Shown here piece by piece: positions 1 to 64,000 of a stretch of 64,000 bases of DNA. The stretch lies in the IMG/VR virus record IMGVR_UViG_3300025030_000041, positions 1 through 64,000 of that record; one strand, written 5' to 3'. The DNA comes from a virus. Both the position numbers and the translations under genes were made by a program. A model generated the notes under the pieces. It ran no database searches. It was not told where the DNA came from and saw nothing but the letters and a program-made list of their open reading frames with translations. Within the stretch, counting starts at the first letter, position 1. Every line of letters begins with the position of its first letter.

Positions 1-762
1 ACTTCCGCCTAATTTAGATAATGCTTGCAAATTTTTAGAAGTCTCTTTATCTTTTTTACCAAATCCTAATACTGTACTTAATAATATGTTAACAGTCTTT
101 CCAAACATCCAAGCCCCAGCCATTGCTGTAATAGATAATGGAATAAATGCAGTTAAGCCTAGTGCTAATTTAATAATAGATGAACTTAAAAATGATAATG
201 ACTCTGTTACTTGATGAAATTTTTTAGCATTAGCTGGAGTTATTTTATTTATTAATGAATCTTTTCCACTCATTAATTTATTCAAAAAATCAATAAATTT
301 GTCTGGCCCTGTTGTTTTTGAAGTTATTGAAAATAATAGTAGCCCTTTACTTAAAGACCCAATTCCTCCGGATATTGCCGTAAATGCCGAGGCAAATCCG
401 CTAAATAAATCACCAATATATTTAGTAGATTTAATAGTTCCGCCTAAAGTAATAGCATCAGTTATATCTTTAATAAATTTAATTAATTTTCCGGTTGGGG
501 CTAACTTAAATAAAAATAAATCGGCCGTTAATTTAGGTAAATCTTTAAGAGAAGATATTACTGAACTTACTCCTTCTAATGGGGTTGTAGCAGATTCTGT
601 AGTATCTTTGCTTTTACCTTTATTTTTAACTCCAATCTTAGCTCCAGATGATACTGCAGTTAGTATCTCTTGTAATAATGCAGTATTAACATCAGTTTGA
701 ACAACTGATTGAGCAAGGTAATTATTAATAGAACTTAATAAACTTATTTGTGCAGCAGCCAA
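1..762 (-). CDS. Partial hypothetical protein, open through the window edge. It is Gly/Ala/Ser/Leu-rich and may be membrane- or tail-associated; no ATG before position 270, so a TTG start at 762 is possible
   Basis: Minus-strand frame open from the TAG at 766-768 down to position 1 (more than 250 codons) in an AT-rich genome. Translation reads as a real protein (...GGIGSLSKGLLLFSITSKTTGPDKFIDFLNKLMSGKDSL...AFIPLSITAMAGAWMFGK...). It is absent from the ORF track only because it runs off the edge. The antisense plus ORF 299-700 is Pro-rich and not protein-like. Confidence 0.35.
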   Translation of the reverse strand, partial: MAAAQISLLSSINNYLAQSVVQTDVNTALLQEILTAVSSGAKIGVKNKGKSKDTTESATTPLEGVSSVISSLKDLPKLTADLFLFKLAPTGKLIKFIKDITDAITLGGTIKSTKYIGDLFSGFASAFTAISGGIGSLSKGLLLFSITSKTTGPDKFIDFLNKLMSGKDSLINKITPANAKKFHQVTESLSFLSSSIIKLALGLTAFIPLSITAMAGAWMFGKTVNILLSTVLGFGKKDKETSKNLQALSKLGGS

Positions 763-784
763 ATGCTAATGTGTATTTTTATTA

Positions 785-824
785 TTTATACAAAAAAGAA
801 AGCCCTTATTTCTAAGGGCTTTCT
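785..824 (-). terminator. Rho-independent terminator for the flotillin gene
   Basis: Perfect 12-bp stem agaaagccctta / taagggctttct (797-808 / 813-824) with a 4-nt loop. It is followed on the minus strand by a T-run (complement of caaaaaa at 791-797), just after the CDS stop at 854. Confidence 0.5.
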
Positions 825-853
825 TAAATCATACGCTATACTAAATTTAACGA

Positions 854-2296
854 TTATTTTTTATCTTCATTCTTTTTAGTAAATCGGTCAAGTAAAGCTA
901 AAAGTCCGGCACCTTCTGTTGTTTGTTTTAAGCTTTCAAAAAGTCCATTAGTAGCAGCTCCACCTTTTGAACTAAGAATATCTGAAAATTTACCAAGTCC
1001 TGAATGAACATCTCCGCTATTTACAAGAAGTTTAAGGTCAGCTCCATTTAACGCTGTAGCTAATGACTGGTATTGCACTTTGTTTACTTCTCCTGTAATT
1101 TCAACTTCACGGATTTTAATCAAGTAGTTTTGATAGCTTTCATTTTCACCGATTTCTTTTGCTAGAGTCGTTTGTGCAGTTACATTAGCTAACTCCATTT
1201 GTTTCTTTGCTTCTGCTTCTGATAAACCTTTAGCTTTAATTACTTCAGCTTGAGCCTCTCCAACACTTTTTATAGCTTCTGCTTCTTTCTTTTTTGCCTC
1301 AAGTTGGGCTTTAGCATCAGTTTCAATTTTAAACTTATTCGCCTCTGCCTCAATTTCTGTTTGGCGTTTTTTCTGCTCTGTATTGATGATTGCATTTTCT
1401 TTATCTATCTCAGCTTGGCGAATTTGGTTTACTTTTACTACTTCCATTTTTTGCTCTGCTGTTAGTTTTTCAGCTTTTGCAATTTCAGAAAGTGAGGTTT
1501 GCTCGGCTATTCCTCTATTTTTTACAGATTCAGCTTGTGCAATTCCAATTGCTTGTACTGATTTTGCCTGAGCTTCACCTGAGATTCGTTCAGTTTCAGC
1601 AGCAGTTAAAGCAACTTCTTTTCTTGCTTCTAATTCAGCTTGTTCAGCACTTTTAGTATTCTTAGCGACTTCCGTTCTGCTCTCCATATCAATAGCTGAA
1701 ATGCGTTTAGCCATTATTTGATGAATAACTTCTGAACCTTGTGCATCTCTAACATCCATCAATTCAATACTTTTTATTGGTTCTACTCCCCAACTTTTTA
1801 AATCTTCCTTTACTGCATCTGTAAATAATTGTCCAAACATTGAGCGCTCCTCCATTATTTGTTCTAATTTTGATTTTGCCAAAATAGAACGAACTGCTCC
1901 CTGAACAACATTATTTAGTTGAAGTAAAAGGTCTTGAAAAGATGCAACTTTTTCTGCAGCTTTATTTGTATCTGCTATATGAAAGAACGCTTTTACATCT
2001 ACTTCAAACGGTACTCTGTCTTTGTCATACGCTGAATACTTAGGTAAATCAACCCCAAAGTTTGAAACTGGTAATTCCCTAACTTCTACTCCGTATTTGG
2101 GTAGCCATTTAGGAAATTCGTAATAAACGTTTGATCCTTTACCTACACCATATGAAACCGTTTTAGAACTTCTTTGAACAATATGGACTACGTTTGTAGG
2201 AACAATTCTCCTTAATGAGAATATATAAAAAATGATATAAATACCAAATACTGAAGGTATTCCATAAATTAGGGCTGTTAAAAGGTTTATTTGCAT
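854..2296 (-). CDS. Flotillin / SPFH (band-7) domain protein with an N-terminal transmembrane segment and a long Ala/Glu/Lys-rich coiled coil
   Basis: N-terminal hydrophobic helix, an SPFH-like core (VVHIVQRSSKTVSYG...VPFEVDVKAFFHIAD...) and an extended EA/K-rich repeat region typical of flotillin/YqiK. GC content here is visibly higher than in the neighbouring genes. Confidence 0.7.
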   Translation of the reverse strand: MQINLLTALIYGIPSVFGIYIIFYIFSLRRIVPTNVVHIVQRSSKTVSYGVGKGSNVYYEFPKWLPKYGVEVRELPVSNFGVDLPKYSAYDKDRVPFEVDVKAFFHIADTNKAAEKVASFQDLLLQLNNVVQGAVRSILAKSKLEQIMEERSMFGQLFTDAVKEDLKSWGVEPIKSIELMDVRDAQGSEVIHQIMAKRISAIDMESRTEVAKNTKSAEQAELEARKEVALTAAETERISGEAQAKSVQAIGIAQAESVKNRGIAEQTSLSEIAKAEKLTAEQKMEVVKVNQIRQAEIDKENAIINTEQKKRQTEIEAEANKFKIETDAKAQLEAKKKEAEAIKSVGEAQAEVIKAKGLSEAEAKKQMELANVTAQTTLAKEIGENESYQNYLIKIREVEITGEVNKVQYQSLATALNGADLKLLVNSGDVHSGLGKFSDILSSKGGAATNGLFESLKQTTEGAGLLALLDRFTKKNEDKK

Positions 2297-2447
2297 TTTA
2301 TTTGTTTTTAATTGTTAAACTTATTTAATTATTGTTTTTTTGTCTATATGTTTTATTTCATATTTAGTAAATATGTTTTTATTGAATGGAGGTGGGGCTT
2401 TGCCTCGTGGAAATAACCAATTAATTTTAAAAGTCATTTAAGTAGGT

Positions 2448-2475
2448 TTAGTATATAGAAAATAATATGTATTAT
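2448..2475. repeat. 28-nt conserved motif ttagtatatagaaaataatatgtattat, copy 1. It lies upstream of the minus-strand flotillin gene and is a candidate promoter/regulatory box
   Basis: Identical 28-mer to 5081-5108. Confidence 0.45.
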
Positions 2476-2514
2476 TGGATGTACAATCTAAAAACAAATA
2501 TTTTAATAAGTGCT

Positions 2515-3048
2515 TTATACTATATTAGTTTTAAATTTTTTATATAAATTATATACGTCGTTAGTATTTTCAGTATTAATATTAATTAATAATGTATTTA
2601 ATTTAGATTTAGTTGCATATTCTGAAAATATGTCTAATTCACTTTGTAGTAAATCTTTATTCATATTAAATAAAGATTTACCATCTTCTCTATTAATTAA
2701 ATCATTTATATTTGGTAATAATATAATGGAGTCTATATTTATATTATTATCTATTAATTTATTTTCAAATGACAATATATCATTTAAAATATTATAATTT
2801 CTATATATTTTACCATAAACATAGCAGTCGATGTGATTTCTTATTGAGGCAAATTGTAGATTTGTATTTTTATGATAAATAATAAAATCATATAAAAAGT
2901 TTAAATATTTTTTTTCGTTTATTATATATGGTATATTAGGTTTAACTGATCTTATTATATTTATATCATAACCTAATTCCTGTATATAATTTTTTACAAA
3001 TGTATCTTTACCTGATCTATTTGGCCCAGTGATAAATAATCCGTCCAT
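2515..3048 (-). CDS. P-loop deoxynucleoside monophosphate kinase, T4 gp1-like
   Basis: N-terminal MDGLFITGPNRSGKDTF matches the T4 gp1 dNMP kinase P-loop signature (G-x-x-R-S-G-K-D-T); length 177 aa. Confidence 0.5.
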   Translation of the reverse strand: MDGLFITGPNRSGKDTFVKNYIQELGYDINIIRSVKPNIPYIINEKKYLNFLYDFIIYHKNTNLQFASIRNHIDCYVYGKIYRNYNILNDILSFENKLIDNNINIDSIILLPNINDLINREDGKSLFNMNKDLLQSELDIFSEYATKSKLNTLLININTENTNDVYNLYKKFKTNIV

Positions 3049-3117
3049 AATATTATGTTTTGTTTTTTATTAAAATTTATTTAATTCCATCGTTTTTTTT
3101 ATAAAAAAAACTATATA

Positions 3118-3891
3118 CTATAGTAGTGCCTCATGAATCCATGATGAATTATTTAAATCATTTATATTACAATTACTATCAAATTTACCCAATAAAATTA
3201 ATTTTTCATTATTAGATAAATATAATTTGCTATTTTTACTCAAAATATAATATTGTGAATTAGATATAGATATTTTATACTTTGCATTTTTAATAAAAAT
3301 AGTTACTTCATTTAACATACTATCAGTTAAACTTAAATTTATTTCATCATTATTCAAATTCAAATATGGTAATAACCTCCATGTATCAGGCGCAACATTT
3401 AATGTATTAAATATAAAATCATATATCTTATCTAAATATAAATAGTTTTTAGAATTTAACATAGTACTTAATCTATATGGTATGCTTGAGTTTTCTCTAA
3501 TATATTTTATACACTCTATTGTTCTATTAAATTGGTCGTTATTACGTATACTAAATTCAGAATCATAATCGAATCCATCTAATGGCAAACCGATATAATC
3601 AATATTATTTTTTAATTTATCGAATTTCTCAATTAATTTATACCCATTAGTTATTAAATAATTATTAAAACCTAAACTCTTTGAAAATTCTAAAATCTCA
3701 TCCAAATCTTTTCTTAATGTTACTTCACCGCCCAAAAAACCAATTGTATCAAACCCTAATTCTTTAGCTATCTCAAGATTTTTTTTAACTATATTAATGT
3801 CATCACCATAATCTTTATATTCGCGATAACAAAACTTACATTTAGTATTGCACATACCAGTAAACCTGTAATATAAAATATTAGTATTCAT
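3118..3891 (-). CDS. Radical SAM enzyme
   Basis: CNTKCKFCY = CxxxCxxC cluster near the N-terminus, and a GGE motif (FLGGEVT) for SAM binding. Confidence 0.7.
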   Translation of the reverse strand: MNTNILYYRFTGMCNTKCKFCYREYKDYGDDINIVKKNLEIAKELGFDTIGFLGGEVTLRKDLDEILEFSKSLGFNNYLITNGYKLIEKFDKLKNNIDYIGLPLDGFDYDSEFSIRNNDQFNRTIECIKYIRENSSIPYRLSTMLNSKNYLYLDKIYDFIFNTLNVAPDTWRLLPYLNLNNDEINLSLTDSMLNEVTIFIKNAKYKISISNSQYYILSKNSKLYLSNNEKLILLGKFDSNCNINDLNNSSWIHEALL

Positions 3892-4133
3892 ATTTAAAAA
3901 ATTAACTACCTATTAATAAATAGTATGAAATAGTTGGTAGGAAACTAAATTATACCTTGAAACATCTTAAAAGGTATACTATTGAAATTAGTGCTCTTGG
4001 TTTATCTGACTAATACGCTTACAATTAAGTTCAACTGACCTATTGTTTTCAGTATACAAATTAGGTATTCCATTTTTTATTATAATAAAAAACTATAAAC
4101 TACCCTATTTGGTTAATACCTAGGTTTTAATAT

Positions 4134-4532
4134 TTATAAGTTTGGTATAGTATAAGCGCTACTAAATTTAGTTGTTAATTCGTGTATTAATGCATTGCCA
4201 GACCAAAAATATGGGTCTTCATCAATACTTACACTATACATTGCACCACCCTCTGGACAATAAAATGTTAAAGGCTTCCATTTATTTTTTGTAAATGCGT
4301 ACCATGTGTCATCTCTCTTTTCATATTTTATAATTTTAGTTGGATCAAACTGTAATTCATGAGTAACGATACTACCCTTAGCATGACACATATATTCATG
4401 CTCACATATTGCATCTATTACAATTCGTTTTTTATACAGAAAATTCTTAAATATGTAGTCGAGTATACGATCACTAAACAGCATTAATGTTAGTAGTATT
4501 AATACAATTGATAAAAATGTAAGTATACACAT
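4134..4532 (-). CDS. Hypothetical protein with an N-terminal transmembrane helix
   Basis: ORF in a co-directional minus-strand block; hydrophobic N-terminus MCILTFLSIVLILLTLMLF. Confidence 0.4.
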   Translation of the reverse strand: MCILTFLSIVLILLTLMLFSDRILDYIFKNFLYKKRIVIDAICEHEYMCHAKGSIVTHELQFDPTKIIKYEKRDDTWYAFTKNKWKPLTFYCPEGGAMYSVSIDEDPYFWSGNALIHELTTKFSSAYTIPNL

Positions 4533-4712
4533 ATCTTTTATTTTTAATATTTTAAAATTATTTTTTTTAATATATTACTATTTTATTTCAATAGTATCTA
4601 TATGGTTAATGCATATTTAATCTATATATTCGTCATAACGAAATATAAATTTTCCATGGAGCCCTTTATATTCACGGGGCATTCTATATTTTTCTACTTC
4701 TTTATGGTCTAT

Positions 4713-4871
4713 TTATTTTTTCTGAGTATAATAGCCTTTACCATTAATATAAAAGTCATAATTAGGATTAGGATTAGAAAATTTACTGCCATAAGCCATT
4801 AATAGTATTAGTATTAACATTATTGAAATACTGAATGCTATAATAAATATAATTTTTGCAGGTATACACAT
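4713..4871 (-). CDS. Small (52 aa) membrane protein, not in the ORF track
   Basis: Minus-strand ATG at 4871; MCIPAKIIFIIAFSISIMLILILLMAYGS... Co-directional with its neighbours and shares the MCI + TM start with ORF 4134-4532. The overlapping plus ORF 4602-4802 is probably spurious. Confidence 0.25.
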   Translation of the reverse strand: MCIPAKIIFIIAFSISIMLILILLMAYGSKFSNPNPNYDFYINGKGYYTQKK

Positions 4872-4902
4872 ATTTTATATTTTTTAAGTTTTTAATAAAA
4901 AT

Positions 4903-5070
4903 ACTAGGAGGTGTAAAATATAGTAATTGTAATAGACGTACTGTAGTTTGTTCCAGCAGTATGGTGAAACCCTCGTGTTATACTTACGTTAGTAGAATCT
5001 AGCCAATTATTTATTGTATGCTCTAAATCACTAATACTAGACTTTGTATAAAATATTTTTACTTTTTCCA
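4903..5070 (-). CDS. Small (55 aa) hypothetical protein, not in the ORF track
   Basis: ATG at 5070 (minus strand) immediately downstream of the 28-nt conserved motif; MEKVKIFYTKSSISDLEHTINNWLDSTNVSITRGFHHTAGTNYSTSITITIFYTS. Confidence 0.3.
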
Positions 5071-5080
5071 TAATTATTTA

Positions 5081-5108
5081 TTAGTATATAGAAAATAATA
5101 TGTATTAT
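5081..5108. repeat. 28-nt conserved motif, copy 2, immediately upstream of the small minus-strand ORF that starts at 5070
   Basis: Identical to 2448-2475. Confidence 0.45.
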
Positions 5109-5195
5109 ATTTGGTGTATAAAAAAGTTTAATATTAAGGGTAAGGGTATTTGAAAGTTTCTACAAGCTACATACGCTTTTAACTATTAGCGACAA

Positions 5196-5450
5196 CTATA
5201 CATGACCTAAAAACTTTAATCCTTTTTTAAGTTTTTCTTTTGCATTACACATATCTAAATATTCTATTTCATCTTTGGATGTTGCTGTTTCTATTTGGTA
5301 TTTAAGTAAACTGGTTGAATAGCTTATCATACTTTCCTTTTCCTCTTCACTACATATATCATTGCAATTTGTGTCTAACGCAAAACATACAAGTCTTAAA
5401 GCAAAGGTTTTATCTTTTACAATTCGACTGTCTTTGATTGGATTTTCCAT
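5196..5450 (-). CDS. Hypothetical protein
   Basis: ORF in a co-directional block. Confidence 0.35.
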   Translation of the reverse strand: MENPIKDSRIVKDKTFALRLVCFALDTNCNDICSEEEKESMISYSTSLLKYQIETATSKDEIEYLDMCNAKEKLKKGLKFLGHV

Positions 5451-5518
5451 AATTATTTAAGTTTAGTTAATTAAAGGGTCTCCGTTATTAAAAAGATTTT
5501 ACTACAATCTTGGAATAG

Positions 5519-5869
5519 CTAATTATAAATTAATTCAGTTTTTACTAAATTGTTATGTGCGTTTTTAAATATAAGAGCTTCATCAACCTCTGAATAATTA
5601 GAGTCTAATGATATAATATCACCCTCTTGTTCTTTTATATAGTAGTTCTTATTACCATTAGATTTATCATAAATACCAGGGCCTTTATACTCCTTAAGTA
5701 TAAATTGATATTCACTTTTAAATTCATCAAACTCAATTTCGTCATTAATATATACTGAATTATTGTAATAACAATAATTACAAATATATTGATAAAACTC
5801 TGAATTATTTGAACTAAATAAATATTGGTTTACTATTCCATCTTTATTTTTTATAATTAAAGCTACCAT
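5519..5869 (-). CDS. Hypothetical protein
   Basis: ORF in a co-directional block. Confidence 0.35.
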   Translation of the reverse strand: MVALIIKNKDGIVNQYLFSSNNSEFYQYICNYCYYNNSVYINDEIEFDEFKSEYQFILKEYKGPGIYDKSNGNKNYYIKEQEGDIISLDSNYSEVDEALIFKNAHNNLVKTELIYN

Positions 5870-5993
5870 GATTTCTAGAGTTTAATTGTTAAACAATAAT
5901 AAAGAACTAATTACAATGTAAAATTAAGCAATAGATTTGATATATAAAAATAAATTTATAATAAAATATATAACTAATTGATACTCAATTTAC

Positions 5994-6557
5994 TTATTTT
6001 CCAGTGGTACCTTCTCCAGATGCTACTTTAAACTTACCAATTTGTGCAAAATCTCCTTTTTCTTTATTATAATCAAAGTATTTTATACCGGGGTTATTCA
6101 TTACAAAAGTAATCATTTTTTCAGCAATTGCCGGATCTTTTTTTAACCATTCATTGTAATTTTTATGTTGAGTAGAATGACGCATAATAGAATCTAGAGC
6201 GTCTTTACGTTTTTTAGCAGCCCTTGCTTCTTTTTCTTCTTTAGAAAAACCTAAAATTTCATTTACATCTTCTGAATTTTCCACTTCATTTTTACTAGGT
6301 TCTTCATTAGCCCATAACGTTTCAATAAATTTATTTACTTTTTCAAGTTCTTCTTTAGTTAAACCTTCCATAGAAATTTCTTTAGCTTCTTCTTCTGGAT
6401 CGAGTTCTTCTTTTAATTCGTGTTTAACTAATTTAGTAATTAGAGATTTAAATTCATCTTCTGATATTAAATCTTCTGTTTTTACTTCTTCAGTTTCTAC
6501 TGATACTTCAGAAAGAAACTCTTCATATAATTTAACATATCCCATTTTTATATACAA
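5994..6557 (-). CDS. Acidic hypothetical protein (Glu/Lys-rich)
   Basis: ORF; highly charged composition. Confidence 0.4.
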   Translation of the reverse strand: MYIKMGYVKLYEEFLSEVSVETEEVKTEDLISEDEFKSLITKLVKHELKEELDPEEEAKEISMEGLTKEELEKVNKFIETLWANEEPSKNEVENSEDVNEILGFSKEEKEARAAKKRKDALDSIMRHSTQHKNYNEWLKKDPAIAEKMITFVMNNPGIKYFDYNKEKGDFAQIGKFKVASGEGTTGK

Positions 6558-6575
6558 TATTTTCTTATTATTTAT

Positions 6576-6851
6576 TCATGATATTTTTTGTAATTCTAGT
6601 GTTATTTTTTCAAATTCTTTAAATAATTTTAAAATTTTATTTTTCTGGATAGGTGTAATGGATTCCCAAGTTAAATTAATGAATATTTTTCCATCAATTG
6701 TATGGTGATTGCGTAGGTAATTGTTATTAAATGGATCTATAAATTTAAGAGCTATGCCATCATTATCAATAATTGTTTCAATTGATTTATAAAACTCATT
6801 TTGAAATATTGAATCCAATTCGGGTTTTTTCTTCTTTAAAGTCTTTTTCAT
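6576..6851 (-). CDS. Hypothetical protein
   Basis: ORF overlapping the start of the upstream AAA ATPase gene (operon-like). Confidence 0.35.
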   Translation of the reverse strand: MKKTLKKKKPELDSIFQNEFYKSIETIIDNDGIALKFIDPFNNNYLRNHHTIDGKIFINLTWESITPIQKNKILKLFKEFEKITLELQKIS

Positions 6852-7938
6852 TTAAATTATAAATATCAGTTAATACAAGCGGGTCAGATGAAGTGTATTT
6901 TTTATTAAGTTTATTTAATAATGCATTAGTTTTATTTAATTCTAATTCTTTAAATTCGTATTTAGCAATTAATCTACCCTTACGTAATAGAGCTTTATCT
7001 ATTCTAGATATATCAGCATTAAATGTACAAACAATTTGCATTTTTAGACAATCACTTAATAATCCATCGCTAATATTAAGTAAATTACTTACGGCTTGAT
7101 TATTTGCTCCACTTCGCTCTTCAATTATATTTTCACCATCTTCTATTATTAGAATAGAATTTTGATATTTAATTAAGAACGGTATAAACGACGGACTAGA
7201 TATTTGATGAGCTAAATCAGGAGGTATGAATATTTTTCGTTTTGTCGTTATTGAGCATAAATGTTTTAATAATGTACTTTTTCCTGTACCGGGTTTACCA
7301 TGAAATAATATAATACCTTTATCATTTTGGGTTTCTAGTCTATTAATTGCAATATTATAGATTTCAGCAAAATCGTTATTATAATTATCGTCTATATTAA
7401 AGGATTTATCTAAATTTAAATTAAATTTTTTTAATGATAACCCGTGGGTATTTTGTATTAATAAATTAATATTATTAGTTTGAGTAATTATTTTTTTAAA
7501 TTTAATACATAAATTTAATAATTCTTTTTCTAATTCAATAGCTTTTACAAAAAAACTATTGTTATAATAAATAAGTATTCTATCTATTGATACTAATATA
7601 ATAATATTATATTTTTTTAATTTAATAACTATAGTATATGTAGTTTCTTCAGCTAAAGCGTCGTCTTCATTATCATCAAATTCACTAAACTCACTTAATA
7701 TATTACTAGATTGATAAATATTTTTTTCTATATAATAATCGTCTAGCTGCACTTTATGTTTTTTAATAAAGCATAAAGCTAAATTATAATAGTTTGTATT
7801 TTGAGTAATATTATTTTCTGTAATGAGTTTTGACGGTATTACTCCATATTCTAGAGTAAATAACCTATCTATTACGGATTCAGTTGAAATCTCCGATCCA
7901 ACTAAATTAGATACTGCTATATTATTTGTAATTTTCAT
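6796..7938 (-). CDS. AAA-family ATPase (classical AAA domain) with an unknown N-terminal domain of about 170 aa
   Basis: Walker A GKPGTGKST, Walker B ILIIEDGE, and the AAA-type second region of homology ALLRKGRL. Confidence 0.65.
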   Translation of the reverse strand: MKITNNIAVSNLVGSEISTESVIDRLFTLEYGVIPSKLITENNITQNTNYYNLALCFIKKHKVQLDDYYIEKNIYQSSNILSEFSEFDDNEDDALAEETTYTIVIKLKKYNIIILVSIDRILIYYNNSFFVKAIELEKELLNLCIKFKKIITQTNNINLLIQNTHGLSLKKFNLNLDKSFNIDDNYNNDFAEIYNIAINRLETQNDKGIILFHGKPGTGKSTLLKHLCSITTKRKIFIPPDLAHQISSPSFIPFLIKYQNSILIIEDGENIIEERSGANNQAVSNLLNISDGLLSDCLKMQIVCTFNADISRIDKALLRKGRLIAKYEFKELELNKTNALLNKLNKKYTSSDPLVLTDIYNLNEKDFKEEKTRIGFNISK

Positions 7939-8282
7939 ATTTTTTTAATAATTTGACCGTCAATTGTCACTACAACTAATGCTTTTTTTATTAAGTCATC
8001 AGGCTTGGCATTTTCATTTTCAAATCGACAATCCATTTCATATAAGATATGTAAATCTTCATTTAATATTTTTGCAACACTTATTAATTTATCAGCATCA
8101 ACGTCTATATCTAGATCACCATACCAGCATTTACCAAGTTTCTTAGTAACAACATTTGCATTAAATATTGCTAAATTATTTGGATGTCGCTCTCTATATA
8201 AGCTCTTAGATCCACATATAAGTCTAGATTGTACTAGCTCATTTTCTAAAAAGATTTTATAAATTTTTTTCATTTGTTTCAT
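7935..8282 (-). CDS. Hypothetical protein
   Basis: ORF whose stop overlaps the start of the AAA ATPase gene. Confidence 0.35.
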   Translation of the reverse strand: MKQMKKIYKIFLENELVQSRLICGSKSLYRERHPNNLAIFNANVVTKKLGKCWYGDLDIDVDADKLISVAKILNEDLHILYEMDCRFENENAKPDDLIKKALVVVTIDGQIIKKI

Positions 8283-8793
8283 TATTTTCTATTAAAATAT
8301 TTAATTTGTCTTTTACACTTTTAAAAAATGGAATTGGTAATGATGTGAAACTATTAATAAAACAGTTGTCACTCATGATATTAACTAAACTAGGAATATT
8401 CCTATTATCAATATAATTACCTGAATTTCTAAATAGGGTTGCAAAGCATCCTTGTAATTCATTAACCACATTAATAACAGTATTTAAAGAGTTTAAATTT
8501 ATAGTTAAACCCTCTATATTTTGTTTTAACTGTAAAATCTCATAATTTAGTATTTTAATTTTCAATTCTGGATTAATAATTTGAGATATATCAGTATATA
8601 TATCCCAATTATGTAAGTTTAAATCATCTCTTATCAGTATTTTATATTCGGAGTTGTCATACGCTCCTTTATCAAATGGAGTAGATAATATAATTTCTTT
8701 TCCTGAAATTATATTACTGATTTTACCAATTACCTCTAATTTATTACTAAATATAATTTGTCCGTTAACTAAATTTGTTATAAAAACTGGCAT
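8257..8793 (-). CDS. Hypothetical protein
   Basis: ORF, translationally coupled with its neighbours. Confidence 0.35.
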   Translation of the reverse strand: MPVFITNLVNGQIIFSNKLEVIGKISNIISGKEIILSTPFDKGAYDNSEYKILIRDDLNLHNWDIYTDISQIINPELKIKILNYEILQLKQNIEGLTINLNSLNTVINVVNELQGCFATLFRNSGNYIDNRNIPSLVNIMSDNCFINSFTSLPIPFFKSVKDKLNILIENNETNEKNL

Positions 8794-9216
8794 TTATTTT
8801 TTTATTTTTTCTTGTTCTTCTTGTTGTTTAAGCAATGCATCCACTGATTCTTTAACTCTGAGATATTCTTTCACGGAATATTTTGAAATAATACCACTAA
8901 ATGTAATAACATCAGGCTTAACTAAATTTATTTTATCATTATCTCCGTCATATACAATATGTGCGATTGCTTCATCAAAAAGCAACTTCTGCTGGTCTCT
9001 ATCTAATTGATCAAATATTAATTCATTAATAATAATAACAAAATCATATCCAGTTAAATGATTTAATACATTATTTGCTTTATTAATTTTATAAATGTAT
9101 TTTTGTTTTTCAGCCGCTAATAATTTAAATTTTATAAATTTAGGTAAAGATGTTGTATCAAGTACCTCATTAAATGATTTTTCATTTTCTTCAGAAATGT
9201 CAAAGAATTTTGTCAT
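8794..9216 (-). CDS. Hypothetical protein
   Basis: ORF abutting 8257-8793. Confidence 0.35.
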   Translation of the reverse strand: MTKFFDISEENEKSFNEVLDTTSLPKFIKFKLLAAEKQKYIYKINKANNVLNHLTGYDFVIIINELIFDQLDRDQQKLLFDEAIAHIVYDGDNDKINLVKPDVITFSGIISKYSVKEYLRVKESVDALLKQQEEQEKIKK

Positions 9217-9268
9217 AGCTTTTCAGTTTTAGTTTTAATTAATATTTAAAATTATAGGATTTGTTTTA

Positions 9269-10141
9269 CTAAATTTTATTTTTTATTTTAAAATGATTTA
9301 GCATTAAACAAATATCTTTATAGTGTAATTCACATATTTCATTAATATTATCCCTATATCCACCAAATAGAGATACTGATAAAGGAATAGATTTATTTAA
9401 TTCTTTTTCTAAATTATAAAGCCAATCACAAAATATTTCAGTACATTTAAACCAATTATACTCTGTTAGTTTGCCAGCATGCATATTATCAGTGATTATA
9501 GAGTCTGCGCCATGACAATATACAATATAATGTATTTTATCAGTCTTTATTAACTTTGATAATATATCTAATTTATCTTTAAAATTTTGTATATATTTAG
9601 AGTTTTTACCTGTTGGATTTATATTAGCTAGTTTTGGTATATATGTATTTAAAATTGGAAACATTTTTCTGCTATCTTCAATGGAATTGCCATAGTGAGC
9701 ATCTAAATCTATATATGACCCTGATAATTTATAGTTTTTATATATTAAAGTTGACGCAATAACTTGCCCACTAAATACGCAGAAACCCATTCCTTGGTCA
9801 GGCATAGCATGGTGAAATCCGGCACTCGGAGATACCCCTATTATTTCTGGAGTAGTAATACTTGATTCTATTGAACTATATAAACTGCTACACTGGTATT
9901 CAACTGATTCACTAAACGTATTAGACTGATTAAGTATATTATTTGCATAATCTTTTGTATGAGCTAATAGATATGAGTCTTTTTGTAGTTTATTAAATGC
10001 ATTTAGTTTAAATCTTGAGTCTTTGCTTAAATAGTTATCATATAGAGGCTTACATTTAAACATGCTTTTACTTTCAGAATCAAAATTTAAGTAAGCCATT
10101 TTAGGATGATAAAATAAATTAATCACAGAGGATTTACTCAT
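9269..10141 (-). CDS. Deacetylase of the histone-deacetylase / acetoin-utilisation / acetylpolyamine-amidohydrolase superfamily
   Basis: SAGFHHA (His-His dyad), GFCVFS (GFCY-like) and DLDAHYG (Zn-binding D-x-D-x-H) motifs in the canonical order and spacing. Confidence 0.5.
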   Translation of the reverse strand: MSKSSVINLFYHPKMAYLNFDSESKSMFKCKPLYDNYLSKDSRFKLNAFNKLQKDSYLLAHTKDYANNILNQSNTFSESVEYQCSSLYSSIESSITTPEIIGVSPSAGFHHAMPDQGMGFCVFSGQVIASTLIYKNYKLSGSYIDLDAHYGNSIEDSRKMFPILNTYIPKLANINPTGKNSKYIQNFKDKLDILSKLIKTDKIHYIVYCHGADSIITDNMHAGKLTEYNWFKCTEIFCDWLYNLEKELNKSIPLSVSLFGGYRDNINEICELHYKDICLMLNHFKIKNKI

Positions 10142-10602
10142 ACGATTTCTAAGTTGTAGTCAAATGAATATTCAGTAATTATATTTTCCGCATGTTTTTT
10201 CTCAAAATAAATTTTTCCATTATATTTTGAGAAAACTGGGTATTTTGTGTTTTGATTAGATTTATCAATATAGTTATACCCAGATAAATATAAATCGTTA
10301 TTAATTAATTTTATTTTAAATATTTTTTTATGAATGGCTTCTCCAATAGTATCTATAATAACTCTATTGTCTATACTCATATTATTTTCTAATTTAAATC
10401 TTTTAATTTCAATACCATTTTCAGGCTTATTCATAAATATTAAATTAAAATTATTAATACGACATGATAAACACCATTTTTCATTATAAATTATTGATGG
10501 GGTTGAAGTATCTCCTATTAGCCGTACTGATAAATTTGCTAAAGAAAAAAATTCTTTTATTAAAAAATTTCTTTTATCTATTAAACTGTCATTATTATTC
10601 AT
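10138..10602 (-). CDS. Hypothetical protein
   Basis: ORF, overlaps the start of the deacetylase gene. Confidence 0.35.
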   Translation of the reverse strand: MNNNDSLIDKRNFLIKEFFSLANLSVRLIGDTSTPSIIYNEKWCLSCRINNFNLIFMNKPENGIEIKRFKLENNMSIDNRVIIDTIGEAIHKKIFKIKLINNDLYLSGYNYIDKSNQNTKYPVFSKYNGKIYFEKKHAENIITEYSFDYNLEIV

Positions 10603-10613
10603 ATATACTTAAC

Positions 10614-11942
10614 TTATTTTATTTCTTTTAATGTATTTGCTGTGTTTTTATCTACTCTAATTTCTTTTAATCTTGGTAAAAATAAACTCCAATTATTGTC
10701 TTTATCTTGTATTTTAACATTATATGTAATTGATACAATTTTATTTAAATAAGTAATTTTATCATTACTTATTTCCTTTAATAATTCATTCGAAAATCCG
10801 CTTCCAACATTTACTTTTAATAATTTATCTTCTGATTCGCATGATACTCCTCCTATTAATCCTTCTCTAATACCATTTCCATCATAAAAACCAACTATTC
10901 TTAAATCACAGTCATTTACTTCTTTCATTTTTATCCATCCTAAATCTCGGCCTGAAATATATACTTGGTGTGGGTTTTTACATATTAATCCTTCACCTCC
11001 ATTTATAACAACGTCTTTAAATAAGGAATTAACTTCTTCAATTGTTTTTAATTGCCAAGACTCACTTAATTTTAAAAAAATAGAGTCTATATTACTTAAA
11101 TATTTTATTAAATATTCTCTACGCTGTAAATATGGAATATTTCCAGTGCTTGAATTTTCTATAATTGAAAAATCTTCAAAATCAAATATATTAAATACAA
11201 AATCTTTATCTATATCTTGTTCTGCCGTATCACTTAAAATTTTATTTATTTTGCCACTTACACTTTTTCGGTCTTTATCAGTTAATTCACCATCAAAAAA
11301 ATAATTATGTGGTATATCATTAGTTTCCGCAATTTCTAATAATACTTTAGAAATATTTTGTAAGCACATATTATTTAATTCATTAAAATTTCTTGTAATA
11401 AACTTAAAATAATTTTTATTCTTATCATAAATAGCTAGGCATCTAACCCCATCATATTTTATTTCAGCATGGATTTCATCCCATTTAAATAATTCAGATA
11501 CTTTATCTGTAGCAAGCATAACTGATAAGTCTGGCAAAAAGTCATAACCAAATGCTTTATTAATAGTTTTTATTCCAATTCCAATGTTTAAAGATTTAGT
11601 AACAATTTTTTTTAAAATTTCTTTATTTTCGATAGTCGTATTAAGTCCATATACTAAACTACTTAAGTTACTTCTTAAATCATTTGTTGCAGCTTTAGAA
11701 TCAAAAAGAATATTTATCAATTTTTTAAATTCTTCAAAATGATAATCACCGTCATCATACTCTGAACTATGTGAATTATCTAGTTTATTAACTTTAGTAG
11801 ATTTTGTTGGATAATATGCAATTTCTAATAAAAATTTCATAATATCTGTTGCAGAATTATTTAGTAATTCTTGTTTAATTTTATTACTTCCGGAGCCTTT
11901 ACACTCTGAAATTTGTCTTAATGCTTCTAATTCTCTTATCAT
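10614..11942 (-). CDS. ATP-dependent DNA ligase
   Basis: Motif I EIKYDGVR (KxDG), motif III FFDGEL, motif IV GGEGLICK, motif V GWIKMK. Confidence 0.8.
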   Translation of the reverse strand: MIRELEALRQISECKGSGSNKIKQELLNNSATDIMKFLLEIAYYPTKSTKVNKLDNSHSSEYDDGDYHFEEFKKLINILFDSKAATNDLRSNLSSLVYGLNTTIENKEILKKIVTKSLNIGIGIKTINKAFGYDFLPDLSVMLATDKVSELFKWDEIHAEIKYDGVRCLAIYDKNKNYFKFITRNFNELNNMCLQNISKVLLEIAETNDIPHNYFFDGELTDKDRKSVSGKINKILSDTAEQDIDKDFVFNIFDFEDFSIIENSSTGNIPYLQRREYLIKYLSNIDSIFLKLSESWQLKTIEEVNSLFKDVVINGGEGLICKNPHQVYISGRDLGWIKMKEVNDCDLRIVGFYDGNGIREGLIGGVSCESEDKLLKVNVGSGFSNELLKEISNDKITYLNKIVSITYNVKIQDKDNNWSLFLPRLKEIRVDKNTANTLKEIK

Positions 11943-12122
11943 TTGGATTAGTCTTAAAATAAAATAATATTAAATTAATAGGTATACGTTTAGGTTGCAC
12001 TTTAAAAATCTGTGAAATTGATGTAAATATTAGTATTGTGTGTTGTATCAGCCCCTAACAAAGTATAACTGAAAGAGATGTGCACTTACCGTTATAAGTA
12101 ACATCAACATTTATGCACAACG

Positions 12123-12377
12123 CTACTTGACTGCTCCGAAATCAAAGTATGGAAGAATACGAAATTCACATTGATTTAGCTTGTAAATAGTATTTAGTTC
12201 TGCATCTTTTCTTTGATCTGCAAATTGCTCAATCACAGCAAGGGGGTCTTGTGTAATAATTAGAGTCTGCTTAGGCGTCTTTGAGTTAGTTGCTAAGTCA
12301 AATGTTTCGCCAATTTGAATTTCGAATTTACTCATTGTTTTTAAATTAAATTTAGTGTTGATAAACCCCCAGTACAT
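12123..12377 (-). CDS. Hypothetical protein (the true start may be the internal Met giving MSKFEIQIGETF...)
   Basis: ORF. Confidence 0.3.
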   Translation of the reverse strand: MYWGFINTKFNLKTMSKFEIQIGETFDLATNSKTPKQTLIITQDPLAVIEQFADQRKDAELNTIYKLNQCEFRILPYFDFGAVK

Positions 12378-12624
12378 AACACTCTGTATAATAAATAAAA
12401 ATGTCTATTTTTACGAGTATTTTTTACTTCTCATACCCGCAAAAAAAATATTGCGTCGCACGGGTGTTCGATTCTAAATCGAGATTCAATTTCCAATTTA
12501 GTTCAGTATATAACTTTCTCTATATTTAGTTCATACGCATCTCACTAAACTACACGATATTTATCGTTAACTGCTGTTTTAATTATGAGTAGCTTGTATT
12601 TCGTCTATACTTTTTTTCATATTC

Positions 12625-13026
12625 TTAAATGACGGGTATAGAAAAACCAAATGGAATAGTTTTAACATTGCCTTTTATTTTTAATTTAGCTGAGTCTGAC
12701 GATACTATCTTTTTTATCATGAGTGGATAAATAACCCCTTGTTTTAGACATGTACCTATTAAAGTCGTGGTATAATATGATAAAGGCGACCCACTAACAT
12801 TTCCTAAAAATGTTATAGTTATAGTATCAGAGTCTGTTAAAGTGTTTTTATCTATTAAAATTCCTGAAATAATTTCAGTTCCAGATAATCCACTTGACGG
12901 GTCATGACTATATTCTTTTATAGAATATCCATTTCCAAAATTTGATTGAGTAACTGGAGTTGGCCCATAATCAACATTTTCAACTATATCAATTATTTTA
13001 TAAAATGAATTTACAATATGATCCAT
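12625..13026 (-). CDS. Hypothetical protein
   Basis: ORF. Confidence 0.35.
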   Translation of the reverse strand: MDHIVNSFYKIIDIVENVDYGPTPVTQSNFGNGYSIKEYSHDPSSGLSGTEIISGILIDKNTLTDSDTITITFLGNVSGSPLSYYTTTLIGTCLKQGVIYPLMIKKIVSSDSAKLKIKGNVKTIPFGFSIPVI

Positions 13027-13209
13027 TATTTTTTAATTATTATTTTTTTGTTCTTATATTATTTATTAGAATTATCTGTTTAATTAAATTATTTTTTTTA
13101 ATCACTAAACGTATTTTCCGTTTTTCAAAATTTTAAAATGAATCTTTAAATATTTTTAACTAAATATATTAATAATCAATATTTTAAAGTTAATTGAATA
13201 TATATAATA

Positions 13210-13223
13210 GTTAGCAACAATAA
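13210..13223. repeat. Left arm of a 14-bp perfect inverted repeat (gttagcaacaataa) flanking ORF 13224-13496
   Basis: Reverse complement ttattgttgctaac occurs at 13503-13516. Confidence 0.5.
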
Positions 13224-13496
13224 TTAGAACTGCGGTTCTGGAACAGTATAAGGTAATGTTTTAGAATAGCTTAGTTCCCATTCATCAGTTCCTTTTCCTA
13301 TTAATGTTGGGATGTGTCCAATCATATTAAATATCAACTGTTTTGGTTCAACAAAAACTACATCACTTCCAATGCAAGTGTGTTTTACTTCAACAATAGC
13401 GTCTTCACCCAACATGAGGTTTGTCTGGTTTTTGATTGACCAAAACTTAGTTCCTTTGGGAATTAATCTATTTTCTCCTATTTTAATTTCGTTCAT
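13224..13496 (-). CDS. Hypothetical small protein (90 aa), bracketed by 14-bp inverted repeats
   Basis: ORF. Confidence 0.35.
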   Translation of the reverse strand: MNEIKIGENRLIPKGTKFWSIKNQTNLMLGEDAIVEVKHTCIGSDVVFVEPKQLIFNMIGHIPTLIGKGTDEWELSYSKTLPYTVPEPQF

Positions 13497-13502
13497 AAAA
13501 TA

Positions 13503-13516
13503 TTATTGTTGCTAAC
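13503..13516. repeat. Right arm of the 14-bp inverted repeat (ttattgttgctaac)
   Basis: See 13210-13223. Confidence 0.5.
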
Positions 13517-13518
13517 GA

Positions 13519-13592
13519 GGTATATATGCAATACCCTATTAAAGTTTATACTAAATTTTTATTTTTTGTGCAAGGGTACTGCATATATACCC
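13519..13592. promoter_or_regulatory. Long imperfect inverted repeat: ggtatatatgcaataccc (13519-13536) and gggtactgcatatataccc (13574-13592), with a 37-nt spacer. Candidate operator, long hairpin or replication-associated site
   Basis: Arms are reverse complements over 17-18 nt with 1-2 mismatches, in a minus-strand intergenic region. Confidence 0.4.
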
Positions 13593-13616
13593 AACCATTA
13601 GGTGCAATAAAAATTA

Positions 13617-13844
13617 CTACTTTTGTGCTATTGGATAGTCTGGTTCTCTGAATTTAAATCCTTTTGGTTTAATCAGAAAATCAGATTCGTCAGTTAGCAA
13701 GTGCCACTCACCATCATCAATTTTCATTTCAAATCCCATATCTCTCATACAGATATGTAATTGTTTCCCTTCTATTGTTTCAAGTGTAATTGAGGTATAC
13801 ACCTCTTTCAGAATAATCTGATTTTCTTTAGTTTCTACTTTCAT
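13617..13844 (-). CDS. Hypothetical protein
   Basis: ORF. Confidence 0.35.
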   Translation of the reverse strand: MKVETKENQIILKEVYTSITLETIEGKQLHICMRDMGFEMKIDDGEWHLLTDESDFLIKPKGFKFREPDYPIAQK

Positions 13845-14037
13845 ATTCCGTAATTTTTACAGCTTATAACAGCACCTAACAAAAATGGCTGCTACAAGCA
13901 TTGGTTTATAAATTGAAGTTTTATTTAAGCAGTCACTTCAGTTAGCTGCAAAAACATTATATGTAATTTAAAAACTCACCATGTGCCAAATTTTACATTC
14001 TCTATCTAATTTAATTTGTTGCTCTTTAATTTTGCTT

Positions 14038-14232
14038 TTATAATATTTCATTGTTAAACTTAAAACTAAAAAGTCCTTCAAATGCATTTCTACCCGTTCC
14101 ATCGTTTGAAAATACAGTATAGTTAGTAAATTTTATATTACTCATATCTACATCAGAAAATTCTTTTTCTAATACAATTTTTAATTGCATAGGAGTAATT
14201 CTATTATCAAAATGTAATTTAGTTGATACCAT
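14038..14232 (-). CDS. Hypothetical small protein
   Basis: ORF. Confidence 0.25.
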   Translation of the reverse strand: MVSTKLHFDNRITPMQLKIVLEKEFSDVDMSNIKFTNYTVFSNDGTGRNAFEGLFSFKFNNEIL

Positions 14233-14494
14233 AGCATTATATTATATTATTAAATAGTTAAACAATAAAATTAAATACAATGTAAAATTAAGAAATAGTT
14301 TTGACATTTAAAAATAAAATATTTAAATATTTTGTAACATATTGTCTTATAATACATTATTTTTATTAATTATATAAGAGTTTGGAGTTTTTCATATAAT
14401 TAAATTATGGAAATACTTATTAAAATGAGAATAAAAATAAAACAATTTATCTTATTTTTTATAAGAGATTAGAAACTTAAAAACATTATTCATT

Positions 14495-15391
14495 ATGGCA
14501 AAAATAACAAATTTATCTGATTTAATTATAAAAAAGTTTGAGAATAGTACTGATGTTAAATTAGTAAACACGTTTGCTGATATTAGTGATTATATATCAA
14601 CGGGTAATTACTTATTAAATGCTCAACTTAGTGGAAGTTTATTAGGTGGAATACCTAATAATAGAATTACGACTTTAGCCGGTGATAGCGGGACAGGTAA
14701 AACATATTTAGCTCTTAATATTTGTAGGGAAGCCCAGAGAAATGGATATTTTATAGTATATGTAGATACTGAAGCTGCAGTATCAAAAGATATTATGATG
14801 GATTTTGGTATAGATACTGACACATCTAAATTATTATATGCTGGAATATCAAATATTGAAGACTTCGGATTACTTGGTAATAATATTATACAAATATCGA
14901 AAGACCAAAGAGCTAAGGGAGAGACTCCTAAGATATTAATTATATTAGATTCCCAAGGTATGCTAAATTCAAAAAAAGAAATAGATGATTTAAATAAAGG
15001 AAAGAATGCATCTGATATGGGAACTAGAGCTAAAGAATTAAGAAAATTATACAGAAATATAACTTATGAATTTAGTAATAACGGAATTACCTTTATTCCA
15101 TTAAACCACACTTACTGTTTAACGAGTGGGCATAATATTCAAATGGGAGATAATTCTTTAAAAGATATTAAAGATATACAAATTGGTGAATATGTAAAAA
15201 CGTTAGAAGGTAATAAAGAAGTAATAAATACATTTAATTTTGAAAATTTAGAGTTAATAGAATTAACTTTGTCAGATAATACAGTTGTTAAATGTACAAA
15301 AGACCATAAATTTTTAGTATCTAGTAATAATGAATTAATTTGGAAAAATGCAGATGAATTAAATGAAAATGATGAAATTTTAAGTATATAG
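14495..15391 (+). CDS. uvsX: UvsX recombinase N-terminal extein (aa 1-207) fused to the N-terminal half of a split intein (IntN, aa 208-298)
   Basis: Collinear with T4 UvsX (LSGSLLGGIP..., Walker A GDSGTGKT, ...LDSQGMLNSKKE..., ...IPLNHTY). At Cys208 the sequence switches to a Hint N-terminal domain (CLTSGHNIQMGD..., block B TKDHKF). The ORF ends with tandem stops TAG TAA. Confidence 0.85.
   Translation: MAKITNLSDLIIKKFENSTDVKLVNTFADISDYISTGNYLLNAQLSGSLLGGIPNNRITTLAGDSGTGKTYLALNICREAQRNGYFIVYVDTEAAVSKDIMMDFGIDTDTSKLLYAGISNIEDFGLLGNNIIQISKDQRAKGETPKILIILDSQGMLNSKKEIDDLNKGKNASDMGTRAKELRKLYRNITYEFSNNGITFIPLNHTYCLTSGHNIQMGDNSLKDIKDIQIGEYVKTLEGNKEVINTFNFENLELIELTLSDNTVVKCTKDHKFLVSSNNELIWKNADELNENDEILSI
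15116..15388 (+). mobile_element. UvsX intein 1, N-terminal half (IntN, about 91 aa; standard split position)
   Basis: Starts at the Cys immediately after extein HTY. Contains block A (CLTSGHN) and block B (TKDHKF), then ends at tandem stop codons. Confidence 0.75.
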
Positions 15392-15417
15392 TAAATTATC
15401 TTAACTAATTAAAAAAA

Positions 15418-15543
15418 ATGAAAGACATGAATACAAAAAAAATTATTAAAAAACGTATAATTGAAAAACAAGAAAAAGTTTTTGATATTGAAGTAAAAGA
15501 TAGTCACCATTATTTTTTAGAAAACGGAGTGATTAGCCATAAT
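15418..15543 (+). mobile_element. UvsX intein 1, C-terminal half (IntC, 42 aa)
   Basis: Own ATG 26 nt after the IntN stop, in a different frame. Classic IntC architecture resembling the DnaE and gp41-1 split-intein C-halves. Confidence 0.75.
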
Positions 15544-16524
15544 TCAGGTGGAATGTATGAAGCAACTAAGCAAGGCGGCGGGTGTTTAATACCAGGGACT
15601 AAGATATATACATTCAATAATGTATTAAAATCAATAGAAGGTGTTGAGTCTGGTGATTATGTTAAAACCTTATGTGGATATAAAGAAGTTTTAGAAACAT
15701 ATACATTTGAAAAATCTACTATAAAAATAGAATTTGAAGACACCACAAATATAATATGTTCAGAAGACCATCGTTTTTTAATTTCAGGAGACTATACAAT
15801 TGAAAGTAATTGGAAAAAAGCTAAAGACTTAGCTAATAATGAAAATATTTTAAAAATTGAAAATAATAATATTTTCAATTTAAAAATTAAAAATATTAAT
15901 CATTTATATACACAAAAAGTTCATGATATTAGTGTTAAAGATGTACATCATTATATATCTGAAACTGGTATAATAAATCATAATTCAGGAAATACCTATT
16001 CTGCATCAACTATTTTATTTTTATCTAAGTCATCTCTTAAAGAGGACGGCCAAACTAAAACGGGAATTGTAGTAAGATCTAAAACACAAAAAAATCGATT
16101 AGCTAAACCAATTGATATAGAATTCCATATTAGTCATATTAGCGGAATGAATCCGTATGTTGGATTACAAGATTATATTAGTTGGGAAAATTGTGGAGTA
16201 GTTAGAGGTACTCTACTTACTAAAAAAGAATTTGAAAAAGATAAGTCAAATAACCAAAAAACATATCATGAATTCGAACACAATAATGAAAAGTATTATG
16301 TAATTCCGTCTGATAAAGCTAGAAATATAGTTATAAGAGACGGATGTAAAGAAGTTCCATTTAAAAAACTATTTACATCAGAAGTATTTACAGAAAATGT
16401 TATTAAAGAATTAGATGAAAAAGTAATACGACCTAAATTTAAATATGATAAAATTAAAGACTTATTATCTAATGAATTAACTGAAGTTTTTGGTGATACT
16501 ACAGACGATGAATCAGACGAATAA
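15418..16524 (+). CDS. uvsX: C-terminal half of split intein 1 (IntC, aa 1-42), then the UvsX C-terminal extein, which is interrupted by a second contiguous mini-intein (aa 56-189)
   Basis: IntC MKDMNTKKIIKKRIIEKQEKVFDIEVKDSHHYFLENGVISHN|S has blocks F/G and a terminal HN followed by +1 Ser. Extein SGGMYEATKQGGG and ...SGNTYSASTILFLSK...GIVVRSKTQKNR...IDIEFHISHISGMNPYVGLQDY are collinear with T4 UvsX. Intein 2 is CLIPGTKIY...SEDHRF...VHDISVKDVHHYISETGIINHN|S. Confidence 0.85.
   Translation: MKDMNTKKIIKKRIIEKQEKVFDIEVKDSHHYFLENGVISHNSGGMYEATKQGGGCLIPGTKIYTFNNVLKSIEGVESGDYVKTLCGYKEVLETYTFEKSTIKIEFEDTTNIICSEDHRFLISGDYTIESNWKKAKDLANNENILKIENNNIFNLKIKNINHLYTQKVHDISVKDVHHYISETGIINHNSGNTYSASTILFLSKSSLKEDGQTKTGIVVRSKTQKNRLAKPIDIEFHISHISGMNPYVGLQDYISWENCGVVRGTLLTKKEFEKDKSNNQKTYHEFEHNNEKYYVIPSDKARNIVIRDGCKEVPFKKLFTSEVFTENVIKELDEKVIRPKFKYDKIKDLLSNELTEVFGDTTDDESDE
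15583..15984 (+). mobile_element. UvsX intein 2: contiguous mini-intein (about 134 aa) with no endonuclease domain
   Basis: Cys1, block B SEDHRF, C-terminal block G IINHN, +1 Ser. The flanking sequence restores the UvsX alignment. Confidence 0.8.
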
Positions 16525-16576
16525 GCAATTAATTTTATAAAAAACCTTAATGAATACTAAAAAATATTAAAATTAA

Positions 16577-17032
16577 ATGAAAAGAAAAATATTATTAATT
16601 TGTTTATCACTATTTTTAGTTGGAAAAACTTTTTCACGTAATACATTTAAAGATACTACAAACGTATTAAATAATTTAGAAACAATACTTTTTCATGTAA
16701 CTTTTTCTAAATTAAATTCAGAATTTAAAAATGAATTAAAATTTAGAGAAGATTTAGTTGTTGGTAATCTAAGTATAGCCGAATTATATTTTTCTAATAA
16801 AAAATCAAAATACTCTAAAATATCATTTTTATTTAAAAACGATATTTTCATAGGATATACTATATATTTTAGAAAAACAAAAAGCCTAAAATATTATAGA
16901 AAGATATATGGCCCTTGTATAGAAATTAGGAAAAATGATAATCAAATAATATGGGCAAGCTCTAGTGGTAAAATACGAGCTATAGTTTCATTAGAAAAAC
17001 GTAAAGAATTAACAATTTTATTTAAAAAATAG
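16577..17032 (+). CDS. Hypothetical secreted protein (N-terminal signal peptide)
   Basis: MKRKILLICLSLFLVGKTFS signal-like N-terminus. Confidence 0.4.
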   Translation: MKRKILLICLSLFLVGKTFSRNTFKDTTNVLNNLETILFHVTFSKLNSEFKNELKFREDLVVGNLSIAELYFSNKKSKYSKISFLFKNDIFIGYTIYFRKTKSLKYYRKIYGPCIEIRKNDNQIIWASSSGKIRAIVSLEKRKELTILFKK

Positions 17033-17034
17033 AT

Positions 17035-17331
17035 ATGAGTTTAAGAAAAAGTGTTCCAATAAAATATCATTTAAATTTACATAAATACCTTCCAAATTAT
17101 CCTACTAAAAATGATTTAATATTTGATTTAATAGACAAATTATCTAAAAACGATAAGCTTAAGTTTTCAATATCAACTATAAACCAAATTTATAAAGAAA
17201 AATTAGAAGATGAGTCGTTTAAAACAAAAATAAAAAAATACATAAATGAATTAATTGAAGACAAAAAAATAATTCAAGACGGGAATTTTTTTATTTTAAC
17301 TGAGCCCCTTATAAATTCATTCATAGAGTAA
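17035..17331 (+). CDS. Hypothetical protein
   Basis: ORF, tightly packed between uvsX and gene 41, as genes 40/40.x are in T4. Confidence 0.35.
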   Translation: MSLRKSVPIKYHLNLHKYLPNYPTKNDLIFDLIDKLSKNDKLKFSISTINQIYKEKLEDESFKTKIKKYINELIEDKKIIQDGNFFILTEPLINSFIE

Positions 17332-17332
17332 A

Positions 17333-17518
17333 ATGAAAAAACTAATAATATTTTTATTTTCGCTTATCCTACTAATGGTAGTAGGAGAAATTCGTTGTAT
17401 TTATAAAGCTATAAATTGCAATTGGGAACCTATTGGCAAAGCTGAAATAATATATACAATGTCGTCATTTACTGGATTAGGAAGTATTGTTGGATGGACG
17501 AATATTAAAGATAATTAA
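17333..17518 (+). CDS. Small membrane protein
   Basis: Hydrophobic N-terminus MKKLIIFLFSLILLMVVG. Confidence 0.3.
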   Translation: MKKLIIFLFSLILLMVVGEIRCIYKAINCNWEPIGKAEIIYTMSSFTGLGSIVGWTNIKDN

Positions 17519-17527
17519 AAAATATTT

Positions 17528-18235
17528 ATGTTAGAGTTTAGTCAAAATATAAATTACCTCGAAAAAGTATTCTTCTTTTATATATGTCAAAGTAAAGACT
17601 TAATTAGTATATGTAATCCTACTTTTTTTGATAATGAGAAAATAGGAATTACTTTTAAAATAGTTAAATCATTTACTGAAAAATATGAGAAGCCCCCATC
17701 TTCAAATCAAGTTAAACAAATTATAAAATTAAAGGGGTTTGAAATAACTGACCAAGATATTGATTTATTATATAGTGTAAATTTAGATGAATATGACCCG
17801 TCATGGTTAGAAGAATATACTAATACATTTTTATTACTTCGTAATTTAAATGTAAATATGATAGATCTTCTTACATATTTAAAAACTACTACAATAACTC
17901 CAAGTAATATTCAAGAAGTAGTTGATTATGTAAGGAATTTCGTAAGCAAAAAAATTAATTCTAATGTAGTTATTGGTAAAGAAGATGGACTAGACTTTTC
18001 TAAAGTAGAAGACCATTACCAACTTACAAAAACTAATAAATTTTCTACTGGATATACTTACTTCGACAAAGTCCTCGGAGGAGGTTGGGAGAAGAAAACT
18101 TTTAACGTTACAATGGCGCGTCCAAAATTAGGTAAGTGTTTTTTAGGAAATACTATGATTAAAATAAGAAATAAAAAAACTAATATAATTCAAGAAATAT
18201 CAATAGAAGATTTTTATAAATTAATAAAAAAATAA
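17528..18235 (+). CDS. 41: gp41 DnaB-like replicative helicase, N-terminal extein (aa 1-203, ending in the P-loop ARPKLGK), fused to a short IntN (32 aa) of an atypically split intein
   Basis: ...YFDKVLGGGWEKKTFNVTMARPKLGK aligns with T4 gp41 ...LNKITKGGAETGTLNVLMAGVNVGK. It is then followed by CFLGNTMIKIRNKKTNIIQEISIEDFYKLIKK (Hint block A only) and a stop. Confidence 0.8.
   Translation: MLEFSQNINYLEKVFFFYICQSKDLISICNPTFFDNEKIGITFKIVKSFTEKYEKPPSSNQVKQIIKLKGFEITDQDIDLLYSVNLDEYDPSWLEEYTNTFLLLRNLNVNMIDLLTYLKTTTITPSNIQEVVDYVRNFVSKKINSNVVIGKEDGLDFSKVEDHYQLTKTNKFSTGYTYFDKVLGGGWEKKTFNVTMARPKLGKCFLGNTMIKIRNKKTNIIQEISIEDFYKLIKK
18137..18232 (+). mobile_element. gp41 split intein, N-terminal fragment (IntN, 32 aa; atypical split site before block B)
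   Basis: Cys immediately after the Walker A GK, at the canonical DnaB/gp41 P-loop intein insertion point. Block A is present, block B is absent. Confidence 0.7.
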
Positions 18236-18300
18236 ATTAAATCGTTTTCCAAGTTTTCCTCTTCCAATTTTTATATAAATAATAAAAAATAAAAAAAGTT

Positions 18301-19470
18301 ATGAAACTTATAAAGATTGTAGACGATGTGCCAAGAATTAGTAAATTTGGTGTATATGACGAATATGAGTGTCAGTTGTGTGGAAAAAAATGTAAAAAGA
18401 AAAATAGTTTATCTAAGCATTTGTCTACTATTCATGGTTTAAACAATAATGATAAACGTAAAGACTATTATGATAAATACTTAAAAGTTGATGGAGAGGG
18501 AATATGTGTAATATCAGGCAAACCTACTAAATTTATTAATTTTAGTGGTTATAACAAATATATAAATACTCCAGAGGTTAATAAAATAAAATTAAATACT
18601 AAAGGGATAACTTATTTAATGAAAGTTAAAAAACTTTCATACGACGACGCATTAATAGAAAGACAAAATATTGTAAAAAGAAATTCCGAAGGGGTTAAAA
18701 AAGCATTTAGTGAAAAAATAAAGAAAGATCCACTTTGCTGGAATAAGTCTAGCATATATTGTAAAGAATACTGGATTAATAAAGGATATTCTAAAGAAGA
18801 CTCTATTCAATTAGCCAATGATAAGATAACTAAAAATAGAGAAAAACTACAAAAAATTTTAAAAGACGATCCGTCTTATATGAAAAATAAATTAAATACA
18901 TCTTTAGACTATTGGTTAAAAAAGACAAATGGAAATGAAGAAGAAGCTAAAAAATTATTATCTGAACGCCAAACTACTTTTAATTTAGAAAAATGTATAG
19001 AAAAATATGGCGAAGACGACGGAAGAAAAAGATGGGTAGAAAGACAAGAAAAATGGTGTAAAAACTATAAAAAAAGTAATTATTCTAAAATTAGTCAAGA
19101 ATTATTTTGGAGTATTTATGATAAATTAGAGGTTTCTTATAAAAATAATAAATCTATATATTTCGCGGAATTATTAAATAATCGTAAAGACGAAAGCGAA
19201 AAAAATAATGAATACCGATTAAAATTAAAAAATAGGGTTATTATTCCAGATTTTTTCATTTTAGAAAATAAAAAAATAATAGAATTTGATGGAGTGTATT
19301 GGCATAATGAACATAAAATAAAGTATCCAAATCAAAACCGAGATAATGAAAAGTCTAACGACTTAATTAATGAGGGTTATTCTATTTTAAGGATTGTTGA
19401 GGACTTGTATTATAAAAATAAAGAAGAAATAGTTAAACAATGTTTAGAATTTATATATAAGGATTTATGA
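18301..19470 (+). mobile_element. Free-standing homing endonuclease gene between the split-intein halves: N-terminal C2H2 zinc finger plus C-terminal Vsr-like / DUF559 (PD-(D/E)xK) nuclease domain
   Basis: YECQLCGKKCKKKNSLSKHLSTIH = C-x2-C-x12-H-x4-H zinc finger. C-terminal IIPDFFILENKKIIEFDGVYWHNEHK resembles the Vsr/DUF559 catalytic core. The position between intein halves matches the 'fractured gene' arrangement reported from marine metagenomes. Confidence 0.6.
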
Positions 19471-19829
19471 GTAAAAATAATAGTGCTATACGTAAATTTA
19501 TAGATTCAATTAATATTGATGAGTACGATGTATTAACTGATACTGGGTGGGAAGATATTAAATCTATTAATAAGACTATAAAATATAGAGCATTTAGAGT
19601 AGAAACTAAATCTTTTTATTTAGAAGGGGCCGACGATCATATTATTTTTGATAAAGATTATAATGAAATATATTTAAAAGAATTAAGTATTGGCGATAGT
19701 GTATTAACTGAAAATGGAATTGAAATAGTTTTAAATATAAAAGATTTAGAATATTCAGATAATATGTATGACTTAGAAATTAATTCTGAAAATCACAGGT
19801 ATTATACGAATGGTATTTTAAGTCATAAT
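19467..19829 (+). mobile_element. gp41 split intein, C-terminal fragment (IntC, 121 aa)
   Basis: Starts with an ATG that overlaps the HEG stop (ATGA) and ends ...ILSHN immediately before the extein. Confidence 0.7.
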
Positions 19830-20690
19830 AGTACAATTCTTTCAAATTTTGCTGCAAATTCAATACGTAATGGAAAAAATGCAGCCGTTATTACACTAGA
19901 GTTATCTGATAGGAAATATATGAGGCGAGTGGGGGCTAATCTTTTAAATATTACAACTGGCGAATATAAAGATTTTGATGAAACTAGAAAAGATTTAATT
20001 AAACATAAACTTGATAATTTTTATGGAATGTTAGGGTGGCCTGCTGGTAATTTATGGATTAAAGAATTTCCGACTGGAACTGCGTCATTTATTGATATTG
20101 AAAATTCTTTGCTTAGGCGTGAAGATAAAACTGGAATTAAATATGACTTAGTAATAGTTGACTATCTTAATTTGATGAAAAGCGATGGCAATTCTAATCA
20201 AAATATGTATGAAAGAATAAAACGAATATCAGAAGGATTAAGAGCAATAAGCCAAAGAAATGAATGGTGTGTAGTATCAGCAACACAAGTTAGAAAAGAG
20301 TATTTTGATAAAGACGTTTTAGGGATGGATGCTGCAGCAGAAAGTAGTGGATTAATTGCAACAGTCGACTCTTTATTTGCTGCCTCTAGGGATTCTCTTA
20401 GTGATATTGCAAGAATAGAATTAATAGCAAACAGAGATGAAGGATATACCGGTAGTTCTTGTAATTTTAAGATGCAATTTAAAAATGCAAAGATGATTGA
20501 GACAAATGAGTTTCAGTATTATGGCGATGAAGACGGCACTAACTTAGAAAAAGAGATGCTAGAATCTTATAAGAAAAATGAAATTATAAGTGCTATTGCA
20601 GGACAATCAATAGGAACTAATATTGAAATACCTGAAGTTAATAAAAATAATAAAGAAACAGATTACGAATCAATTTTAAATTCTATTTAG
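19467..20690 (+). CDS. 41: Long IntC (aa 1-121) of the atypically split intein, fused to the gp41 helicase C-terminal extein
   Basis: IntC carries block B (GADDHIIF) and blocks F/G (MYDLEINSENHRYYTNGILSHN) followed by +1 Ser. The extein STILSNFAANSIRNGKNAAVITLELSDRKYMRRVGANLL... aligns with T4 gp41 SLGLCSLAADYLQLGHNVLYISMEMAEEVCAKRIDANML... Confidence 0.8.
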   Translation: MSKNNSAIRKFIDSINIDEYDVLTDTGWEDIKSINKTIKYRAFRVETKSFYLEGADDHIIFDKDYNEIYLKELSIGDSVLTENGIEIVLNIKDLEYSDNMYDLEINSENHRYYTNGILSHNSTILSNFAANSIRNGKNAAVITLELSDRKYMRRVGANLLNITTGEYKDFDETRKDLIKHKLDNFYGMLGWPAGNLWIKEFPTGTASFIDIENSLLRREDKTGIKYDLVIVDYLNLMKSDGNSNQNMYERIKRISEGLRAISQRNEWCVVSATQVRKEYFDKDVLGMDAAAESSGLIATVDSLFAASRDSLSDIARIELIANRDEGYTGSSCNFKMQFKNAKMIETNEFQYYGDEDGTNLEKEMLESYKKNEIISAIAGQSIGTNIEIPEVNKNNKETDYESILNSI

Positions 20691-20691
20691 T

Positions 20692-21186
20692 ATGTGTTTT
20701 TGTTTAGAATATGAACGGCTTATAAATGATAAATATGACTATTGTATAGATCATGCGTTTGATGATTGTGTATGTGGAAACCTAAAACAACGAAACAAAA
20801 ATGTGTGCAGTGAATGCGACTATAATATTACTAAAAAAGAAATTGGTTTTTCTATATGCCCTTTATGTAATGATGAATTCATTTTTAGTAAATTTTTAAA
20901 TACTGCAATTAAAAATGAAAAAACTAGATTAATTGCAAATTTAATAACTCATTATAGACATGTACATCAATCTTCTTGGAATACCTCATGTCATTTTATA
21001 TCAAATAGTTGGGGTCAATTAGCATACGCAAAAGCTAAAGATGAGCATAACAATCGAGCAAAAAGACAAATACTCAGAAAATGTTTTAATTGGGTAAATA
21101 ACAATGGTATTAAAAAAGAAAATTTTCTTGAATTACAAAATAATGATGAAAAAACTATTGAATTAATTAATAAAATATATAAATGA
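20692..21186 (+). CDS. Cys/His-rich putative zinc-binding protein
   Basis: Multiple CxxC / HxxC clusters (CVCGN, CSECD, CPLCND...). Confidence 0.35.
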   Translation: MCFCLEYERLINDKYDYCIDHAFDDCVCGNLKQRNKNVCSECDYNITKKEIGFSICPLCNDEFIFSKFLNTAIKNEKTRLIANLITHYRHVHQSSWNTSCHFISNSWGQLAYAKAKDEHNNRAKRQILRKCFNWVNNNGIKKENFLELQNNDEKTIELINKIYK

Positions 21187-21443
21187 TGAAATACTATAAT
21201 CAAAAATTAGAGCGAGGCCTTATAAAAATAGGGTGCAAAAGAGTCTGGTTTAGTGATAAATCTGGGTATTGGTTAGAGAAAAATTTTAAATTTAAAGATT
21301 TAAATTTAAGGTTATATATTGAACCTGACCAGAAAAAGTTCTATTTTAGTATAAAGCTAGAAACTCCAGAGCAATACGAAACTATTAAAACTTATAAATT
21401 GACTTTATCTAATGTTAAAAAACTTTTGAAAAAGTATTCATAG
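21183..21443 (+). CDS. Hypothetical protein
   Basis: ORF. Confidence 0.3.
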   Translation: MMKYYNQKLERGLIKIGCKRVWFSDKSGYWLEKNFKFKDLNLRLYIEPDQKKFYFSIKLETPEQYETIKTYKLTLSNVKKLLKKYS

Positions 21444-21498
21444 AGCTAAATCTTTTTAAAGATAAAATAAATAAATAAAGGATTACGTATTTTATCTT

Positions 21499-24400
21499 AT
21501 GGATATATCAAAACTTTTTTTCTTTAATAAAAACGGTGAAAATATAAATTTCACGTTTAATTCGTCTTTAAATAAGTATGAGAGTACTATTTATTTTGAT
21601 AAATTATCAAGTTCTCTATTTGATAATGAAAATCTTTATATTCTAGAAAAGTCCGGTGACTCATATATTTATCCTACTTTTACTGCTACCCAATCCTTAA
21701 AATTTAAATGGAAAACTCTATCTGATAAAGAGAATATCTTTTTATATGATATTGAAACAAGTAATGAAGATAATAACGACTATATTATAACAAAAGACGA
21801 AGTTTTAATATCATATGACCCATCGTTATATGGTGATAAAATTCCATTAAATATTAATATAGCATTTAACCCCTTGGATGAAACTAATTATGAAAGAGTA
21901 TTAGAAATATACTTGCTTGATATAGCTTCACCTGGAACATCCGATTTAATTGGAGAAATAAGTTTTTATGGTGAAGGAATAGACGAAGACGAAAGATATA
22001 GAATATGGTTAGCTAATTTTGGTATTAAATTTAATAGAGAGGATGCTTTAATATTAAAGGATTATGATATAAAAGAGGCTTTACCAAATTGGGAAATTAT
22101 TAATAACAAGCGGAAAGAAGCATTATTAACTAGGCCAGAGGTATACCCATATGTTGGAACATATAAAGGATTGACTAATATTATTAATTTTTTAGGGTTC
22201 AGAGATTTTTTATCAGTAAAAGAGTATTGGCAAAATAAAAACACAGATTCGCCATACTTTAATAAATTTACATTAATTGATATAAGTGATTTATTAGATG
22301 ATGGAAAAATAAATTCTATTGATTTAACTACATATAATAATAACGTTAAATTTACTCCTGAATTTAAAAAAACCGGATTATTAGGATTATATTATAAAAT
22401 AACAGATACAACGGGTGTAGAAGATGCTGACGGAATACCAGAGGTAGTACGAACTACTGAATTCAGCAATGACGAGATTTTATATAAACTTAATAGATTA
22501 AAAGATAAATTAAAAGATGAAATACTTCCAATTAATGTTAAAATTATAGATATAGTTGGTGAGTTTTTATTTTTTCAAAAATTTTCAATTAGAACTTGGA
22601 ATAATAGAGTTGAAATAAAAGATTTTCAAATTAACGAAAATTATGATATATCAGTTTATCCTTTAAATGATACTGAAGCATATTTATATGATCTTAAACC
22701 TCTATTAATAAAAATAAATCAATCTTCTACTAATGTAAATTTCGGAAATTATATATTTAATAATAGCCAGTCAAATCCATATGACTGGTCTCAAAAATAC
22801 CCGCCAACTGATATTCCTTTATTAATTGAATCAATAAAGACTTTTTATAATGAAATACAACAGTCTAAAAAAGATGGATTAAATGAACCATTACCGTGGA
22901 ACTTCGGAGATGAACCTGAAAATATAATTGGATGTCCAGTTATATTTAAAGTTAAGTTTGACGAAATTACATGGGATATATTATCAAATTCAACATGGGA
23001 TAGTCTAGACGATTTTTATACATGGGATACTATAAACTTTAAATCAATTTATGAAATAGAATGGAATATAAGTAAAAAAATCGGAACACCTTACTCTTTT
23101 ACTTATCGAGGATATATAAAAGATTTACATACATTACCTCATTTTTTACCATATGAAGGAGAATATGACGTCTTTGCTAAACTATATGATCTTAACTCTG
23201 GTCATAGCATAAATTATGAAAATAAAATTATAAATGTTAAAAAAATAGAACCTGAAATAATCGCATTATCTAGAATTGAAGATAAATTTGGCGATACTTG
23301 GGATGACTTATCTAATGTAACATGGGATGAAATAGAATCATCATACTGGTATAATCCTATTGTAAACATAGTTAATCAAAATAATAACGAGATAGATTTA
23401 CAAAGAAATTTATACGAGTGGGATTTTTATAAAGATAAAATAAAAGATGCTAAAATATTTAATGACGACACTTTTATATATGAATCCTTAAATACTAGCC
23501 TGCATTCTCTTAAAAATTTATATGGTATACCTAAAAAAGGAGGAAGTGATGTATACGAATGGACATGGGATGATTTTGAAAATGCAACATGGGATGACTT
23601 ATTTCATATGAAATGGTATCATATGGTATATCACTCTGATTTTTTAGCAGGTTTTCTTATTAAGAAACTTCCAAGAAAAGGAGATATTATACAAATGAAT
23701 AAATATTCAGATTTTGTATTTCAAACTACTATGCTAACTTTACAAGATGCAATCGATGAATTGAATTTATCTAGCCATAATGGAATATCGTTATTTAAAT
23801 ATGAGGTTCAAAGTTATCATAAAAAATATAAAGTAACATTAACAAAAAGTACAACTGATTTTACATATGACTTAACGATTAATGAATCTAATATTATATA
23901 TATTGCAACTCCTTTACAAGATATAAATGAAATTAGAGACGCATTGATTAATCTAATTAATAATGAAATTACCCAACATGTTACGGCAATTAGTGCTTCA
24001 AATGATAGTTTTTTAATAATCGGTGATGTGGAAGAAGATGACTATATATTATCAGTAACTAGCCCAAGTTTAATAGATTTTGAATTAATACAAGATCCTG
24101 GTCCATTTATTAGTGCGACTGCAAAAGACTTTGGAAAAGAAAGTTATGTAATTATAAATTATATTTCATCTGGCGATGACGACGACTCTAGTCCATTCTC
24201 ACCAAGAACCTCTAATTTCTTAGAAGGCAACAAATACTCGTATAACGAACCTATTTGGATTTATAATAAATCTCAAATTGAATCTTTAAATAATAAATAT
24301 ATAAGTCTAGATATTGAAAATTTATTTGTTGATGCACCATTTAGCGATATTGCTAATGGAAATACTAATAATATTCAGTATTGGATAGATAATAAATATA

Positions 24401-24804
24401 TTAAGCATAATACTGAAACTGATGAACAGACTGGATTTATACCGTCTATAGTAGATACAAATGTATTTAATTTAATACAGCTTAAAGTATATGAAGATTC
24501 GTTCATTATACCTAAATGGTGTCCGGTATTTTTTGTTATTAATAATGTTCCAGGTAAAACTGAATTTGTATGGACATTATATGATGAGGATAATAATAAA
24601 AAATTAATTCAGATTAAGGATGTTCCATTTTTTATATGGAGATTTAATGAATTAGGGCAGTATAGAATAGACGTACAAATTACAGATAATAAAGGAAATA
24701 TTTATAATAAAAGTTTTTCTAAATTTGTAAATGTTAAATCTAAAAATGATTATATTTCTTTTATAGAACGAGAAATTAATAAGCTTTCCAAATTAATTCT
24801 TTAA
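21499..24804 (+). CDS. Large (1101 aa) putative virion structural protein (baseplate or tail-fibre class) with recurring aromatic TWD[DE] motifs
   Basis: Long ORF with repeated motifs (ITWDILSNSTWDSLDDFYTWD, NVTWDEIESSYWY, DTWDDLSNVTWDE, ATWDDLFHMKWYHM); no enzymatic motifs were seen. Confidence 0.45.
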   Translation: MDISKLFFFNKNGENINFTFNSSLNKYESTIYFDKLSSSLFDNENLYILEKSGDSYIYPTFTATQSLKFKWKTLSDKENIFLYDIETSNEDNNDYIITKDEVLISYDPSLYGDKIPLNINIAFNPLDETNYERVLEIYLLDIASPGTSDLIGEISFYGEGIDEDERYRIWLANFGIKFNREDALILKDYDIKEALPNWEIINNKRKEALLTRPEVYPYVGTYKGLTNIINFLGFRDFLSVKEYWQNKNTDSPYFNKFTLIDISDLLDDGKINSIDLTTYNNNVKFTPEFKKTGLLGLYYKITDTTGVEDADGIPEVVRTTEFSNDEILYKLNRLKDKLKDEILPINVKIIDIVGEFLFFQKFSIRTWNNRVEIKDFQINENYDISVYPLNDTEAYLYDLKPLLIKINQSSTNVNFGNYIFNNSQSNPYDWSQKYPPTDIPLLIESIKTFYNEIQQSKKDGLNEPLPWNFGDEPENIIGCPVIFKVKFDEITWDILSNSTWDSLDDFYTWDTINFKSIYEIEWNISKKIGTPYSFTYRGYIKDLHTLPHFLPYEGEYDVFAKLYDLNSGHSINYENKIINVKKIEPEIIALSRIEDKFGDTWDDLSNVTWDEIESSYWYNPIVNIVNQNNNEIDLQRNLYEWDFYKDKIKDAKIFNDDTFIYESLNTSLHSLKNLYGIPKKGGSDVYEWTWDDFENATWDDLFHMKWYHMVYHSDFLAGFLIKKLPRKGDIIQMNKYSDFVFQTTMLTLQDAIDELNLSSHNGISLFKYEVQSYHKKYKVTLTKSTTDFTYDLTINESNIIYIATPLQDINEIRDALINLINNEITQHVTAISASNDSFLIIGDVEEDDYILSVTSPSLIDFELIQDPGPFISATAKDFGKESYVIINYISSGDDDDSSPFSPRTSNFLEGNKYSYNEPIWIYNKSQIESLNNKYISLDIENLFVDAPFSDIANGNTNNIQYWIDNKYIKHNTETDEQTGFIPSIVDTNVFNLIQLKVYEDSFIIPKWCPVFFVINNVPGKTEFVWTLYDEDNNKKLIQIKDVPFFIWRFNELGQYRIDVQITDNKGNIYNKSFSKFVNVKSKNDYISFIEREINKLSKLIL

Positions 24805-24824
24805 GTAGAATTTTTTTAATTTAT

Positions 24825-24832
24825 TATAAATA
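24825..24832 (+). promoter_or_regulatory. T4-type late promoter box TATAAATA, about 22 nt upstream of the tail-fibre-like gene
   Basis: Exact TATAAATA octamer; a gp55 late sigma homologue is present in the window. Confidence 0.3.
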
Positions 24833-24853
24833 ATAAAAAAGATTTAATAAAAC

Positions 24854-25687
24854 ATGGCATTTTCTATAAATTTAACAGATATTTTAGGAGCATCTGGCTT
24901 TGGCCAATCTAGAACCAATATTAATAGTAATTTTTTAACTTTAAAAGATACAATTGAAGATTTATTTAATGGATTTTCTGTTGATATTACTGGAAATAAA
25001 TTTGGAACAAGTTCATTAGATATTACAGGAAAAAGCATTAATATTATTAACGGTAAATATAAAGTAACATATACACAAGGTACTACTGATATTACTAGAG
25101 ATATTATTAGTATTACTGGAGTAAATTCTAATGAAATAAAAATAGATAACATTGACCATCTTACTGTTAATATAGACTCGTTTATTAATGTATTAGAAGT
25201 AAATGAATTAGTAATATCTAATAGTGGCGACGGATTAACGAATGATGGAGTTTCTATACTAAATGGTGCAACATCATTTGGTAGTTCATTAACTGAATCA
25301 TTAGTAGATGTTAATATAGAATTGGATAGTGCAGGAGAAGGAACACTTAATATTAATGCTAATACCCAAAACAATTTATTTTTAGTATTAGATGCAACTA
25401 ATGCAACTTTAGCTTCTAATTTTAATATTAATCCTGTAATTGATTCTAATACTCCAGACGGATTAGTATTTACTGTATATTTAAAAGACATTAATGGCTC
25501 AACGACTTTTGAAACTTCTCCAGCAAATTTAGTTAATATCTATTATGATAGAGATAAGACTATTATAACAAGTGCCGGACAATATAAAATACAAGAAACC
25601 CCGTATAATACTGCAATTTCTTGTATGGTTATTAATAACGGAGTTGGAAAAAGACTAATTATAAAATCTGTGCATAACTTAGAATAA
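24854..25687 (+). CDS. Tail-fibre / baseplate-like structural protein (Thr/Ser/Asn/Gly-rich, predicted beta-rich)
   Basis: Composition and repeats such as TDITGNKFGTSSLDITGKSINIINGKY. The antisense ORF 24844-25491 is low-complexity and rejected. Confidence 0.4.
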   Translation: MAFSINLTDILGASGFGQSRTNINSNFLTLKDTIEDLFNGFSVDITGNKFGTSSLDITGKSINIINGKYKVTYTQGTTDITRDIISITGVNSNEIKIDNIDHLTVNIDSFINVLEVNELVISNSGDGLTNDGVSILNGATSFGSSLTESLVDVNIELDSAGEGTLNINANTQNNLFLVLDATNATLASNFNINPVIDSNTPDGLVFTVYLKDINGSTTFETSPANLVNIYYDRDKTIITSAGQYKIQETPYNTAISCMVINNGVGKRLIIKSVHNLE

Positions 25688-26259
25688 TGAAACATATAAA
25701 ACTATTTGAACAATTTATATCTGAGGAAGAATCTCCTAAGCCAAGCGCTAAAGATATATTTATACCTAGAAGGCTTAAAGAAAGATGGGATGATTTGCTC
25801 ATTCCTTACCTAAATAAAGGTTATACTAAAGAACAAATATTTGTAGTGAAACCAATTGATGAAACTTTTATTATAAATATGGGTAATATTGAGAAATTTA
25901 AGAATATTAAAGTTATAATTGGTAATATTGAAATAAAAAGAATAAGTGATTTAAGTATATTGAATATAGAAGAAATATCAGGAGATTTTGATTGTGTTGC
26001 TACTGATCTAATTAATTTAAAAGGGGTACCTAAAATAATAAATGGAAATTTTTATTGCTATCGTAGTCATTTAACTAGTTTAGTTGATGGTCCTAATATA
26101 GTTACTGGAGATTTTGATTGTTCTTATAATAAGTTAACTAGTCTTGAAGGAGGTCCTAGTACAGTAGGAGGAAGTTTTAGTTGTTCTAATAATACTAAAA
26201 AATTTACAGAAGAAGAAGTACGAAAAGTAGTTGATGTAAAAGGAAAAGTTTATGTTTAA
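25687..26259 (+). CDS. Protein with three tandem repeats of about 22 aa resembling bacterial leucine-rich repeats
   Basis: ISGDFDCVATDLINLKGVPKII / NGNFYCYRSHLTSLVDGPNIV / TGDFDCSYNKLTSLEGGPSTVGGSFSCSNN. Confidence 0.4.
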   Translation: MKHIKLFEQFISEEESPKPSAKDIFIPRRLKERWDDLLIPYLNKGYTKEQIFVVKPIDETFIINMGNIEKFKNIKVIIGNIEIKRISDLSILNIEEISGDFDCVATDLINLKGVPKIINGNFYCYRSHLTSLVDGPNIVTGDFDCSYNKLTSLEGGPSTVGGSFSCSNNTKKFTEEEVRKVVDVKGKVYV

Positions 26260-26665
26260 AATGAAAAGATATTTAATATTAGAATATAATGAATTTGTTA
26301 CTCAAAAAGTAAATAGACTTTTTCCATATACTTGGACAGGTAATCCAACTGACGCAATTAAGTCTAAATTTCTACAATTAAAAGATTTAGCAAGACCTCA
26401 AGAGTATGAAAGAACAGAGTTTGAGCAAACTATAAATAATTTTAACTTAAATTTTAGAGTTGGAGAAAAAGTAAAAGCTATTAGAATGAATGCTCCATTT
26501 AAAAAAGGGTATAATGAAACTGATTATGTTTATGGAAATATTAAAGAAATAAAAGTGGATTTAGATAATAAAACACTTAGAGTATTTTTAGTTAAACCTT
26601 CTACTTTAGAAAAATTTGAAGTATACCCAGAAACTTTAGAAAAATACAATAAATACTTCGAATAG
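26252..26665 (+). CDS. Hypothetical protein
   Basis: ORF. Confidence 0.35.
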   Translation: MFKMKRYLILEYNEFVTQKVNRLFPYTWTGNPTDAIKSKFLQLKDLARPQEYERTEFEQTINNFNLNFRVGEKVKAIRMNAPFKKGYNETDYVYGNIKEIKVDLDNKTLRVFLVKPSTLEKFEVYPETLEKYNKYFE

Positions 26666-26726
26666 TTTTCTTTATTGAAAACAATTTTATATTTTTTTTA
26701 TATAAAACAAAAAACCCAATTTATTA

Positions 26727-27752
26727 ATGGATAATACAAAAATTTCTGATGAAGACGCTGCTAAATTTTTGTCTGAAAAAGATAAAGAGTTATCACAAAC
26801 TATTAAATTAAATGATATTGAATCTAAATTTGTAGATAAAACTTCCAATGGTTTAGGAAAAATCAAAGAGTTACAACCACAAACTGGGTCTAATATATCA
26901 AGTGTTGCCGATGCTGGATGGAAAAATATTCCATTAGAAAACTTAGAAACAAAAGGATTATTTTATGAAGATGATATTGAAATTACGATTAAATCAGCGT
27001 CAGTTGGAGAAATACGGCAATGGTCTACTATAGATGAAAACGATTTCGTAGATATTGATGATAAGCTTAATATTATAATGGAAAAGTGTGTTCGTATTCG
27101 TAAAAAAGGAGATACTCCTAAATTCTTATCATGGAAAGATATTAAAGAAATAGATAGGATTGCCTTAGCTTTTTTAATACATGAAATTACATTTCCAAAT
27201 GGCGAGAATAAATTAATGATTACTTTTAAATGTAATCAAAGTTGTGCCGGAGATGGCCAATATTCTGAAAAAGTTAAAATGGAATCGAATATGCTTAGCC
27301 TATTTGATTTTGATAATGCTTTAATGCAATATTATAGTCAAGAGGATAAATGTTTTATATTAAATGATCCTAGAATAGGAAAACCTCAAAAAATATTTAT
27401 TCCATCACTTGGAATATCTCAGAAAATTAAAGCATATGTGAAAAATAAACAAGATAATAATCTTTTTATAGATAAGGCGTTTATTAGGTTATCTCCATTT
27501 ATAATTGATAAATATCAAACACTTAATAATAATGAATTAGATAGGATGCAACAAGAGTCATTACTATGGGGCAAGGATAAATTTCTATTAATCTCTTCAT
27601 TTATTGATAAAATAGAAAAGAGTGCAAGAGGAGTAGTGTCAAAGGAATGTCCTAAGTGCTCAGTTCAATTGGAGACTCCTTTGTTTTTTCGCGGAGGATT
27701 TAAAATCAAAGATCTTTTCTCTCTTTCAATTGGATTTAATGGAGATAATTAA
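26727..27752 (+). CDS. Hypothetical protein with a C-terminal zinc ribbon (CPKCS)
   Basis: ORF. Confidence 0.35.
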   Translation: MDNTKISDEDAAKFLSEKDKELSQTIKLNDIESKFVDKTSNGLGKIKELQPQTGSNISSVADAGWKNIPLENLETKGLFYEDDIEITIKSASVGEIRQWSTIDENDFVDIDDKLNIIMEKCVRIRKKGDTPKFLSWKDIKEIDRIALAFLIHEITFPNGENKLMITFKCNQSCAGDGQYSEKVKMESNMLSLFDFDNALMQYYSQEDKCFILNDPRIGKPQKIFIPSLGISQKIKAYVKNKQDNNLFIDKAFIRLSPFIIDKYQTLNNNELDRMQQESLLWGKDKFLLISSFIDKIEKSARGVVSKECPKCSVQLETPLFFRGGFKIKDLFSLSIGFNGDN

Positions 27753-28002
27753 ACTTAATAAGATTATAGCCGAACAGCTTAATCAGAACTTTGATTCAAT
27801 ATATTCTTTGCCTTTTTATGAATATGTCTTCCTATTGGAAGTGATAAAAGAGGACGCTGAAAAACAAAAACGAAAAGACGGTGAATATACAAACCAAATG
27901 CCTAATATTAATCAAATGCAAAATCAAGCAATGAAAAATATGCCTAGTATTAGTAATATTAAACCGCCAAGCATGCCATCTCTTCCTAGTAACTTTAAAT
28001 AA
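27730..28002 (+). CDS. Hypothetical protein (Gln/Asn/Met-rich C-terminus)
   Basis: ORF. Confidence 0.3.
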   Translation: MDLMEIIKLNKIIAEQLNQNFDSIYSLPFYEYVFLLEVIKEDAEKQKRKDGEYTNQMPNINQMQNQAMKNMPSISNIKPPSMPSLPSNFK

Positions 28003-28006
28003 TTTA

Positions 28007-28032
28007 AAAGCTGGTAAAATTACCAGCTTTTA
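28007..28032 (+). terminator. Hairpin terminator
   Basis: aaaagctggta-aaat-taccagctttt: 10-11 bp perfect stem, 4-nt loop, directly after the CDS stop. Confidence 0.45.
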
Positions 28033-28054
28033 AAGTTTAAATAAATAAAACTAT

Positions 28055-29416
28055 ATGTTTAAAGACATTACTAATCATAAAGTATATGAAAATACTATAG
28101 TTGGACTAGAATTTGAATTCTTTTCGCCGCTATCCCGTAAAGTATTAGCAAGTAAATTAAGTAAATTGCTTAATAAAAAAGTCATTGCGAGTGATGTGTA
28201 TCACTCTAATATTAAAGTTAGTGATTTTATATTTAAGATAGAACCCGACTACTCTGGGGGCAAGAGAATGAACGAGTTAATAACAGGTCCATTAAGTTAT
28301 TTTGAAGCTATTAATATTTTAATTAAGGTTTATAAATTTATAGATGAATACGGATTTACTAATGAAAAAAGCGGGTGTCATATTAATATTTCATTAAATG
28401 ATTTTGGATTAAATTTAAAATATAAAACGGAAAATCTTAATGTATTTAAATTTATACTTAATTATAATGAAGATGAGATACTAAAACTATTTCCTAATAA
28501 GGAATCTATTCAAAAGATTTATAAAAATAGTATTTACTATATTTTTCCAAGGAATAAATTTTTAAGTACTTATGATATTAGTGCTATAAAAAATATGAAT
28601 CATTTAGACTTTATTTTTCCAAGTAGTAAGTATTTTGGAGTTAATTTTAATAAATTAAATAGCGAATCTGGCGGGTATTTAGAGGTACGATATGTAGGTG
28701 GTAAAAACTATCATTTAAAATTAAATGAAACTATTAAAATAATTAATTATACTGCAATTAAATTATATGAAGTTTTAAATAATAATGTAGTATACTCACA
28801 AAAAGAATTAAATGAAATTCAAATTATACTTAAAAAGCAAAAGGACTTTTTGTATAATATTAAAACCTATGAATTATTAAAATTTAATTATAAAGATATA
28901 AAGCTTTATATAGATTTAAAGCAGGATCCTAATACAATTAATTTTTTTTATGATAAAATTAAAAATATAATACTTGAACTTTTAATATATGGTAATATTA
29001 AAAAAGGAGTAATAAATTTTAATTCAGATACTGGTATTTTACAAGTTAAAGACACTACTATTAAAAAAGGTTTTATGTTAAATAATATCGAGTTCTTTGA
29101 TTCACAATTAGATGGAGATTTTGAAAATTGTAAATTTCATAATTGCAAAATAAATTCAAGCCGGATTATTAATTCTAATTTAATTTCGAATAACGAAATT
29201 AAAAACTCATATATAAAAGACTGCATATTTAATACTTATACTAATGATATTATTAATTCATTTATTTCAAATAAAAAGGATTTAGAAATTAGGGCAAATA
29301 TTAAAAAAAGTATTATACGAGCCGGAAATATGGGGTTATATACCATAATTGATGATGATACTGAATTAGTACTTTTTTCAGTAGAAACTATAGATAAAGC
29401 AAAGCCTTCCAAATAA
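28055..29416 (+). CDS. Putative amidoligase (glutamine-synthetase-like fold)
   Basis: N-terminal GLEFEF strand and a later SGCHINISL motif resemble the G-x-E-x-E and S-G-x-H-V-H signatures of phage-associated amidoligases. The call is weak. Confidence 0.3.
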   Translation: MFKDITNHKVYENTIVGLEFEFFSPLSRKVLASKLSKLLNKKVIASDVYHSNIKVSDFIFKIEPDYSGGKRMNELITGPLSYFEAINILIKVYKFIDEYGFTNEKSGCHINISLNDFGLNLKYKTENLNVFKFILNYNEDEILKLFPNKESIQKIYKNSIYYIFPRNKFLSTYDISAIKNMNHLDFIFPSSKYFGVNFNKLNSESGGYLEVRYVGGKNYHLKLNETIKIINYTAIKLYEVLNNNVVYSQKELNEIQIILKKQKDFLYNIKTYELLKFNYKDIKLYIDLKQDPNTINFFYDKIKNIILELLIYGNIKKGVINFNSDTGILQVKDTTIKKGFMLNNIEFFDSQLDGDFENCKFHNCKINSSRIINSNLISNNEIKNSYIKDCIFNTYTNDIINSFISNKKDLEIRANIKKSIIRAGNMGLYTIIDDDTELVLFSVETIDKAKPSK

Positions 29417-29461
29417 GTTTTACACACTAAAACAATTTTATTTTTTTTAATATAAAAAGGT

Positions 29462-29893
29462 ATGCTAAGCGACTTTATTAATAAATTTTTCAATAAAGAT
29501 TATAATAAATGGAATTCTATATCTTCTAAAGATAAAGATGGTTTTTATATAATATTAAATAGAATGATGAGTATTAAGCATCCTATTTTAGCGAATGACT
29601 TAAACCTAATGTATATAAATAAAAATAGAGCAATAGATTGGTGGCATGATGTAATGAGTAAACAATATTTTAAAGTGCCAGGATGGGTATGGACCAAAAC
29701 TAAATTTAGTAAGACTGATAAAGAAGACATAACTGTAAAAATAGAAAATTATCAAGACGATATTATAAAAAAATATTTAGAATATAATAAAATAAGTAAA
29801 AAAGAATTAAACGATGCATTTAAATTATTTAATACTGACATAATATTAGAGCTAAATAAGTTTGAAGAATTTATGAAAGGAATTAAAAAATGA
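29462..29893 (+). CDS. Hypothetical protein
   Basis: ORF. Confidence 0.35.
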   Translation: MLSDFINKFFNKDYNKWNSISSKDKDGFYIILNRMMSIKHPILANDLNLMYINKNRAIDWWHDVMSKQYFKVPGWVWTKTKFSKTDKEDITVKIENYQDDIIKKYLEYNKISKKELNDAFKLFNTDIILELNKFEEFMKGIKK

Positions 29894-29905
29894 TCTAATA
29901 TTAAT

Positions 29906-30718
29906 ATGAAAACCGCAAAAATAGATAAATCTACATATTCATTAGTATTAGATCCGTTATATTTAATTAATTCAAAATGCTCAACTGATAAAGAATGGTT
30001 AGAATATACTATACTAGGAGCATTACAAAAATATAAAGAAAAACTAGATAATAATAATATACAAGTATTCAGTGAAATATTTTTACATTATTTTAATCTG
30101 TCGTCTTTAATTAACCTTAGTATAATTTTTGATAAAAAACACAAGTCACATGATATTTATACTAATAAAGATTTATCAAAAATAATAGATATTTTAAAAT
30201 ATGATACATCAGAACGAGAATACCTTATTAATATATACAATTGGATAAAGGAAAAGTTAAGAGATGTTTTCATTGAGGCAATAGAAAAACATATTAAAGT
30301 ATATGGTGGGTTAAATCTTCTTGTTAAGAATAAACAAATACATTTAACAGACGACATTTATATATTCTGCAAAAGTAATCCAAATTTATATTCAGAAATA
30401 TGGAGAATAAAAATAGATGAACGGTGTAATTTTATGTCATCTATTAAATTTATAGATGTTATAAAAGAAGATTCTAATTCTAATTATACTAAATTATCGC
30501 AATATGTTAATAAATTAAAGAATATTGAAAATAAAATTAATAATAATAATATAATAATAGTAAATAATGAATCTGCTATTAATTATAATGATATAATCTA
30601 TATAATTAGAGATATTTTATTTTTAAATAGAAATTTAGATGAAATTTTTGAAACAAAAGGTTTCGATAATGACATCCTTTATATATTATTAGAATTTATA
30701 AATAATGGTGGATTTTAA
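29906..30718 (+). CDS. Hypothetical protein
   Basis: ORF. Confidence 0.35.
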   Translation: MKTAKIDKSTYSLVLDPLYLINSKCSTDKEWLEYTILGALQKYKEKLDNNNIQVFSEIFLHYFNLSSLINLSIIFDKKHKSHDIYTNKDLSKIIDILKYDTSEREYLINIYNWIKEKLRDVFIEAIEKHIKVYGGLNLLVKNKQIHLTDDIYIFCKSNPNLYSEIWRIKIDERCNFMSSIKFIDVIKEDSNSNYTKLSQYVNKLKNIENKINNNNIIIVNNESAINYNDIIYIIRDILFLNRNLDEIFETKGFDNDILYILLEFINNGGF

Positions 30719-30768
30719 AACATTTTATAGTATTTTGAATAAATAAAATAGTAAAAAAAACAAAAACA

Positions 30769-30939
30769 ATGAAAAAACTATTATTTTTAATTACAGTATC
30801 ACTTACTGCATGTAATTCAAATCAAACAACAAATACTGCTGTTAATGGCTCTACTACTACGCCTTGTGTAGATACTTCTATTAAATTAGAAATTCCTTTA
30901 ACTGATAGTATTAAGCTTGATACTTCTGCTATAAAATGA
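30769..30939 (+). CDS. Small lipoprotein (56 aa), not in the ORF track
   Basis: MKKLLFLITVSLTAC|NSNQTT...: signal peptide ending in the lipobox L-T-A-C, then a Thr/Ser-rich mature peptide. Confidence 0.45.
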   Translation: MKKLLFLITVSLTACNSNQTTNTAVNGSTTTPCVDTSIKLEIPLTDSIKLDTSAIK

Positions 30940-31109
30940 CAAAGAACTAGTATTTTTACTCGTTCTTTTGCCAGCATAATTTGCTATACATTTTAATAAA
31001 ATTCAAAAAATGATAAAAATATTAATAAATGATTTTTTGTGTGATTTCTATTATGGAATAGTTTTTACATGGGTAAAAACGTCTAAAATCATTAGTAAAT
31101 TAAAGAAAC

Positions 31110-32177
31110 TTATTTATTAAATCGATTAAAGTATTGATATGATATTAAATTGTATTTTGCTTTACCAACAAAATCTTTTAAGGTTTTAGCATTACAATAG
31201 CTCATTGCTGATTTTAAATAATCAACAAAGTTATTAGTCCATCCTTCTACTGTATATTCTACTTTATTATATTTTACTATGCCTTCACTTGTAGTTAATT
31301 TAAGTTTACCCCAAGATTGTTGAACCTCTTTAGTAGACATTCCTCTATATTTTTTATATAGAGGAATTTTATTTTTAAATAAAAAATGTTTAATATCTGG
31401 AAATTTATCAATTTTTATTTTTTTAAATAATAAAGTATCTCCGCATGATTCTATTGATTTATTAAAAATAGAACCTACCATAACGTAGTCGGCTCCTAGA
31501 CATATTACTTTTATAATATCACTGAAATTTTTCATGCCGCCATCTGCCACAATTTTAGCAGGTGAGCTTAACGTACAACTTATATCATAGCATTCTTTTA
31601 TTAAAGATCCCATTGGATAACCAATTGAAACGTTAGAGGACGTCGTGCATGCCCCACCGGACCCGATTCCGCACCGTATATAATCAGCACCAGCTTCGCT
31701 TAATATTCTATAAGTTTCAGGATTAGCGATATTTCCAACCATTAGCATAATAGAATTTCCATACATGTCTTTTGCTAATTTAACAATTTCTAATAACTTG
31801 GACATATGCCCATTTGCCATATCTATTAAAATATATTTATGGTCTATCGTTATTTTATTACGAATATATAAAGTAGTAAACTCATCTAATGAATATGACT
31901 TAAAAATTGGCATAGTAGTCATTAGCTTTGATATATCTATATTGCATCCTCTTGGAATACAAACTGGAATTTTATTCTTAATAAATATATCAATATTATT
32001 TTTATCTATTACAGTATCCATTGGAGCAGCTATAATAGGTAAATAATTTTGACATATTAAATTTAAGTGATTATAATATGGATTAACTTGCTTTCTTGAA
32101 TTTATTTTAGAAATGGCATCTGGCATTATTAAAATGTCATTTAAATCAAATTTTATTTTGTCTATATTAAAATCCAT
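31110..32177 (-). CDS. IMP dehydrogenase / GMP reductase family protein; the size and the absence of a CBS pair favour a GMP reductase-like enzyme
   Basis: PIIAAPMDTV, GADYVMVG and the active-site loop GIGSGGACTT (catalytic Cys) of the IMPDH/GuaC TIM-barrel family. The gene is contiguous, with no intein. Confidence 0.7.
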   Translation of the reverse strand: MDFNIDKIKFDLNDILIMPDAISKINSRKQVNPYYNHLNLICQNYLPIIAAPMDTVIDKNNIDIFIKNKIPVCIPRGCNIDISKLMTTMPIFKSYSLDEFTTLYIRNKITIDHKYILIDMANGHMSKLLEIVKLAKDMYGNSIMLMVGNIANPETYRILSEAGADYIRCGIGSGGACTTSSNVSIGYPMGSLIKECYDISCTLSSPAKIVADGGMKNFSDIIKVICLGADYVMVGSIFNKSIESCGDTLLFKKIKIDKFPDIKHFLFKNKIPLYKKYRGMSTKEVQQSWGKLKLTTSEGIVKYNKVEYTVEGWTNNFVDYLKSAMSYCNAKTLKDFVGKAKYNLISYQYFNRFNK

Positions 32178-32183
32178 AGTATC

Positions 32184-32681
32184 TTAATTATTTTTTAAAA
32201 TAAATTCTTTAATTTTATTAAAAATAAAAGTAGGGTCTAGATGTTTTAAATTTTTTATAGTATCAACATACTTATTTGAGATACTTACCCAATCTAAATA
32301 CATATCTTCTTCTTTTATAAAAAAATTAGAATTACTAAACAAATTCATATTTTCTGGATACCCATATATTGTTGGATTACTTAATGTCCAAATTACTACT
32401 CCCGGTATATTGTAATATTTAGCAAAATGCTGAAAATATGAATCAACAGAAATCCAACAATTGACTTGTAATAGAATATTGTATTGTTTATCTTCGTCAT
32501 AGTTACATAACATCTCAACATTATTAAAGGTGGGTTCATCTTGTCCAAATACTAATTGATATACTTTAAAATTATCATTTATAAGTAAATTAATTAAATC
32601 TTGCCATTTACTATAATTTTTAGGATTTTCTATTTTATTTGGTAAAGTTCTACTATAAGGAATAATTAAAATAGATTTCAT
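32184..32681 (-). CDS. Hypothetical protein
   Basis: ORF. Confidence 0.35.
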   Translation of the reverse strand: MKSILIIPYSRTLPNKIENPKNYSKWQDLINLLINDNFKVYQLVFGQDEPTFNNVEMLCNYDEDKQYNILLQVNCWISVDSYFQHFAKYYNIPGVVIWTLSNPTIYGYPENMNLFSNSNFFIKEEDMYLDWVSISNKYVDTIKNLKHLDPTFIFNKIKEFILKNN

Positions 32682-32923
32682 TTAGTTTTAGACTTTTTAA
32701 AAGAATCTGCATAATTATTTATATCATTCGGAGATAAATGTGTAATAATTGATATGGGGTTTAATGCAATCTTTATTATAAATATTACTAATAAAAAATA
32801 AAACGCTTCCAGAATTGATACATCTATTGCCATACTTAATATAAAACTTAGAGGTATTGAACACATAAATAGAATACTTATCCATATTAAAATAATTAGC
32901 AAAAATCCAAATACAGTTTTCAT
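32678..32923 (-). CDS. Small membrane protein (two predicted TM helices)
   Basis: Hydrophobic segments FGFLLIILIWISILFMCSIPLSFILSMAI and FYFLLVIFIIKIAL. Confidence 0.35.
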   Translation of the reverse strand: MKTVFGFLLIILIWISILFMCSIPLSFILSMAIDVSILEAFYFLLVIFIIKIALNPISIITHLSPNDINNYADSFKKSKTK

Positions 32924-32930
32924 ATTTTTA

Positions 32931-33440
32931 TTAAATTTTTATGTAAATTAATGATATACCTATTTTATTTAAAGTATCTAACCCTTCTAAATCTCTATAA
33001 AAATCTGAAAATATTACAGCAGTTATTCCAGACTGTATAATTAATTTACTGCATTCTTTACATGGTGATGATGTAATATATAAAATAGAGTCATCTGTCC
33101 TATTTCCATTTTTTGCAGCCTTTAAAATACAGTTAGCTTCAGCATGCAAAGTATACCAGTAGGTATTTCCAGTTTCATCTTCTGTAATATTAGGCATCCC
33201 GCTTGGTGTTCCATTATATCCATCTGAGATAATATTGCCATTCTTTACTAATAATGATCCAACTTTTAGCCGTGTAGCGTATGAGTTGTCTGACCATATT
33301 TTACACATTTGCAAATATCTAATATGTTTATTTAATTGCTTTTCCTCAATACAATTTTCGCAAATTATATTATTTTCAGCAATTAACGATTTTATAGTAT
33401 CGTTACTAGACCTACTGTAAAAATTTTTTATAATGTCCAT
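32931..33440 (-). CDS. dCMP deaminase (cytidine/deoxycytidylate deaminase zinc-binding family)
   Basis: HAEANCI (H-A-E zinc/catalytic motif) and SPCKECSKLI (PCxxC). Confidence 0.75.
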   Translation of the reverse strand: MDIIKNFYSRSSNDTIKSLIAENNIICENCIEEKQLNKHIRYLQMCKIWSDNSYATRLKVGSLLVKNGNIISDGYNGTPSGMPNITEDETGNTYWYTLHAEANCILKAAKNGNRTDDSILYITSSPCKECSKLIIQSGITAVIFSDFYRDLEGLDTLNKIGISLIYIKI

Positions 33441-33739
33441 TATTCTGGTAATAATGTTTCTAATTTATCTAATGAATACTTATTAAAAACTTTAGCAAGA
33501 TGCTCGTATTTCATTAAATCATTTAAATTTTCTATTTTTATCTGATACTTAGTACTAGCAACATTCCTAAATAATTCATTTAAACTATTGTTTGCATCTC
33601 GTAATTCTTCTATTAAGGATTTAGAAATATTATTTTTTCTAAAGCGGTCGGCTATTTCTGATACTAAGTCAGTAGTATCAATATCAGCTAGACAGACCTC
33701 TACTTCAGTGTCTACTTCAACTGTAACATATCTTCTCAT
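33440..33739 (-). CDS. Hypothetical protein
   Basis: ORF. Confidence 0.35.
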   Translation of the reverse strand: MRRYVTVEVDTEVEVCLADIDTTDLVSEIADRFRKNNISKSLIEELRDANNSLNELFRNVASTKYQIKIENLNDLMKYEHLAKVFNKYSLDKLETLLPE

Positions 33740-33756
33740 TGTTTTTAGTTTTTAGT

Positions 33757-35430
33757 TTATAAATTTGTTTCTATTTCAATATCGCTAAAATTTCTTTCGT
33801 ATATTATATTATATTGTTTATTAAAAAGTTCTTTTGGTAAAATATTATGGCTTACTACAAATAAGTTCATATCAGTAGTGTTTATAAAATCTTTTAATAT
33901 TAAACTAACTTTTTCTATACTTCTATGATCTAAACTAGAAAATATTTCATCTAAAAATAATAAATTAATTGATGGTAATTTCATTTTAATAAGTTTCAAA
34001 ATAGATATAATAATAATAATATCCATCTTTTTTCTTTGTCCAGTTGATAATGAGTCTGATGAAATTTCAAATCCAATTTGTCTTATTACTGGATTGAATT
34101 CTTCATCAAAGAAAAAATCAAATTCATATTCTAGATTGTCTATTAGCTCTTTAATATAGGTATTAAACGTTGGAAGTATTTGTGATAACAATATTTTTTT
34201 AATTCCATTTTCACCAAGTATTTCTCCAGTAATAGAGTATATATTATTCTTTTGTTCTATTATTGTTTTTGATTTTTTTAATTCTTTTTGTTTATTTTCT
34301 AAATTAGAAATAATATTATTTAGACTTTTAACTTGTTCATTCGTATTAATCTTAGAATCTATTTCAGCAACTCTATTAATAATTTGTTTTATAGAACTTT
34401 CAGTTTTCCAGTGTTCTTCTTGTTTTATATTTTTATTTTTATTTTCAGTTTCTAATTTTTTTTCATAATCTGTTAAAGATAGTTTTAATTTGGAAATATT
34501 CTTTTTTCTTTCTTCTATAAATTCTTTAATTGACTTGCGTATTTCTTCATGGAAATCGCCATGCAAATCACTTTGGCAATGTGGACACTGTCTTTGCTCT
34601 AGAAATTTTAATTTATTATTATCTGATGTATTTTTATATTCTAATTCATTAATTTCCTTTGTAATTATATTAATATCGCTTTTTATTTTATTAACTTTAT
34701 TATTTAATTCAGTATATTCACTGGCAATTATATTTTTAGTATTAGTTAATTCATTTTTTTTATTTAATAATTCTTCTTTTTCTTTTGCTAATCCATCTTC
34801 AACTTGTTTTATAAGATTTTCTTTTTCTTGTATTGTACTACTAATTTGAGTTGTATTTGAGTCTAATTGAATATCTATTTTATTAATAGACGATTTAACG
34901 TCTTTTACTTTTTCTTTTAAAATATCATTCATTAAATTAATAAGGTCATACCCAAAAATCTTATCAATTATTTTTTTTTTGTCAGTATTATTAAGTTTAA
35001 TAAAACTTTTAAAATCATTAACTGAAAGAGAAATTGTATTTGTAAATATATTAAACGGTAATTTTAATAATTCATTCTCTATATAACTATTAATATTTCT
35101 TTTATCTGGTATATCATAAACTTCTCCATTTATTTTAAGTAATAAAAATCCAGGGTCTAACCCTCTTTCTATTTCTATTACTTGTGAAGATTTAGAAATA
35201 AATTTAGTATAACACCATAAATTTTTATTAATTCGATTTGGTAAATCTTTGTTTTTACGACTAGCACATTTGCCATATAAAACATATGAAATAACATCTA
35301 AAATTGAGCTTTTCCCGCTTCCAGATTGGCCTAATATAACATTAAATTCTTTATCAGTATTGAAATATATTGTCTGTTTTTTATTTCCATATGATGCAAA
35401 ATTTTTCCAAGATACTTCTAATAGTTTCAT
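33757..35430 (-). CDS. 46: gp46-like recombination ATPase (SbcC/Rad50 family)
   Basis: N-terminal Walker A GQSGSGKSS, long central coiled coil with a CPHCQSDLHG zinc-hook-like motif, and a C-terminal ABC signature LSTGQRKK followed by the D-loop LLFLDEIFSSLD. Confidence 0.8.
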   Translation of the reverse strand: MKLLEVSWKNFASYGNKKQTIYFNTDKEFNVILGQSGSGKSSILDVISYVLYGKCASRKNKDLPNRINKNLWCYTKFISKSSQVIEIERGLDPGFLLLKINGEVYDIPDKRNINSYIENELLKLPFNIFTNTISLSVNDFKSFIKLNNTDKKKIIDKIFGYDLINLMNDILKEKVKDVKSSINKIDIQLDSNTTQISSTIQEKENLIKQVEDGLAKEKEELLNKKNELTNTKNIIASEYTELNNKVNKIKSDINIITKEINELEYKNTSDNNKLKFLEQRQCPHCQSDLHGDFHEEIRKSIKEFIEERKKNISKLKLSLTDYEKKLETENKNKNIKQEEHWKTESSIKQIINRVAEIDSKINTNEQVKSLNNIISNLENKQKELKKSKTIIEQKNNIYSITGEILGENGIKKILLSQILPTFNTYIKELIDNLEYEFDFFFDEEFNPVIRQIGFEISSDSLSTGQRKKMDIIIIISILKLIKMKLPSINLLFLDEIFSSLDHRSIEKVSLILKDFINTTDMNLFVVSHNILPKELFNKQYNIIYERNFSDIEIETNL

Positions 35431-36560
35431 TCCTCAGACATTATTAGGTTTTTATTCATTTCGCTAGCCTCTTTATATAACTTTTCAAAATAATTAGATA
35501 CAATTGTTTTAGTATCAGTATCTACTTTAATTGAATCTAAAAATAAATTAACAGCATCAAATGTATTTAAATTTTTTATATCAACGTTTTTTAATGCGTC
35601 ATTAATTTCAATATTTTTTTCACTATCATAAGGAAAAAAATCTATTTTTCTAATTTTAAAATCTTTAATTAATTCTAAAAACTGACTTATTATAAATTTT
35701 CCACTATACTTATTATCTACATAAATATCAACTAAATTATTTTTTAGTAAGGACTCGGATTCTTCTAAAGATAATTCTATTAAATCATGTAAATTCGTTT
35801 TAATAAAAACTGGTGAATACTTATTTTCTATAAATTCTTCTTTAAAATTATTACCAGTAAATTTAAGGGTATACCATCCTTTTTGATTATTACAATCGCT
35901 TCTTTCCATTGCGTATGGAATACCTGTATAAACTACCCAATCTTTTTCTTGTCTATAATGAATATGACCAGAAAATATCTTTTTAAATTTACGTATATTT
36001 TTTAGGTTTAATCCTTGGTCTATTATTCTACTTTTATCAAATTTCATATTTTGAATATCAGCATGACATAATAAATACTCACAATCTTTACTATATTCAT
36101 TAATTATATTTTCAAATTTTTCATAGTCATGTTCGTATGGCATCATGAAAAATTTATTATTGTTAATTTCAAGAATATCATAACTTTCAATAACATGAAT
36201 ATTAGTAGATAATAATTCAAATTGCTTAACTGAATTAATTTCAGTCGTGGACTTATTAAACAAATCATGATTACCTAAAATAATAATTACTTTATTAAAA
36301 TATCCAGATAACTCTTTAAATAATTTTTGAGCTTCGTATAACACCTTAATATTTAAAAATTCTCTTGAATGAAAAATATCGCCCATTAAAAATAAAGTGT
36401 CCTCATCTTTATTATAATCAGATGTTTTTATAATAGTAGGAATAAAATAATTTCTCCAAAAATCCAATTGAATATTTAACCATTCAGATGAGTTACTTCT
36501 AATTCCAAAGTGTAAATCTCCAACTAAATGTAAATTTTTAATTTTATCTAATTTAATCAT
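35427..36560 (-). CDS. 47: gp47-like recombination nuclease (SbcD/Mre11 family metallophosphoesterase)
   Basis: N-terminal phosphoesterase motifs (LHLVGDLHFG, GDIFH, GNHD). Its stop overlaps the start of the gp46-like gene. Confidence 0.8.
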   Translation of the reverse strand: MIKLDKIKNLHLVGDLHFGIRSNSSEWLNIQLDFWRNYFIPTIIKTSDYNKDEDTLFLMGDIFHSREFLNIKVLYEAQKLFKELSGYFNKVIIILGNHDLFNKSTTEINSVKQFELLSTNIHVIESYDILEINNNKFFMMPYEHDYEKFENIINEYSKDCEYLLCHADIQNMKFDKSRIIDQGLNLKNIRKFKKIFSGHIHYRQEKDWVVYTGIPYAMERSDCNNQKGWYTLKFTGNNFKEEFIENKYSPVFIKTNLHDLIELSLEESESLLKNNLVDIYVDNKYSGKFIISQFLELIKDFKIRKIDFFPYDSEKNIEINDALKNVDIKNLNTFDAVNLFLDSIKVDTDTKTIVSNYFEKLYKEASEMNKNLIMSEE

Positions 36561-36735
36561 TATTTTTTATTTAATACATTTAATGTTACACAATGTGTAG
36601 TCTCATCATAAACAAATTTTACTCCATACTCAATTAAAATAATATTAACATCTTTTATAAACTCACGTATGCAGTATGGACATTTCCCATCTATATTTTC
36701 TATGGCTGGAGTTAATCTCCTAAGAATTTCAGTTA

Positions 36736-37320
36736 TCATTGTGTTATTAAATTTTTAATAGAATCTTTTAATGAGTCTTCATTAATTGATTTAATTAATT
36801 TGTTTGTTATTATATTTAAAAATTCGTCTTTGTTTTCACTTGAATTATACATCATTTTTAAAACATCAATTGGAGGTAATTTTGATTTTATTTTAATAGG
36901 AAAGTCAAATTCATTAATTTGAAACATATCAAATATATCAACCTTATTTTCTGTTTTAATTTCAGGTTTAGTCGTGGTATTTTGAATTGTTTTTTTAATA
37001 GCATCATTTAAATTCTTACTCATAACTGGAGTTTCAATAGGCGGATTGTTAATATCATAAACTTCAGTTAAATGGTCGCTTAGTATTTCTAAATTTATTT
37101 TAGAGCCATCCTCAAATATTAATCTAGTCATTCCTTGAGAATTTTTAACATCATTACATTTAACAATAATACCTAATTTTAATGGATCTATTGGTTTAGT
37201 CCATTGAAATGATTTTCCAATATAGTGTTCTCTTAACTCTGTGGTTTTAGTATTAGTTTCTAAATTCATTTTAAATATTTTTTTTAGGAAGTTTATTAAA
37301 AAATCATTATTTTTAATCAT
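36736..37320 (-). CDS. Hypothetical protein
   Basis: ORF. Confidence 0.35.
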   Translation of the reverse strand: MIKNNDFLINFLKKIFKMNLETNTKTTELREHYIGKSFQWTKPIDPLKLGIIVKCNDVKNSQGMTRLIFEDGSKINLEILSDHLTEVYDINNPPIETPVMSKNLNDAIKKTIQNTTTKPEIKTENKVDIFDMFQINEFDFPIKIKSKLPPIDVLKMMYNSSENKDEFLNIITNKLIKSINEDSLKDSIKNLITQ

Positions 37321-38130
37321 TTAAAGTATTGCACAAATGTTAGTATATCTGTCATTTTCACCTATTACAACTGGATGTAATTCTCCTATTCCAGAATATC
37401 CACACCCACTGTCGGCTAATACTACTGTTTTAGGTACGCCACTGTGTATATAGTTATGAAATCTTGGAAAATTTATTCCTTCGTCTAATCTATTATAATG
37501 TCCGTGTACTGACACCAAATATGGTTCAGGTACTTTAAATATAGTATCTTTCTTTTGATTTCCAAAATCCGAGGATTTTCCCCATAATAAGTCAGAATCA
37601 CCTATATTTTTTATATCACTAAGAGGAGCATGACTAAAAAATATAGTATTAGTAGAATACCTAGTTTTTCCATATTTCTTTAAAAAAGAATAATATTCAC
37701 TATTTAATATTTTTTCTCTCCAATCACTCACTTTACTTGAAATATTATAATGATTATCAAATACTACGCCAAATAAATCTTTGCATGTTATAATTCCATC
37801 ATTATACTCCCATAAATCACTCCATTTTATGAGTTTATTATCTAACAATATTGAAGTATCTTCAGCCGTTCCTATAATAAACATATCATGATTTCCAAGT
37901 AAACATATTGCGTTCCTATTAATAACATAGTCTTCAATCTTTTTTAATACTGCACCTGAATGATTACCTCTATCAATATAGTCACCTAAAAATACATACT
38001 GAATAGTATCATATTTAGATATTATACCAAACTTTCTTTGAAATTTTACCCAGGCATTACATGTTTCTAATGCAAAATTTAATTTGAAAATATCTCCATG
38101 TATATCAGGAATAGCTATATAATAATTCAT
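37321..38130 (-). CDS. Ser/Thr protein phosphatase of the PPP / lambda-phosphatase-like metallophosphoesterase family
   Basis: DIHGD, GDYIDRG and GNHD motifs in the canonical order. Confidence 0.7.
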   Translation of the reverse strand: MNYYIAIPDIHGDIFKLNFALETCNAWVKFQRKFGIISKYDTIQYVFLGDYIDRGNHSGAVLKKIEDYVINRNAICLLGNHDMFIIGTAEDTSILLDNKLIKWSDLWEYNDGIITCKDLFGVVFDNHYNISSKVSDWREKILNSEYYSFLKKYGKTRYSTNTIFFSHAPLSDIKNIGDSDLLWGKSSDFGNQKKDTIFKVPEPYLVSVHGHYNRLDEGINFPRFHNYIHSGVPKTVVLADSGCGYSGIGELHPVVIGENDRYTNICAIL

Positions 38131-38191
38131 TTTATCAATTAAAATTTATACAATATCTTATACTAGATTTATAGTAAAATGTTTTATAAAT

Positions 38192-39628
38192 TTATTTATC
38201 TAATTCATTTAGCCTATCAGACAATGCCTTACGCAAAGCTTTATTTTCGAGTCTTTCATTATAAAAATAATTTAATATTTTTCGTGAGACTGAATCAATA
38301 TCCATCCTAAAATATGTATCAAATGCCGTTTTACATATTTTTCTATCTATTAGCTCCTCAATAGATAAATTAAGGCCTTTCCCTAAATATGTATCAGGTG
38401 ATATATTATTGCTACAAATTATGTTCGGATATAGACTAGAAAAGTCCTGACATACTACAGTTTTATAATATCCAGGAATCGGTTCCTTAACGAATGCGCC
38501 TTCATATTTTGGGCCACCTTCATTTTTTTGATACTTTGAGTTATATATTAGTTGTTTTTCTTCTTCTGTTTTTTCAGGTACTTTTAAATTTTGTTCTATG
38601 TATTTTCTAAATATTAGAATTTCACTTATAAATACTGGGCTATTATATTTATTAATATCACATATACTTAAGTTTACCATTTCAAATACAACATCAAGAA
38701 GAAATTTAGAGTCTTCTATTTCTTTTACTAAAATAGAGTCGATAGCATTGTATATTGCAAATTTGCGATAATTTGTTTTATACATTTCTAGTATATTTTC
38801 ATTATCATTTTTAAATTTTTTAACTCCAAGTACTTCTTTTGAAATATAGTCTAATGTATAATTCTCTACAATTTTTAATGGCGACCTGCTTCTAAATAGT
38901 TCAAGGTAGTCTATAACAGCAGTATGAGCTGGAACTAAATATTTTGTTACTCTTTTATTTGTTGCTATATTTTTTGTTGGATTTATTTTTAAATTTTCAC
39001 AGCGTTTCATTAGATATTGCCAGTCAAAATTTAAGAAATTCCATCCAGTTAATAGCGGTATTTTTGGTAGAAATTTATGAAAGAAATACTCTAACATTTC
39101 TATTTCAGTTTTGAACCAAAGATATTTTAAAGTATAGGTTTTTAAATTTGGATTACTTTTTTTAAGATATGTATTCATTTCATTTTCCATATCTTGTTCT
39201 TGACTTCTCAAGTCTTCTCGACACGACAATATATATGCAATATTAGATTCGTTTACTACTGATATTAGAAGAACTTGGTATTTTGCTTCTGATGGTTCTG
39301 GGAATTCATTATTTTCTCCAGTTTCAGTCTCAATATCACAATAATATTTTTTAGGAGTATTAAATTCTGACATTTTATTTTTTTCATCTAGTGTGAGATT
39401 ATTATATAAGAATTCTTCTTGTCTAAAACGTCCTAAATACTCTGTAGGTTTTTTTCTTACATTTTTATTATCCCAACTTTTTAATCCAGTATTTTCTTCA
39501 CAATATTCGTAGTTATATAAATCAGAACTTGGTATATTTTTAATAATAAAGTCTATTTCTTTATTTTTATTAATGTATGATATATACATTTTACTTTTAT
39601 ACTTATTAAATTCAACTCCTACTACCAT
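38192..39628 (-). CDS. 43: Family B DNA polymerase N-terminal portion: N-terminal domain plus 3'-5' exonuclease plus polymerase motif A. It terminates before motifs B and C, so it resembles a split 43A-type gene
   Basis: Exo I YYCDIETE, Exo II NFLNFDWQYL, Exo III YNAIDSILV and pol motif A VCQDFSSLYPNII. The ORF then stops about 75 aa later, with no KxxxNSxYG or YGDTDS motif. Confidence 0.8.
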   Translation of the reverse strand: MVVGVEFNKYKSKMYISYINKNKEIDFIIKNIPSSDLYNYEYCEENTGLKSWDNKNVRKKPTEYLGRFRQEEFLYNNLTLDEKNKMSEFNTPKKYYCDIETETGENNEFPEPSEAKYQVLLISVVNESNIAYILSCREDLRSQEQDMENEMNTYLKKSNPNLKTYTLKYLWFKTEIEMLEYFFHKFLPKIPLLTGWNFLNFDWQYLMKRCENLKINPTKNIATNKRVTKYLVPAHTAVIDYLELFRSRSPLKIVENYTLDYISKEVLGVKKFKNDNENILEMYKTNYRKFAIYNAIDSILVKEIEDSKFLLDVVFEMVNLSICDINKYNSPVFISEILIFRKYIEQNLKVPEKTEEEKQLIYNSKYQKNEGGPKYEGAFVKEPIPGYYKTVVCQDFSSLYPNIICSNNISPDTYLGKGLNLSIEELIDRKICKTAFDTYFRMDIDSVSRKILNYFYNERLENKALRKALSDRLNELDK

Positions 39629-39821
39629 TATTTTCTAAATTAATTAAGGTTTTTAATTTTTCTTTTAATATTATTTTATTTTTTATTTCTTCTATACGAT
39701 TATTAAAATCTGTAGTAACGTCATCTCCATCAAATACTTTATAGTTTTTAGTACTTTTATCAAAAAAAATTTTGCCAATTATATAATTAGGTTCGTCAGT
39801 ATCACCAAAAATAACTTCCAT
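39612..39821 (-). CDS. Hypothetical small protein
   Basis: ORF. Confidence 0.3.
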   Translation of the reverse strand: MEVIFGDTDEPNYIIGKIFFDKSTKNYKVFDGDDVTTDFNNRIEEIKNKIILKEKLKTLINLENNGSRS

Positions 39822-40002
39822 GGATTATTTTAGTATTTTTTAATTTAAGCTTTAATTTTTTATTTGGGCATATTGGTTCAGCCAATATTTTACCGTTAGA
39901 ATTTATTGTAATTTTCCAAGTACTACCCGTTTCATCTCTCATTATAATGCCAGATTTTTCACTTAGTATATGGACATTTCTGTCATTATCTACTGAAAAC
40001 AC
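39802..40002 (-). CDS. Small protein, paralogous to the C-terminus of ORF 40059-40406
   Basis: DETGSTWKITINSNGKILAEPICPNKKLKLKLK versus DEDGDAWSLKISRDGTLKVKPLNESKKTKLKVK. Confidence 0.35.
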   Translation of the reverse strand: MFSVDNDRNVHILSEKSGIIMRDETGSTWKITINSNGKILAEPICPNKKLKLKLKNTKIIHGSYFW

Positions 40003-40058
40003 AGGGGGTCTGATAAATTCATTATTTTAAAGAAATGATTATCCATTTTTAATTATTT

Positions 40059-40406
40059 TTAAAAATCCAATAATATCTTTACTTTAAGTTTAGTCTTTTT
40101 AGATTCATTTAATGGTTTAACTTTAAGAGTTCCATCTCTTGAAATTTTTAAACTCCAGGCATCTCCGTCTTCGTCAGCTAAAAGCATTTCACTAGCCGGG
40201 TTATAATGATAGGTTCCTATAGAACTAGGTGTATGACTGGATGTGCTGATTACACTACCTATTGAAGTATTATAAGTAGGAATAACTCTATTGTTATCAC
40301 TTATATAAGTATGGGTACGAGTATCTCCTGAAATTAAAGCACTATCATTTCTAATATGCATATTTGAATTATTATTAGATGAGTCTTTTTTTATTTTTTT
40401 AGCCAT
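40059..40406 (-). CDS. Hypothetical protein; its C-terminal domain is duplicated in the downstream small ORF
   Basis: See the paralog comparison. Confidence 0.4.
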   Translation of the reverse strand: MAKKIKKDSSNNNSNMHIRNDSALISGDTRTHTYISDNNRVIPTYNTSIGSVISTSSHTPSSIGTYHYNPASEMLLADEDGDAWSLKISRDGTLKVKPLNESKKTKLKVKILLDF

Positions 40407-40420
40407 TTTTTATCTTATTT

Positions 40421-40873
40421 TTAAATATGATTTGTACTTCCAAAACCGCCAGTTCTTGTTGTTTTTTGAAATGCAAAACATTCATCATCATTTTTACATT
40501 TAATTAAACTAGGTTTAATATATGGTAAATACATAAACTGAATTATCTTTTCTCCCGGATTAATATCAATACTATATTTACTCGTATTATATAAATGCAA
40601 GTGTACTTCTAAATGATAATCTGGATCAATTAAACACGCTCCGACTTGCAGTCGTTTTTTAGTAGCAACTCCACTTTTATTTACTGCTAATAGACATGTT
40701 CCAATTGGTATATTAAATTTAATTCCAGACGGTATTAGTACGTCTTCTCCTGGTAATAAACTTTTTTGTTGAAAATCGTTTGGAACATACATATCAATTC
40801 CAACAGAGTCTGATGTTCCTATTGATGGGTCTTTCACATCTCTGGTTTTTACATATTTTAATTTCTGATTCAT
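40421..40873 (-). CDS. dUTPase-family protein (trimeric dUTPase / dCTPase-dUTPase)
   Basis: Motif 3-like ACLIDPDY and C-terminal motif 5 RTGGFGSTN. Confidence 0.65.
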   Translation of the reverse strand: MNQKLKYVKTRDVKDPSIGTSDSVGIDMYVPNDFQQKSLLPGEDVLIPSGIKFNIPIGTCLLAVNKSGVATKKRLQVGACLIDPDYHLEVHLHLYNTSKYSIDINPGEKIIQFMYLPYIKPSLIKCKNDDECFAFQKTTRTGGFGSTNHI

Positions 40874-40884
40874 AAGTAGTGCTA

Positions 40885-41322
40885 TTATTTTTTATTTTTA
40901 CATTTTTTACATAAAATAGATACCCAGCGACTGTTTACTACTTCTACGTCAGTCATACTTCCACATTCCATACAAGTAGTATCACAAAGATTTTCGGCCA
41001 TTTCTATAATTGCATTTATTTTTTCATTACCGTATGTATATATCCTTAGTGTTGCATATTTTTCTTTAATATCAGAAATCATGCAACTATCAGTTAACTT
41101 AGATCTTAATTTATAAGCCCATTGATACTTTATTTGAACCACTGAATTTCCAGTAGCTAAATAATGTATAGCTTTTTTTATAAAAAACGGAATCCATCTT
41201 GGCCACATTTCTTTTTCTATTTCTACTATTGCATTTTTTACAATAGGCTTCCATCCCTTGGGAACACTTGGATATGAATACCCTACATGCCTATATTTTT
41301 TATAAAAATTAGAGTCGTTCAT
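40885..41322 (-). CDS. Hypothetical protein with a C-terminal zinc ribbon (CMECGS...CKKCKNKK)
   Basis: ORF. Confidence 0.35.
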   Translation of the reverse strand: MNDSNFYKKYRHVGYSYPSVPKGWKPIVKNAIVEIEKEMWPRWIPFFIKKAIHYLATGNSVVQIKYQWAYKLRSKLTDSCMISDIKEKYATLRIYTYGNEKINAIIEMAENLCDTTCMECGSMTDVEVVNSRWVSILCKKCKNKK

Positions 41323-41962
41323 TTAAATTAAAATGTTTTTTATAAATATGTAAATTTACTATAAAATGGTAATACCATCCAACTTCTATACTTAATTTAT
41401 TAGAGACTAATTCTTGTAATTTAGAGAAACAATACTGGTCATTACAAAAGCCATAGACTAAATCACACGACCTCATTAATACTGACATACATAATTTATT
41501 ATCGATTATAGTAAAATTAATAGAATATGTGCATGGAGTATCTTTACTATATAATTCTATTTCTTTAGCATCATAAATTGATATGGATGCTTTGCGAGTA
41601 TCCTTTTTGTTTTTTAATATATCTACTATTTTATCTAACTGGCTATTCCTGGACCATTGATACCCATAATTTGAGTTTACGTTTCCAGCATCATCCATCA
41701 TATTATACCAAATTTTCGCTTTTTTAGCAATTTCTATGGCCGACGGATCTCCTGATAAATACCATTGCCATTCATATTCAGCGTAATCTTTTTTCCATTT
41801 TCTCCATGGAACTTCTATTAGATTATCTAATGGATTTAATAAATAAAAGCCAGTATTAAATAGGGCCTTTGTATTATCAAAAGATATTCCTTGTGCCATT
41901 ATAGTATTATATAATGTTAAGAACGCGTCAGATGAATTTTTAAATGTATTAGTTTTTATCAT
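41309..41962 (-). CDS. 42: dCMP hydroxymethylase-like enzyme (thymidylate synthase superfamily; T4 gp42-like)
   Basis: EYEWQWYLSG, GNVNSNYGYQWS, TPCTYSINF and MRSCDLVYGFCNDQY match T4 gp42 ELEWYKSKS, GEINSNYGWAIWS, FMCTNTVQY and MRSNDVVFGFRNDYA. FG(F)xND replaces the LGxPFN of true thymidylate synthases, and the length (217 aa) fits the hydroxymethylase rather than TS. Confidence 0.6.
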   Translation of the reverse strand: MIKTNTFKNSSDAFLTLYNTIMAQGISFDNTKALFNTGFYLLNPLDNLIEVPWRKWKKDYAEYEWQWYLSGDPSAIEIAKKAKIWYNMMDDAGNVNSNYGYQWSRNSQLDKIVDILKNKKDTRKASISIYDAKEIELYSKDTPCTYSINFTIIDNKLCMSVLMRSCDLVYGFCNDQYCFSKLQELVSNKLSIEVGWYYHFIVNLHIYKKHFNLNERL

Positions 41963-42527
41963 TATTTAATAAAATAAGTATTTCATCAATATTAAATGGC
42001 CGATATTCTCCTAAAATATTTTTAGCATTATCTATACCTACGTCCATTGATTTTCCTATTCCTTGCAATGCTCCATGGCTATGCCCAAATAAATGAATGC
42101 TTCCTTTATGTGAAGTAGGCCATACTCTATGTGAATAATGACTTAAAAATATATTAATATTATTATGAGTAATTGATAAAGTGTTTTGTACTGAAGAAAA
42201 TAAGTCTTTAGCATAAATAATTCCAGTTTCTATTATGAATTTTTTATTAGTTCGTATGTATGAATCATGATTGCCTAAAATAAAATGTATAGTTTTACAG
42301 TTAATTTGGTCTCTAAATCTTTTAATATTATATGGATGGCCAAATGACCAATCACCTAAAAAATATAAAATATCATTATCTTTTACATTTTCATTTATTT
42401 TTTCTATAAAGAAATTAGTCATTTGAATCTCATCAACGAAATCTCTATATCCAGTTTTCCATTCAGATATAGTCGGGCCAGAAATATTCTTATGATAAGC
42501 GTGTAAGTCGGAAGTAAACCAAATCAT
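41949..42527 (-). CDS. Calcineurin-like metallophosphoesterase
   Basis: FTSDLH, GDW, GNHD and GHSH motifs. Confidence 0.7.
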   Translation of the reverse strand: MIWFTSDLHAYHKNISGPTISEWKTGYRDFVDEIQMTNFFIEKINENVKDNDILYFLGDWSFGHPYNIKRFRDQINCKTIHFILGNHDSYIRTNKKFIIETGIIYAKDLFSSVQNTLSITHNNINIFLSHYSHRVWPTSHKGSIHLFGHSHGALQGIGKSMDVGIDNAKNILGEYRPFNIDEILILLNNDKN

Positions 42528-43033
42528 AGATTGTTTATTATAAAAGTAAGTTGTTCATTTAAATTTTCGGATTCAGTATTTACCTTTAAATATTTACAAT
42601 TAGTTTTTGTTAAATATTCTTCATAAAATGAATTTATGTCTTTTATTTTATTTAAAGGTATTATCTCATCATTATACTCTTTATAATTATCTTTATAACA
42701 AAAAACAATTATTGTTTTATATTCTGCGTATAATTTGTCTAATTCAAAAATAAGGGGTTCATTTATATTTCGGTTAAAACATTTTCCATATACATATTCA
42801 CATATATTATGCCTATCAAATATAATATTTTTAGTTTGAGTTTGTTTAATAAAATCAAACAAAAAAGGAGCATGATTTTCAAAATGGGTTTTATGATTTT
42901 CTATTTTAAATAAAGAGTGTTCTAATGTATTTTTATAATATTTCCAACCTAAAATATTGGATAATTTCTTTGATATTGTGGTTTTTCCAGTATTATCAGC
43001 TCCACAAAAAATTATTAAGTTATAATTTAGCAT
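42524..43033 (-). CDS. P-loop nucleoside/nucleotide kinase-like protein
   Basis: IIFCGADNTGKTT P-loop; small size and DRH-like mid-motif resemble dNK/thymidylate-kinase-like enzymes. Confidence 0.45.
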   Translation of the reverse strand: MLNYNLIIFCGADNTGKTTISKKLSNILGWKYYKNTLEHSLFKIENHKTHFENHAPFLFDFIKQTQTKNIIFDRHNICEYVYGKCFNRNINEPLIFELDKLYAEYKTIIVFCYKDNYKEYNDEIIPLNKIKDINSFYEEYLTKTNCKYLKVNTESENLNEQLTFIINNL

Positions 43034-43344
43034 TCTATATTGTATACTCCTGAGTTTAAATCAATAGTTGTTTTAATTGATGACGACGCTATTCCAGTTG
43101 AAGTAGAAGATGTTCCACACGTAATATTAGGAGTATTCCACCATGGATAAACTGGAGTTGGATTATAAGGGTAATCTCTAATTACAATAGGATTAGCCCA
43201 GTTAATAGTATTATTAGTTTCTATTTTAAAGTTTTTCCATTCATTATCAGGAAGAAGTTTTTTTATAGTATTATAAAATTCTCCTAGATTTATAGATTCT
43301 TCAATTCTTATAATTTTTTCTATTGTATCTAATTGTATTTTCAT
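43027..43344 (-). CDS. Hypothetical protein
   Basis: ORF. Confidence 0.3.
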   Translation of the reverse strand: MKIQLDTIEKIIRIEESINLGEFYNTIKKLLPDNEWKNFKIETNNTINWANPIVIRDYPYNPTPVYPWWNTPNITCGTSSTSTGIASSSIKTTIDLNSGVYNIEC

Positions 43345-43931
43345 GAATTTATTATTTTTTTTAATTCTATTGATTGCTTAATATTTTTATCCTTATCATT
43401 AAATCTTTTTACGTATGATGGATGATAAAGCTTATAAAATTCATAATCTATATTATTTATAGATTTTATAGTTTTTTCAAAAAACTTTATATTTTTATTT
43501 AAAATGTGATTAGTTGTTTCATTTCCTAATAAAAATATTTTTTTAGGATTTACTAACTGTATTTGTTCATATAAAAAGTTACAGCAATTATAAATTTCAG
43601 TTGAATTTAAATTTGAATTATTTGGAGAAGAACATTTACATAAATTTGTAAAAAATACTTTTGTCATTATAGTTTCTATTCCTAATTCACTTATTAGGTA
43701 TTTTCCTAATTTGCAATTAAGCCAATCTAATTTATACTTTTCATAAAATTCATTACTATTTGTAATGGCGGTATAATCGTGTTCTATTCCTGGGTTTTGA
43801 ACAATTATAAAAATTTCTATTTCATTTAAATTGTCATTAAAATAAACATGCGGAAATGAAAAAATACTATTTTGGTTTAGCCTAGGACATTTCTTACATT
43901 TTAATATTTTATTTTGTAAAGTCTTAAGCAT
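43341..43931 (-). CDS. Uracil-DNA glycosylase-like protein (family 4/5 type, with an Fe-S-like CxxC...C pattern)
   Basis: CKKCPRL near the N-terminus, motif-A-like VQNPGIEHD (GE[AG]PG position), C-terminal LYHPSY (HPS motif). Confidence 0.5.
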   Translation of the reverse strand: MLKTLQNKILKCKKCPRLNQNSIFSFPHVYFNDNLNEIEIFIIVQNPGIEHDYTAITNSNEFYEKYKLDWLNCKLGKYLISELGIETIMTKVFFTNLCKCSSPNNSNLNSTEIYNCCNFLYEQIQLVNPKKIFLLGNETTNHILNKNIKFFEKTIKSINNIDYEFYKLYHPSYVKRFNDKDKNIKQSIELKKIINS

Positions 43932-45015
43932 TAATCATAGTTCTATTGTGTTGGGCTTCTAAAATTTGTTTTATAGTTTCATGTAATGAAATAGTAATTT
44001 TCCAATTTGGATAATCTTTTTGAAATTTAGAATAGTCAGTTACATAAAAAATATGGTCGCCTATTCTAGGGTCATCTAAAAAAGTGTAGTTATTCCATTC
44101 TTTTACATATTTAAATGAATTCATTATATTTATAGCTTCTATAATTGAGCATTCATTTCCGCGCCCGCCACCTGCATTATATACTTCGCCTTGTTTAGGA
44201 TTTTGATAAAAATTCCAAAACATATTTATTAAATCATAACTATGTATATTATCTCTAACTCTTTTTCCTCTATCTCCGAAAATATTATAATGATTTCCTG
44301 TTATTACACATTTAGCCAAATATGATAAAAATCCATGTAATTCAGTTCCAGAATGGGCCGGGCCAGTCAAACACCCGCCTCTAAATATACCAATATTCAT
44401 TCCAAAATATTTACCATATTCTTGACACATTATATCGGCTGAAACTTTAGATGCACCAAATACAGAGTGCTTACTGTTATCAATAGACATAGATTCGTCT
44501 ATTCCATTTTTATAAAATTTATGTGATTGGTCTATTTCAAATCTATTTTCTTTCTCGATTAATGGAAGATAATTTGGAGTATCCCCGTATACTTTATTTG
44601 TACTTGTAAATATAAACACTGCATCTTTACTATAAGTTCTAGTTGCCTCTAATAAATATAAAGTTCCTAGTGCATTAACACTAAAATCTTTAATAGGGTC
44701 CGTCGCTGCCCAATCATGTGACGGTTGTGCTGCCGTGTGAACCACTAAATGTATATCTGAATTATATAATTCAAATATCTTATTTAATTGTTCAACATTT
44801 CTAATATCAATATTATAGTGAATAAATTTTTCTGGATATTTCGTTTTTAATTTATTCGTATTCCATAAGGTAGAAGCCGTTTTACCAAAAAATTCTTCAC
44901 GCATATTATTGTCTATTCCAATAATAATATCAAATTTATTAATAAAAAAATCAACAGCCTCTGACCCAATTAATCCGCCTGATCCAGTTACTATACATAC
45001 TTTATTCTTTTTCAT
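43924..45015 (-). CDS. NAD-dependent nucleotide-sugar epimerase/dehydratase (extended SDR)
   Basis: Rossmann VTGSGGLIGS, catalytic S...FGASK (YxxxK-type) and a GGRGNE-like region; length 363 aa. Confidence 0.75.
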   Translation of the reverse strand: MKKNKVCIVTGSGGLIGSEAVDFFINKFDIIIGIDNNMREEFFGKTASTLWNTNKLKTKYPEKFIHYNIDIRNVEQLNKIFELYNSDIHLVVHTAAQPSHDWAATDPIKDFSVNALGTLYLLEATRTYSKDAVFIFTSTNKVYGDTPNYLPLIEKENRFEIDQSHKFYKNGIDESMSIDNSKHSVFGASKVSADIMCQEYGKYFGMNIGIFRGGCLTGPAHSGTELHGFLSYLAKCVITGNHYNIFGDRGKRVRDNIHSYDLINMFWNFYQNPKQGEVYNAGGGRGNECSIIEAINIMNSFKYVKEWNNYTFLDDPRIGDHIFYVTDYSKFQKDYPNWKITISLHETIKQILEAQHNRTMINA

Positions 45016-45183
45016 ATTTTTTATTTTTGTTTTTCAGATGAATACGCTATGAGTGTTGTCGAAATGATAACTAACATTTCGTAATTAGTTGGCTGAACTC
45101 CATACATTAAAAGATTTAGAGTTACATAAATGTCTAGTAGTACTACTAAACTTAAAATAATAGTATTTAATAAATTTTTCATG

Positions 45184-46482
45184 TTATTTGTTTTTAATTA
45201 ATTCTTTTAAATCATTAATAATTATATGAGCTGACTTTTCATATGACTCGTAATCATATCCTATTTTTTTACAAAGACTACTATAGTTAGTATACTCGGT
45301 ATTATTTGTATTTATTATTTCAACTGCTTTTATAATACATTCTGATAATGAGTTAACCTCAATTTCATTAGATTCATTTACTTCACAAAAGAATGGGTAA
45401 TTTGTATTATTTGAATGTTTAAATTTATACCAATAATTATTAACTTTTGGCATAATTGTAATATTTCCTGCTATTAGGGCTTCACAATGAGTTACTCCGC
45501 CATGAACCTCATTTGTAAATAAATTACAACTCACACGTGCTCTATTTATAAAAGTTAAATAATCTTCTCTTGACCAATTTAAATTATTAGGTAGTACCTC
45601 TACTGTATTATTAGATAAAGTATTAATTAAACTTAATTGTTCTTCTGTTACCTTTCTAGTTGGATTAAGCATTATTGCTTTAAATGGTATATTAGTTTTA
45701 GATTTTGCAAGTCCTACTGCTTCAGCGAACTTATGATAATTATTATATCTATTCGCTGAATCTGATATTCTATTACCAAAATAGATAGTTGTTTCATCAA
45801 ATTTCGAAACACTAGAATATTTTAATACTTCTTTAGCCCATACCCCAATATTCCAGCTTGTTGTTTTTTTAATTAAATTTCTATTTTTATAAAATGTATC
45901 ATACGCGTCTAACGATTCTCTTTCATTTTCTTTAGATTGAAATGCTGTTAAATTTGAATTATTAAAGCTTTCCATTTGTCTTTCAAAATATGTAATCTGT
46001 TCTGACACTTTTTTAGATACAGGAGTATCCATAAAATAATTAGTACTAACAATTGGAATATTTAATTTTAATTCATAAAATAAAGTATTCCAGTTTTTAG
46101 TTAATGTATTTTGGTCATTAATCATTACGTCACATTCTTTTAATAAATTATATTGTTTTTTCCAAAATATATAATCAAAATGGTATCTAGTATTAGACGG
46201 CCCAACTGGAGAATCAAATTCTATAAAAGTTATTCTAGAGTGATATTTTTGTTCAAACATACTATAGTATGTCCAATACTCTTTGGATAATCTAATGTCT
46301 GGAATAGCAATTAAAAAAGATATATTACTATCATTTTCTAAAATTTCTGATATTATTCCAATACATATATTCATACATGCGTCTGTACTTAGTATAAAGT
46401 TCTTTCCATCATTATTACTTATTTGAGTAGCATAAAATACTTTCATAACACTTTTTTTGAAACAATATATTTGAAAACTCAT
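45184..46482 (-). CDS. Putative glycosyltransferase (GT-B-like C-terminal half); candidate DNA or surface-glycan sugar transferase
   Basis: C-terminal NEVHGGVTHCEALIAGNITIMPK resembles the E-x7-E / nucleotide-sugar binding region of GT-B enzymes. The call is weak. Confidence 0.35.
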   Translation of the reverse strand: MSFQIYCFKKSVMKVFYATQISNNDGKNFILSTDACMNICIGIISEILENDSNISFLIAIPDIRLSKEYWTYYSMFEQKYHSRITFIEFDSPVGPSNTRYHFDYIFWKKQYNLLKECDVMINDQNTLTKNWNTLFYELKLNIPIVSTNYFMDTPVSKKVSEQITYFERQMESFNNSNLTAFQSKENERESLDAYDTFYKNRNLIKKTTSWNIGVWAKEVLKYSSVSKFDETTIYFGNRISDSANRYNNYHKFAEAVGLAKSKTNIPFKAIMLNPTRKVTEEQLSLINTLSNNTVEVLPNNLNWSREDYLTFINRARVSCNLFTNEVHGGVTHCEALIAGNITIMPKVNNYWYKFKHSNNTNYPFFCEVNESNEIEVNSLSECIIKAVEIINTNNTEYTNYSSLCKKIGYDYESYEKSAHIIINDLKELIKNK

Positions 46483-46590
46483 ACAATGTTTTATAAAATT
46501 TTAGCGTTTTTAGAAATAATGTGTATAATTAAATAATATAATGTATTAAATGCCAATCATTTATAGTATACTATTATATTTAATTTGGGA

Positions 46591-46641
46591 AAATATTTTA
46601 ATATATTAAAACTATTTCTTATTTTTGTATTAAATATAACG
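46591..46641 (+). repeat. 51-nt conserved box, copy A: aaatattttaatatattaaaactatttcttatttttgtattaaatataacg
   Basis: 49 of 51 nt identical to 49677-49727. It is followed by a GC-rich structured segment (46642-46700). Confidence 0.6.
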
Positions 46642-46798
46642 GCCGGTACTTTATGCCCAGTTTGCCATACGGACACTTAACATTTAGCAGTAGAGTTGAT
46701 GACAAACTTGTATAAAGTAATTGTTATAAAATCGGTGTGGTTAGTTTAGTAGAATGTTAATTAAAAATTTAAACAAAACTATTTAAAACAAAAAAAAG

Positions 46799-47212
46799 AT
46801 GACGACAAATAATTTAAGAGAAAAAACAGTTTTACAAATTACAGAAATTGTAAAAGAATATTGTAAAACTGCAGAACCAACAAATGTGTATTTGGCTTTC
46901 AAAAAAGAGGTGGACAAACCATTGATGATTGAAACAAAATACCCAATACCTAATGAAAATATTACAGTAATGATTTCGGATATTAGAAAAGATTGGCAAT
47001 TACCATTAGCAGGAACAAAGGATATTGGAAACCCAAAATTAAAAGAGATGAGCCGAGAAGATTTTGAAAAAACATTTGATATATTATCATATACTGTACA
47101 GGAAGAAAGCCAAATAATTATGAAAGTAATTGATAAATTGGGATTACATAAATGGGAACATGAAGGAAAATTAAAACAGTTTCATTACTATCAAGGAAGT
47201 TATAACAAATAG
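46799..47212 (+). CDS. Hypothetical protein
   Basis: ORF; GC content higher than the window average. Confidence 0.4.
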   Translation: MTTNNLREKTVLQITEIVKEYCKTAEPTNVYLAFKKEVDKPLMIETKYPIPNENITVMISDIRKDWQLPLAGTKDIGNPKLKEMSREDFEKTFDILSYTVQEESQIIMKVIDKLGLHKWEHEGKLKQFHYYQGSYNK

Positions 47213-47224
47213 GGTGTAGGCTTT

Positions 47225-47395
47225 TTATTTATTAAATTTTTTAAAAGAAATGATAATACGACGTGATAAAGTAAGCCTTTTTGCCGAGCCTGTGTTATAA
47301 GGCGAAGCGAACAGTTGGTTTTTCGCCAATGGCTTATAATGGTGTCAGGCTTGGCGAAGTGATTAAACCTGAAGCTAAATAGAATAACTAAACTT
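47225..47395 (+). ncRNA. Candidate structured RNA: a GC-rich intergenic element with multiple local stems
   Basis: ggcgaa...ttcgcc and cgccaa...ttggcg 6-bp stems, aagcc/ggctt pairings, and locally elevated GC in an otherwise AT-rich genome. No family assignment is possible by eye. Confidence 0.25.
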
Positions 47396-47410
47396 TAAAA
47401 TTAAGAACAA

Positions 47411-47746
47411 ATGACAAATAGAATTACTGAACATTCATTTTGCCAAACACATGTTAGTGGCAGTTTATCTTTGGAAACGATTGCTGATTATGTTACAAAA
47501 AAAGATTTATCTGTGCATAAAAAAATATGTAATTTGTGGTTAAAATCAGGAAACAAAGCAGAAGATTTTCCTAAACTACCGCCTTGTTGGATGGATGTTG
47601 AAATAACATTAAAAAATGGTAAAAAATATAAATCTTTTTTAGTGAGTATAAATAATTGTGGTGATACTCAATTCGTGATTAATAGAATGTTTAAAGAAAG
47701 GATTTATTTAGATATGGATGAAGTTGTTAGTTGGGAGTTCGTTTAA
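47411..47746 (+). CDS. Hypothetical protein
   Basis: ORF. Confidence 0.4.
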   Translation: MTNRITEHSFCQTHVSGSLSLETIADYVTKKDLSVHKKICNLWLKSGNKAEDFPKLPPCWMDVEITLKNGKKYKSFLVSINNCGDTQFVINRMFKERIYLDMDEVVSWEFV

Positions 47747-47873
47747 ATTGCAACTAGCAGTTTTGCGTATAAAAAATCGTTTTAATGTTTTTTATACGAT
47801 GTTAGCAGTATGTATTATTTTTGTTTTTACCTTATTAAAAAAATAACTATGGAAGTATTTATCAAAAAAACAT

Positions 47874-48215
47874 ATGACTATAAGTGATATACCTGAAAAA
47901 TGGGTAATTATAAAAATAGATGGCCCTATTGGAACATTTTATAAAGTATTTAGTACTTGGGCAGGTGGGTATTTAGGTACAGATAAGTGGAAGCTCAATT
48001 CTGGAATTGATAAAGTTAATACGGATGATGAGTATTATTATTTTATTGGGTTTAGTGGAAGCTGCTATAAGTGTCACAAAAAAACATATGGATTAGCTAC
48101 TCAATTTGGGTTTAGAGTTTTAAATAATATTGTAGAAAAAAGCGATAGGAAGATTAGCGTATTAGAAGATAAGCCAGATTGGGAGTCTTTTTTTAATTTA
48201 ATAAATAATTTTTAA
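47874..48215 (+). CDS. Hypothetical protein
   Basis: ORF. Confidence 0.4.
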   Translation: MTISDIPEKWVIIKIDGPIGTFYKVFSTWAGGYLGTDKWKLNSGIDKVNTDDEYYYFIGFSGSCYKCHKKTYGLATQFGFRVLNNIVEKSDRKISVLEDKPDWESFFNLINNF

Positions 48216-48217
48216 AT

Positions 48218-48787
48218 ATGAAATTTAACGACTGGTTTACTACTAGATTAATTGTTAATAAGTTTCCATTACCTTCTGAAATTTTAAAAGCACACTATGA
48301 CTACATTATTAATGTTAGTGATGAATACTCAGGTGAGTGCCATGACACTGCAATGGAAAGAGGTATTAAATATTTTTGGTTTCCAATGAATGAGCGAGTA
48401 GGTGATATGGGTTTAAACAGTTTATATGCAGCATTAAAAATAATATGGCAAGTCGAACAAGAGGGAGCTTCTGTATTACTTCATTGTCATGCTGGAGTTA
48501 ATAGAAGTCCAACAGTGAGAGATGCGTACTATTTTTTACGTACAAAAAAACATAGAGAAGAAATTGTGTTTGATGAAGAAATTGAAGAACGATTAACTGA
48601 ATGGTTAAATTTGGGTAAATCAATTAATGGAAAAAATAACATGCTACTTGAAAACATTAGAAAAGGACACTTACCCTCTATTAATAAAATGGAATCTTTT
48701 TTGAGACATTGTGAAGTTCAATTTAAAAAAGAAGAAACTGATAACAGCGGCGGACTTGACAAGTGTAAAGGTAATGCTGGGATTTAG
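48218..48787 (+). CDS. Dual-specificity / tyrosine protein phosphatase (CX5R)
   Basis: LLHCHAGVNRSPT = HCxxGxxRS P-loop of PTP/DSP enzymes. Confidence 0.65.
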   Translation: MKFNDWFTTRLIVNKFPLPSEILKAHYDYIINVSDEYSGECHDTAMERGIKYFWFPMNERVGDMGLNSLYAALKIIWQVEQEGASVLLHCHAGVNRSPTVRDAYYFLRTKKHREEIVFDEEIEERLTEWLNLGKSINGKNNMLLENIRKGHLPSINKMESFLRHCEVQFKKEETDNSGGLDKCKGNAGI

Positions 48788-48847
48788 CAATTAAAAGAAT
48801 CAGTAAGTATTTTGAAATAAATAAATTTATAAAAAATATTTTTTTGT

Positions 48848-49597
48848 GTGAAACCTAAAAAAAAGAAATTAACCCGAGAAGATGAACAAGAATTATTAGA
48901 AATAACTAATAAAACATTTAATCCAGACATTTTATCAAGTATACATATTGAAATAAAATGTAAATCAGAAAATCAAAAGAAATTATTAAATTCAATAAAA
49001 GAAAATGATGTTACTATATGTATAGGACCAGCTGGATGTGGTAAAACTATATTATCATGTGCGGAAGCTTTAATTTTATTAAAAACACATAGAGACATAT
49101 ACTCAAAAATTGTTTTAACTAAATCTATAACTCAACTTCGTAATGAAGATATAGGAATATTACCAGGGGATGAGAAAGATAAATTAAAATTATATATGGC
49201 ATCATATATGGATTCATTTAATAAATTAATTGGTGAGTACTTAACTAATAAATTAATTGAGTTAGGCCTAATTAAATTTGAAGCTCTAGGTACATTAAGA
49301 GGACGGTCTTTTGATAATGTTATTCTAATAAGTGATGAATTTCAAAATGTTAATCATGATAACGCTAAAACTCTATTAACTAGAATGTCACAAAATAGTA
49401 AATTTATTATTTTAGGGGATACTGACCAAATAGATATTAAAAATAAAAAAGATAGTTCTTTAGAGTTTATTCATAAAAAAATAAATGAAAATCCAATGGA
49501 TGGGGTTGGAGCAGTCGAATTAACAAATAGTGATATTGTAAGACATAAATTAACTTCATATTTTATAAATTTATTTAACGAACTTAAAACTTTATAG
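48848..49597 (+). CDS. phoH: PhoH-like ATPase
   Basis: ICIGPAGCGKTILS Walker A, DEFQN Walker-B-like, and overall PhoH layout and length. Confidence 0.75.
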   Translation: MKPKKKKLTREDEQELLEITNKTFNPDILSSIHIEIKCKSENQKKLLNSIKENDVTICIGPAGCGKTILSCAEALILLKTHRDIYSKIVLTKSITQLRNEDIGILPGDEKDKLKLYMASYMDSFNKLIGEYLTNKLIELGLIKFEALGTLRGRSFDNVILISDEFQNVNHDNAKTLLTRMSQNSKFIILGDTDQIDIKNKKDSSLEFIHKKINENPMDGVGAVELTNSDIVRHKLTSYFINLFNELKTL

Positions 49598-49676
49598 CGT
49601 AATCATTTATTATTTAGTAGATTGATTATCAATTAATTATATTTACTTGTTATATTTAGTTCAAAAATAAAGTACT

Positions 49677-49727
49677 AAATATTTTAATATATCAAAACTA
49701 TTTCTTATTTTTGTATTGAATATAACG
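49677..49727 (+). repeat. 51-nt conserved box, copy B
   Basis: See copy A. Confidence 0.6.
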
Positions 49728-49737
49728 TTTTGCAGGT

Positions 49738-49830
49738 AGGCGATAGTGAGGCTTACCACAAAGTTTAAATCAAAGCACTCAGGCTCATAACGGCAATATC
49801 GCCTACCTGATGTTAGGTGTCTGTAAAAAA
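49738..49830 (+). ncRNA. Candidate structured RNA: a 13-bp perfect stem (caggtaggcgata / tatcgcctacctg) enclosing about 50 nt of GC-rich sequence, immediately downstream of conserved box B
   Basis: Perfect long-range complementarity 49741-49753 / 49805-49817. Confidence 0.3.
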
Positions 49831-49864
49831 ATAAATTTAGTGTGGCAATTAAACAATTTACAAA

Positions 49865-50092
49865 ATGAAAATTAAGAAACTTATCAGCCAACACCGCAGG
49901 GATTTCACCGCCTTAATGGAATGTGAATTTTGCCAACATCAAGAAATGGATAATTCAGGTTATGATGACCGATATTATCACGACAATGTAATACCAAATA
50001 TGAAGTGTAAAAAATGCGGTGAATCAACGATAAGTAAAGGCGGTGAAATTGAAAGGACCCCAACTAAATATCCAGAGGGATTCCAAATTTGA
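49865..50092 (+). CDS. Small zinc-ribbon protein (CxxC...CxxC)
   Basis: CEFCQH ... CKKCGE. The antisense ORF 49661-49894 is rejected. Confidence 0.35.
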   Translation: MKIKKLISQHRRDFTALMECEFCQHQEMDNSGYDDRYYHDNVIPNMKCKKCGESTISKGGEIERTPTKYPEGFQI

Positions 50093-50125
50093 GTGTTGGG
50101 TGCAGTTGGAAAATAAAATAAAAAT

Positions 50126-50677
50126 ATGATTGATTACAAAATAATATCAGATTCAATTAATTACTATGAAAGTAAAGGGTTTATTAGGATTGAAACCCCT
50201 TGGACTGTTTCAGAGTATATTGATAATTTAACTAAGCCAAAAGACATGTTATCTTTTCAATTAAAACATAACAGTAAGTGCTTAGTAGCTTCTGGCGAAC
50301 AGAGTTTTTTATACCTATATTTAAAAGACTTCTTACCAAAGGGACAATTTCAAACAACAACACCATGTTTTAGATTTGAAAGTTTTGACTATTCACACAC
50401 TAAGTATTTTATTAAAAATGAACTAATAAAAACCGATGTTGTAAATAATGCTGAACTTGATAAAGTAGTAGAATATTGTTTTAATTTTTTGAAAGGATGT
50501 ATACCTGAAATAGAAATAATTCAAACTAGCATAGGGTTTGATATTGAGTATAAAGGTAATGAATTAGGTTCATACGGAATAAGAGAAAATGAGTTTTTGA
50601 AATGGATATATGCAACTGGTTGTGCTGAACCAAGATTGAGTAAAATAATTAATTTGTATAAAAATGGGTTATCATAA
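50126..50677 (+). CDS. Small protein with class-II aminoacyl-tRNA-synthetase-like core motifs (AsnA / aaRS-core-like)
   Basis: TPCFRFESF (motif 2-like fRxE) and C-terminal ATGCAEPRLSKI (motif 3-like G-x-G-x-x-x-E/R). Tentative. Confidence 0.25.
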   Translation: MIDYKIISDSINYYESKGFIRIETPWTVSEYIDNLTKPKDMLSFQLKHNSKCLVASGEQSFLYLYLKDFLPKGQFQTTTPCFRFESFDYSHTKYFIKNELIKTDVVNNAELDKVVEYCFNFLKGCIPEIEIIQTSIGFDIEYKGNELGSYGIRENEFLKWIYATGCAEPRLSKIINLYKNGLS

Positions 50678-50909
50678 AAGAAAAATAACAAAAGGAGTTT
50701 TAGGTGAGTATTCTAAAATACAAGAAGAAATGGAAGAACTAAAAGATGCGGTTGAATAAGAAGATAAAGTTCTTCAAATATGCGAATTGACCGATTTAAT
50801 TGGGGCTATTGAAAGTTTTTCTGAACTAAAATTTGGATTAAATTTAGAGGATTTGAAGAAATTTTCTGATAAAACAAAATCCGCATTTAAAGAAAAAAAG
50901 AGAGGGTAG
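50664..50909 (+). pseudogene. MazG-like nucleotide pyrophosphohydrolase ORF interrupted by one in-frame TAA (at 50757-50759)
   Basis: MGYHKRKITKGVLGEYSKIQEEMEELKDAVE * EDKVLQICELTDLIGAIESFSELKFGLNLEDL... in one frame. The EExxE...ExxD pattern is typical of MazG/HisE-type NTP-PPases. Confidence 0.35.
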
Positions 50910-51163
50910 AAAAAAAAAAGAAAAAGATTCACAGGCAGGAACTCTATTTGGGAACGAAATGTAGCACTTGTTTATAATGGCTGACGATATGTTTAAACTA
51001 TAATAAAATCAGTATTATGAACGAAAAAATTATAAAGATTTGTAAACAAAACTTATATACACTATGATTTACACCTTTTTTATGAAGCGCTAATTAAATT
51101 TAAAATAATGAAACAAATATTATTTTTTTTAATATAATAATTTTTAAAATTATTCAAATGTAG

Positions 51164-51850
51164 TTGTCATCTATTTTCATAGGCATTGATTATTCAATAA
51201 AAAACTCTTCTTTTTGCTGCACTGACTTTACTACTTTTAAGTGGGGTTCAATAGTATCTGATTATAAATTCACAAAAAATAAAACTAGATTATTAGAAGA
51301 GTTAGATTCATTATCTGATACTTCTATAAAAATATGTGAGGAAACTAAGCCTCACTTTGTTACATATTCAGCTGAACAAAGGTTTAAATTAGATAGATAT
51401 TCAAAGAATATTACACATTTTATAAATTTAATTAAATCTAATTTAAATGGTAAACTTCCTATTGTAGCAATTGAAGGAATTTCATTTGCGTCTAAAGGTA
51501 ATATTTTAATTGATTTATCTATTTCTACTGGTATTTTGCGGTATAAAGTCTTGACTGAATTATTAAATAATGATTCATCAAGACTTTTTATTTTTTCACC
51601 AGGTGAAATGAAAAATGCTATGACATGCAAAGGTAATGCTGATAAATTTGCAATTTTTAATAAATTTAAAGTTGACCCAGAATTAGATACTGTAAAAAAG
51701 TCAGAGCTTTATAAATTTATTATAGAAAATGAAGACCGAATTAATAATGGTAAATTAATAGAAAGCCCAATAAATGACTTAATTGACTCATATTTAGGAG
51801 TATTGACTCTTTTTAAGAGCATTAAAAATAATATAAAAAATAATGGTTAA
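51164..51850 (+). CDS. Putative RuvC-like Holliday-junction resolvase (RNase H fold); TTG start
   Basis: N-terminal IFIGIDYS (catalytic Asp strand) and later VAIEGISF (second acidic residue), as in RuvC-family resolvases. Weak. Confidence 0.35.
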   Translation: MSSIFIGIDYSIKNSSFCCTDFTTFKWGSIVSDYKFTKNKTRLLEELDSLSDTSIKICEETKPHFVTYSAEQRFKLDRYSKNITHFINLIKSNLNGKLPIVAIEGISFASKGNILIDLSISTGILRYKVLTELLNNDSSRLFIFSPGEMKNAMTCKGNADKFAIFNKFKVDPELDTVKKSELYKFIIENEDRINNGKLIESPINDLIDSYLGVLTLFKSIKNNIKNNG

Positions 51851-52253
51851 AAGAAAACGGCTAGTTAAAACTGATAAATATTATATTTCAAATAAAGAAT
51901 TTAGCGATGAGATTATTTTATGTAAAGAGAAAAATGAATTGACACCTGCTGCTGTTAATTTTTTTATAAAATTAGCAAATCGTACAATACGAACAAAAAG
52001 GCTTCATCATAAAAATCAAGAAGATATGGAAGATTGTATACAAACTGCTCTTGAAAATTGTTTAAAGTATTGGAGAAATTTTGATCCAACTGTTTCTCAA
52101 TATGGGCCTAATGCTTTTTCATATTTTACAACTGTTGTAAATAATGCATTTGCTTTATCATATAATAAAATGTATAAACTAAAGGGATCAGACGGTCCAG
52201 TTAAGCATATCTCACTAAATTTATCAGGTGATGATGAAATATACTCAATTTAA
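51843..52253 (+). CDS. 55: Late-transcription sigma factor, T4 gp55-like
   Basis: GPNAFSYFTTVVNNAFALSYNKMYK matches T4 gp55 [23 protein letters not shown]; an upstream NFD block and the size (136 aa) also fit. Confidence 0.6.
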   Translation: MVKRKRLVKTDKYYISNKEFSDEIILCKEKNELTPAAVNFFIKLANRTIRTKRLHHKNQEDMEDCIQTALENCLKYWRNFDPTVSQYGPNAFSYFTTVVNNAFALSYNKMYKLKGSDGPVKHISLNLSGDDEIYSI

Positions 52254-52264
52254 AAATTTGAATA

Positions 52265-52804
52265 ATGAGAAATATTAAAGACTTAAAGCCAAATAAAAAT
52301 GGTAGATTTAATCAAGGATTTTTTAATCCAGTAAATAAAGAAAAATATAGTGGGGACTTGTCTAGCCTCCCGATATATAGGTCATCCTGGGAATATAAGT
52401 TTATGCATTTTTGTGATATGAATCCTAATATTGTAAAATGGAGTAGTGAAAAAATTGCAATACCTTATATTTCGCCTATAGATATAATAAAAGAAAATTT
52501 AACTCCAACATACAAAGATATTAAATACCGAAATTATTATGTAGACTTTATAATAAAAGTAAAAACTCCAAATGATACCAATGTTACATGGTTAGTTGAA
52601 ATAAAACCTCTTAAACAAACTAAAAAACCTGAAAATATAAAAGGAAATACTACTACCAAAAAAATCAATAATTATAATAAAGATATGATTACATATTTAG
52701 TAAACAAAGCTAAATTTGAAGCTGCTCTTAAATACGCTAAATCAAAAAATATGAAATTTGGAGTTTTAACAGAAGATAAAACGGGTAATTTCACAATAGG
52801 ATAA
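52265..52804 (+). CDS. 4: Head completion protein, T4 gp4-like
   Basis: YRSSWEYKFMHFCDMN matches T4 gp4 FRSSWELKVMNFLDEH. Confidence 0.55.
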   Translation: MRNIKDLKPNKNGRFNQGFFNPVNKEKYSGDLSSLPIYRSSWEYKFMHFCDMNPNIVKWSSEKIAIPYISPIDIIKENLTPTYKDIKYRNYYVDFIIKVKTPNDTNVTWLVEIKPLKQTKKPENIKGNTTTKKINNYNKDMITYLVNKAKFEAALKYAKSKNMKFGVLTEDKTGNFTIG

Positions 52805-53418
52805 TGGAAAGATTTGATGATTTTTTTAAAGAGTTTATAGATGCGTCAGGATCCATTGGAGCGGCAAAAAACGAATCTGAAAAAATATATAACGAAAAAT
52901 ACGTAAATAACGGAAAAAACTATATAAAAACTTTACCTTCTAAACTTATAAGTAACATGTTTTATACTTTTTATTATAATGAAAAAATTGATTCAATAGC
53001 CCTTGCTCAAACTGAAAACAAGTATATAGACAAAAGACCAATTATATTAAGTTTAGGAAAAGACCAATCAGGTAAAGAGATAGGATTAAACTTTAATGTT
53101 ATTCCATATCCTCTTAAACTAAAATTATTAACAATATACTGGAAAACTATGTATAAAGGATATATTTCATATAATATAGACGAAGAATTATCTAACTGGA
53201 AAATTGTACCTATAAATAAAAAAACAATTTTAGATTTATTTAATATTAATTTAGGACCTGCTATAAACTCATATGATAAAAAGAAAATGGTTAAACTTAA
53301 AATATTAGAATGGGAAGATTTAACTATATTACCGCTATTATATACTAAAAGTATAGTCACACATAAAAACATTGGAATTAACCAAATTTATGACATGATT
53401 TTAAAGAATGCCAGTTAA
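52804..53418 (+). CDS. Hypothetical virion-associated protein (possibly a gp53-like baseplate wedge, judged by position only)
   Basis: ORF abutting the gp4-like gene. Confidence 0.3.
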   Translation: MERFDDFFKEFIDASGSIGAAKNESEKIYNEKYVNNGKNYIKTLPSKLISNMFYTFYYNEKIDSIALAQTENKYIDKRPIILSLGKDQSGKEIGLNFNVIPYPLKLKLLTIYWKTMYKGYISYNIDEELSNWKIVPINKKTILDLFNINLGPAINSYDKKKMVKLKILEWEDLTILPLLYTKSIVTHKNIGINQIYDMILKNAS

Positions 53419-54473
53419 TGAAAAATCCAAAAAAACTAGTAGAACTAGGAATATCCCACTACCATACTGGAAATTATAAAGAAGCTTTAAATTTTTATAA
53501 AAAAGCAATACCCTATCTATACTATAATGATTTAGGAATACTATATTATAACATGGGACTTTGCTATTTATCATTATATTCTTATGATAATGCAGAACGC
53601 TTATTTAAAAAATCTTTTTATGAATATGACTATAAATCGTCTGGATATGAACTTGCCTTGTCTTATTTGTTTAATAATAAATTAAATGAAGGTTTATCAT
53701 TATACCAGTATAGATATTACGGAGATAGATTTAAATTTCCAAGATTACCGATTACCCAATTTACAAATATTGAACAACTAAAAAATAAAAACGTTTTAGT
53801 ATTAAATGAACAAGGATTTGGTGATGAAATATTATTTTCTAGAGTATTACCAACATTAGATACAATAGTAAATAACTGTCATTATCAGATTTATCCAGAA
53901 ATGTTTACATTATTTCAAAATAATTTTAAATTAAATAATATAACTCTTTTTCAAGAACGACAATTTGATTTAAAATTTATTCAACAGTTTGATGGATGGA
54001 TAGCATCAGGAGATCTTTTTAGCTCATATACATTAAACTATGGTACACGACATTATACTTTTAATAATACAACAAACAAGTCTAATATTAAAAAGATAGG
54101 TATTGTTTGGAAAACTAATGCAATATCTCCTAATTCAAATTTAAGGTCAATCTCTTTAGAAAAAATAAAAAAACAATTATCATTTAATACTATAGAATAT
54201 CATAATCTACAAAAAGATGAAAATATAGATTGGATGATTAAACATACGATTAATAATTTTCAAGATACAACATCTATAATAAATGAAATGGATTTAATAA
54301 TATCAGTTGATACCTCTACTGTACATTTAAGTGCAAGTATGAATAAACCTACACTTTTAATATACGATACATATTTAGATTGGAGATGGAAATATAATTT
54401 TTATTCTACAATTACTCCAGTTCAAATTGATAATTTAATAAATGAAATAAATAAAATAATAAAAAATAATTAA
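53418..54473 (+). CDS. TPR-repeat protein with a glycosyltransferase family 9 (heptosyltransferase)-like C-terminal domain
   Basis: N-terminal TPR-like repeats (YHTGNYKEALNFYKKAI...). KNVLVLNEQGFGDEILFSRVLPTL resembles the GT9 N-terminal G-x-G-D motif region. Tentative. Confidence 0.3.
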   Translation: MKNPKKLVELGISHYHTGNYKEALNFYKKAIPYLYYNDLGILYYNMGLCYLSLYSYDNAERLFKKSFYEYDYKSSGYELALSYLFNNKLNEGLSLYQYRYYGDRFKFPRLPITQFTNIEQLKNKNVLVLNEQGFGDEILFSRVLPTLDTIVNNCHYQIYPEMFTLFQNNFKLNNITLFQERQFDLKFIQQFDGWIASGDLFSSYTLNYGTRHYTFNNTTNKSNIKKIGIVWKTNAISPNSNLRSISLEKIKKQLSFNTIEYHNLQKDENIDWMIKHTINNFQDTTSIINEMDLIISVDTSTVHLSASMNKPTLLIYDTYLDWRWKYNFYSTITPVQIDNLINEINKIIKNN

Positions 54474-54474
54474 C

Positions 54475-56304
54475 ATGGCAGGATTCTTTGATTCGTTTAG
54501 CAGTACATCCTTTGGCAATGCATTAGATAAATTATCTAGATTTGGAATGAAATATGACGACCTTCTACTAACTAATTCAAAATCAATTGGTTACATACAG
54601 GGAGAATTAAAGGCCAAGATGTCAGGTCAGTATGTTGGTAATGATTTATTGAAGTATACTTTGGCATTAAGTGATACGACTAGTGCTTTAAAGAATAAGG
54701 CTATTGCATTTTTTCAATTAGATTATAAGAGTAGAATAGAAAGATTAAGAGAGGTTGCATCAAATTCTGAGATTGAGTTTGCGATAGAGACTATTGCTAA
54801 TGATTTAGTTGTATATGATGATAATAATAGGTTTTGTTATCCAATCGATTTAACAGGTGGATTTGATGAAAAATTGGATAAAGGAGAAAAACCTAAAACT
54901 CATAAGGTTGGTAAAGAGAAAGAAATAGATAAAAAGAAAATTAAATTTTCTGATAAAGTATTAGAAGGATATGAGAGGGCATTTGATAAAATATATAATG
55001 CATGGGGATTTAATATTGGCGACAGCGCATGGATGTATGCGTATCAATATTTAATAGATGGTTTTTTAACATTTGAGATAATTTATGATAATCCGTCTAA
55101 TCCAAAGGAGATAATTGGATTTAAAGAAATTGATCCTAGTACAGTATCACCGAGAGTAGAGAAGGGGTCTAATGGAAAACTACATTTAGAGTGGATACAG
55201 TTAGACAAATCAACAGGAAAACAGATAATATTAAAAGATAGTCAAATTATATATATATCATTTTCTAATGCATTTAAAACTAGAAGAATTAGTTATGTTG
55301 AACGGCTAATTAGATCTTTCAATTTAGTTAGGGTAGTAGAAAATAGTAAAATTATTTGGCATACGATGAATGCCCCAATACGATTAAAAACTACTGTTCC
55401 TATTGGAAGTAAGTCAATTCAAAAAGCGTGGCAAGATGTTGTTGAATACAAAAATTTATATAAAGAAGATATTTTCTTTAATCAAGATAGCGGAGAAGTT
55501 ACAGTAGACGGAGAGGCTAAACTTTTATATTATAAAAACTATGTAATACCTCAAAATGATCAAGGGCAGAATATTAATATAGAAGCTTTAGAATATCCTG
55601 GACCAAATTTAAGTGATTCTCAGTTATTAAATTATTTTAGTAATAAATTAAAAATGGATACTAAAATACCGTTTAGCCGATTTGATTCTAAAAGCGGTAT
55701 GGGAGAATGGAAAATTGGAGCTGATGGCATTAGTCGAGATGAAATACGGTATGGCAAATTTATAAGAAGGCTTAGGACAGTATTTCAAGAGATAATACTA
55801 AAGCCTGTATATTTACAGATGTGCATTGATATACCCGCTTTACAAAATGATGCTGAATTTAAAAATAGTATAGGCGTTAGATTTAATAATGATAACTTAT
55901 TTGAAGAAATGAAAGACGCTGAAGTAAATAAATTAAGAGTTGCTACAGTTAATGATTTATCGGCTGTTAAAAATGATATTGGCCAGCCATATTTTTCAAC
56001 AGAATATTTATTAAGAAAATTTGGTAAGCTAACTGATGATGATATAAAACAAAATGATGCATATAAACGACGTTTTTTAAGGCCTGATGAAGAACTAAAA
56101 GGTTCTGAAGAATTAGGCGGAGAATTTGGCGGCGGATTTCCAGAAACTACAGCTGGAGGAGAAGGCCTAGCTGGGCCTGATTTAGGAGGAGAGCCTACTC
56201 CAACTGGAACAGCTGAGGTATCAGCTCCTGGAACAGAAACTGCTGGAGCGGGTGGTGGATCTGAAACAGCTGAAGCTGGATCTGAAACAACCGGAGCTTT
56301 TTAA
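54475..56304 (+). CDS. 20: Portal vertex protein (T4 gp20-like) with an unusual Gly/Thr/Glu/Ala-rich C-terminal tail
   Basis: ETIANDLVVYDDN / YLIDGFLTFEIIYD / DGISRDEIRYGKFIRRLRTVFQEIILKPVYLQMCID match T4 gp20 SEIVSDAIVYEDD / WYVDSRIFFHKIID / [37 protein letters not shown]. Confidence 0.8.
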   Translation: MAGFFDSFSSTSFGNALDKLSRFGMKYDDLLLTNSKSIGYIQGELKAKMSGQYVGNDLLKYTLALSDTTSALKNKAIAFFQLDYKSRIERLREVASNSEIEFAIETIANDLVVYDDNNRFCYPIDLTGGFDEKLDKGEKPKTHKVGKEKEIDKKKIKFSDKVLEGYERAFDKIYNAWGFNIGDSAWMYAYQYLIDGFLTFEIIYDNPSNPKEIIGFKEIDPSTVSPRVEKGSNGKLHLEWIQLDKSTGKQIILKDSQIIYISFSNAFKTRRISYVERLIRSFNLVRVVENSKIIWHTMNAPIRLKTTVPIGSKSIQKAWQDVVEYKNLYKEDIFFNQDSGEVTVDGEAKLLYYKNYVIPQNDQGQNINIEALEYPGPNLSDSQLLNYFSNKLKMDTKIPFSRFDSKSGMGEWKIGADGISRDEIRYGKFIRRLRTVFQEIILKPVYLQMCIDIPALQNDAEFKNSIGVRFNNDNLFEEMKDAEVNKLRVATVNDLSAVKNDIGQPYFSTEYLLRKFGKLTDDDIKQNDAYKRRFLRPDEELKGSEELGGEFGGGFPETTAGGEGLAGPDLGGEPTPTGTAEVSAPGTETAGAGGGSETAEAGSETTGAF

Positions 56305-56350
56305 TTAATTATTTTTAAAACATTAATCTTATTATCTACTATAAGAGTAA

Positions 56351-57523
56351 ATGGATATTAATTTTGTTAAAGTAATAACTAAGGAAATTTTAAAGAGAAA
56401 ATTTCCTAATGACTCTAAAAAACAGCAATTAGACGAAGCAACCTCACATAAAAGAATTGACATAGCGTGTCCAATTTGTGGAGATTCTAAAAATAATTCA
56501 ACTAAAAAACGAGGAAATATTTATATTAAAAGTAAAACATATAAATGTTGGAATTGTGGGCATTTTAGTTCTCTTAATAAATTTTTATTAAATACTTCCA
56601 AAAAATTAAGCATAAATTTATCTTCATATTTTTCATTAGATCAAATTAATACATTTATATCTGAGGCCGATGAAGAAATTAAGTCTGAGTCTGATAACTT
56701 TTTTAAAGAAACTGATTTTTATTCTAGTGATAATCCAGTAATTCGGCAACTACAAAATAAAAAAATATTTGAAAGACTTTTTACTATAGATGATTTTAAA
56801 GCAAAATTAAATTTAATTTCACTTATTGAATTAAATAAAGAAAGTAAAGCTTATAAATTTTTGGAATCTAGGTGCCTTACTGAAATACCCATTGAATTTA
56901 CCTCTAATTTTATATACGCCGATTCCAGTGATTCAAAAATATACTCATTTAATATTGATATTAACACTAAAAAAGTTATTGGAGTAACAATTAGGCCAAT
57001 TACATATAAGAAATATATAATATGTAATTATGATAAAATAATAGAAGATTGGTTTAAGGAATCAAAGGATTTATTTAATGAAGATGAGTTAGTATTAATT
57101 GGTAATATAAATCAATATTGGAATATTTTAAATGTTAATTTTAAAGAAAGGGTATATGTAGCAGAAGGGACATTTGATTATCCGTTCGTATATAACTCAT
57201 TATGTATAACTGGAGTAAATAAGGGGCATGAATTATTAAATAAAATAAGTAATTATTATTTATTATTAGATAATGATAAAGAAGGTATTTTAGCTAGTAT
57301 AGAATATCTTAAAAATGGGAAACATGTTTTTTTATGGAAAAAACTACTGTCTAAATATAAAAATGTTTCTAGCCCTACTGCTAAATTAGAATTAAATAAA
57401 ATAAAAGATATTAATGATGCATTTAAATGGTTATTTAAATGGAATAAAACAAATTACGTAGAATTTAATAAAATTATACAGGAGTTTTTCAGTAATAATA
57501 AATTTGACTTATTATTTTTATAA
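56351..57523 (+). CDS. 61: DNA primase (T4 gp61-like): N-terminal zinc ribbon plus TOPRIM
   Basis: CPICGDS...CWNCGH zinc-binding motif; TOPRIM-like YVAEGTFD and LLLDNDKEG. Confidence 0.7.
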   Translation: MDINFVKVITKEILKRKFPNDSKKQQLDEATSHKRIDIACPICGDSKNNSTKKRGNIYIKSKTYKCWNCGHFSSLNKFLLNTSKKLSINLSSYFSLDQINTFISEADEEIKSESDNFFKETDFYSSDNPVIRQLQNKKIFERLFTIDDFKAKLNLISLIELNKESKAYKFLESRCLTEIPIEFTSNFIYADSSDSKIYSFNIDINTKKVIGVTIRPITYKKYIICNYDKIIEDWFKESKDLFNEDELVLIGNINQYWNILNVNFKERVYVAEGTFDYPFVYNSLCITGVNKGHELLNKISNYYLLLDNDKEGILASIEYLKNGKHVFLWKKLLSKYKNVSSPTAKLELNKIKDINDAFKWLFKWNKTNYVEFNKIIQEFFSNNKFDLLFL

Positions 57524-57543
57524 AAATAAGATAAACCGTTTAA

Positions 57544-58014
57544 ATGTCAGTACGTATTTATAATTGTAGATATTGTTCTTTAAAAAATTGTGATATTAAA
57601 AATAAATTAAAATCATATAAAATAAAAGAGCAAGTTTCATATAAATGTAAAGATGTTAAATCTAAATATGAAGTCGGAGATGTTGTACAATTTAATTATG
57701 GGTATTATGAAAGTACTTTTAAATTTAATATACAAGAAGACGACGACATTACTCTTACTGGAGAAATAATTGGGGATTTCAAGAAAAAAATGTATTTACT
57801 TAAAATATCATTAGCTGAATATAATAAAATTAAACACATTTATTATATAAAAGGTAAGTGTAACGCATACCACGAAACTATTTTTAATAAAGATGGCAGT
57901 GTTGAAATTATTGAAACTTCATTTTTTCAAATACCAGTTAAAGAATCAAATTTTATAAGCGTTAGTACAGCTAAGCGCAAATTAAATACTCTAATAAATA
58001 AAATTGATGAATGA
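57544..58014 (+). CDS. Hypothetical protein (N-terminal Cys pairs)
   Basis: ORF. Confidence 0.35.
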   Translation: MSVRIYNCRYCSLKNCDIKNKLKSYKIKEQVSYKCKDVKSKYEVGDVVQFNYGYYESTFKFNIQEDDDITLTGEIIGDFKKKMYLLKISLAEYNKIKHIYYIKGKCNAYHETIFNKDGSVEIIETSFFQIPVKESNFISVSTAKRKLNTLINKIDE

Positions 58015-58145
58015 TGTTAAAATAACAGAAATATTAGAGGAACTATCTGAATTAAAATCTAAATTAAAAATATCAGAAGACCTAGGCTTTAAAATAAAAA
58101 TTGATGATAACTTAAATTTATTAAATAATTTTAAAATACAAAAAG

Positions 58146-58601
58146 ATGGAAGACGAAGTAAAAAATAATAAAGACTCACTAGAAAATAAATTAAAGAAGA
58201 AACATAAAGAAATAAATGAAGAAATTAATATTAATATATCATCATTAAAAGATATTAAGAACTTAGTTAATATACAAATTAATCTATTATCACTTAGACA
58301 ACGCTTAATAGAAGAAAACCATGAATTATATGACATATATAATTTATTACAAAAGAAATTTAGAGAAGAGAAACAAAAAGAATTTAAAAAATTAGGAGAG
58401 TCTTTTCAATATAGGTATCAGCAAAATGAAAAAAATGCAATTATAGAAGGAACTCATTCTGAACTTAAACATAAATTAGATTTATTTGAAAATCAAATAA
58501 ATTTTTATGAAGGAACTATAAAAACTCTAGACTCAGCGTTATTTGGACTAAAAATGAGATTAGATATTGAATCAATGTTTGGGGCCGTTCCTGGAAGATA
58601 G
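58146..58601 (+). CDS. Hypothetical coiled-coil protein
   Basis: Lys/Glu-rich heptad-like sequence. Confidence 0.35.
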   Translation: MEDEVKNNKDSLENKLKKKHKEINEEININISSLKDIKNLVNIQINLLSLRQRLIEENHELYDIYNLLQKKFREEKQKEFKKLGESFQYRYQQNEKNAIIEGTHSELKHKLDLFENQINFYEGTIKTLDSALFGLKMRLDIESMFGAVPGR

Positions 58602-58836
58602 TCATTAAGTATATACCTTATAACAACTACTCAAATAATACCTATATAAAAATAAATGATAAAACTTAGAGTTTCAGATTGTAAGTCATACTTACAATTA
58701 ATACATTACGAGTTTAAACAAGAGCTAAACGCTTTTAAACTTCATTTTAAAAAGAGAGCCCCAGGATATTTTTTCGACTGGCGGTTCAAAAAAAAAAATA
58801 TGGGACGGCTATGACAATTTTTATGAAGATGGAAAA

Positions 58837-60198
58837 GTGTCTATTGGTTTTTGGGCTGAAGTAATTCGTTTTTCAGAATCTAATAATATAGAAGTACAAA
58901 TAGAAGGTTTAGAAGATATATTCGATAATAACGTTATTGAAGATGATATTAATAAGTTTAGTGATGTATTTTTTAAAAATTCTAAAATAAACCCGTCAGA
59001 TAGGCCATACCAAATTCAAGCAGCATATAAAATGCTTAAATATAAGTATTGTATAGGAGAGCTTGCAACGTCTGCTGGAAAAACTTTAATTGCATTTATA
59101 ATATATGCATACTTACATCATAAAAGAGAAATAACAAAAGATAAAAAACTATTAATAATAGTACCCAATAAAACTTTAATTGGCCAAATTGAAAATGAGT
59201 GGATAGAATATAATAATGAAATTTTGCCATTAAATGTAGTAAAAATTGGAGGCGGCCATAAAAAGCCAAGTCAAGATGAATTAGATAATTCAAATATTAT
59301 AATAGCGACATATCAAACCCTTATTAATTTAGAAGAAGGTTTTTATGAAAAAATTAATAATATTATAATTGATGAATGCCATAGAAGTAAATCAGATAGT
59401 ATTCCTAAAATATTAGAAAAGATTAAATCTCCTAATATACTGTTAGGTTTATCCGGAACAGTCGATTTAAAAACAGATGATTCTACATATTTTAAAATAC
59501 AAAAAACAATTGGACCAATTGTATATATAGTTAAAACTGATTATTTAATACAGCAAAAAATAAGTCCAAATGTTAATATACATCAAATGTTTCTCGAGTA
59601 CGACAAAACTGATCCGGTAATTGCTAATTATTTAAATATAAAAGATAATGGACATACTATGTTCAAAGATAAAAACAAATTTGGTCAATTTTTATATAAA
59701 ACTGAGAAAGACTTAGTAATACAGAATGACAGTAGATTTAAATGGGTAACTGATTTCTTAAAAAAGACAACTAAAAATACATTAGTATTATTTAGTAATA
59801 TTAAGGATGGTTATGGATTACAAATTAAAGATGAATTAATAAAACATAAAACGTGCAGATATATTGACGGCTCAGTTTCAAAAGATGATAGAGATTTATA
59901 TATAAAAGAAATGGAGAACGGAGATAATATAGTTATTGTTGCAAGTTTTCCAACGTTTTCTACTGGTATTAATATTAAAAATTTATTTAATATAATTTTC
60001 GCGGAATCTTATAAAAGTGAAGTACTAATTCGTCAAAGCATAGGTAGAGGACTTAGAAATTACACAGGAAAAACTGAAATTAAAATTATTGATATAATAG
60101 ATGATTTAGACGGATATTCAAATAAGCATTCTAAAGAAAGAGAAAAAATTTATAAAGAACAAAATTTCAAAATTTTTAAACATAAAATAAAACTATAA
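58837..60198 (+). CDS. SF2 DEAD/DEAH-type helicase (UvsW-like)
   Basis: Motif I ATSAGKT, motif II IIIDECHRS, motif III LSGTVD, motif VI QSIGRGLR. Confidence 0.7.
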   Translation: MSIGFWAEVIRFSESNNIEVQIEGLEDIFDNNVIEDDINKFSDVFFKNSKINPSDRPYQIQAAYKMLKYKYCIGELATSAGKTLIAFIIYAYLHHKREITKDKKLLIIVPNKTLIGQIENEWIEYNNEILPLNVVKIGGGHKKPSQDELDNSNIIIATYQTLINLEEGFYEKINNIIIDECHRSKSDSIPKILEKIKSPNILLGLSGTVDLKTDDSTYFKIQKTIGPIVYIVKTDYLIQQKISPNVNIHQMFLEYDKTDPVIANYLNIKDNGHTMFKDKNKFGQFLYKTEKDLVIQNDSRFKWVTDFLKKTTKNTLVLFSNIKDGYGLQIKDELIKHKTCRYIDGSVSKDDRDLYIKEMENGDNIVIVASFPTFSTGINIKNLFNIIFAESYKSEVLIRQSIGRGLRNYTGKTEIKIIDIIDDLDGYSNKHSKEREKIYKEQNFKIFKHKIKL

Positions 60199-60200
60199 CT

Positions 60201-60848
60201 ATGAAAATATGGTGTATAAGTGATACTCATAATGAGCATAATGAATTAGAAATTCCAAATAATGTTGATATGGTAATTTGCGCAGGAGATGCTGGAACCT
60301 GCCGAAACCCAGCATTAAATGAAGCTCCATTAAAAGACTTTTTTAATTGGTATAAAAATTTACCTATTAAATATAAAGTATATTCTGCTGGAAATCATGA
60401 TACTAGTATAGACACTGGCTTAATTTTAAGAGGAGATATTCCAGAAGAAATTATTTATTTAGAACATGAGTTAAAAGAAATTAGTGGGTTAAATGTATTT
60501 GGTAGTCCATATACTCCATCATTTGGACATGGCTGGGGGTTTAATGTACCAAGAAATAAGCTTAAACCGTATTGGGATGAAATACCTAGTAATACTGATA
60601 TATTAATAACTCATGGACCGCCTAAAGGTATATTAGATTTTACTATTACGACTAATGAGTCAGTCGGGTGTGAATTTTTATATGAAAAGATAATGGAAAT
60701 ACAACCAAAATACCATATATTTGGTCATATTCACGAAGACGGTGGCAAAACTAAAAAAATAGACAATTGTAATACTGAATTTATTAATGCCTCAGTGTTA
60801 AATTTATATTATAGAAAATCAAATAATGGAGTAATTATCGAAATATGA
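60201..60848 (+). CDS. Calcineurin-like metallophosphoesterase
   Basis: ISDTHN, AGDAG, GNHD and GHIH motifs. Confidence 0.7.
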   Translation: MKIWCISDTHNEHNELEIPNNVDMVICAGDAGTCRNPALNEAPLKDFFNWYKNLPIKYKVYSAGNHDTSIDTGLILRGDIPEEIIYLEHELKEISGLNVFGSPYTPSFGHGWGFNVPRNKLKPYWDEIPSNTDILITHGPPKGILDFTITTNESVGCEFLYEKIMEIQPKYHIFGHIHEDGGKTKKIDNCNTEFINASVLNLYYRKSNNGVIIEI

Positions 60849-61717
60849 AACAGAAAATAATTCAGTTTGACCAAAAACAATTATCTAATTTAATTTCATG
60901 TATAGAATCGTTTAATAAATTAGGTGAAACTACTAAGTTTACATTAAGCCTGGATAAAGATAATGATTATTTAATATTACTATCTGGTACAGGAAAAAAT
61001 TGTGTTAGAACCATTAAATTTAATCTTAATAATTATTCAAGTAACTATATTAAAGACACTAATACTGGATTATTTTCTTCTACTTTAAATCTTAATAAAG
61101 AATCTATAAAGATACTAAACTTTATTAAGAAAACTATGAAAAAGGAATTATTAAATTTTATACTTAATTATGATTCTGATAGTAATGAGCTTAGATTTAT
61201 TTCATTAATATTAGATAGTTCTACTCATAAATTTAATTATAATATTAGTTTAGGATATTCTGAATATTTTCCAATTGATAATCAAAAAATGTTAAATTTT
61301 TTAAATTGGGAAAACCTAAATATAAAAGATTTATATGCCGAACTATTATTAAATGCCGAACATATAAATGATTTAATAGACTCAATAGATATTATAAAAA
61401 CAACAAGAGCCGGAGATGATGATAACGTGATAATTTTATCTATTGACAATAAATTATTATCAGTAAAAGATGAAAAAATTAAATCTGATATAATATTTAA
61501 AAATTTTGATATAAAAACATTTAAGAATGAATCGTTTTCTATTAAAATAAAAATTGATGACTTTATTAAAATTACGGATTGTATTAATAAGTTTAAACTA
61601 CTTGATAAAAACTATATAAAAATAAATATATACAGAAACACTCTTCTTTTAACTTATCAAGATTTATATGACTATAATAATATAGATAATACAATACTAA
61701 GTTCAGTTATTGCATAA
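60845..61717 (+). CDS. Hypothetical protein
   Basis: ORF, start overlapping the upstream stop. Confidence 0.35.
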   Translation: MKQKIIQFDQKQLSNLISCIESFNKLGETTKFTLSLDKDNDYLILLSGTGKNCVRTIKFNLNNYSSNYIKDTNTGLFSSTLNLNKESIKILNFIKKTMKKELLNFILNYDSDSNELRFISLILDSSTHKFNYNISLGYSEYFPIDNQKMLNFLNWENLNIKDLYAELLLNAEHINDLIDSIDIIKTTRAGDDDNVIILSIDNKLLSVKDEKIKSDIIFKNFDIKTFKNESFSIKIKIDDFIKITDCINKFKLLDKNYIKINIYRNTLLLTYQDLYDYNNIDNTILSSVIA

Positions 61718-61719
61718 CT

Positions 61720-62124
61720 ATGAAATTTATAAAAAGTATAAATGATTTTACAAAAAATAAAATTTATTATACATCAAAAAACTTTGTTACATTAAACGGA
61801 TGTACCAATGCTATGACGCAATACCCACTGGGTCTTGGATTCAGCTCTTTTTTTAAAATAGTTAGTGTTAAAGGTAATTCTATTTTTATAACTACCCCAA
61901 CATATTTTTATAATAATGCTATATTTGGTAAATTACATGATTCACCAATTATATTAGACTTCACTCTACTAGAATCTTTAAATATAAAAATAATTGAAAT
62001 TAATAATATCAAGTCTTTTCCTTTTAAATACACAGACCCTGATGGATTTTATATGGCAATTGAATATAACGAACATGAAATGACTAAATTTAAATTAAAA
62101 ACCTTAATTAAATATAAAAAATAA
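61720..62124 (+). CDS. Hypothetical protein
   Basis: ORF. Confidence 0.35.
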   Translation: MKFIKSINDFTKNKIYYTSKNFVTLNGCTNAMTQYPLGLGFSSFFKIVSVKGNSIFITTPTYFYNNAIFGKLHDSPIILDFTLLESLNIKIIEINNIKSFPFKYTDPDGFYMAIEYNEHEMTKFKLKTLIKYKK

Positions 62125-62236
62125 TTAATTTAATATCAATTAGTTATATTTTTATTTAAAAATAGGTGAAACAAATTAAAGATAAATTAATATATTTGCA
62201 GTATAACAATCATTATTAACTTAAAACAATTAAAAA

Positions 62237-62458
62237 ATGAAAACAAACAAACTGAAAACTGCTGTTAAAGCCGTTGCAAAAGTAACAAAAGGAAGTAGTG
62301 ACGTAGTTCGTAAGATTAAAGTAGGTGATTATACTAAGATTGCTAGAGCGACTGGGTATGACTACAGCCATGTATGGAGAGTTATTAATGGAGAGTCTAG
62401 TAATCCATCAGGAGAAATTATGAAATACACCGCTACGGTTATTAAAAACAGAAAATAG
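62237..62458 (+). CDS. Hypothetical small basic protein
   Basis: ORF, followed by a strong terminator. Confidence 0.35.
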   Translation: MKTNKLKTAVKAVAKVTKGSSDVVRKIKVGDYTKIARATGYDYSHVWRVINGESSNPSGEIMKYTATVIKNRK

Positions 62459-62479
62459 TGAGTATTTTTTAAATTTATA

Positions 62480-62516
62480 AAAATAGCCTAATTTTTAATT
62501 AGGCTATTTTTATTTT
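62480..62516 (+). terminator. Rho-independent terminator (potentially bidirectional)
   Basis: aaaatagcctaatt-ttt-aattaggctatttt: 14-bp perfect stem, 3-nt loop, then tatttt. The A-run on the 5' side would serve the opposite strand. Confidence 0.55.
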
Positions 62517-62873
62517 AATGCTTATACGTATACCAATAGTTAAATTCAAATGATTATAGAACTAATAATTTTCTTTTTAAAAGTTTGGTCTATTTTATGG
62601 ACTATACTTTTAGTTTTAATAATATATTCTAGTGCTGTGTTAAACTTAAAAAGACTAGAATTTAACCTTAATTTGAAAACCTGTGCGGAATTATCGCTGT
62701 ATATTACTTCAATATACACATGGTTTTTATAAAAAAGATAAAAATACCAACTATTGATTATAAATAGCAAGTTGCAACGGAAACTTAATGGTGTCAAAAA
62801 TGTCATTTCAGAGTATTATCATAGATATTTTCTTTACTACGTTATATATAGGGGTGATTTAAAACTATAAAAA

Positions 62874-63116
62874 ATGATAACAGAAAAAGAATACTTAAAA
62901 GCAAAAATGATTGTTGAAGCATATGAATGTGAGCAATTGAATAAACCTGCTAGTATAAGCCATATGAAGTGCTGCGACAACCAAGATATAGAAATATTTT
63001 ATAAAAACACCAGTAATAAGGATGGGAGTGGAAGAATGGGTGTTACTCATAAGATATTTAAATGCAAGAATTGTGTTATGCAATCGGCTTTTATTTGTCA
63101 AATGTTTAATAATTAA
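62874..63116 (+). CDS. Small Cys-rich protein
   Basis: MKCCDNQD...CKNCVMQ. Confidence 0.3.
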   Translation: MITEKEYLKAKMIVEAYECEQLNKPASISHMKCCDNQDIEIFYKNTSNKDGSGRMGVTHKIFKCKNCVMQSAFICQMFNN

Positions 63117-63131
63117 ATACTTAAAAAATAA

Positions 63132-63429
63132 AAACAGAATTATGTTAGAAAACGAAAACTTGAATGAACCACAAAAAACGCAATTGAATATAAGTGAGGT
63201 TAGCCACAATTGTATTTGTTGCGGAAAAGAAATAAAGAAACTTGATGGACTGCCAAAAGATAAGGATTGGGAAGGTATGTGGAATGGTGGAATAGTTGAA
63301 AAGATAAGTGCTGGGTATGGCAGTTTACTTGATGGAGATATGTATGTTTTGGCTATATGCGATGACTGTGTAAAGTTGAAACAGCTAAAATACGTTGGTA
63401 ACTATATGTTCCCAGACAATTGTGACTAA
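63132..63429 (+). CDS. Small zinc-ribbon protein (CICCGK...CDDC); the track ORF 63022-63429 probably starts at this internal Met
   Basis: MLENENLNEPQKTQLNISEVSHNCICCGKEI...LAICDDCVKL. Confidence 0.3.
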
Positions 63430-63675
63430 CTGATGACACTAACAGTCAGGTGGGGATTAAATGCACCGTACTTTCACTTGACGATAAGCTTCATTAGACA
63501 CAAGATAGCTTCAATGTGACACAAGCCCCCACTTGCTGTTATTGTATGTTATGGAGCGTTTATTGCCATCACAAATAATTATAAAAGATAATATGATTTA
63601 ACATTTAAGAATCCTAAAAAGTTAAGCAAAATAAAAATAGTAATCTAAATAAATAAAAAGAAAGGGATTAATTTA

Positions 63676-63996
63676 ATGAAAAAATATGTTAAAATCTTTG
63701 AAGATTTTATAAAAGACTCCGCCAATAATATTTATAATGAAGATTTAACTGAAATTATAGGCTGGCTATTAAAATACGGAAAATCTAAATCTGGAGAATC
63801 TGTAGAAGATGAATTAATTAAATTTAAAAAAGAGTTAAATACTAAAGGCATTGGCCAAGAGACTACTGATTTTTATGAATTAGAACAATACATTAGCAAA
63901 GATGAAAAAATAGTAATTATAGACAGCCTATTTAATATATTTTTAAATTTAAATGATTATTATAGAATTAATATGATAGGTAAAAACATCAGTTAG
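63676..63996 (+). CDS. Hypothetical protein
   Basis: ORF. Confidence 0.35.
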   Translation: MKKYVKIFEDFIKDSANNIYNEDLTEIIGWLLKYGKSKSGESVEDELIKFKKELNTKGIGQETTDFYELEQYISKDEKIVIIDSLFNIFLNLNDYYRINMIGKNIS

Positions 63997-64000
63997 CATT

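Follow-up and report, generated by a model that had tools for sequence, protein, structure and literature searches.

A phage operon predicted to produce glycosylated 5-hydroxymethylcytosine DNA with a phage-tailored sugar

Phage gene clusters that link a modified cytosine to a sugar are already known. RB69, DLP3 and RL38J1 carry clusters for cytosine C5-O-glycosylation that follow the same logic as the locus considered here (Lee et al., NAR 2026, PMC13326640), and the first glycosyltransfer step on DNA could not be reconstituted for RB69 and DLP3 (PMC13326640). Phage DNA glycosyltransferases that depend on an epimerase have been demonstrated experimentally (Pyle et al., bioRxiv 10.1101/2023.12.21.572611), with the products of the subclass II pairing of glycosyltransferase (GT) and sugar epimerase being Hex-, HexNAc- or HexA-modified 5hmC (bioRxiv 10.1101/2023.12.21.572611). 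Such clusters were described between 2018 and 2026, so the idea is less novel than an earlier note on this DNA had assumed.

Here, we have analysed a 64-kb window, by which we mean the whole stretch of DNA under study, representing about one quarter of a phage genome of at least 265 kb. The phage is large and AT-rich, and is known from metagenomic contigs only. We consider positions 40421-46482 to be, on balance, a phage operon for glycosylated 5-hydroxymethylcytosine DNA, the chemistry being predicted, and its most likely function would be to replace cytosine with 5-hydroxymethylcytosine and to attach a sugar tailored by the phage. The pathway is of an anti-restriction type that is already known; here it would be assembled from an uncharacterised GT family, an unusual epimerase-like enzyme and a UDG-like partner. 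If this reading is correct, the virion DNA would be resistant to restriction and CRISPR nucleases.

Layout of the operon and its accessory genes

The open reading frames named in the earlier note are all present in the ORF list of the window, on the minus strand and at the coordinates given in this text. Between 46482 and 40059 the genes are tightly packed, neighbours being separated by -14 to +14 nt, and 40421-46482 forms one overlapping minus-strand operon, the overlaps being consistent with a single transcription unit. The features are as follows.

45184..46482, minus strand: GT-B fold glycosyltransferase, predicted to transfer to the 5-hydroxymethyl of cytosine (predicted structure and Foldseek)
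45021..45182, minus strand: 53-aa hydrophobic small ORF between the GT and the SDR, cassette membership uncertain (gene call in identical contigs)
43924..45015, minus strand: extended SDR of the CDP-tyvelose-2-epimerase-like subfamily (PF01370 5.6e-31)
43341..43931, minus strand: UDG-superfamily (family-4-like) protein (PF03167 2.4e-12)
43027..43344, minus strand: 105-aa protein overlapping both neighbours (ORF)
42524..43033, minus strand: Tmk/YorR-like P-loop nucleotide kinase, conserved cassette member (phrog_761 9e-15)
41949..42527, minus strand: calcineurin-like metallophosphoesterase (PF00149 1.3e-5; phrog_547 7e-38)
41309..41962, minus strand: thymidylate synthase (TS)-fold enzyme with the signature of a dCMP hydroxymethylase (5hm-dCMP synthase) (PF00303 7e-25)
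40885..41322, minus strand: 145-aa basic protein with a C-terminal CxxC...CxxC zinc-ribbon-like motif (sequence reading)
40421..40873, minus strand: trimeric-type dUTPase, divergent, predicted to exclude dUTP (PF00692 6e-14; phrog_135 1e-28)
32931..33440, minus strand: dCMP deaminase, an accessory pyrimidine-pool enzyme outside the flagged block (phrog_174 3.2e-42)

Homologues of the 53-aa ORF, the 105-aa protein and the metallophosphoesterase were not found in related loci, nor is the 145-aa protein conserved there, and neither the 105-aa nor the 145-aa protein has a family match. The dUTPase scores 74 bits against TIGR00576, under the 102.55-bit cut-off, but matches PDB dUTPases at about 1e-11 and conserves motifs III and V; the dUTPase call is confirmed. 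The gp56-like dCTPase role once thought plausible is not supported for a trimeric dUTPase. The dCMP deaminase, which was called correctly (phrog_174 3e-42), lies 7 kb downstream of the operon and also accompanies the cassette in related loci L003 and L015, the P0051 contig and phage G. A second kinase, proposed as gp1-like at 2515-3048, was wrongly assigned: comparison with Pfam, PHROG, NCBIfam and the PDB gave no match, and hhalign (87.7%) shows the protein to be distantly paralogous to the cassette kinase. It adjoins a viperin-like gene. Within the 64-kb window we found no MazG/gp56-type dCTPase, gp1-type dNMP kinase, cytosine-specific nuclease or separate ThyA/ThyX, so complete replacement of cytosine cannot be argued from it.

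Enzymes of the module and their conservation

The 217-aa TS homologue contains the motif MRSCDLVYGFCND, which places an Asp at the TS Asn177 position. Using residue rules for the TS-homologue classes taken from PMC13326640, we find the full hydroxymethylase signature of T4 gp42 and MilA (E58, W80, Asp at -3 of Cys146, D169, G173, N177D and Y209), together with the deoxyribose determinants R126 and S167. These signature residues are those of T4 gp42; ThyA differs from them, and so does the RB69 gp48 class, which has been validated experimentally. All of the 120 closest homologues are identical at E58, W80, Y94, R126, the Asp at -3 of C146, T147 and R166, and likewise at S167, D169, G173, D177, H207 and Y209. 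The best PDB matches are MilA (2.6e-17) and T4 dCH (4.7e-13), and the AF2 model (pLDDT 93) returns MilA (TM 0.92), HY126 dCMP hydroxylase (0.88) and ThyA (0.80) in Foldseek; Bacteroides phage proteins that carry the annotation dCMP hydroxymethyltransferase share 48.6% identity with the protein. The gp42-like hydroxymethylase of the earlier note is thus borne out, and the possibility it raised that the protein is a bona fide thymidylate synthase is answered in the negative by N177D, the Asp in place of L143, the retention of D169, W80 and E58, and a model closest to MilA. We reject a thymidylate synthase identity, given hydroxymethylase signature residues throughout, and a 5-hydroxy-dCMP synthase type (D169N), given that D169 is retained.

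The GT has no match in Pfam, PHROG, NCBIfam or PADLOC, and its GT-B-like call was confirmed by structure prediction followed by Foldseek rather than by family databases. Its AF2 model (pLDDT 89) finds MshA (3c4q, 4.6e-12) as the top PDB match, followed by GlgM, OtsA and BshA, with E values of about 1e-11; MshA is also the top match for RB69 gp46:47 (PMC13326640). In BFVD the model matches phage GTs, including the 'DNA alpha-GT' of cyanophage S-TIM5 and the SP-15 GTs. Since the closest enzymes are the retaining GT4/GT5/GT20 types, an alpha linkage is likely. At the sequence level, hhalign found no similarity to RB69 gp46/47 or the phage G AGT, tblastn gave zero matches across 50,697 phage records, and the protein resembles no characterised DNA glycosyltransferase. 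We count 154 homologues (38-60% identity), nearly all annotated as 'hypothetical', and together they form an unnamed family with invariant residues E325-VHGGVTHC-E334, R238 and K277. The ORF encodes 432 aa, but the gene called in identical contigs encodes 420 aa, so the true start is probably Met13 (46446); residues 1-9 model poorly.

The SDR is best matched in the PDB by CDP-tyvelose 2-epimerase (9rl0, 2.3e-33; 1orr, 1.2e-31), and its motif HSVFGASK has a Phe in place of the catalytic Tyr (hsPYGcSK aligns with hsvFGaSK). This Phe recurs in 10 of 10 phage loci examined, in a megaphage SDR and in 119 of 120 database homologues. With the Tyr of YxxxK missing, the proposed 'epimerase/dehydratase' holds as an extended SDR (PF01370 6e-31) but is a family label rather than an established activity. 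The protein is 62-67% identical to Flavobacterium and Sporocytophaga proteins of polysaccharide loci, and Phe-variant SDRs occur both in O-antigen-type loci of bacteria and, in a 634-kb phage, within a nucleotide-sugar operon of 12 genes, contexts which point to a working sugar-pathway enzyme. We predict that it remodels a host NDP-sugar into the donor for the GT.

The calls of a P-loop kinase at 42524-43033 (phrog_761 9e-15) and of a UDG-like protein at 43341-43931 (PF03167 2e-12) also held. The kinase, predicted to phosphorylate modified dCMP, has a family profile that matches YorR in the PDB (2axp/3kb2, 4.9e-9), then thymidylate and deoxynucleoside kinases, and aligns with RB69 gp45 by hhalign (96.8%, E 3e-10); YorR is reported as the top PDB match of DLP3 gp78 too (PMC13326640). 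The UDG-like protein has QNPG instead of GE(A/G)PG as motif A, scores under the cut-off for NF040953 (3e-16), matches the family-4 UDGs 4zbx, 1l9g and 1ui0 in the PDB and has invariant residues N46, G48, TN..K and HP. Its homologues adjoin the GT, SDR or kinase in L007, L011/12, L015 and L016, making it a recurrent cassette member, and in Bacillus phage G gp315 a UDG-like domain is fused to a cassette-type kinase. Its predicted role is either to sanitise U/5hmU as a glycosylase or to act as a base-flipping partner.

The physical linkage proposed for the module extends across diverged phages. The GT family adjoins the TS homologue, kinase and SDR in 10-11 independent loci (38-60% GT identity), an arrangement conserved in L003-L016 and the P0051 contig, and this linkage is far beyond chance. 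The kinase profile is present in 10 of 11 related loci; a cytosine-type TS homologue stands beside the GT in 10 of 11, although gene content, order and phage backbone otherwise differ. The cassette has a modular build: the GT, kinase and SDR are joined in relatives by RB69-type 5-hydroxy-dCMP (5-hydroxycytosine) synthases, and in the window phage and two others by the hydroxymethylase type. GTs linked to hydroxymethylase-type TS homologues form their own subclade, with 57-60% identity inside it compared with 38-50% to others.

A candidate pathway and its alternatives

Every computational test that we ran supports the central proposal of the earlier note, a hydroxymethylase-type module coupled to a nucleotide-sugar SDR and a GT, which implies hmC carrying something other than plain glucose. 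The TS homologue, judged by its active-site signature and fold, would use methylene-tetrahydrofolate to convert dCMP to 5-hydroxymethyl-dCMP. Homology to RB69 gp45, DLP3 gp78 and YorR, together with the invariant linkage, suggests that the kinase would then phosphorylate the modified nucleotide towards the triphosphate, to be incorporated by the phage polymerase. The family of the SDR and its context in bacteria and megaphage are consistent with a single step, most simply an epimerisation, that may turn a host NDP-sugar into a donor that the host lacks. The GT-B enzyme would finally move this sugar onto the hydroxymethyl oxygen, its fold coming from modelling and its probable acceptor from conserved synteny. 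In support, the dUTPase and UDG-like protein may keep uracil out of the DNA, and possibly also 5-hydroxymethyluracil arising through the phage dCMP deaminase.

The order of these steps could differ. The GT might glycosylate 5-hydroxymethyl-dCMP, the kinase handle the glycosyl-dNMP, and a sugar-bearing dNTP be polymerised, so that the sugar is added before replication. We regard this as unlikely, although of the alternatives it deserves the most weight: the kinase accompanies the GT in those 10 of 11 loci and in RB69, DLP3 and RL38J1, the GT has a neutral pI, the RB69 gp1-type kinase already handles 5ho-dCMP and so leaves gp45 without a role (PMC13326640), and first-step glycosylation went undetected on 5hoC-DNA, the authors leaving mononucleotide versus DNA unresolved (PMC13326640). 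Yet the characterised phage DNA glycosyltransferases (T4 alpha/beta-GT, DLP3 gp76/77 and the enzymes of Pyle et al.) all act on DNA, a polymerase would need to accept a glycosylated dNTP, and no other dNMP kinase is seen in the window, so the kinase may simply be an hm-dCMP kinase. A different product, O-glycosylated 5-hydroxycytosine rather than glycosyl-hmC, would follow if the TS homologue made 5-hydroxy-dCMP as in RB69 and most cassette relatives. This is the least probable reading. In seven of the 10 sequenced relatives the GT family is accompanied by a D169N-type enzyme, the L003 TS homologue is 49% identical to RB69 gp48, and the HY126 hydroxylase comes second in Foldseek (TM 0.88); but the window protein has E58, W80, D169, G173 and Y209, where the hydroxylase class has F, V, N, V and F, as do all 120 of its closest homologues, and it shares only 25% identity with the L003 enzyme.

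Two further readings concern the sugar genes, and to each we give a low probability. The SDR may not make the donor, acting instead after transfer by oxidising or epimerising the DNA-borne sugar, or as an NAD/NDP-sugar-binding partner of the GT. The Phe replaces the YxxxK Tyr in each member examined, and strict dependence of a GT on a co-expressed 'epimerase' is known, with its mechanism presumed (bioRxiv 10.1101/2023.12.21.572611). Against this, the Phe variant is a large and strongly conserved subfamily, phage and Flavobacterium members of which are 62-67% identical; its GxxGxxG, STN Thr and Lys are intact, and the SDR sits inside classical nucleotide-sugar pathways. Atypical SDRs with Lys alone as the base are also known. 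Conservation, intact motifs and pathway context make a soluble NDP-sugar the simplest substrate. The nucleotide and sugar genes could also be unrelated neighbours: the TS homologue would then yield plain hmC or feed the pyrimidine pool, and a host surface glycan, lipid carrier or virion protein would be the target of the GT and SDR. The closest homologues of the SDR do lie in bacterial polysaccharide loci, in the 634-kb phage the glycan-type operon around the same SDR lacks a TS homologue, and no known DNA GT is detectably related to this GT in sequence. What weighs against mere adjacency is the pairing of GT and cytosine-type TS homologue in 10 of 11 otherwise differing loci, GT subclades that follow the TS type, and an arrangement that mirrors experimentally studied clusters.

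Comparison with known systems

Like T4, the window encodes the gp42 active-site signature, a GT-B fold transferase and, in the same genome, dCMP deaminase and dUTP control. The TS homologue is only 26% identical to gp42, however, neither AGT (PF11440) nor BGT is related to the GT in sequence, T4 takes host UDP-glucose directly without an SDR, and the 64-kb window lacks equivalents of the T4 dCTPase (gp56) and gp1 kinase. MilA, the CMP hydroxymethylase of the mildiomycin pathway, is the best sequence and structural match to the TS homologue (E 2.6e-17, TM 0.92, rmsd 1.8 A), and both have Asp at the N177 and L143 positions; MilA is extended by about 100 aa at the C terminus, and its ribose-preference Ala176 and Lys133 are Ser and Arg in the window protein, as in deoxyribonucleotide enzymes. 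The SDR shares about 32% full-length identity with CDP-tyvelose 2-epimerase (1orr, 9rl0), as well as the extended-SDR architecture, the STNKVYGD block and the YxxxK Lys, but its subfamily has Phe for the catalytic Tyr throughout.

Bacillus phage G gp309-gp319 offers a hydroxymethylase-type TS homologue (gp319), a dCMP deaminase, a cassette-type kinase with UDG-like domain (gp315), a DNA glycosyltransferase and nucleotide-sugar genes within 10 kb. Its GT falls in the AGT family (PF11440), and in place of an SDR its sugar genes encode a G1P thymidylyltransferase and a HAD hydrolase; we found no report on the DNA chemistry of this phage in the literature searched. Subclass II of Pyle et al. similarly pairs a DNA GT with an adjacent sugar epimerase tailoring the host nucleotide-sugar pool, although that GT has a GT-A rather than a GT-B fold and 5hmC is made post-replication by a methyltransferase and TET-like dioxygenase, whereas pre-replication synthesis by a TS homologue is predicted here.

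With RB69, DLP3 and RL38J1 the window shares an adjacent TS homologue with N177D, a Tmk/YorR-like 'nucleotide kinase', an MshA-like GT-B glycosyltransferase and phage genes supplying an unusual NDP-sugar. Its kinase is homologous to RB69 gp45, and a TS homologue of the cassette relatives is 49% identical to gp48. By its D169, W80 and E58 the window TS homologue itself groups with the hydroxymethylases, whereas that of RB69 is a flavin-dependent hydroxylase type (D169N), and no sequence similarity between the GT and gp46:47 was detected. Where those phages use an arabinose-5-P isomerase, kinase and nucleotidyltransferase set or a UDP-galactopyranose mutase, the window has a single tyvelose-epimerase-like SDR, and it differs from them further in having a UDG-like protein as part of the module.

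The thymidylate-synthase homologue and its gene block

The window is very AT-rich (~25% GC) and derives from a large phage that is broadly T4-like, with a T4-type portal protein, gp46/gp47-like SbcCD, an ATP-dependent ligase and PhoH among its marker genes; identical genes are found on metagenomic contigs as long as 265,665 bp. On the minus strand, from 46482 down to at least 40059, eleven ORFs follow one another with intergenic spacing of -14 to +14 nt, and so make up a single compact unit. Family scans assigned six of the genes listed here within it and, elsewhere on the same strand, the dCMP deaminase that the earlier note had named.

Genes assigned by family scans (coordinates, strand, assignment)
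40421-40873, minus strand, dUTPase
41309-41962, minus strand, protein of the thymidylate-synthase (TS) fold
41949-42527, minus strand, metallophosphoesterase
42524-43033, minus strand, P-loop kinase
43341-43931, minus strand, uracil-DNA glycosylase (UDG)-superfamily protein
43924-45015, minus strand, extended SDR
32931-33440, minus strand, dCMP deaminase

Three small ORFs of the cassette had no match in Pfam, PHROG, NCBIfam or PADLOC, and a promoter/terminator scan was uninformative at 25% GC (69 sites against 64 expected). No tRNAs were found in the 64-kb window. Searches among its remaining ORFs brought up no further sugar-nucleotide enzymes and no MazG/gp56-type dCTPase, dUTPase_2, gp1 kinase or second thymidylate synthase (ThyA/ThyX), and so full replacement of cytosine cannot be claimed from these 64 kb. 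Just downstream of the dUTPase, and before the polymerase gene, lie two small paralogous proteins (40059-40406 and 39802-40002, both minus strand) with the core '...W.I.I..+G.L...P'. The polymerase gene (38192-39628, minus strand, 478 aa) corresponds to no more than the N-terminal half of a family-B DNA polymerase, spanning positions 63-492 of the 856 in the PHROG profile; the polymerase appears to be split, with this gene as one part. Also on the minus strand are a GMP reductase/IMP dehydrogenase-like gene (31110-32177; NF003470 2.3e-35, below the cut-off; phrog_9582 2.5e-51), a purine-pool auxiliary sharing the strand of the pyrimidine genes, a histone-deacetylase-domain protein (9269-10141; PF00850, 5e-15) and an SPFH/Band-7 protein (854-2296). 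The plus strand carries a dual-specificity phosphatase (48218-48787; PF00782, 2e-12) and a TnsA-like endonuclease (52265-52804; PF08722, 1e-17). The deacetylase-domain, SPFH/Band-7, phosphatase and TnsA-like genes are unusual as accessory genes.

The earlier note had proposed that the 217-aa product of 41309-41962 is a gp42-like dCMP hydroxymethylase. This protein matches PF00303 (7e-25), and its top PDB sequence matches are the CMP hydroxymethylase MilA (2.6e-17) and T4 dCMP hydroxymethylase (4.7e-13); in the latter comparison MRSCDLVYGFCND is aligned to T4 MRSNDVVFGFRND, and GFCND stands opposite T4 GFRND, with Asp at the ThyA Asn177 position. We read its active-site signature from an alignment with E. 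coli ThyA, T4 gp42 and RB69 gp48, using the experimentally anchored rules of Lee et al. (NAR 2026, PMC13326640), according to which N177D leads to specificity for cytosine over uracil and an acidic residue at the ThyA Leu143 position, reasoned to provide water access, accompanies a hydroxymethyl rather than a methyl product. Both D177 and an Asp at the Leu143 position, three residues ahead of the catalytic Cys (KDTPC; SDFMC in T4), are present here and in 120 of the 120 best homologues. The folate-chemistry residues E58, W80, D169 and G173 are kept, as in T4 gp42 and ThyA, and the catalytic Cys146 and the nucleotide-binding R166, S167, H207 and Y209 are all in place. The whole signature (E58, W80, Y94, R126, Asp at -3 of Cys146, T147, R166, S167, D169, G173, D177, H207, Y209) follows the T4 pattern at every position compared, and is common to every one of the 120 nearest homologues in the database, which are 58-69% identical and come in many cases from marine samples. 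The AlphaFold model (pLDDT 93) lies nearest to MilA (TM 0.92, rmsd 1.8 A), followed by HY126 dCMP hydroxylase (0.88), ThyA (~0.80) and T4 dCMP hydroxymethylase (0.78). Given this T4-type signature and a model closest to MilA, the protein is not the bona fide thymidylate synthase that the structure-prediction check proposed earlier was meant to recognise, and we infer that it is a dCMP hydroxymethylase of the T4 gp42 type.

Other activities fit this protein less well. A canonical ThyA was rejected on D177 and the Asp at position 143, on a chain that stops 8 residues past Y209, without the folate-closing C-terminal segment, and on NCBIfam ThyA scores that all fall far under their cut-offs (e.g. 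69.7 against 327 bits). With MilA as best match, CMP was considered as the substrate; the residues behind the ribose preference of MilA, Ala176 and Lys133 (PMC5175136), are replaced by Ser167 and Arg126 in our protein and in 120 of 120 homologues, which points to dCMP as the substrate, not CMP. A rival for the product is 5hoC, which would call for an enzyme like the newly discovered flavin-dependent 5-hydroxy-dCMP synthases RB69 gp48, DLP3 gp80 and RL38J1 gp216, marked by D169N (PMC13326640); the homologue studied here has D169, E58, W80, G173 and Y209, against N, F, V, V and F in the gp48 type, so that this rival is improbable. A dCMP methyltransferase making 5mC is unlikely, given an acidic position 143 and a glycosyltransferase (GT) linked to the gene.

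Related enzymes occur well beyond this cassette. The hydroxymethylase-type TS family to which the window protein belongs (~210 aa), seen here on two comparison contigs (L021 and L022, with P0244 and P0351), has at least 8000 database matches at E<1e-10, including Tara Oceans samples, and is frequent on phage contigs of 30-80 kb that have no GT close to it; on one of these a MazG gene follows directly. In environmental phages hmC, plain or with some other modification, may thus be widespread. The closest cultured-phage relative (48.6% identity) belongs to Bacteroides phage BF503P4 (OP172672.1). Bacteroides fragilis phages carry two differing TS-like 'dCMP hydroxymethyltransferases' ~2 kb apart, together with a dUTPase, and the second copy has an atypical signature (L58, Y80, L173); no GT was found near the Bacteroides phage relatives, whose annotation is automated only.

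Related loci and the glycosyltransferase

Eleven distinct related loci were recovered. A TS homologue lies within ~3 kb of the GT in ten of them, and the same SDR (49-59% identity) and a same-family kinase are likewise each found in ten. Gene order and flanking genes vary among the eleven, which argues that the association has been kept by selection rather than by recent common descent. Seven relatives (L003, L004, L005, L009, L010, L011 and L013) have TS homologues with a complete hydroxylase signature (F58, V/A80, Glu at -3, N169, V/T173, F209), and that of L003 is 49% identical to RB69 gp48 (E 2e-81). In the window and in L015 and L016, its two nearest relatives by GT, the TS homologues are of the hydroxymethylase type and share only 26-31% identity with one another. 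GT identity reaches 57-60% within this hydroxymethylase-linked group compared with 38-50% to the rest, and the GT appears to have diverged together with its acceptor; the SDRs do not track the split, the one in the window being nearest to bacterial proteins (63-64%). This swap of TS type beside the same GT, kinase and SDR suggests that the cassette is coupled to two alternative routes for placing an oxygen handle on C5.

The GT itself, a 432-aa protein (45184-46482, minus strand), had no match in Pfam (E<=0.01), PHROG, NCBIfam or PADLOC, nor by tblastn against 50,697 phage records, and hhalign probabilities against RB69 gp46, RB69 gp47 and the phage G AGT were below 1%. Its fold was revealed by structure prediction only and not by sequence searches. 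A model built from 30 family members (pLDDT 89, pTM 0.88) has MshA, GlgM, OtsA and BshA as its top PDB matches (E 1e-10 to 1e-12, TM 0.6-0.66), with glycogen synthase also matched; the top matches are retaining enzymes of GT4, GT5 and GT20. The description of this protein as GT-B-like is thereby strengthened, the model predicting a GT-B fold with two Rossmann-like domains. It has an invariant E325-x8-E334 pair, one residue longer than the classic E-x7-E. MshA (3c4q) is the top match reported also for RB69 gp46:47, the presumed first arabinosyltransferase (PMC13326640). Among viral proteins, a cyanophage 'DNA alpha-GT' and phage SP-15 GTs are structural neighbours of the cassette GT. The family comprises at least 154 clusters at 38-60% identity, nearly all 'hypothetical' and several on 100-265-kb contigs. 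A less likely reading is that the GT acts on an acceptor other than DNA. Its resemblance to known phage DNA glycosyltransferases is at the fold level only, and transfer to 5hmC or 5hoC is predicted from conserved synteny with cytosine-type TS homologues. The family is a strong candidate DNA glycosyltransferase.

Two hydroxylase-type relatives, L003 (13051-14325) and the P0051 contig (a 423-aa gene), have an extra conserved protein of ~424 aa right after the SDR, with no Pfam match. Genes for small HhH-GPD and Pyr_excise-like glycosylases are close by. A role as a second transferase is conceivable for the ~424-aa protein.

The SDR, the kinases and the UDG-like protein

The epimerase/dehydratase proposed in the earlier note does belong to the extended-SDR family and has the NAD motif, and it lacks the catalytic Tyr. 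The best solved relatives of the SDR are CDP-tyvelose 2-epimerases (2.3e-33 and 1.2e-31, ~32% identity), and it has the NAD-binding GxxGxxG (TGSGGLIGS), STNKVYGD with the triad Ser/Thr, and FGASK with the Lys of YxxxK. The catalytic Tyr of YxxxK is replaced by Phe (hsvFGaSK against hsPYGcSK), opposite Tyr164 of 1orr and the Tyr of 9rl0, and the same Phe occurs in 10 of 10 phage loci, in a homologue from a 634-kb phage and in 119 of the 120 top-ranking homologues from the database. A decayed pseudo-enzyme was rejected on the fixation of this Phe in those 119, which include bacterial chromosomal genes of polysaccharide loci. Chromosomal Flavobacterium and Sporocytophaga homologues are 62-67% identical, and the O-antigen-type locus that contains the Flavobacterium gene also has rmlA/C/D, GT2, GT4, Wzx and Wzy. 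In the 634-kb uncultured phage (L018, LR745206.1, 425039-449928) the Phe-variant SDR is part of a co-directional operon of ~12 nucleotide-sugar/glycan genes, among them GT11, an RmlD-like reductase, a sugar C-methyltransferase, a formyltransferase, a polysaccharide deacetylase and a PseB/CapD-like dehydratase; no TS homologue or member of our GT family was found within 12 kb. A role other than donor supply is a rival for the SDR of the window, and these two settings argue instead for a working sugar-pathway enzyme. With no nucleotidyltransferase in the cassette block, it presumably makes the donor from a host NDP-sugar in a single step. There is experimental precedent for phage DNA GTs that depend strictly on a co-encoded epimerase (Pyle et al., bioRxiv 10.1101/2023.12.21.572611), although those GTs have a GT-A fold and act on TET-made 5hmC, and the cassette GT is of the GT-B type. 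Our literature search turned up no account of a tyvelose-epimerase-like SDR taking part in the modification of phage DNA.

The cassette kinase adjoins the GT or the SDR in 10 of the 11 loci. Its family profile retrieves YorR (2axp/3kb2) first from the PDB (4.9e-9), which is the match reported for DLP3 gp78 too (PMC13326640), and hhalign pairs it with RB69 gp45 (probability 96.8%, E 3e-10), so that it is best classed, from these profiles, as a cluster kinase of the RB69 gp45/DLP3 gp78/YorR type. Neither this kinase nor the protein at 2515-3048 (minus strand) matched T4 gp1 (PDB 1dek/1del) in the PDB search, and the gp1-like assignment given earlier to the latter was dropped, since neither the family scans nor the PDB gave a match for it; it is distantly paralogous to the cassette kinase. 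Next to it, a prokaryotic-viperin-like radical-SAM protein (3118-3891, minus strand; PADLOC pVip 'viperins associated with kinases' 9.4e-27; NCBIfam viperin_w_prok 1e-21, below the cut-off) makes up a phage-encoded, defence-type pairing of pVip and kinase. The dUTPase-family assignment of 40421-40873 was borne out, with PF00692 at 52 bits (cut-off 22), motif III IDPDY and motif V GGFGST; motif II reads KSG for RSS and its score stays under the equivalog cut-off of TIGR00576. It is a divergent but otherwise ordinary dUTPase of the trimeric kind. The gp56-like dCTPase role once thought plausible for it finds no support: gp56 has the all-alpha MazG/dimeric-dUTPase fold, this enzyme is of the trimeric beta-barrel type and nothing indicates a dCTPase. 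A dUTPase_2 gene does adjoin the cassette in L015 and L016.

The UDG-like protein shows a mixed set of family-4 features. The PDB matches are family-4 UDGs, and motif B (HPSY) and the cluster Cys positions are present; motif A is QNPG and not GE(A/G)PG, its Asn being typical of MUG/SMUG, and NCBIfam scores are 59 and 55 bits against cut-offs of 250 and 125. Asn46, Gly48, TN..K and HP are invariant, and the 4Fe-4S Cys ligands are not conserved in the L016 homologue. In L007, L011/12, L015 and L016 a homologue is the immediate neighbour of the GT, SDR or kinase, and the stop codon of one gene often overlaps the start codon of the next. In Bacillus phage G (L023, NC_023719), gp315 (230927-231922, annotated 'thymidylate kinase') is a kinase-UDG fusion, with a cassette-type kinase at residues 3-160 (97.2%) and a UDG-like domain at 172-314 (98.1%), which points to a functional link between the two proteins. 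Its neighbours are gp313, an AGT-family DNA alpha-glucosyltransferase, gp317, a dCMP deaminase, and gp319, a hydroxymethylase-type TS homologue, with a G1P thymidylyltransferase and a HAD hydrolase also close by. This suggests that the cultured 497-kb phage G makes glycosylated hmC; we found no paper on its DNA chemistry. Since a phage deaminase could yield 5hm-dUMP, one might speculate that the UDG-like protein serves U/5hmU sanitation, or else base-flipping.

Proposed pathway and known systems

The reading that we favour overall, and consider reasonably probable, is one in which hm-dCMP is made, phosphorylated and incorporated, and a sugar made by the SDR is then added. The TS homologue would convert dCMP to 5hm-dCMP, the kinase would phosphorylate this for incorporation into DNA, the SDR would supply a donor sugar that the host does not have, and the GT-B enzyme would move that sugar onto the hydroxymethyl group, in what is probably a retaining reaction. 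In a possible but less probable variant the sugar is added to the mononucleotide and the kinase is reserved for the glycosylated dNMP. The constant pairing of GT and kinase is compatible with this variant without proving it, and Lee et al. were unable to reconstitute the first transfer on DNA and call its level, nucleotide or DNA, unresolved (PMC13326640). A fuller version, which we regard as improbable, has the TS/GT-B/kinase trio work on mononucleotides: once hydroxymethylated (or, in relatives, hydroxylated), free dCMP would be glycosylated, the Tyr-less SDR would provide the donor by a so far undescribed conversion of an NDP-sugar, the dedicated kinase would phosphorylate the glycosylated product, the resulting sugar-dNTP would serve directly as substrate for polymerisation, and the UDG-fold protein would survey the DNA for pyrimidines that are unmodified or deaminated. 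If true, this would be the first pre-replicative glycosylation of a DNA base.

Sugar-decorated cytosines are decisive for phage survival against restriction enzymes, CRISPR nucleases and modification-dependent defences, and are also a source of enzymes for epigenetic sequencing chemistry. To this field the cassette brings a fairly abundant, unnamed GT-B family (>150 clusters, contigs up to 265 kb), a recurrent UDG-like partner that is fused to the kinase in phage G, and a large Tyr-less SDR subfamily, common to Flavobacteria, whose product would define a new DNA-linked sugar. The occurrence of the same GT/kinase/SDR set with either a hydroxymethylase- or a hydroxylase-type TS homologue is a natural experiment, and the GT subclades that track TS type should show how acceptor specificity (-CH2OH or -OH) is encoded. 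It also bears on the question, raised by RB69 and DLP3, of whether the first sugar is placed on the nucleotide or on DNA.

The core of the RB69, DLP3 and RL38J1 clusters is a TS homologue, a Tmk-like kinase and an MshA-like GT, which is exactly the trio seen here. Systems of this kind are already known from T4, from RB69/DLP3/RL38J1 and from the NEB metavirome clusters. The novelty lies in the GT family and its partner SDR, which is Tyr-less and tyvelose-epimerase-like, in the UDG-like member with its kinase fusion, and in the evidence for one cassette serving both hmC-type and hoC-type precursors.

Follow-up and report, generated by a model that had tools for sequence, protein, structure and literature searches.

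The 64,000-nt stretch of viral DNA analysed here (the window) derives from a large, AT-rich phage whose host probably belongs to the Bacteroidota. The interpretation that we favour, with a confidence somewhat above even, is that it carries a duplicated promoter followed by attC-like hairpins, which mark cassette boundaries and are probably single-stranded DNA sites for a XerA-like recombinase. A duplicated 51-nt sequence would then consist of two distinct things joined between ATAT and AACG, first a promoter box and then the beginning of a hairpin. The hairpin family most likely acts as folded single-stranded DNA that is recognised and cut by a XerA-like tyrosine recombinase, in the way that an integron integrase acts on attC, and cassettes would thereby move between phages and hosts. 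The first-pass annotation of the window had pictured a family of small structured RNAs driven from a shared promoter or processing box, and had listed target sites for a site-specific element as one option among several. The family and the shared promoter-like box proved real, the RNA reading lost ground, and the option of a site-specific element is the one favoured by the evidence. The hairpins are thus probably attC-like sites, not small RNAs.

The 51-nt sequence is present at 46591-46641 and 49677-49727, both times on the plus strand, with 49 of 51 positions identical and two differing. As had been claimed, this duplication is beyond chance (0 matches in 100 shuffles); a search of the window allowing up to 3 mismatches returned only the two known copies, and a check for a longer duplication showed that the likeness ends at both edges of the 51-mer. 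As a single box the sequence holds for its first ~45 nt, but not for its last 6 nt (ATAACG), with which the hairpin, invariant at this 5′ terminus, already begins (Table 1). Box A lies in a divergent intergenic region, between a leftward gene block that ends at 46482 and a rightward block that starts at 46799, and contains TATTTTTG (matching TAnnTTTG) with TTTA 19 nt upstream, as read from the sequence. By its position and its partial motif resemblance the box is probably a phage promoter, and its ~45-nt core may be a lineage-specific AT-rich promoter module heading two rightward transcription units. Since the full Bacteroidetes-type motif TTTG-N18-22-TAnnTTTG is not enriched in the window (3 occurrences, 4.5 expected), the promoter reading draws on position and the partial motif. 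Sigma-70-like sites show no excess at 46400-50000 (23 vs 25.9 in shuffles), and no Shine-Dalgarno sequence is visible upstream of the window genes.

Table 1. Features of the window. R1 and R2 are covariance models built in this work, with a shortened calibration, and their E-values are rough.
Feature	Position	Strand	Score or remark
Second, weaker box-core relative	5920-5938	-	
Weak candidate member	12042-12126	-	R2 19.1 bits, E 0.1
Member upstream of 90-aa gene 13224-13496	13499-13601	-	R2 52.7 bits, E 3e-9
Element B′, best-scoring member of the window, between two small minus-strand genes	13853-13960	-	R1 91.1 bits, R2 84.7 bits
Box-core relative (AAAACTATTTCTTAATTTT), upstream of first small gene of minus-strand array	14284-14302	-	
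Box A proper, first 45 nt of the 51-mer	46591-46635	+	AT-rich, promoter-like
Element A, diverged TAACG family member	46636-46740	+	R2 32.2 bits, E 1.2e-4; R1 16.5 bits, E 0.12
Possible decayed member, 5′ half of island C	47202-47311	+	R2 15.6 bits, E 0.59, not significant
Long-form member, 3′ half of island C	47336-47470	+	R2 37.3 bits, E 8e-6
Short member, upstream of 113-aa gene	47754-47818	+	R1 28.2 bits, E 9e-5; R2 26.6 bits, E 2e-3
Promoter module B, whole PhoH-to-element-B intergenic stretch (box B 49677-49721 inside)	49599-49723	+	
Element B, clear member (type B), includes the 13-bp stem	49722-49829	+	R1 79.8 bits, R2 69.4 bits
75-aa gene (phrog_14808) carried with element B	49865-50092	+	GC 0.36 vs 0.25 in window
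Island D, weak candidate member	63426-63565	+	R2 18.6 bits, E 0.13

One further copy of the box was found in IMG/VR, in viral contig L018, and none in metagenome contigs, where the 11 hits of a looser pattern were all chance matches. These data bear on the idea that the 51-mer is itself a recombination or insertion site, an attI analogue combined with a cassette promoter Pc, with cassettes entering between ATAT and AACG. Both window copies abut an element at the identical base, and the copy in L018, which has no element, diverges at that base, as this idea would have it. However, only three copies exist in the IMG/VR and metagenome contigs searched, none of them adjoins a recombinase gene, and the two relatives of the box core at 14284 and 5920 stand directly before genes, with no hairpin element; we regard an attI-like box as very improbable. 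Elsewhere the majority of the family members are not preceded by a box, which is therefore not a general partner of the hairpin elements.

Each copy of the 51-mer is indeed followed by a GC-rich segment, which after copy A begins with ggccggtactttatgccc and after copy B includes the perfect 13-bp stem described before, 49733-49745 pairing with 49797-49809 and enclosing 51 nt. The strong structure attributed to the segments was borne out for element B (-32.9 kcal/mol, z = -3.4 against shuffles), but not for element A or for islands C and D, for which z is -0.6 to -1.2 when folded alone. The two islands, at 47225-47395 (C) and 63430-63560 (D), are GC-rich as stated (0.38-0.43 vs 0.25 for the window), although the first is a composite and the second a weak match. 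Island C consists of the 3′ arm of the element at 47202-47311 and the 5′ arm of the one at 47336-47470, and the pairing of these two arms gives the big hairpin noticed in the first-pass annotation. In island D the TAA of TAAC is the stop codon of a 135-aa gene, and the 3′ end reads GCTGTTAT.

At least four other copies in the window belong with elements A and B to one hairpin family, whose members here form runs of 2-3 consecutive sites at 12.0-14.0 kb (minus strand) and of four at 46.6-49.8 kb (plus strand). Element A has an ATAAC/GUUAU base and a long, imperfect stem. Near-identical copies of element B precede different genes in six other loci (L002 among them), and copies of element B′, ~90-95% alike, precede unrelated genes in at least 10 viral contigs; the member at 13499-13601 is of the same subtype as L088 1808-1909. 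In the long-form member at 47336-47470 the apical loop holds the start codon (47411) of a 111-aa ORF and the 3′ arm is coding, an architecture that recurs in three other loci.

A pattern scan and, after it, covariance models yielded no fewer than 60 family members from viral contigs, and 190 hits across 100 prokaryote loci. The form of the family is TAACG-UUUU-GCRG...stem...CYGC-U-GUUAK: the base, TAAC/GTTA, is invariant, one strand has a bulge of 5 nt (GTTTT), the stem (P1, P2) covaries and the tip is variable. Compensatory changes were present at 10 of 20 pairs in the first alignment and at 16 of 20 after model-guided alignment, in which 94% of the cells were paired, vs 25-51% when the partners were slid; the G-U and A-C counts of the first alignment (10 vs 8) are uninformative. 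When a -33-type element was looked for upstream of the members, nothing conserved was found beyond ATTGC at -9 to -5. Pairing of this ATTGC with a downstream GCWGU (62% paired) shows no covariation, and both are treated as sequence motifs. The family is absent from Rfam, whose covariance models gave no match at gathering score in the window, none to the elements even with E relaxed to 10, and none in 10 loci of relatives. ARAGORN identified no tRNA or tmRNA gene in the window, in agreement with the earlier impression, and tRNA, tmRNA and disrupted tRNA were rejected as identities. Among GenBank phages there are no close relatives of the 8-kb region and none of element B′.

In Bacteroidota and their phages the hairpins delimit small accessory-gene cassettes. 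The family was found in viral contigs, in Bacteroidota and in other bacterial and archaeal genomes, with arrays in Flavobacteriia, Chitinophagia, Sphingobacteriia, other phyla and phages. Members are spaced 0.3-1.5 kb apart between small co-oriented accessory ORFs, and individual arrays hold 10 sites in 12 kb, 7 in 5 kb, 7, and 5. Between the upstream stop codon and the element there are 0-25 nt, and in 13 cases this codon is the TAA of TAACG itself. The next ATG either follows the element after 5-40 nt or sits in its apical loop. Among the arrays sampled, the cargo includes an EcoRI restriction-modification pair, Fic/DOC, FRG and a LinB-like nucleotidyltransferase, and in viral arrays methyltransferase-like ORFs. 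The GC content of cassette genes is 0.33-0.36, compared to 0.25 for the window.

A tyrosine recombinase adjoins the arrays in eight loci, in five of which its gene precedes the array ORFs and shares their strand. A related recombinase, with 37-42% identity to the cellular enzyme, adjoins five viral arrays. The top NCBIfam match of the array recombinase is NF040815, annotated as 'site-specific tyrosine recombinase/integron integrase' (225 bits, cutoff 220), whereas on TIGR02249 the array recombinases score 205-209 bits, below the cutoff of 265. In an alignment to VchIntIA (2a3v) the integrase residues 188-243 are skipped, with 12 residues in their place, and the closest solved relatives are archaeal XerA. 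Judged by these comparisons, the array recombinase is classed as XerA-like and related to integron integrases, without the IntI-specific insertion. No tyrosine recombinase gene is present within the 64-kb window, so that activity of the sites in the window phage is putative; they may be relics that no longer work, or may rely on an enzyme of the host.

Under RNA parameters, the strand carrying TAACG folds better than its complement in 31 of the 34 viral members and 115 of the 143 cellular ones; under DNA parameters the counts are 29 of 34 and 117 of 143, respectively. The flanking ORFs of viral contigs are sense to this strand (38:2), and those of cellular genomes are antisense to it (187:33). 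Because the same strand folds better in cellular arrays, where it is antisense to the genes, the folding bias is not imposed via mRNA. It follows the element, and a structured RNA is for this reason less favoured than a single-stranded DNA recombination site of the integron attC kind. The better folding of the sense strand in 59 of 64 members had spoken for an RNA leader, a reading that lost ground with the same bias in the antisense cellular arrays.

We therefore consider it unlikely that the elements act as RNA, either as structured 5′ leaders or as intercistronic hairpins of phage mRNAs for which the box would supply the transcript. Such RNAs may be processing sites or mRNA stabilisers, or may expose the start codon within an A-rich, open loop in a host that makes no use of Shine-Dalgarno sequences. 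In the window, as in viral contigs, the elements do always lie on the coding strand, and close before an ATG or around it; the sense strand has many G-U pairs and is ~6 kcal/mol better than the antisense strand, and elements A and B are directly 3′ of a promoter-like box. Besides the strand bias in cellular arrays, the linkage to tyrosine recombinases speaks against this reading, as do the lack of a matching Rfam family, the lack of a U-tract terminator after any of the elements and the absence of covariation in the flanking ATTGC and GCWGU pairing. Given the constant sense orientation in phages and the start codons that some elements enclose, the elements may have an extra or alternative role at the RNA level.

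Like integron attC, the single-stranded DNA site that we favour is an inverted repeat, imperfect and built on a conserved AAC...GTT core. It folds as a single strand, one strand better than the other, and in cellular arrays the better one is antisense to the ORFs as is the canonical bottom strand. Further similarities are the tandem co-oriented sites between accessory genes that are small and for the most part promoterless, the frequent location of the stop codon inside the first core, the cargo (including DNA methyltransferases, restriction-modification and resistance-type genes) and the spread over bacteria, archaea and phages. Unlike in integrons, the recombinase is XerA-like and is co-directional with the array, not divergent from it; the members share ~22 conserved bases (TAACGTTTTGCRG / CYGCTGTTAK), the unpaired spacer is asymmetric (5 nt vs 1 nt), and the phage sites are flipped relative to the genes. 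With respect to RYYYAAC/GTTRRRY ends, TAAC and GTTA are nearly invariant and the other RRY positions agree at 2.5-2.8 of 4, which is about chance. Strict membership of the canonical integrons was rejected on the ground that the linked recombinases have no IntI insertion. A family match in Polaribacter phage P12002L, at 29994-30057 (minus strand), coincides with P12002L_attC1, a site predicted by HattCI (Qi et al. 2023, PMC9892861). In that work the class 1 integrase IntI1 recombined five of six phage sites, and for P12002L_attC1 there were no verified recombinants. Canonical attC sites are recombined at G|TT of the core. Phages are known to carry attC clusters that lack an integrase, or CALINs (Qi et al. 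2023, PMC9892861; Ghaly et al. 2022, PMC9668308).

Two other systems resemble the one described here. The rAID-1 arrays of Bacteroidales combine a XerD-family recombinase with intergenic repeats 'reminiscent of integrons' (Ross et al. 2019, 10.1101/471110). They are similar to the arrays of the relatives, and to nothing in the window, in that a recombinase heads a co-directional small-gene array in Bacteroidota with repetitive intergenic sequence and skewed GC, a likeness at the level of description. However, the present arrays occur in Flavobacteriia, Chitinophagia, Sphingobacteriia, other phyla and phages, and carry restriction-modification, Fic and nucleotidyltransferase genes instead of identified T6SS immunity genes. 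In the PeSL (promoter-early stem-loop) cassettes of T4-like phages, modules of promoter and hairpin flank small variable genes in hyperplastic regions and coincide with junctions of insertion, deletion and exchange (Arbiol et al. 2010, PMC2839356; Comeau et al. 2014, PMC4122927). The box and hairpin of the window are likewise found at exchange junctions in the comparisons with L002 and L018. The PeSL stem-loop, though, is a terminator upstream of a sigma-70 promoter, whereas here the hairpin is downstream of a promoter-like box, is much longer, covaries and has no U tract, and the family is elsewhere boxless and accompanied by a recombinase. No terminator-like sites were found at 46400-50000. 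PeSL membership was dropped because of the downstream position of the hairpin and the lack of a terminator or Shine-Dalgarno sequence, and the analogy was kept.

In these comparisons the junctions fall between ATAT and AACG. Module B is 92.8% identical over 125 nt to L018 4437-4561, with homology ending at 49723 and no match to the window in the rest of the 10-kb L018 locus. Window positions 49720-50112 are 84.5% identical to L002 2437-2835, with homology beginning between AT and AACG (49720). The right end of this shared segment (50112) is not at an element core, and L001 has the 75-aa gene without element B. Simple site-specific cassette movement leaves unexplained why an element type, together with its 3′ tail, stands before unrelated genes.

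The off-core right end and the gene in L001 suit an explanation in which the elements are passive linkers, conserved stretches between genes where ordinary homologous recombination shuffles the neighbours without a dedicated recombinase, as has been proposed for the PeSL of T4-like phages; the elements of the window would be relics of cassettes acquired from other phages or hosts. The 90-95% likeness of an element type between unrelated upstream and downstream genes, the window's want of a recombinase, and its decayed copies (47202-47311, 12042-12126 and 63426-63565) point the same way. Plain homologous recombination, however, needs neither the strong purifying selection on pairing, with its compensatory changes, nor the strand-specific fold bias, recombinase genes recur beside arrays in cells and viral contigs alike, and the PeSL layout, with its terminator ahead of a sigma-70 promoter, is not seen here. 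Passive linkers consequently seem an improbable account of the family. Weighing against cassette sites are the missing window recombinase, the asymmetric spacer, the chance-level ends beyond TAAC/GTTA, the missing IntI insertion, the inertness of P12002L_attC1 with IntI1 (PMC9892861) and the off-core right junction with L002.

A broader and decidedly tentative proposal, doubtful at present, is that Bacteroidota phages, the very large and AT-rich one of the window among them, share an integron-like cassette exchange via XerA-like recombinases that lack the IntI domain, some of them phage-encoded. In the flipped phage sites the folding DNA strand would be the mRNA strand, so that a site would double as a 5′ leader presenting the start codon, and the duplicated box would be the expression promoter, perhaps also the insertion point, for incoming cassettes.

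This work provides a covariance model for a cassette-boundary family missing from Rfam and a strand test that tells DNA-hairpin function from RNA function. It also implies that GC-rich, well-folding islands in AT-rich phage genomes are not necessarily RNA genes. If the hairpins are active, this phage and many uncultured Bacteroidota phages would trade small accessory genes with one another and with host arrays, through a dedicated, sequence-independent route. The genes traded would include methyltransferases, anti-defence candidates and small proteins of no assigned function. Such exchange would help to account for the mosaic 'hyperplastic' regions that large phages have, and would tie these regions to host arrays with restriction-modification, toxin and resistance genes.

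The repeat described in the first-pass annotation, a 51-nt box in two plus-strand copies (46591-46641 and 49677-49727; 49 of 51 nt identical), was recovered as reported, and the window holds no other match at up to three mismatches, with none in shuffled sequences. Likeness between copies A and B ends precisely at the box borders on both sides, and the final six nucleotides of the box, ATAACG, form the invariant 5′ end of the hairpin element that follows. Box A lies between two diverging gene blocks (the leftward one ends at 46482, the rightward one starts at 46799), box B between PhoH and a 75-aa gene. The viral contig L018 shares with the window only 49599-49723 (125 nt, 92.8%), i.e. the full intergenic stretch up to the box end, with no match in any flanking gene, and contig L002 shares only 49720-50112, comprising element B (the hairpin after box B) and the 75-aa gene. 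L018 homology ends where L002 homology starts, and the two therefore meet at ATAT/AACG. Beyond L018, no further box copies were found in IMG/VR or metagenome contigs.

The box carries TATTTTTG, an instance of the Bacteroidetes -7 motif TAnnTTTG, with TTTA 19 nt upstream. Its position and this motif suggest that the box is a lineage-specific promoter module. The full Bacteroidetes promoter motif showed no enrichment in the window, and no excess of sigma-70-type sites was found. The box core has weaker relatives ahead of small genes on the minus strand (14284-14302 and 5920-5938). A second promoter-like repeat upstream of small minus-strand genes (5905-5980 and 14269-14344, both minus strand; 78% alike over 76 nt) has the core AAAaCTATTtCTTAATTTT in common with the 51-nt box, followed by ACATTGTA... 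in place of GTATTRAATATAACG. In three intergenic regions (about 49630-49645, plus; 5870-5993, minus; 62125-62236, plus) a TATCAATTA(G/A)TTATAT motif precedes promoter-like boxes by about 50-60 nt.

The perfect 13-bp stem previously described after copy B (49733-49745 with 49797-49809, enclosing 51 nt) was confirmed, and this segment folds better than its shuffles (z = -3.4). Element A, the hairpin after box A, and the islands at ~47.3 and ~63.5 kb, which are GC-rich relative to the 25% GC window, did not exceed shuffles on folding alone. Four islands had been proposed as one family of small structured RNAs, none a tRNA by eye; a tRNA search likewise found none, and no Rfam family reached its gathering score or appeared at E-values up to 10. 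The intergenic region 13845-14037 (minus) has its start and end in common with element B, and a second home-made covariance model (R2) identified the members of this TAACG hairpin family listed in the table. Elements A and B are members, and island C (47225-47395) contains portions of two adjacent elements, an arm of one pairing with an arm of the other, while island D (63430-63560) is doubtful; the R2 members thus mostly explain the four islands.

Hairpin elements of the window with R2 scores, and XerA-like recombinase genes of viral contigs (E-values of home-made models are rough)
Feature	Location	Strand	R2 score
Family member	13853-13960	-	84.7 bits
Element B	49722-49829	+	69.4 bits
Family member	13499-13601	-	52.7 bits
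Family member	47336-47470	+	37.3 bits
Element A	46636-46740	+	32.2 bits, E 1e-4
Family member	47754-47818	+	26.6 bits
Weak R2 match	12042-12126	-	
Weak R2 match	63426-63565	+	
Weak R2 match	47202-47311	+	
XerA-like recombinase, viral	L039 4348-5148	-	
XerA-like recombinase, viral	L081 2202-3002		
XerA-like recombinase, viral	L142 1686-2486		
XerA-like recombinase, viral	L144 2043-2864		
XerA-like recombinase, viral	L071 3165-3923		

The pattern TTTTGCAG-N55-85-TGTTAGGTG, searched in viral contigs, gave both chance matches and true members, the latter always preceded by TAACG. The structure, defined by hand on 27 sequences, comprises a TAAC/GTTA base, a 5′ GUUUU bulge, GCRG/CYGC followed by P1, and an internal loop followed by P2. 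Pairing in these sequences was 92.8%, against 21-58% in slid controls, and compensatory changes occurred at 10 of the 20 pairs; the 63 model-aligned members reached 94% pairing and compensatory changes at 16 of 20 pairs in an alignment fitted to the model and biased towards structure. Counts throughout this analysis are not independent, since many family sequences share descent. ATTGC (-9 to -5 before TAACG) and GCWGU (+4 to +8 after GTTA) are conserved family-wide and symmetrical, both 3 nt off the core; pairing between the two is possible, yet they show no covariation. Upstream of family members only this ATTGC is conserved, with no conservation in the -33 region.

In viral contigs the members are found on the coding strand, one per 0.3-0.9 kb, and one element type, 90-95% alike, occurs between unrelated genes. 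Most upstream ORFs stop 0-25 nt ahead of the element, and for 13 of 56 the stop codon is the TAA of TAACG; the next ATG follows within 5-40 nt of the element. A longer form of 130-140 nt has the ATG within its apical loop and a coding 3′ arm; several ORFs starting in such long-form elements resemble DNA methyltransferases. The arrays of L141 (1748-11256), L045 and L030 contain several ORFs of similar size (265-290 aa), of which at least three appear methyltransferase-like from a DLIYCD-type N-terminal stretch. Each starts in a long-form apical loop, so the hairpin 3′ arm encodes a conserved N-terminal peptide (...FCQTxV...).

Among 64 members from viral contigs and the window, the sense strand folds better than the antisense in 59, which by itself would favour an RNA leader. 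A prokaryotic scan with one genome per species gave more than 120 matches, mostly in Bacteroidota (including a Flavobacterium covae chromosome, Chitinophaga and Pedobacter) and also in archaeal and candidate-phylum MAGs, likewise arranged in arrays. ORFs flanking the cellular elements are predominantly on the opposite strand (187 vs 33), whereas those in viral contigs are on the same strand (38 vs 2). The TAACG strand nevertheless folds better in both sets, whether RNA parameters (31/34 viral, 115/143 cellular members) or DNA parameters (29/34 and 117/143) are used. As the bias is the same despite opposite ORF orientation, it is a property of the element and not of a transcript. The bottom strand of integron attC is established to act as a folded single DNA strand (PMC9892861, PMC9668308), and an element-borne bias would be expected for a site working in this manner. 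The family members probably function as recombination sites. In phages, where the sites are always in sense orientation and can contain the start codon, they may have an RNA-level role as well.

A 75-77-nt form of the element, TAACGTTTTGCGGATAAAAGAAGTTGCCGAAGGCAATTTGGG...CTTTTATCCGCTGTTAK, is nearly identical across MAGs (L221, L208, L200, L194, L174, L212 and others) labelled as Methanophagales, Methanoperedenaceae, Altarchaeum, Atribacteria, Dehalococcoidia, Nitrospirota, Thermotogaceae and others, which would imply either cross-domain spread or a common mobile or viral carrier binned into MAGs.

Tyrosine recombinase genes head the arrays co-directionally in five prokaryotic loci (L155, L183, L203, L209, L244) and are present near arrays in L243, L194 and L185. 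Their best NCBIfam model is NF040815, "site-specific tyrosine recombinase/integron integrase" (225 bits, cutoff 220), and they fall below threshold on the integron-integrase model. When they are aligned to the integron integrase structure 2a3v, its IntI-specific domain (residues 188-243) is skipped; among solved structures, archaeal XerA is the closest relative. This recombinase family has thousands of members, labelled XerD or site-specific integrase in Bacteroidota. Related recombinases, short (about 266 aa in the IMG/VR contigs) and 37-42% identical to the cellular enzyme, are encoded directly downstream of five viral arrays and co-directional with them (table); relative to the elements, all genes in these arrays are flipped compared to cellular ones. 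No XerA-like or related recombinase gene is encoded within the 64-kb window. Cellular cassette cargo includes an EcoRI restriction-modification pair, an FRG-domain protein, Fic/DOC and a LinB-like nucleotidyltransferase.

Recombinase-associated gene arrays (rAID-1) have been reported in Bacteroidales by Ross et al. (10.1101/471110). Qi et al. (PMC9892861) reported that virulent phages, Polaribacter phage P12002L among them, contain clusters of attC sites. The P12002L_attC1 oligonucleotide is exactly the R2 match at 29994-30057 (minus) of P12002L, between two methyltransferase genes; it was the only one of six sites without recombination by the class 1 integrase (PMC9892861). Ghaly et al. described attC sites in archaeal and bacterial phyla, near-identical ones being common to both domains (PMC9668308), consistent with the broad spread of the family in the prokaryotic scan. 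For a promoter and hairpin at gene-shuffling junctions, the nearest parallel is found in T4-like phages, in their promoter-early stem-loop (PeSL) cassettes, although the PeSL layout is unlike the box and hairpin described here.

The window derives from a large AT-rich phage (GC 25%) and encodes PhoH, a T4 gp55-like late sigma factor, a portal protein, DNA polymerase, an SbcC-like protein, DNA ligase and a helicase; the closest portal relatives (30-40% identity) belong to uncultured huge phages and Prevotella Lak phages. No Shine-Dalgarno sequences were seen anywhere before the window genes, and the leaders are A-rich. TATAAATA-like motifs, found 15-30 nt ahead of structural-region start codons (upstream of 18301, 21499, 24854, 26727, 28055 and 29462, plus), are similar to T4 late promoters, consistent with the gp55-like sigma factor gene at 51843-52253. 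Together, these leader features and motifs make a host in Bacteroidota likely. A RecA/UvsX-like ATPase gene (14495-16524, plus) is apparently split by intein sequence: in ORF 14495-15391 a RecA domain is followed by the beginning of an intein splicing domain, two intein-splicing stretches lie in ORF 15418-16524, and a 76-nt direct repeat (15473-15548 and 15914-15989) codes for two "...HNS" intein C-terminal motifs. Repeat family D1, four copies of a ACATGGGATGA... unit at 22969-23629 (plus), lies within a 1101-aa ORF (21499-24804), and a 183-aa protein (50126-50677, plus) matches phrog_4806, annotated as histidyl-tRNA synthetase (E 1e-35), and has no Pfam match.

In L002 the next element comes after the 75-aa gene, in contig L001 this gene is present without element B, and no core site is found at the right end of the L002-shared segment (50112). 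Because the junctions are mixed, ordinary recombination evidently also contributes. The two accessory-gene regions, at 12.0-14.3 kb (minus) and 46.6-50.1 kb (plus), comprise small genes with putative cassette sites between them, and the genes right after the best sites have a GC content of 0.33-0.36, compared to 0.25 for the genome, as would be expected for imported cassettes.
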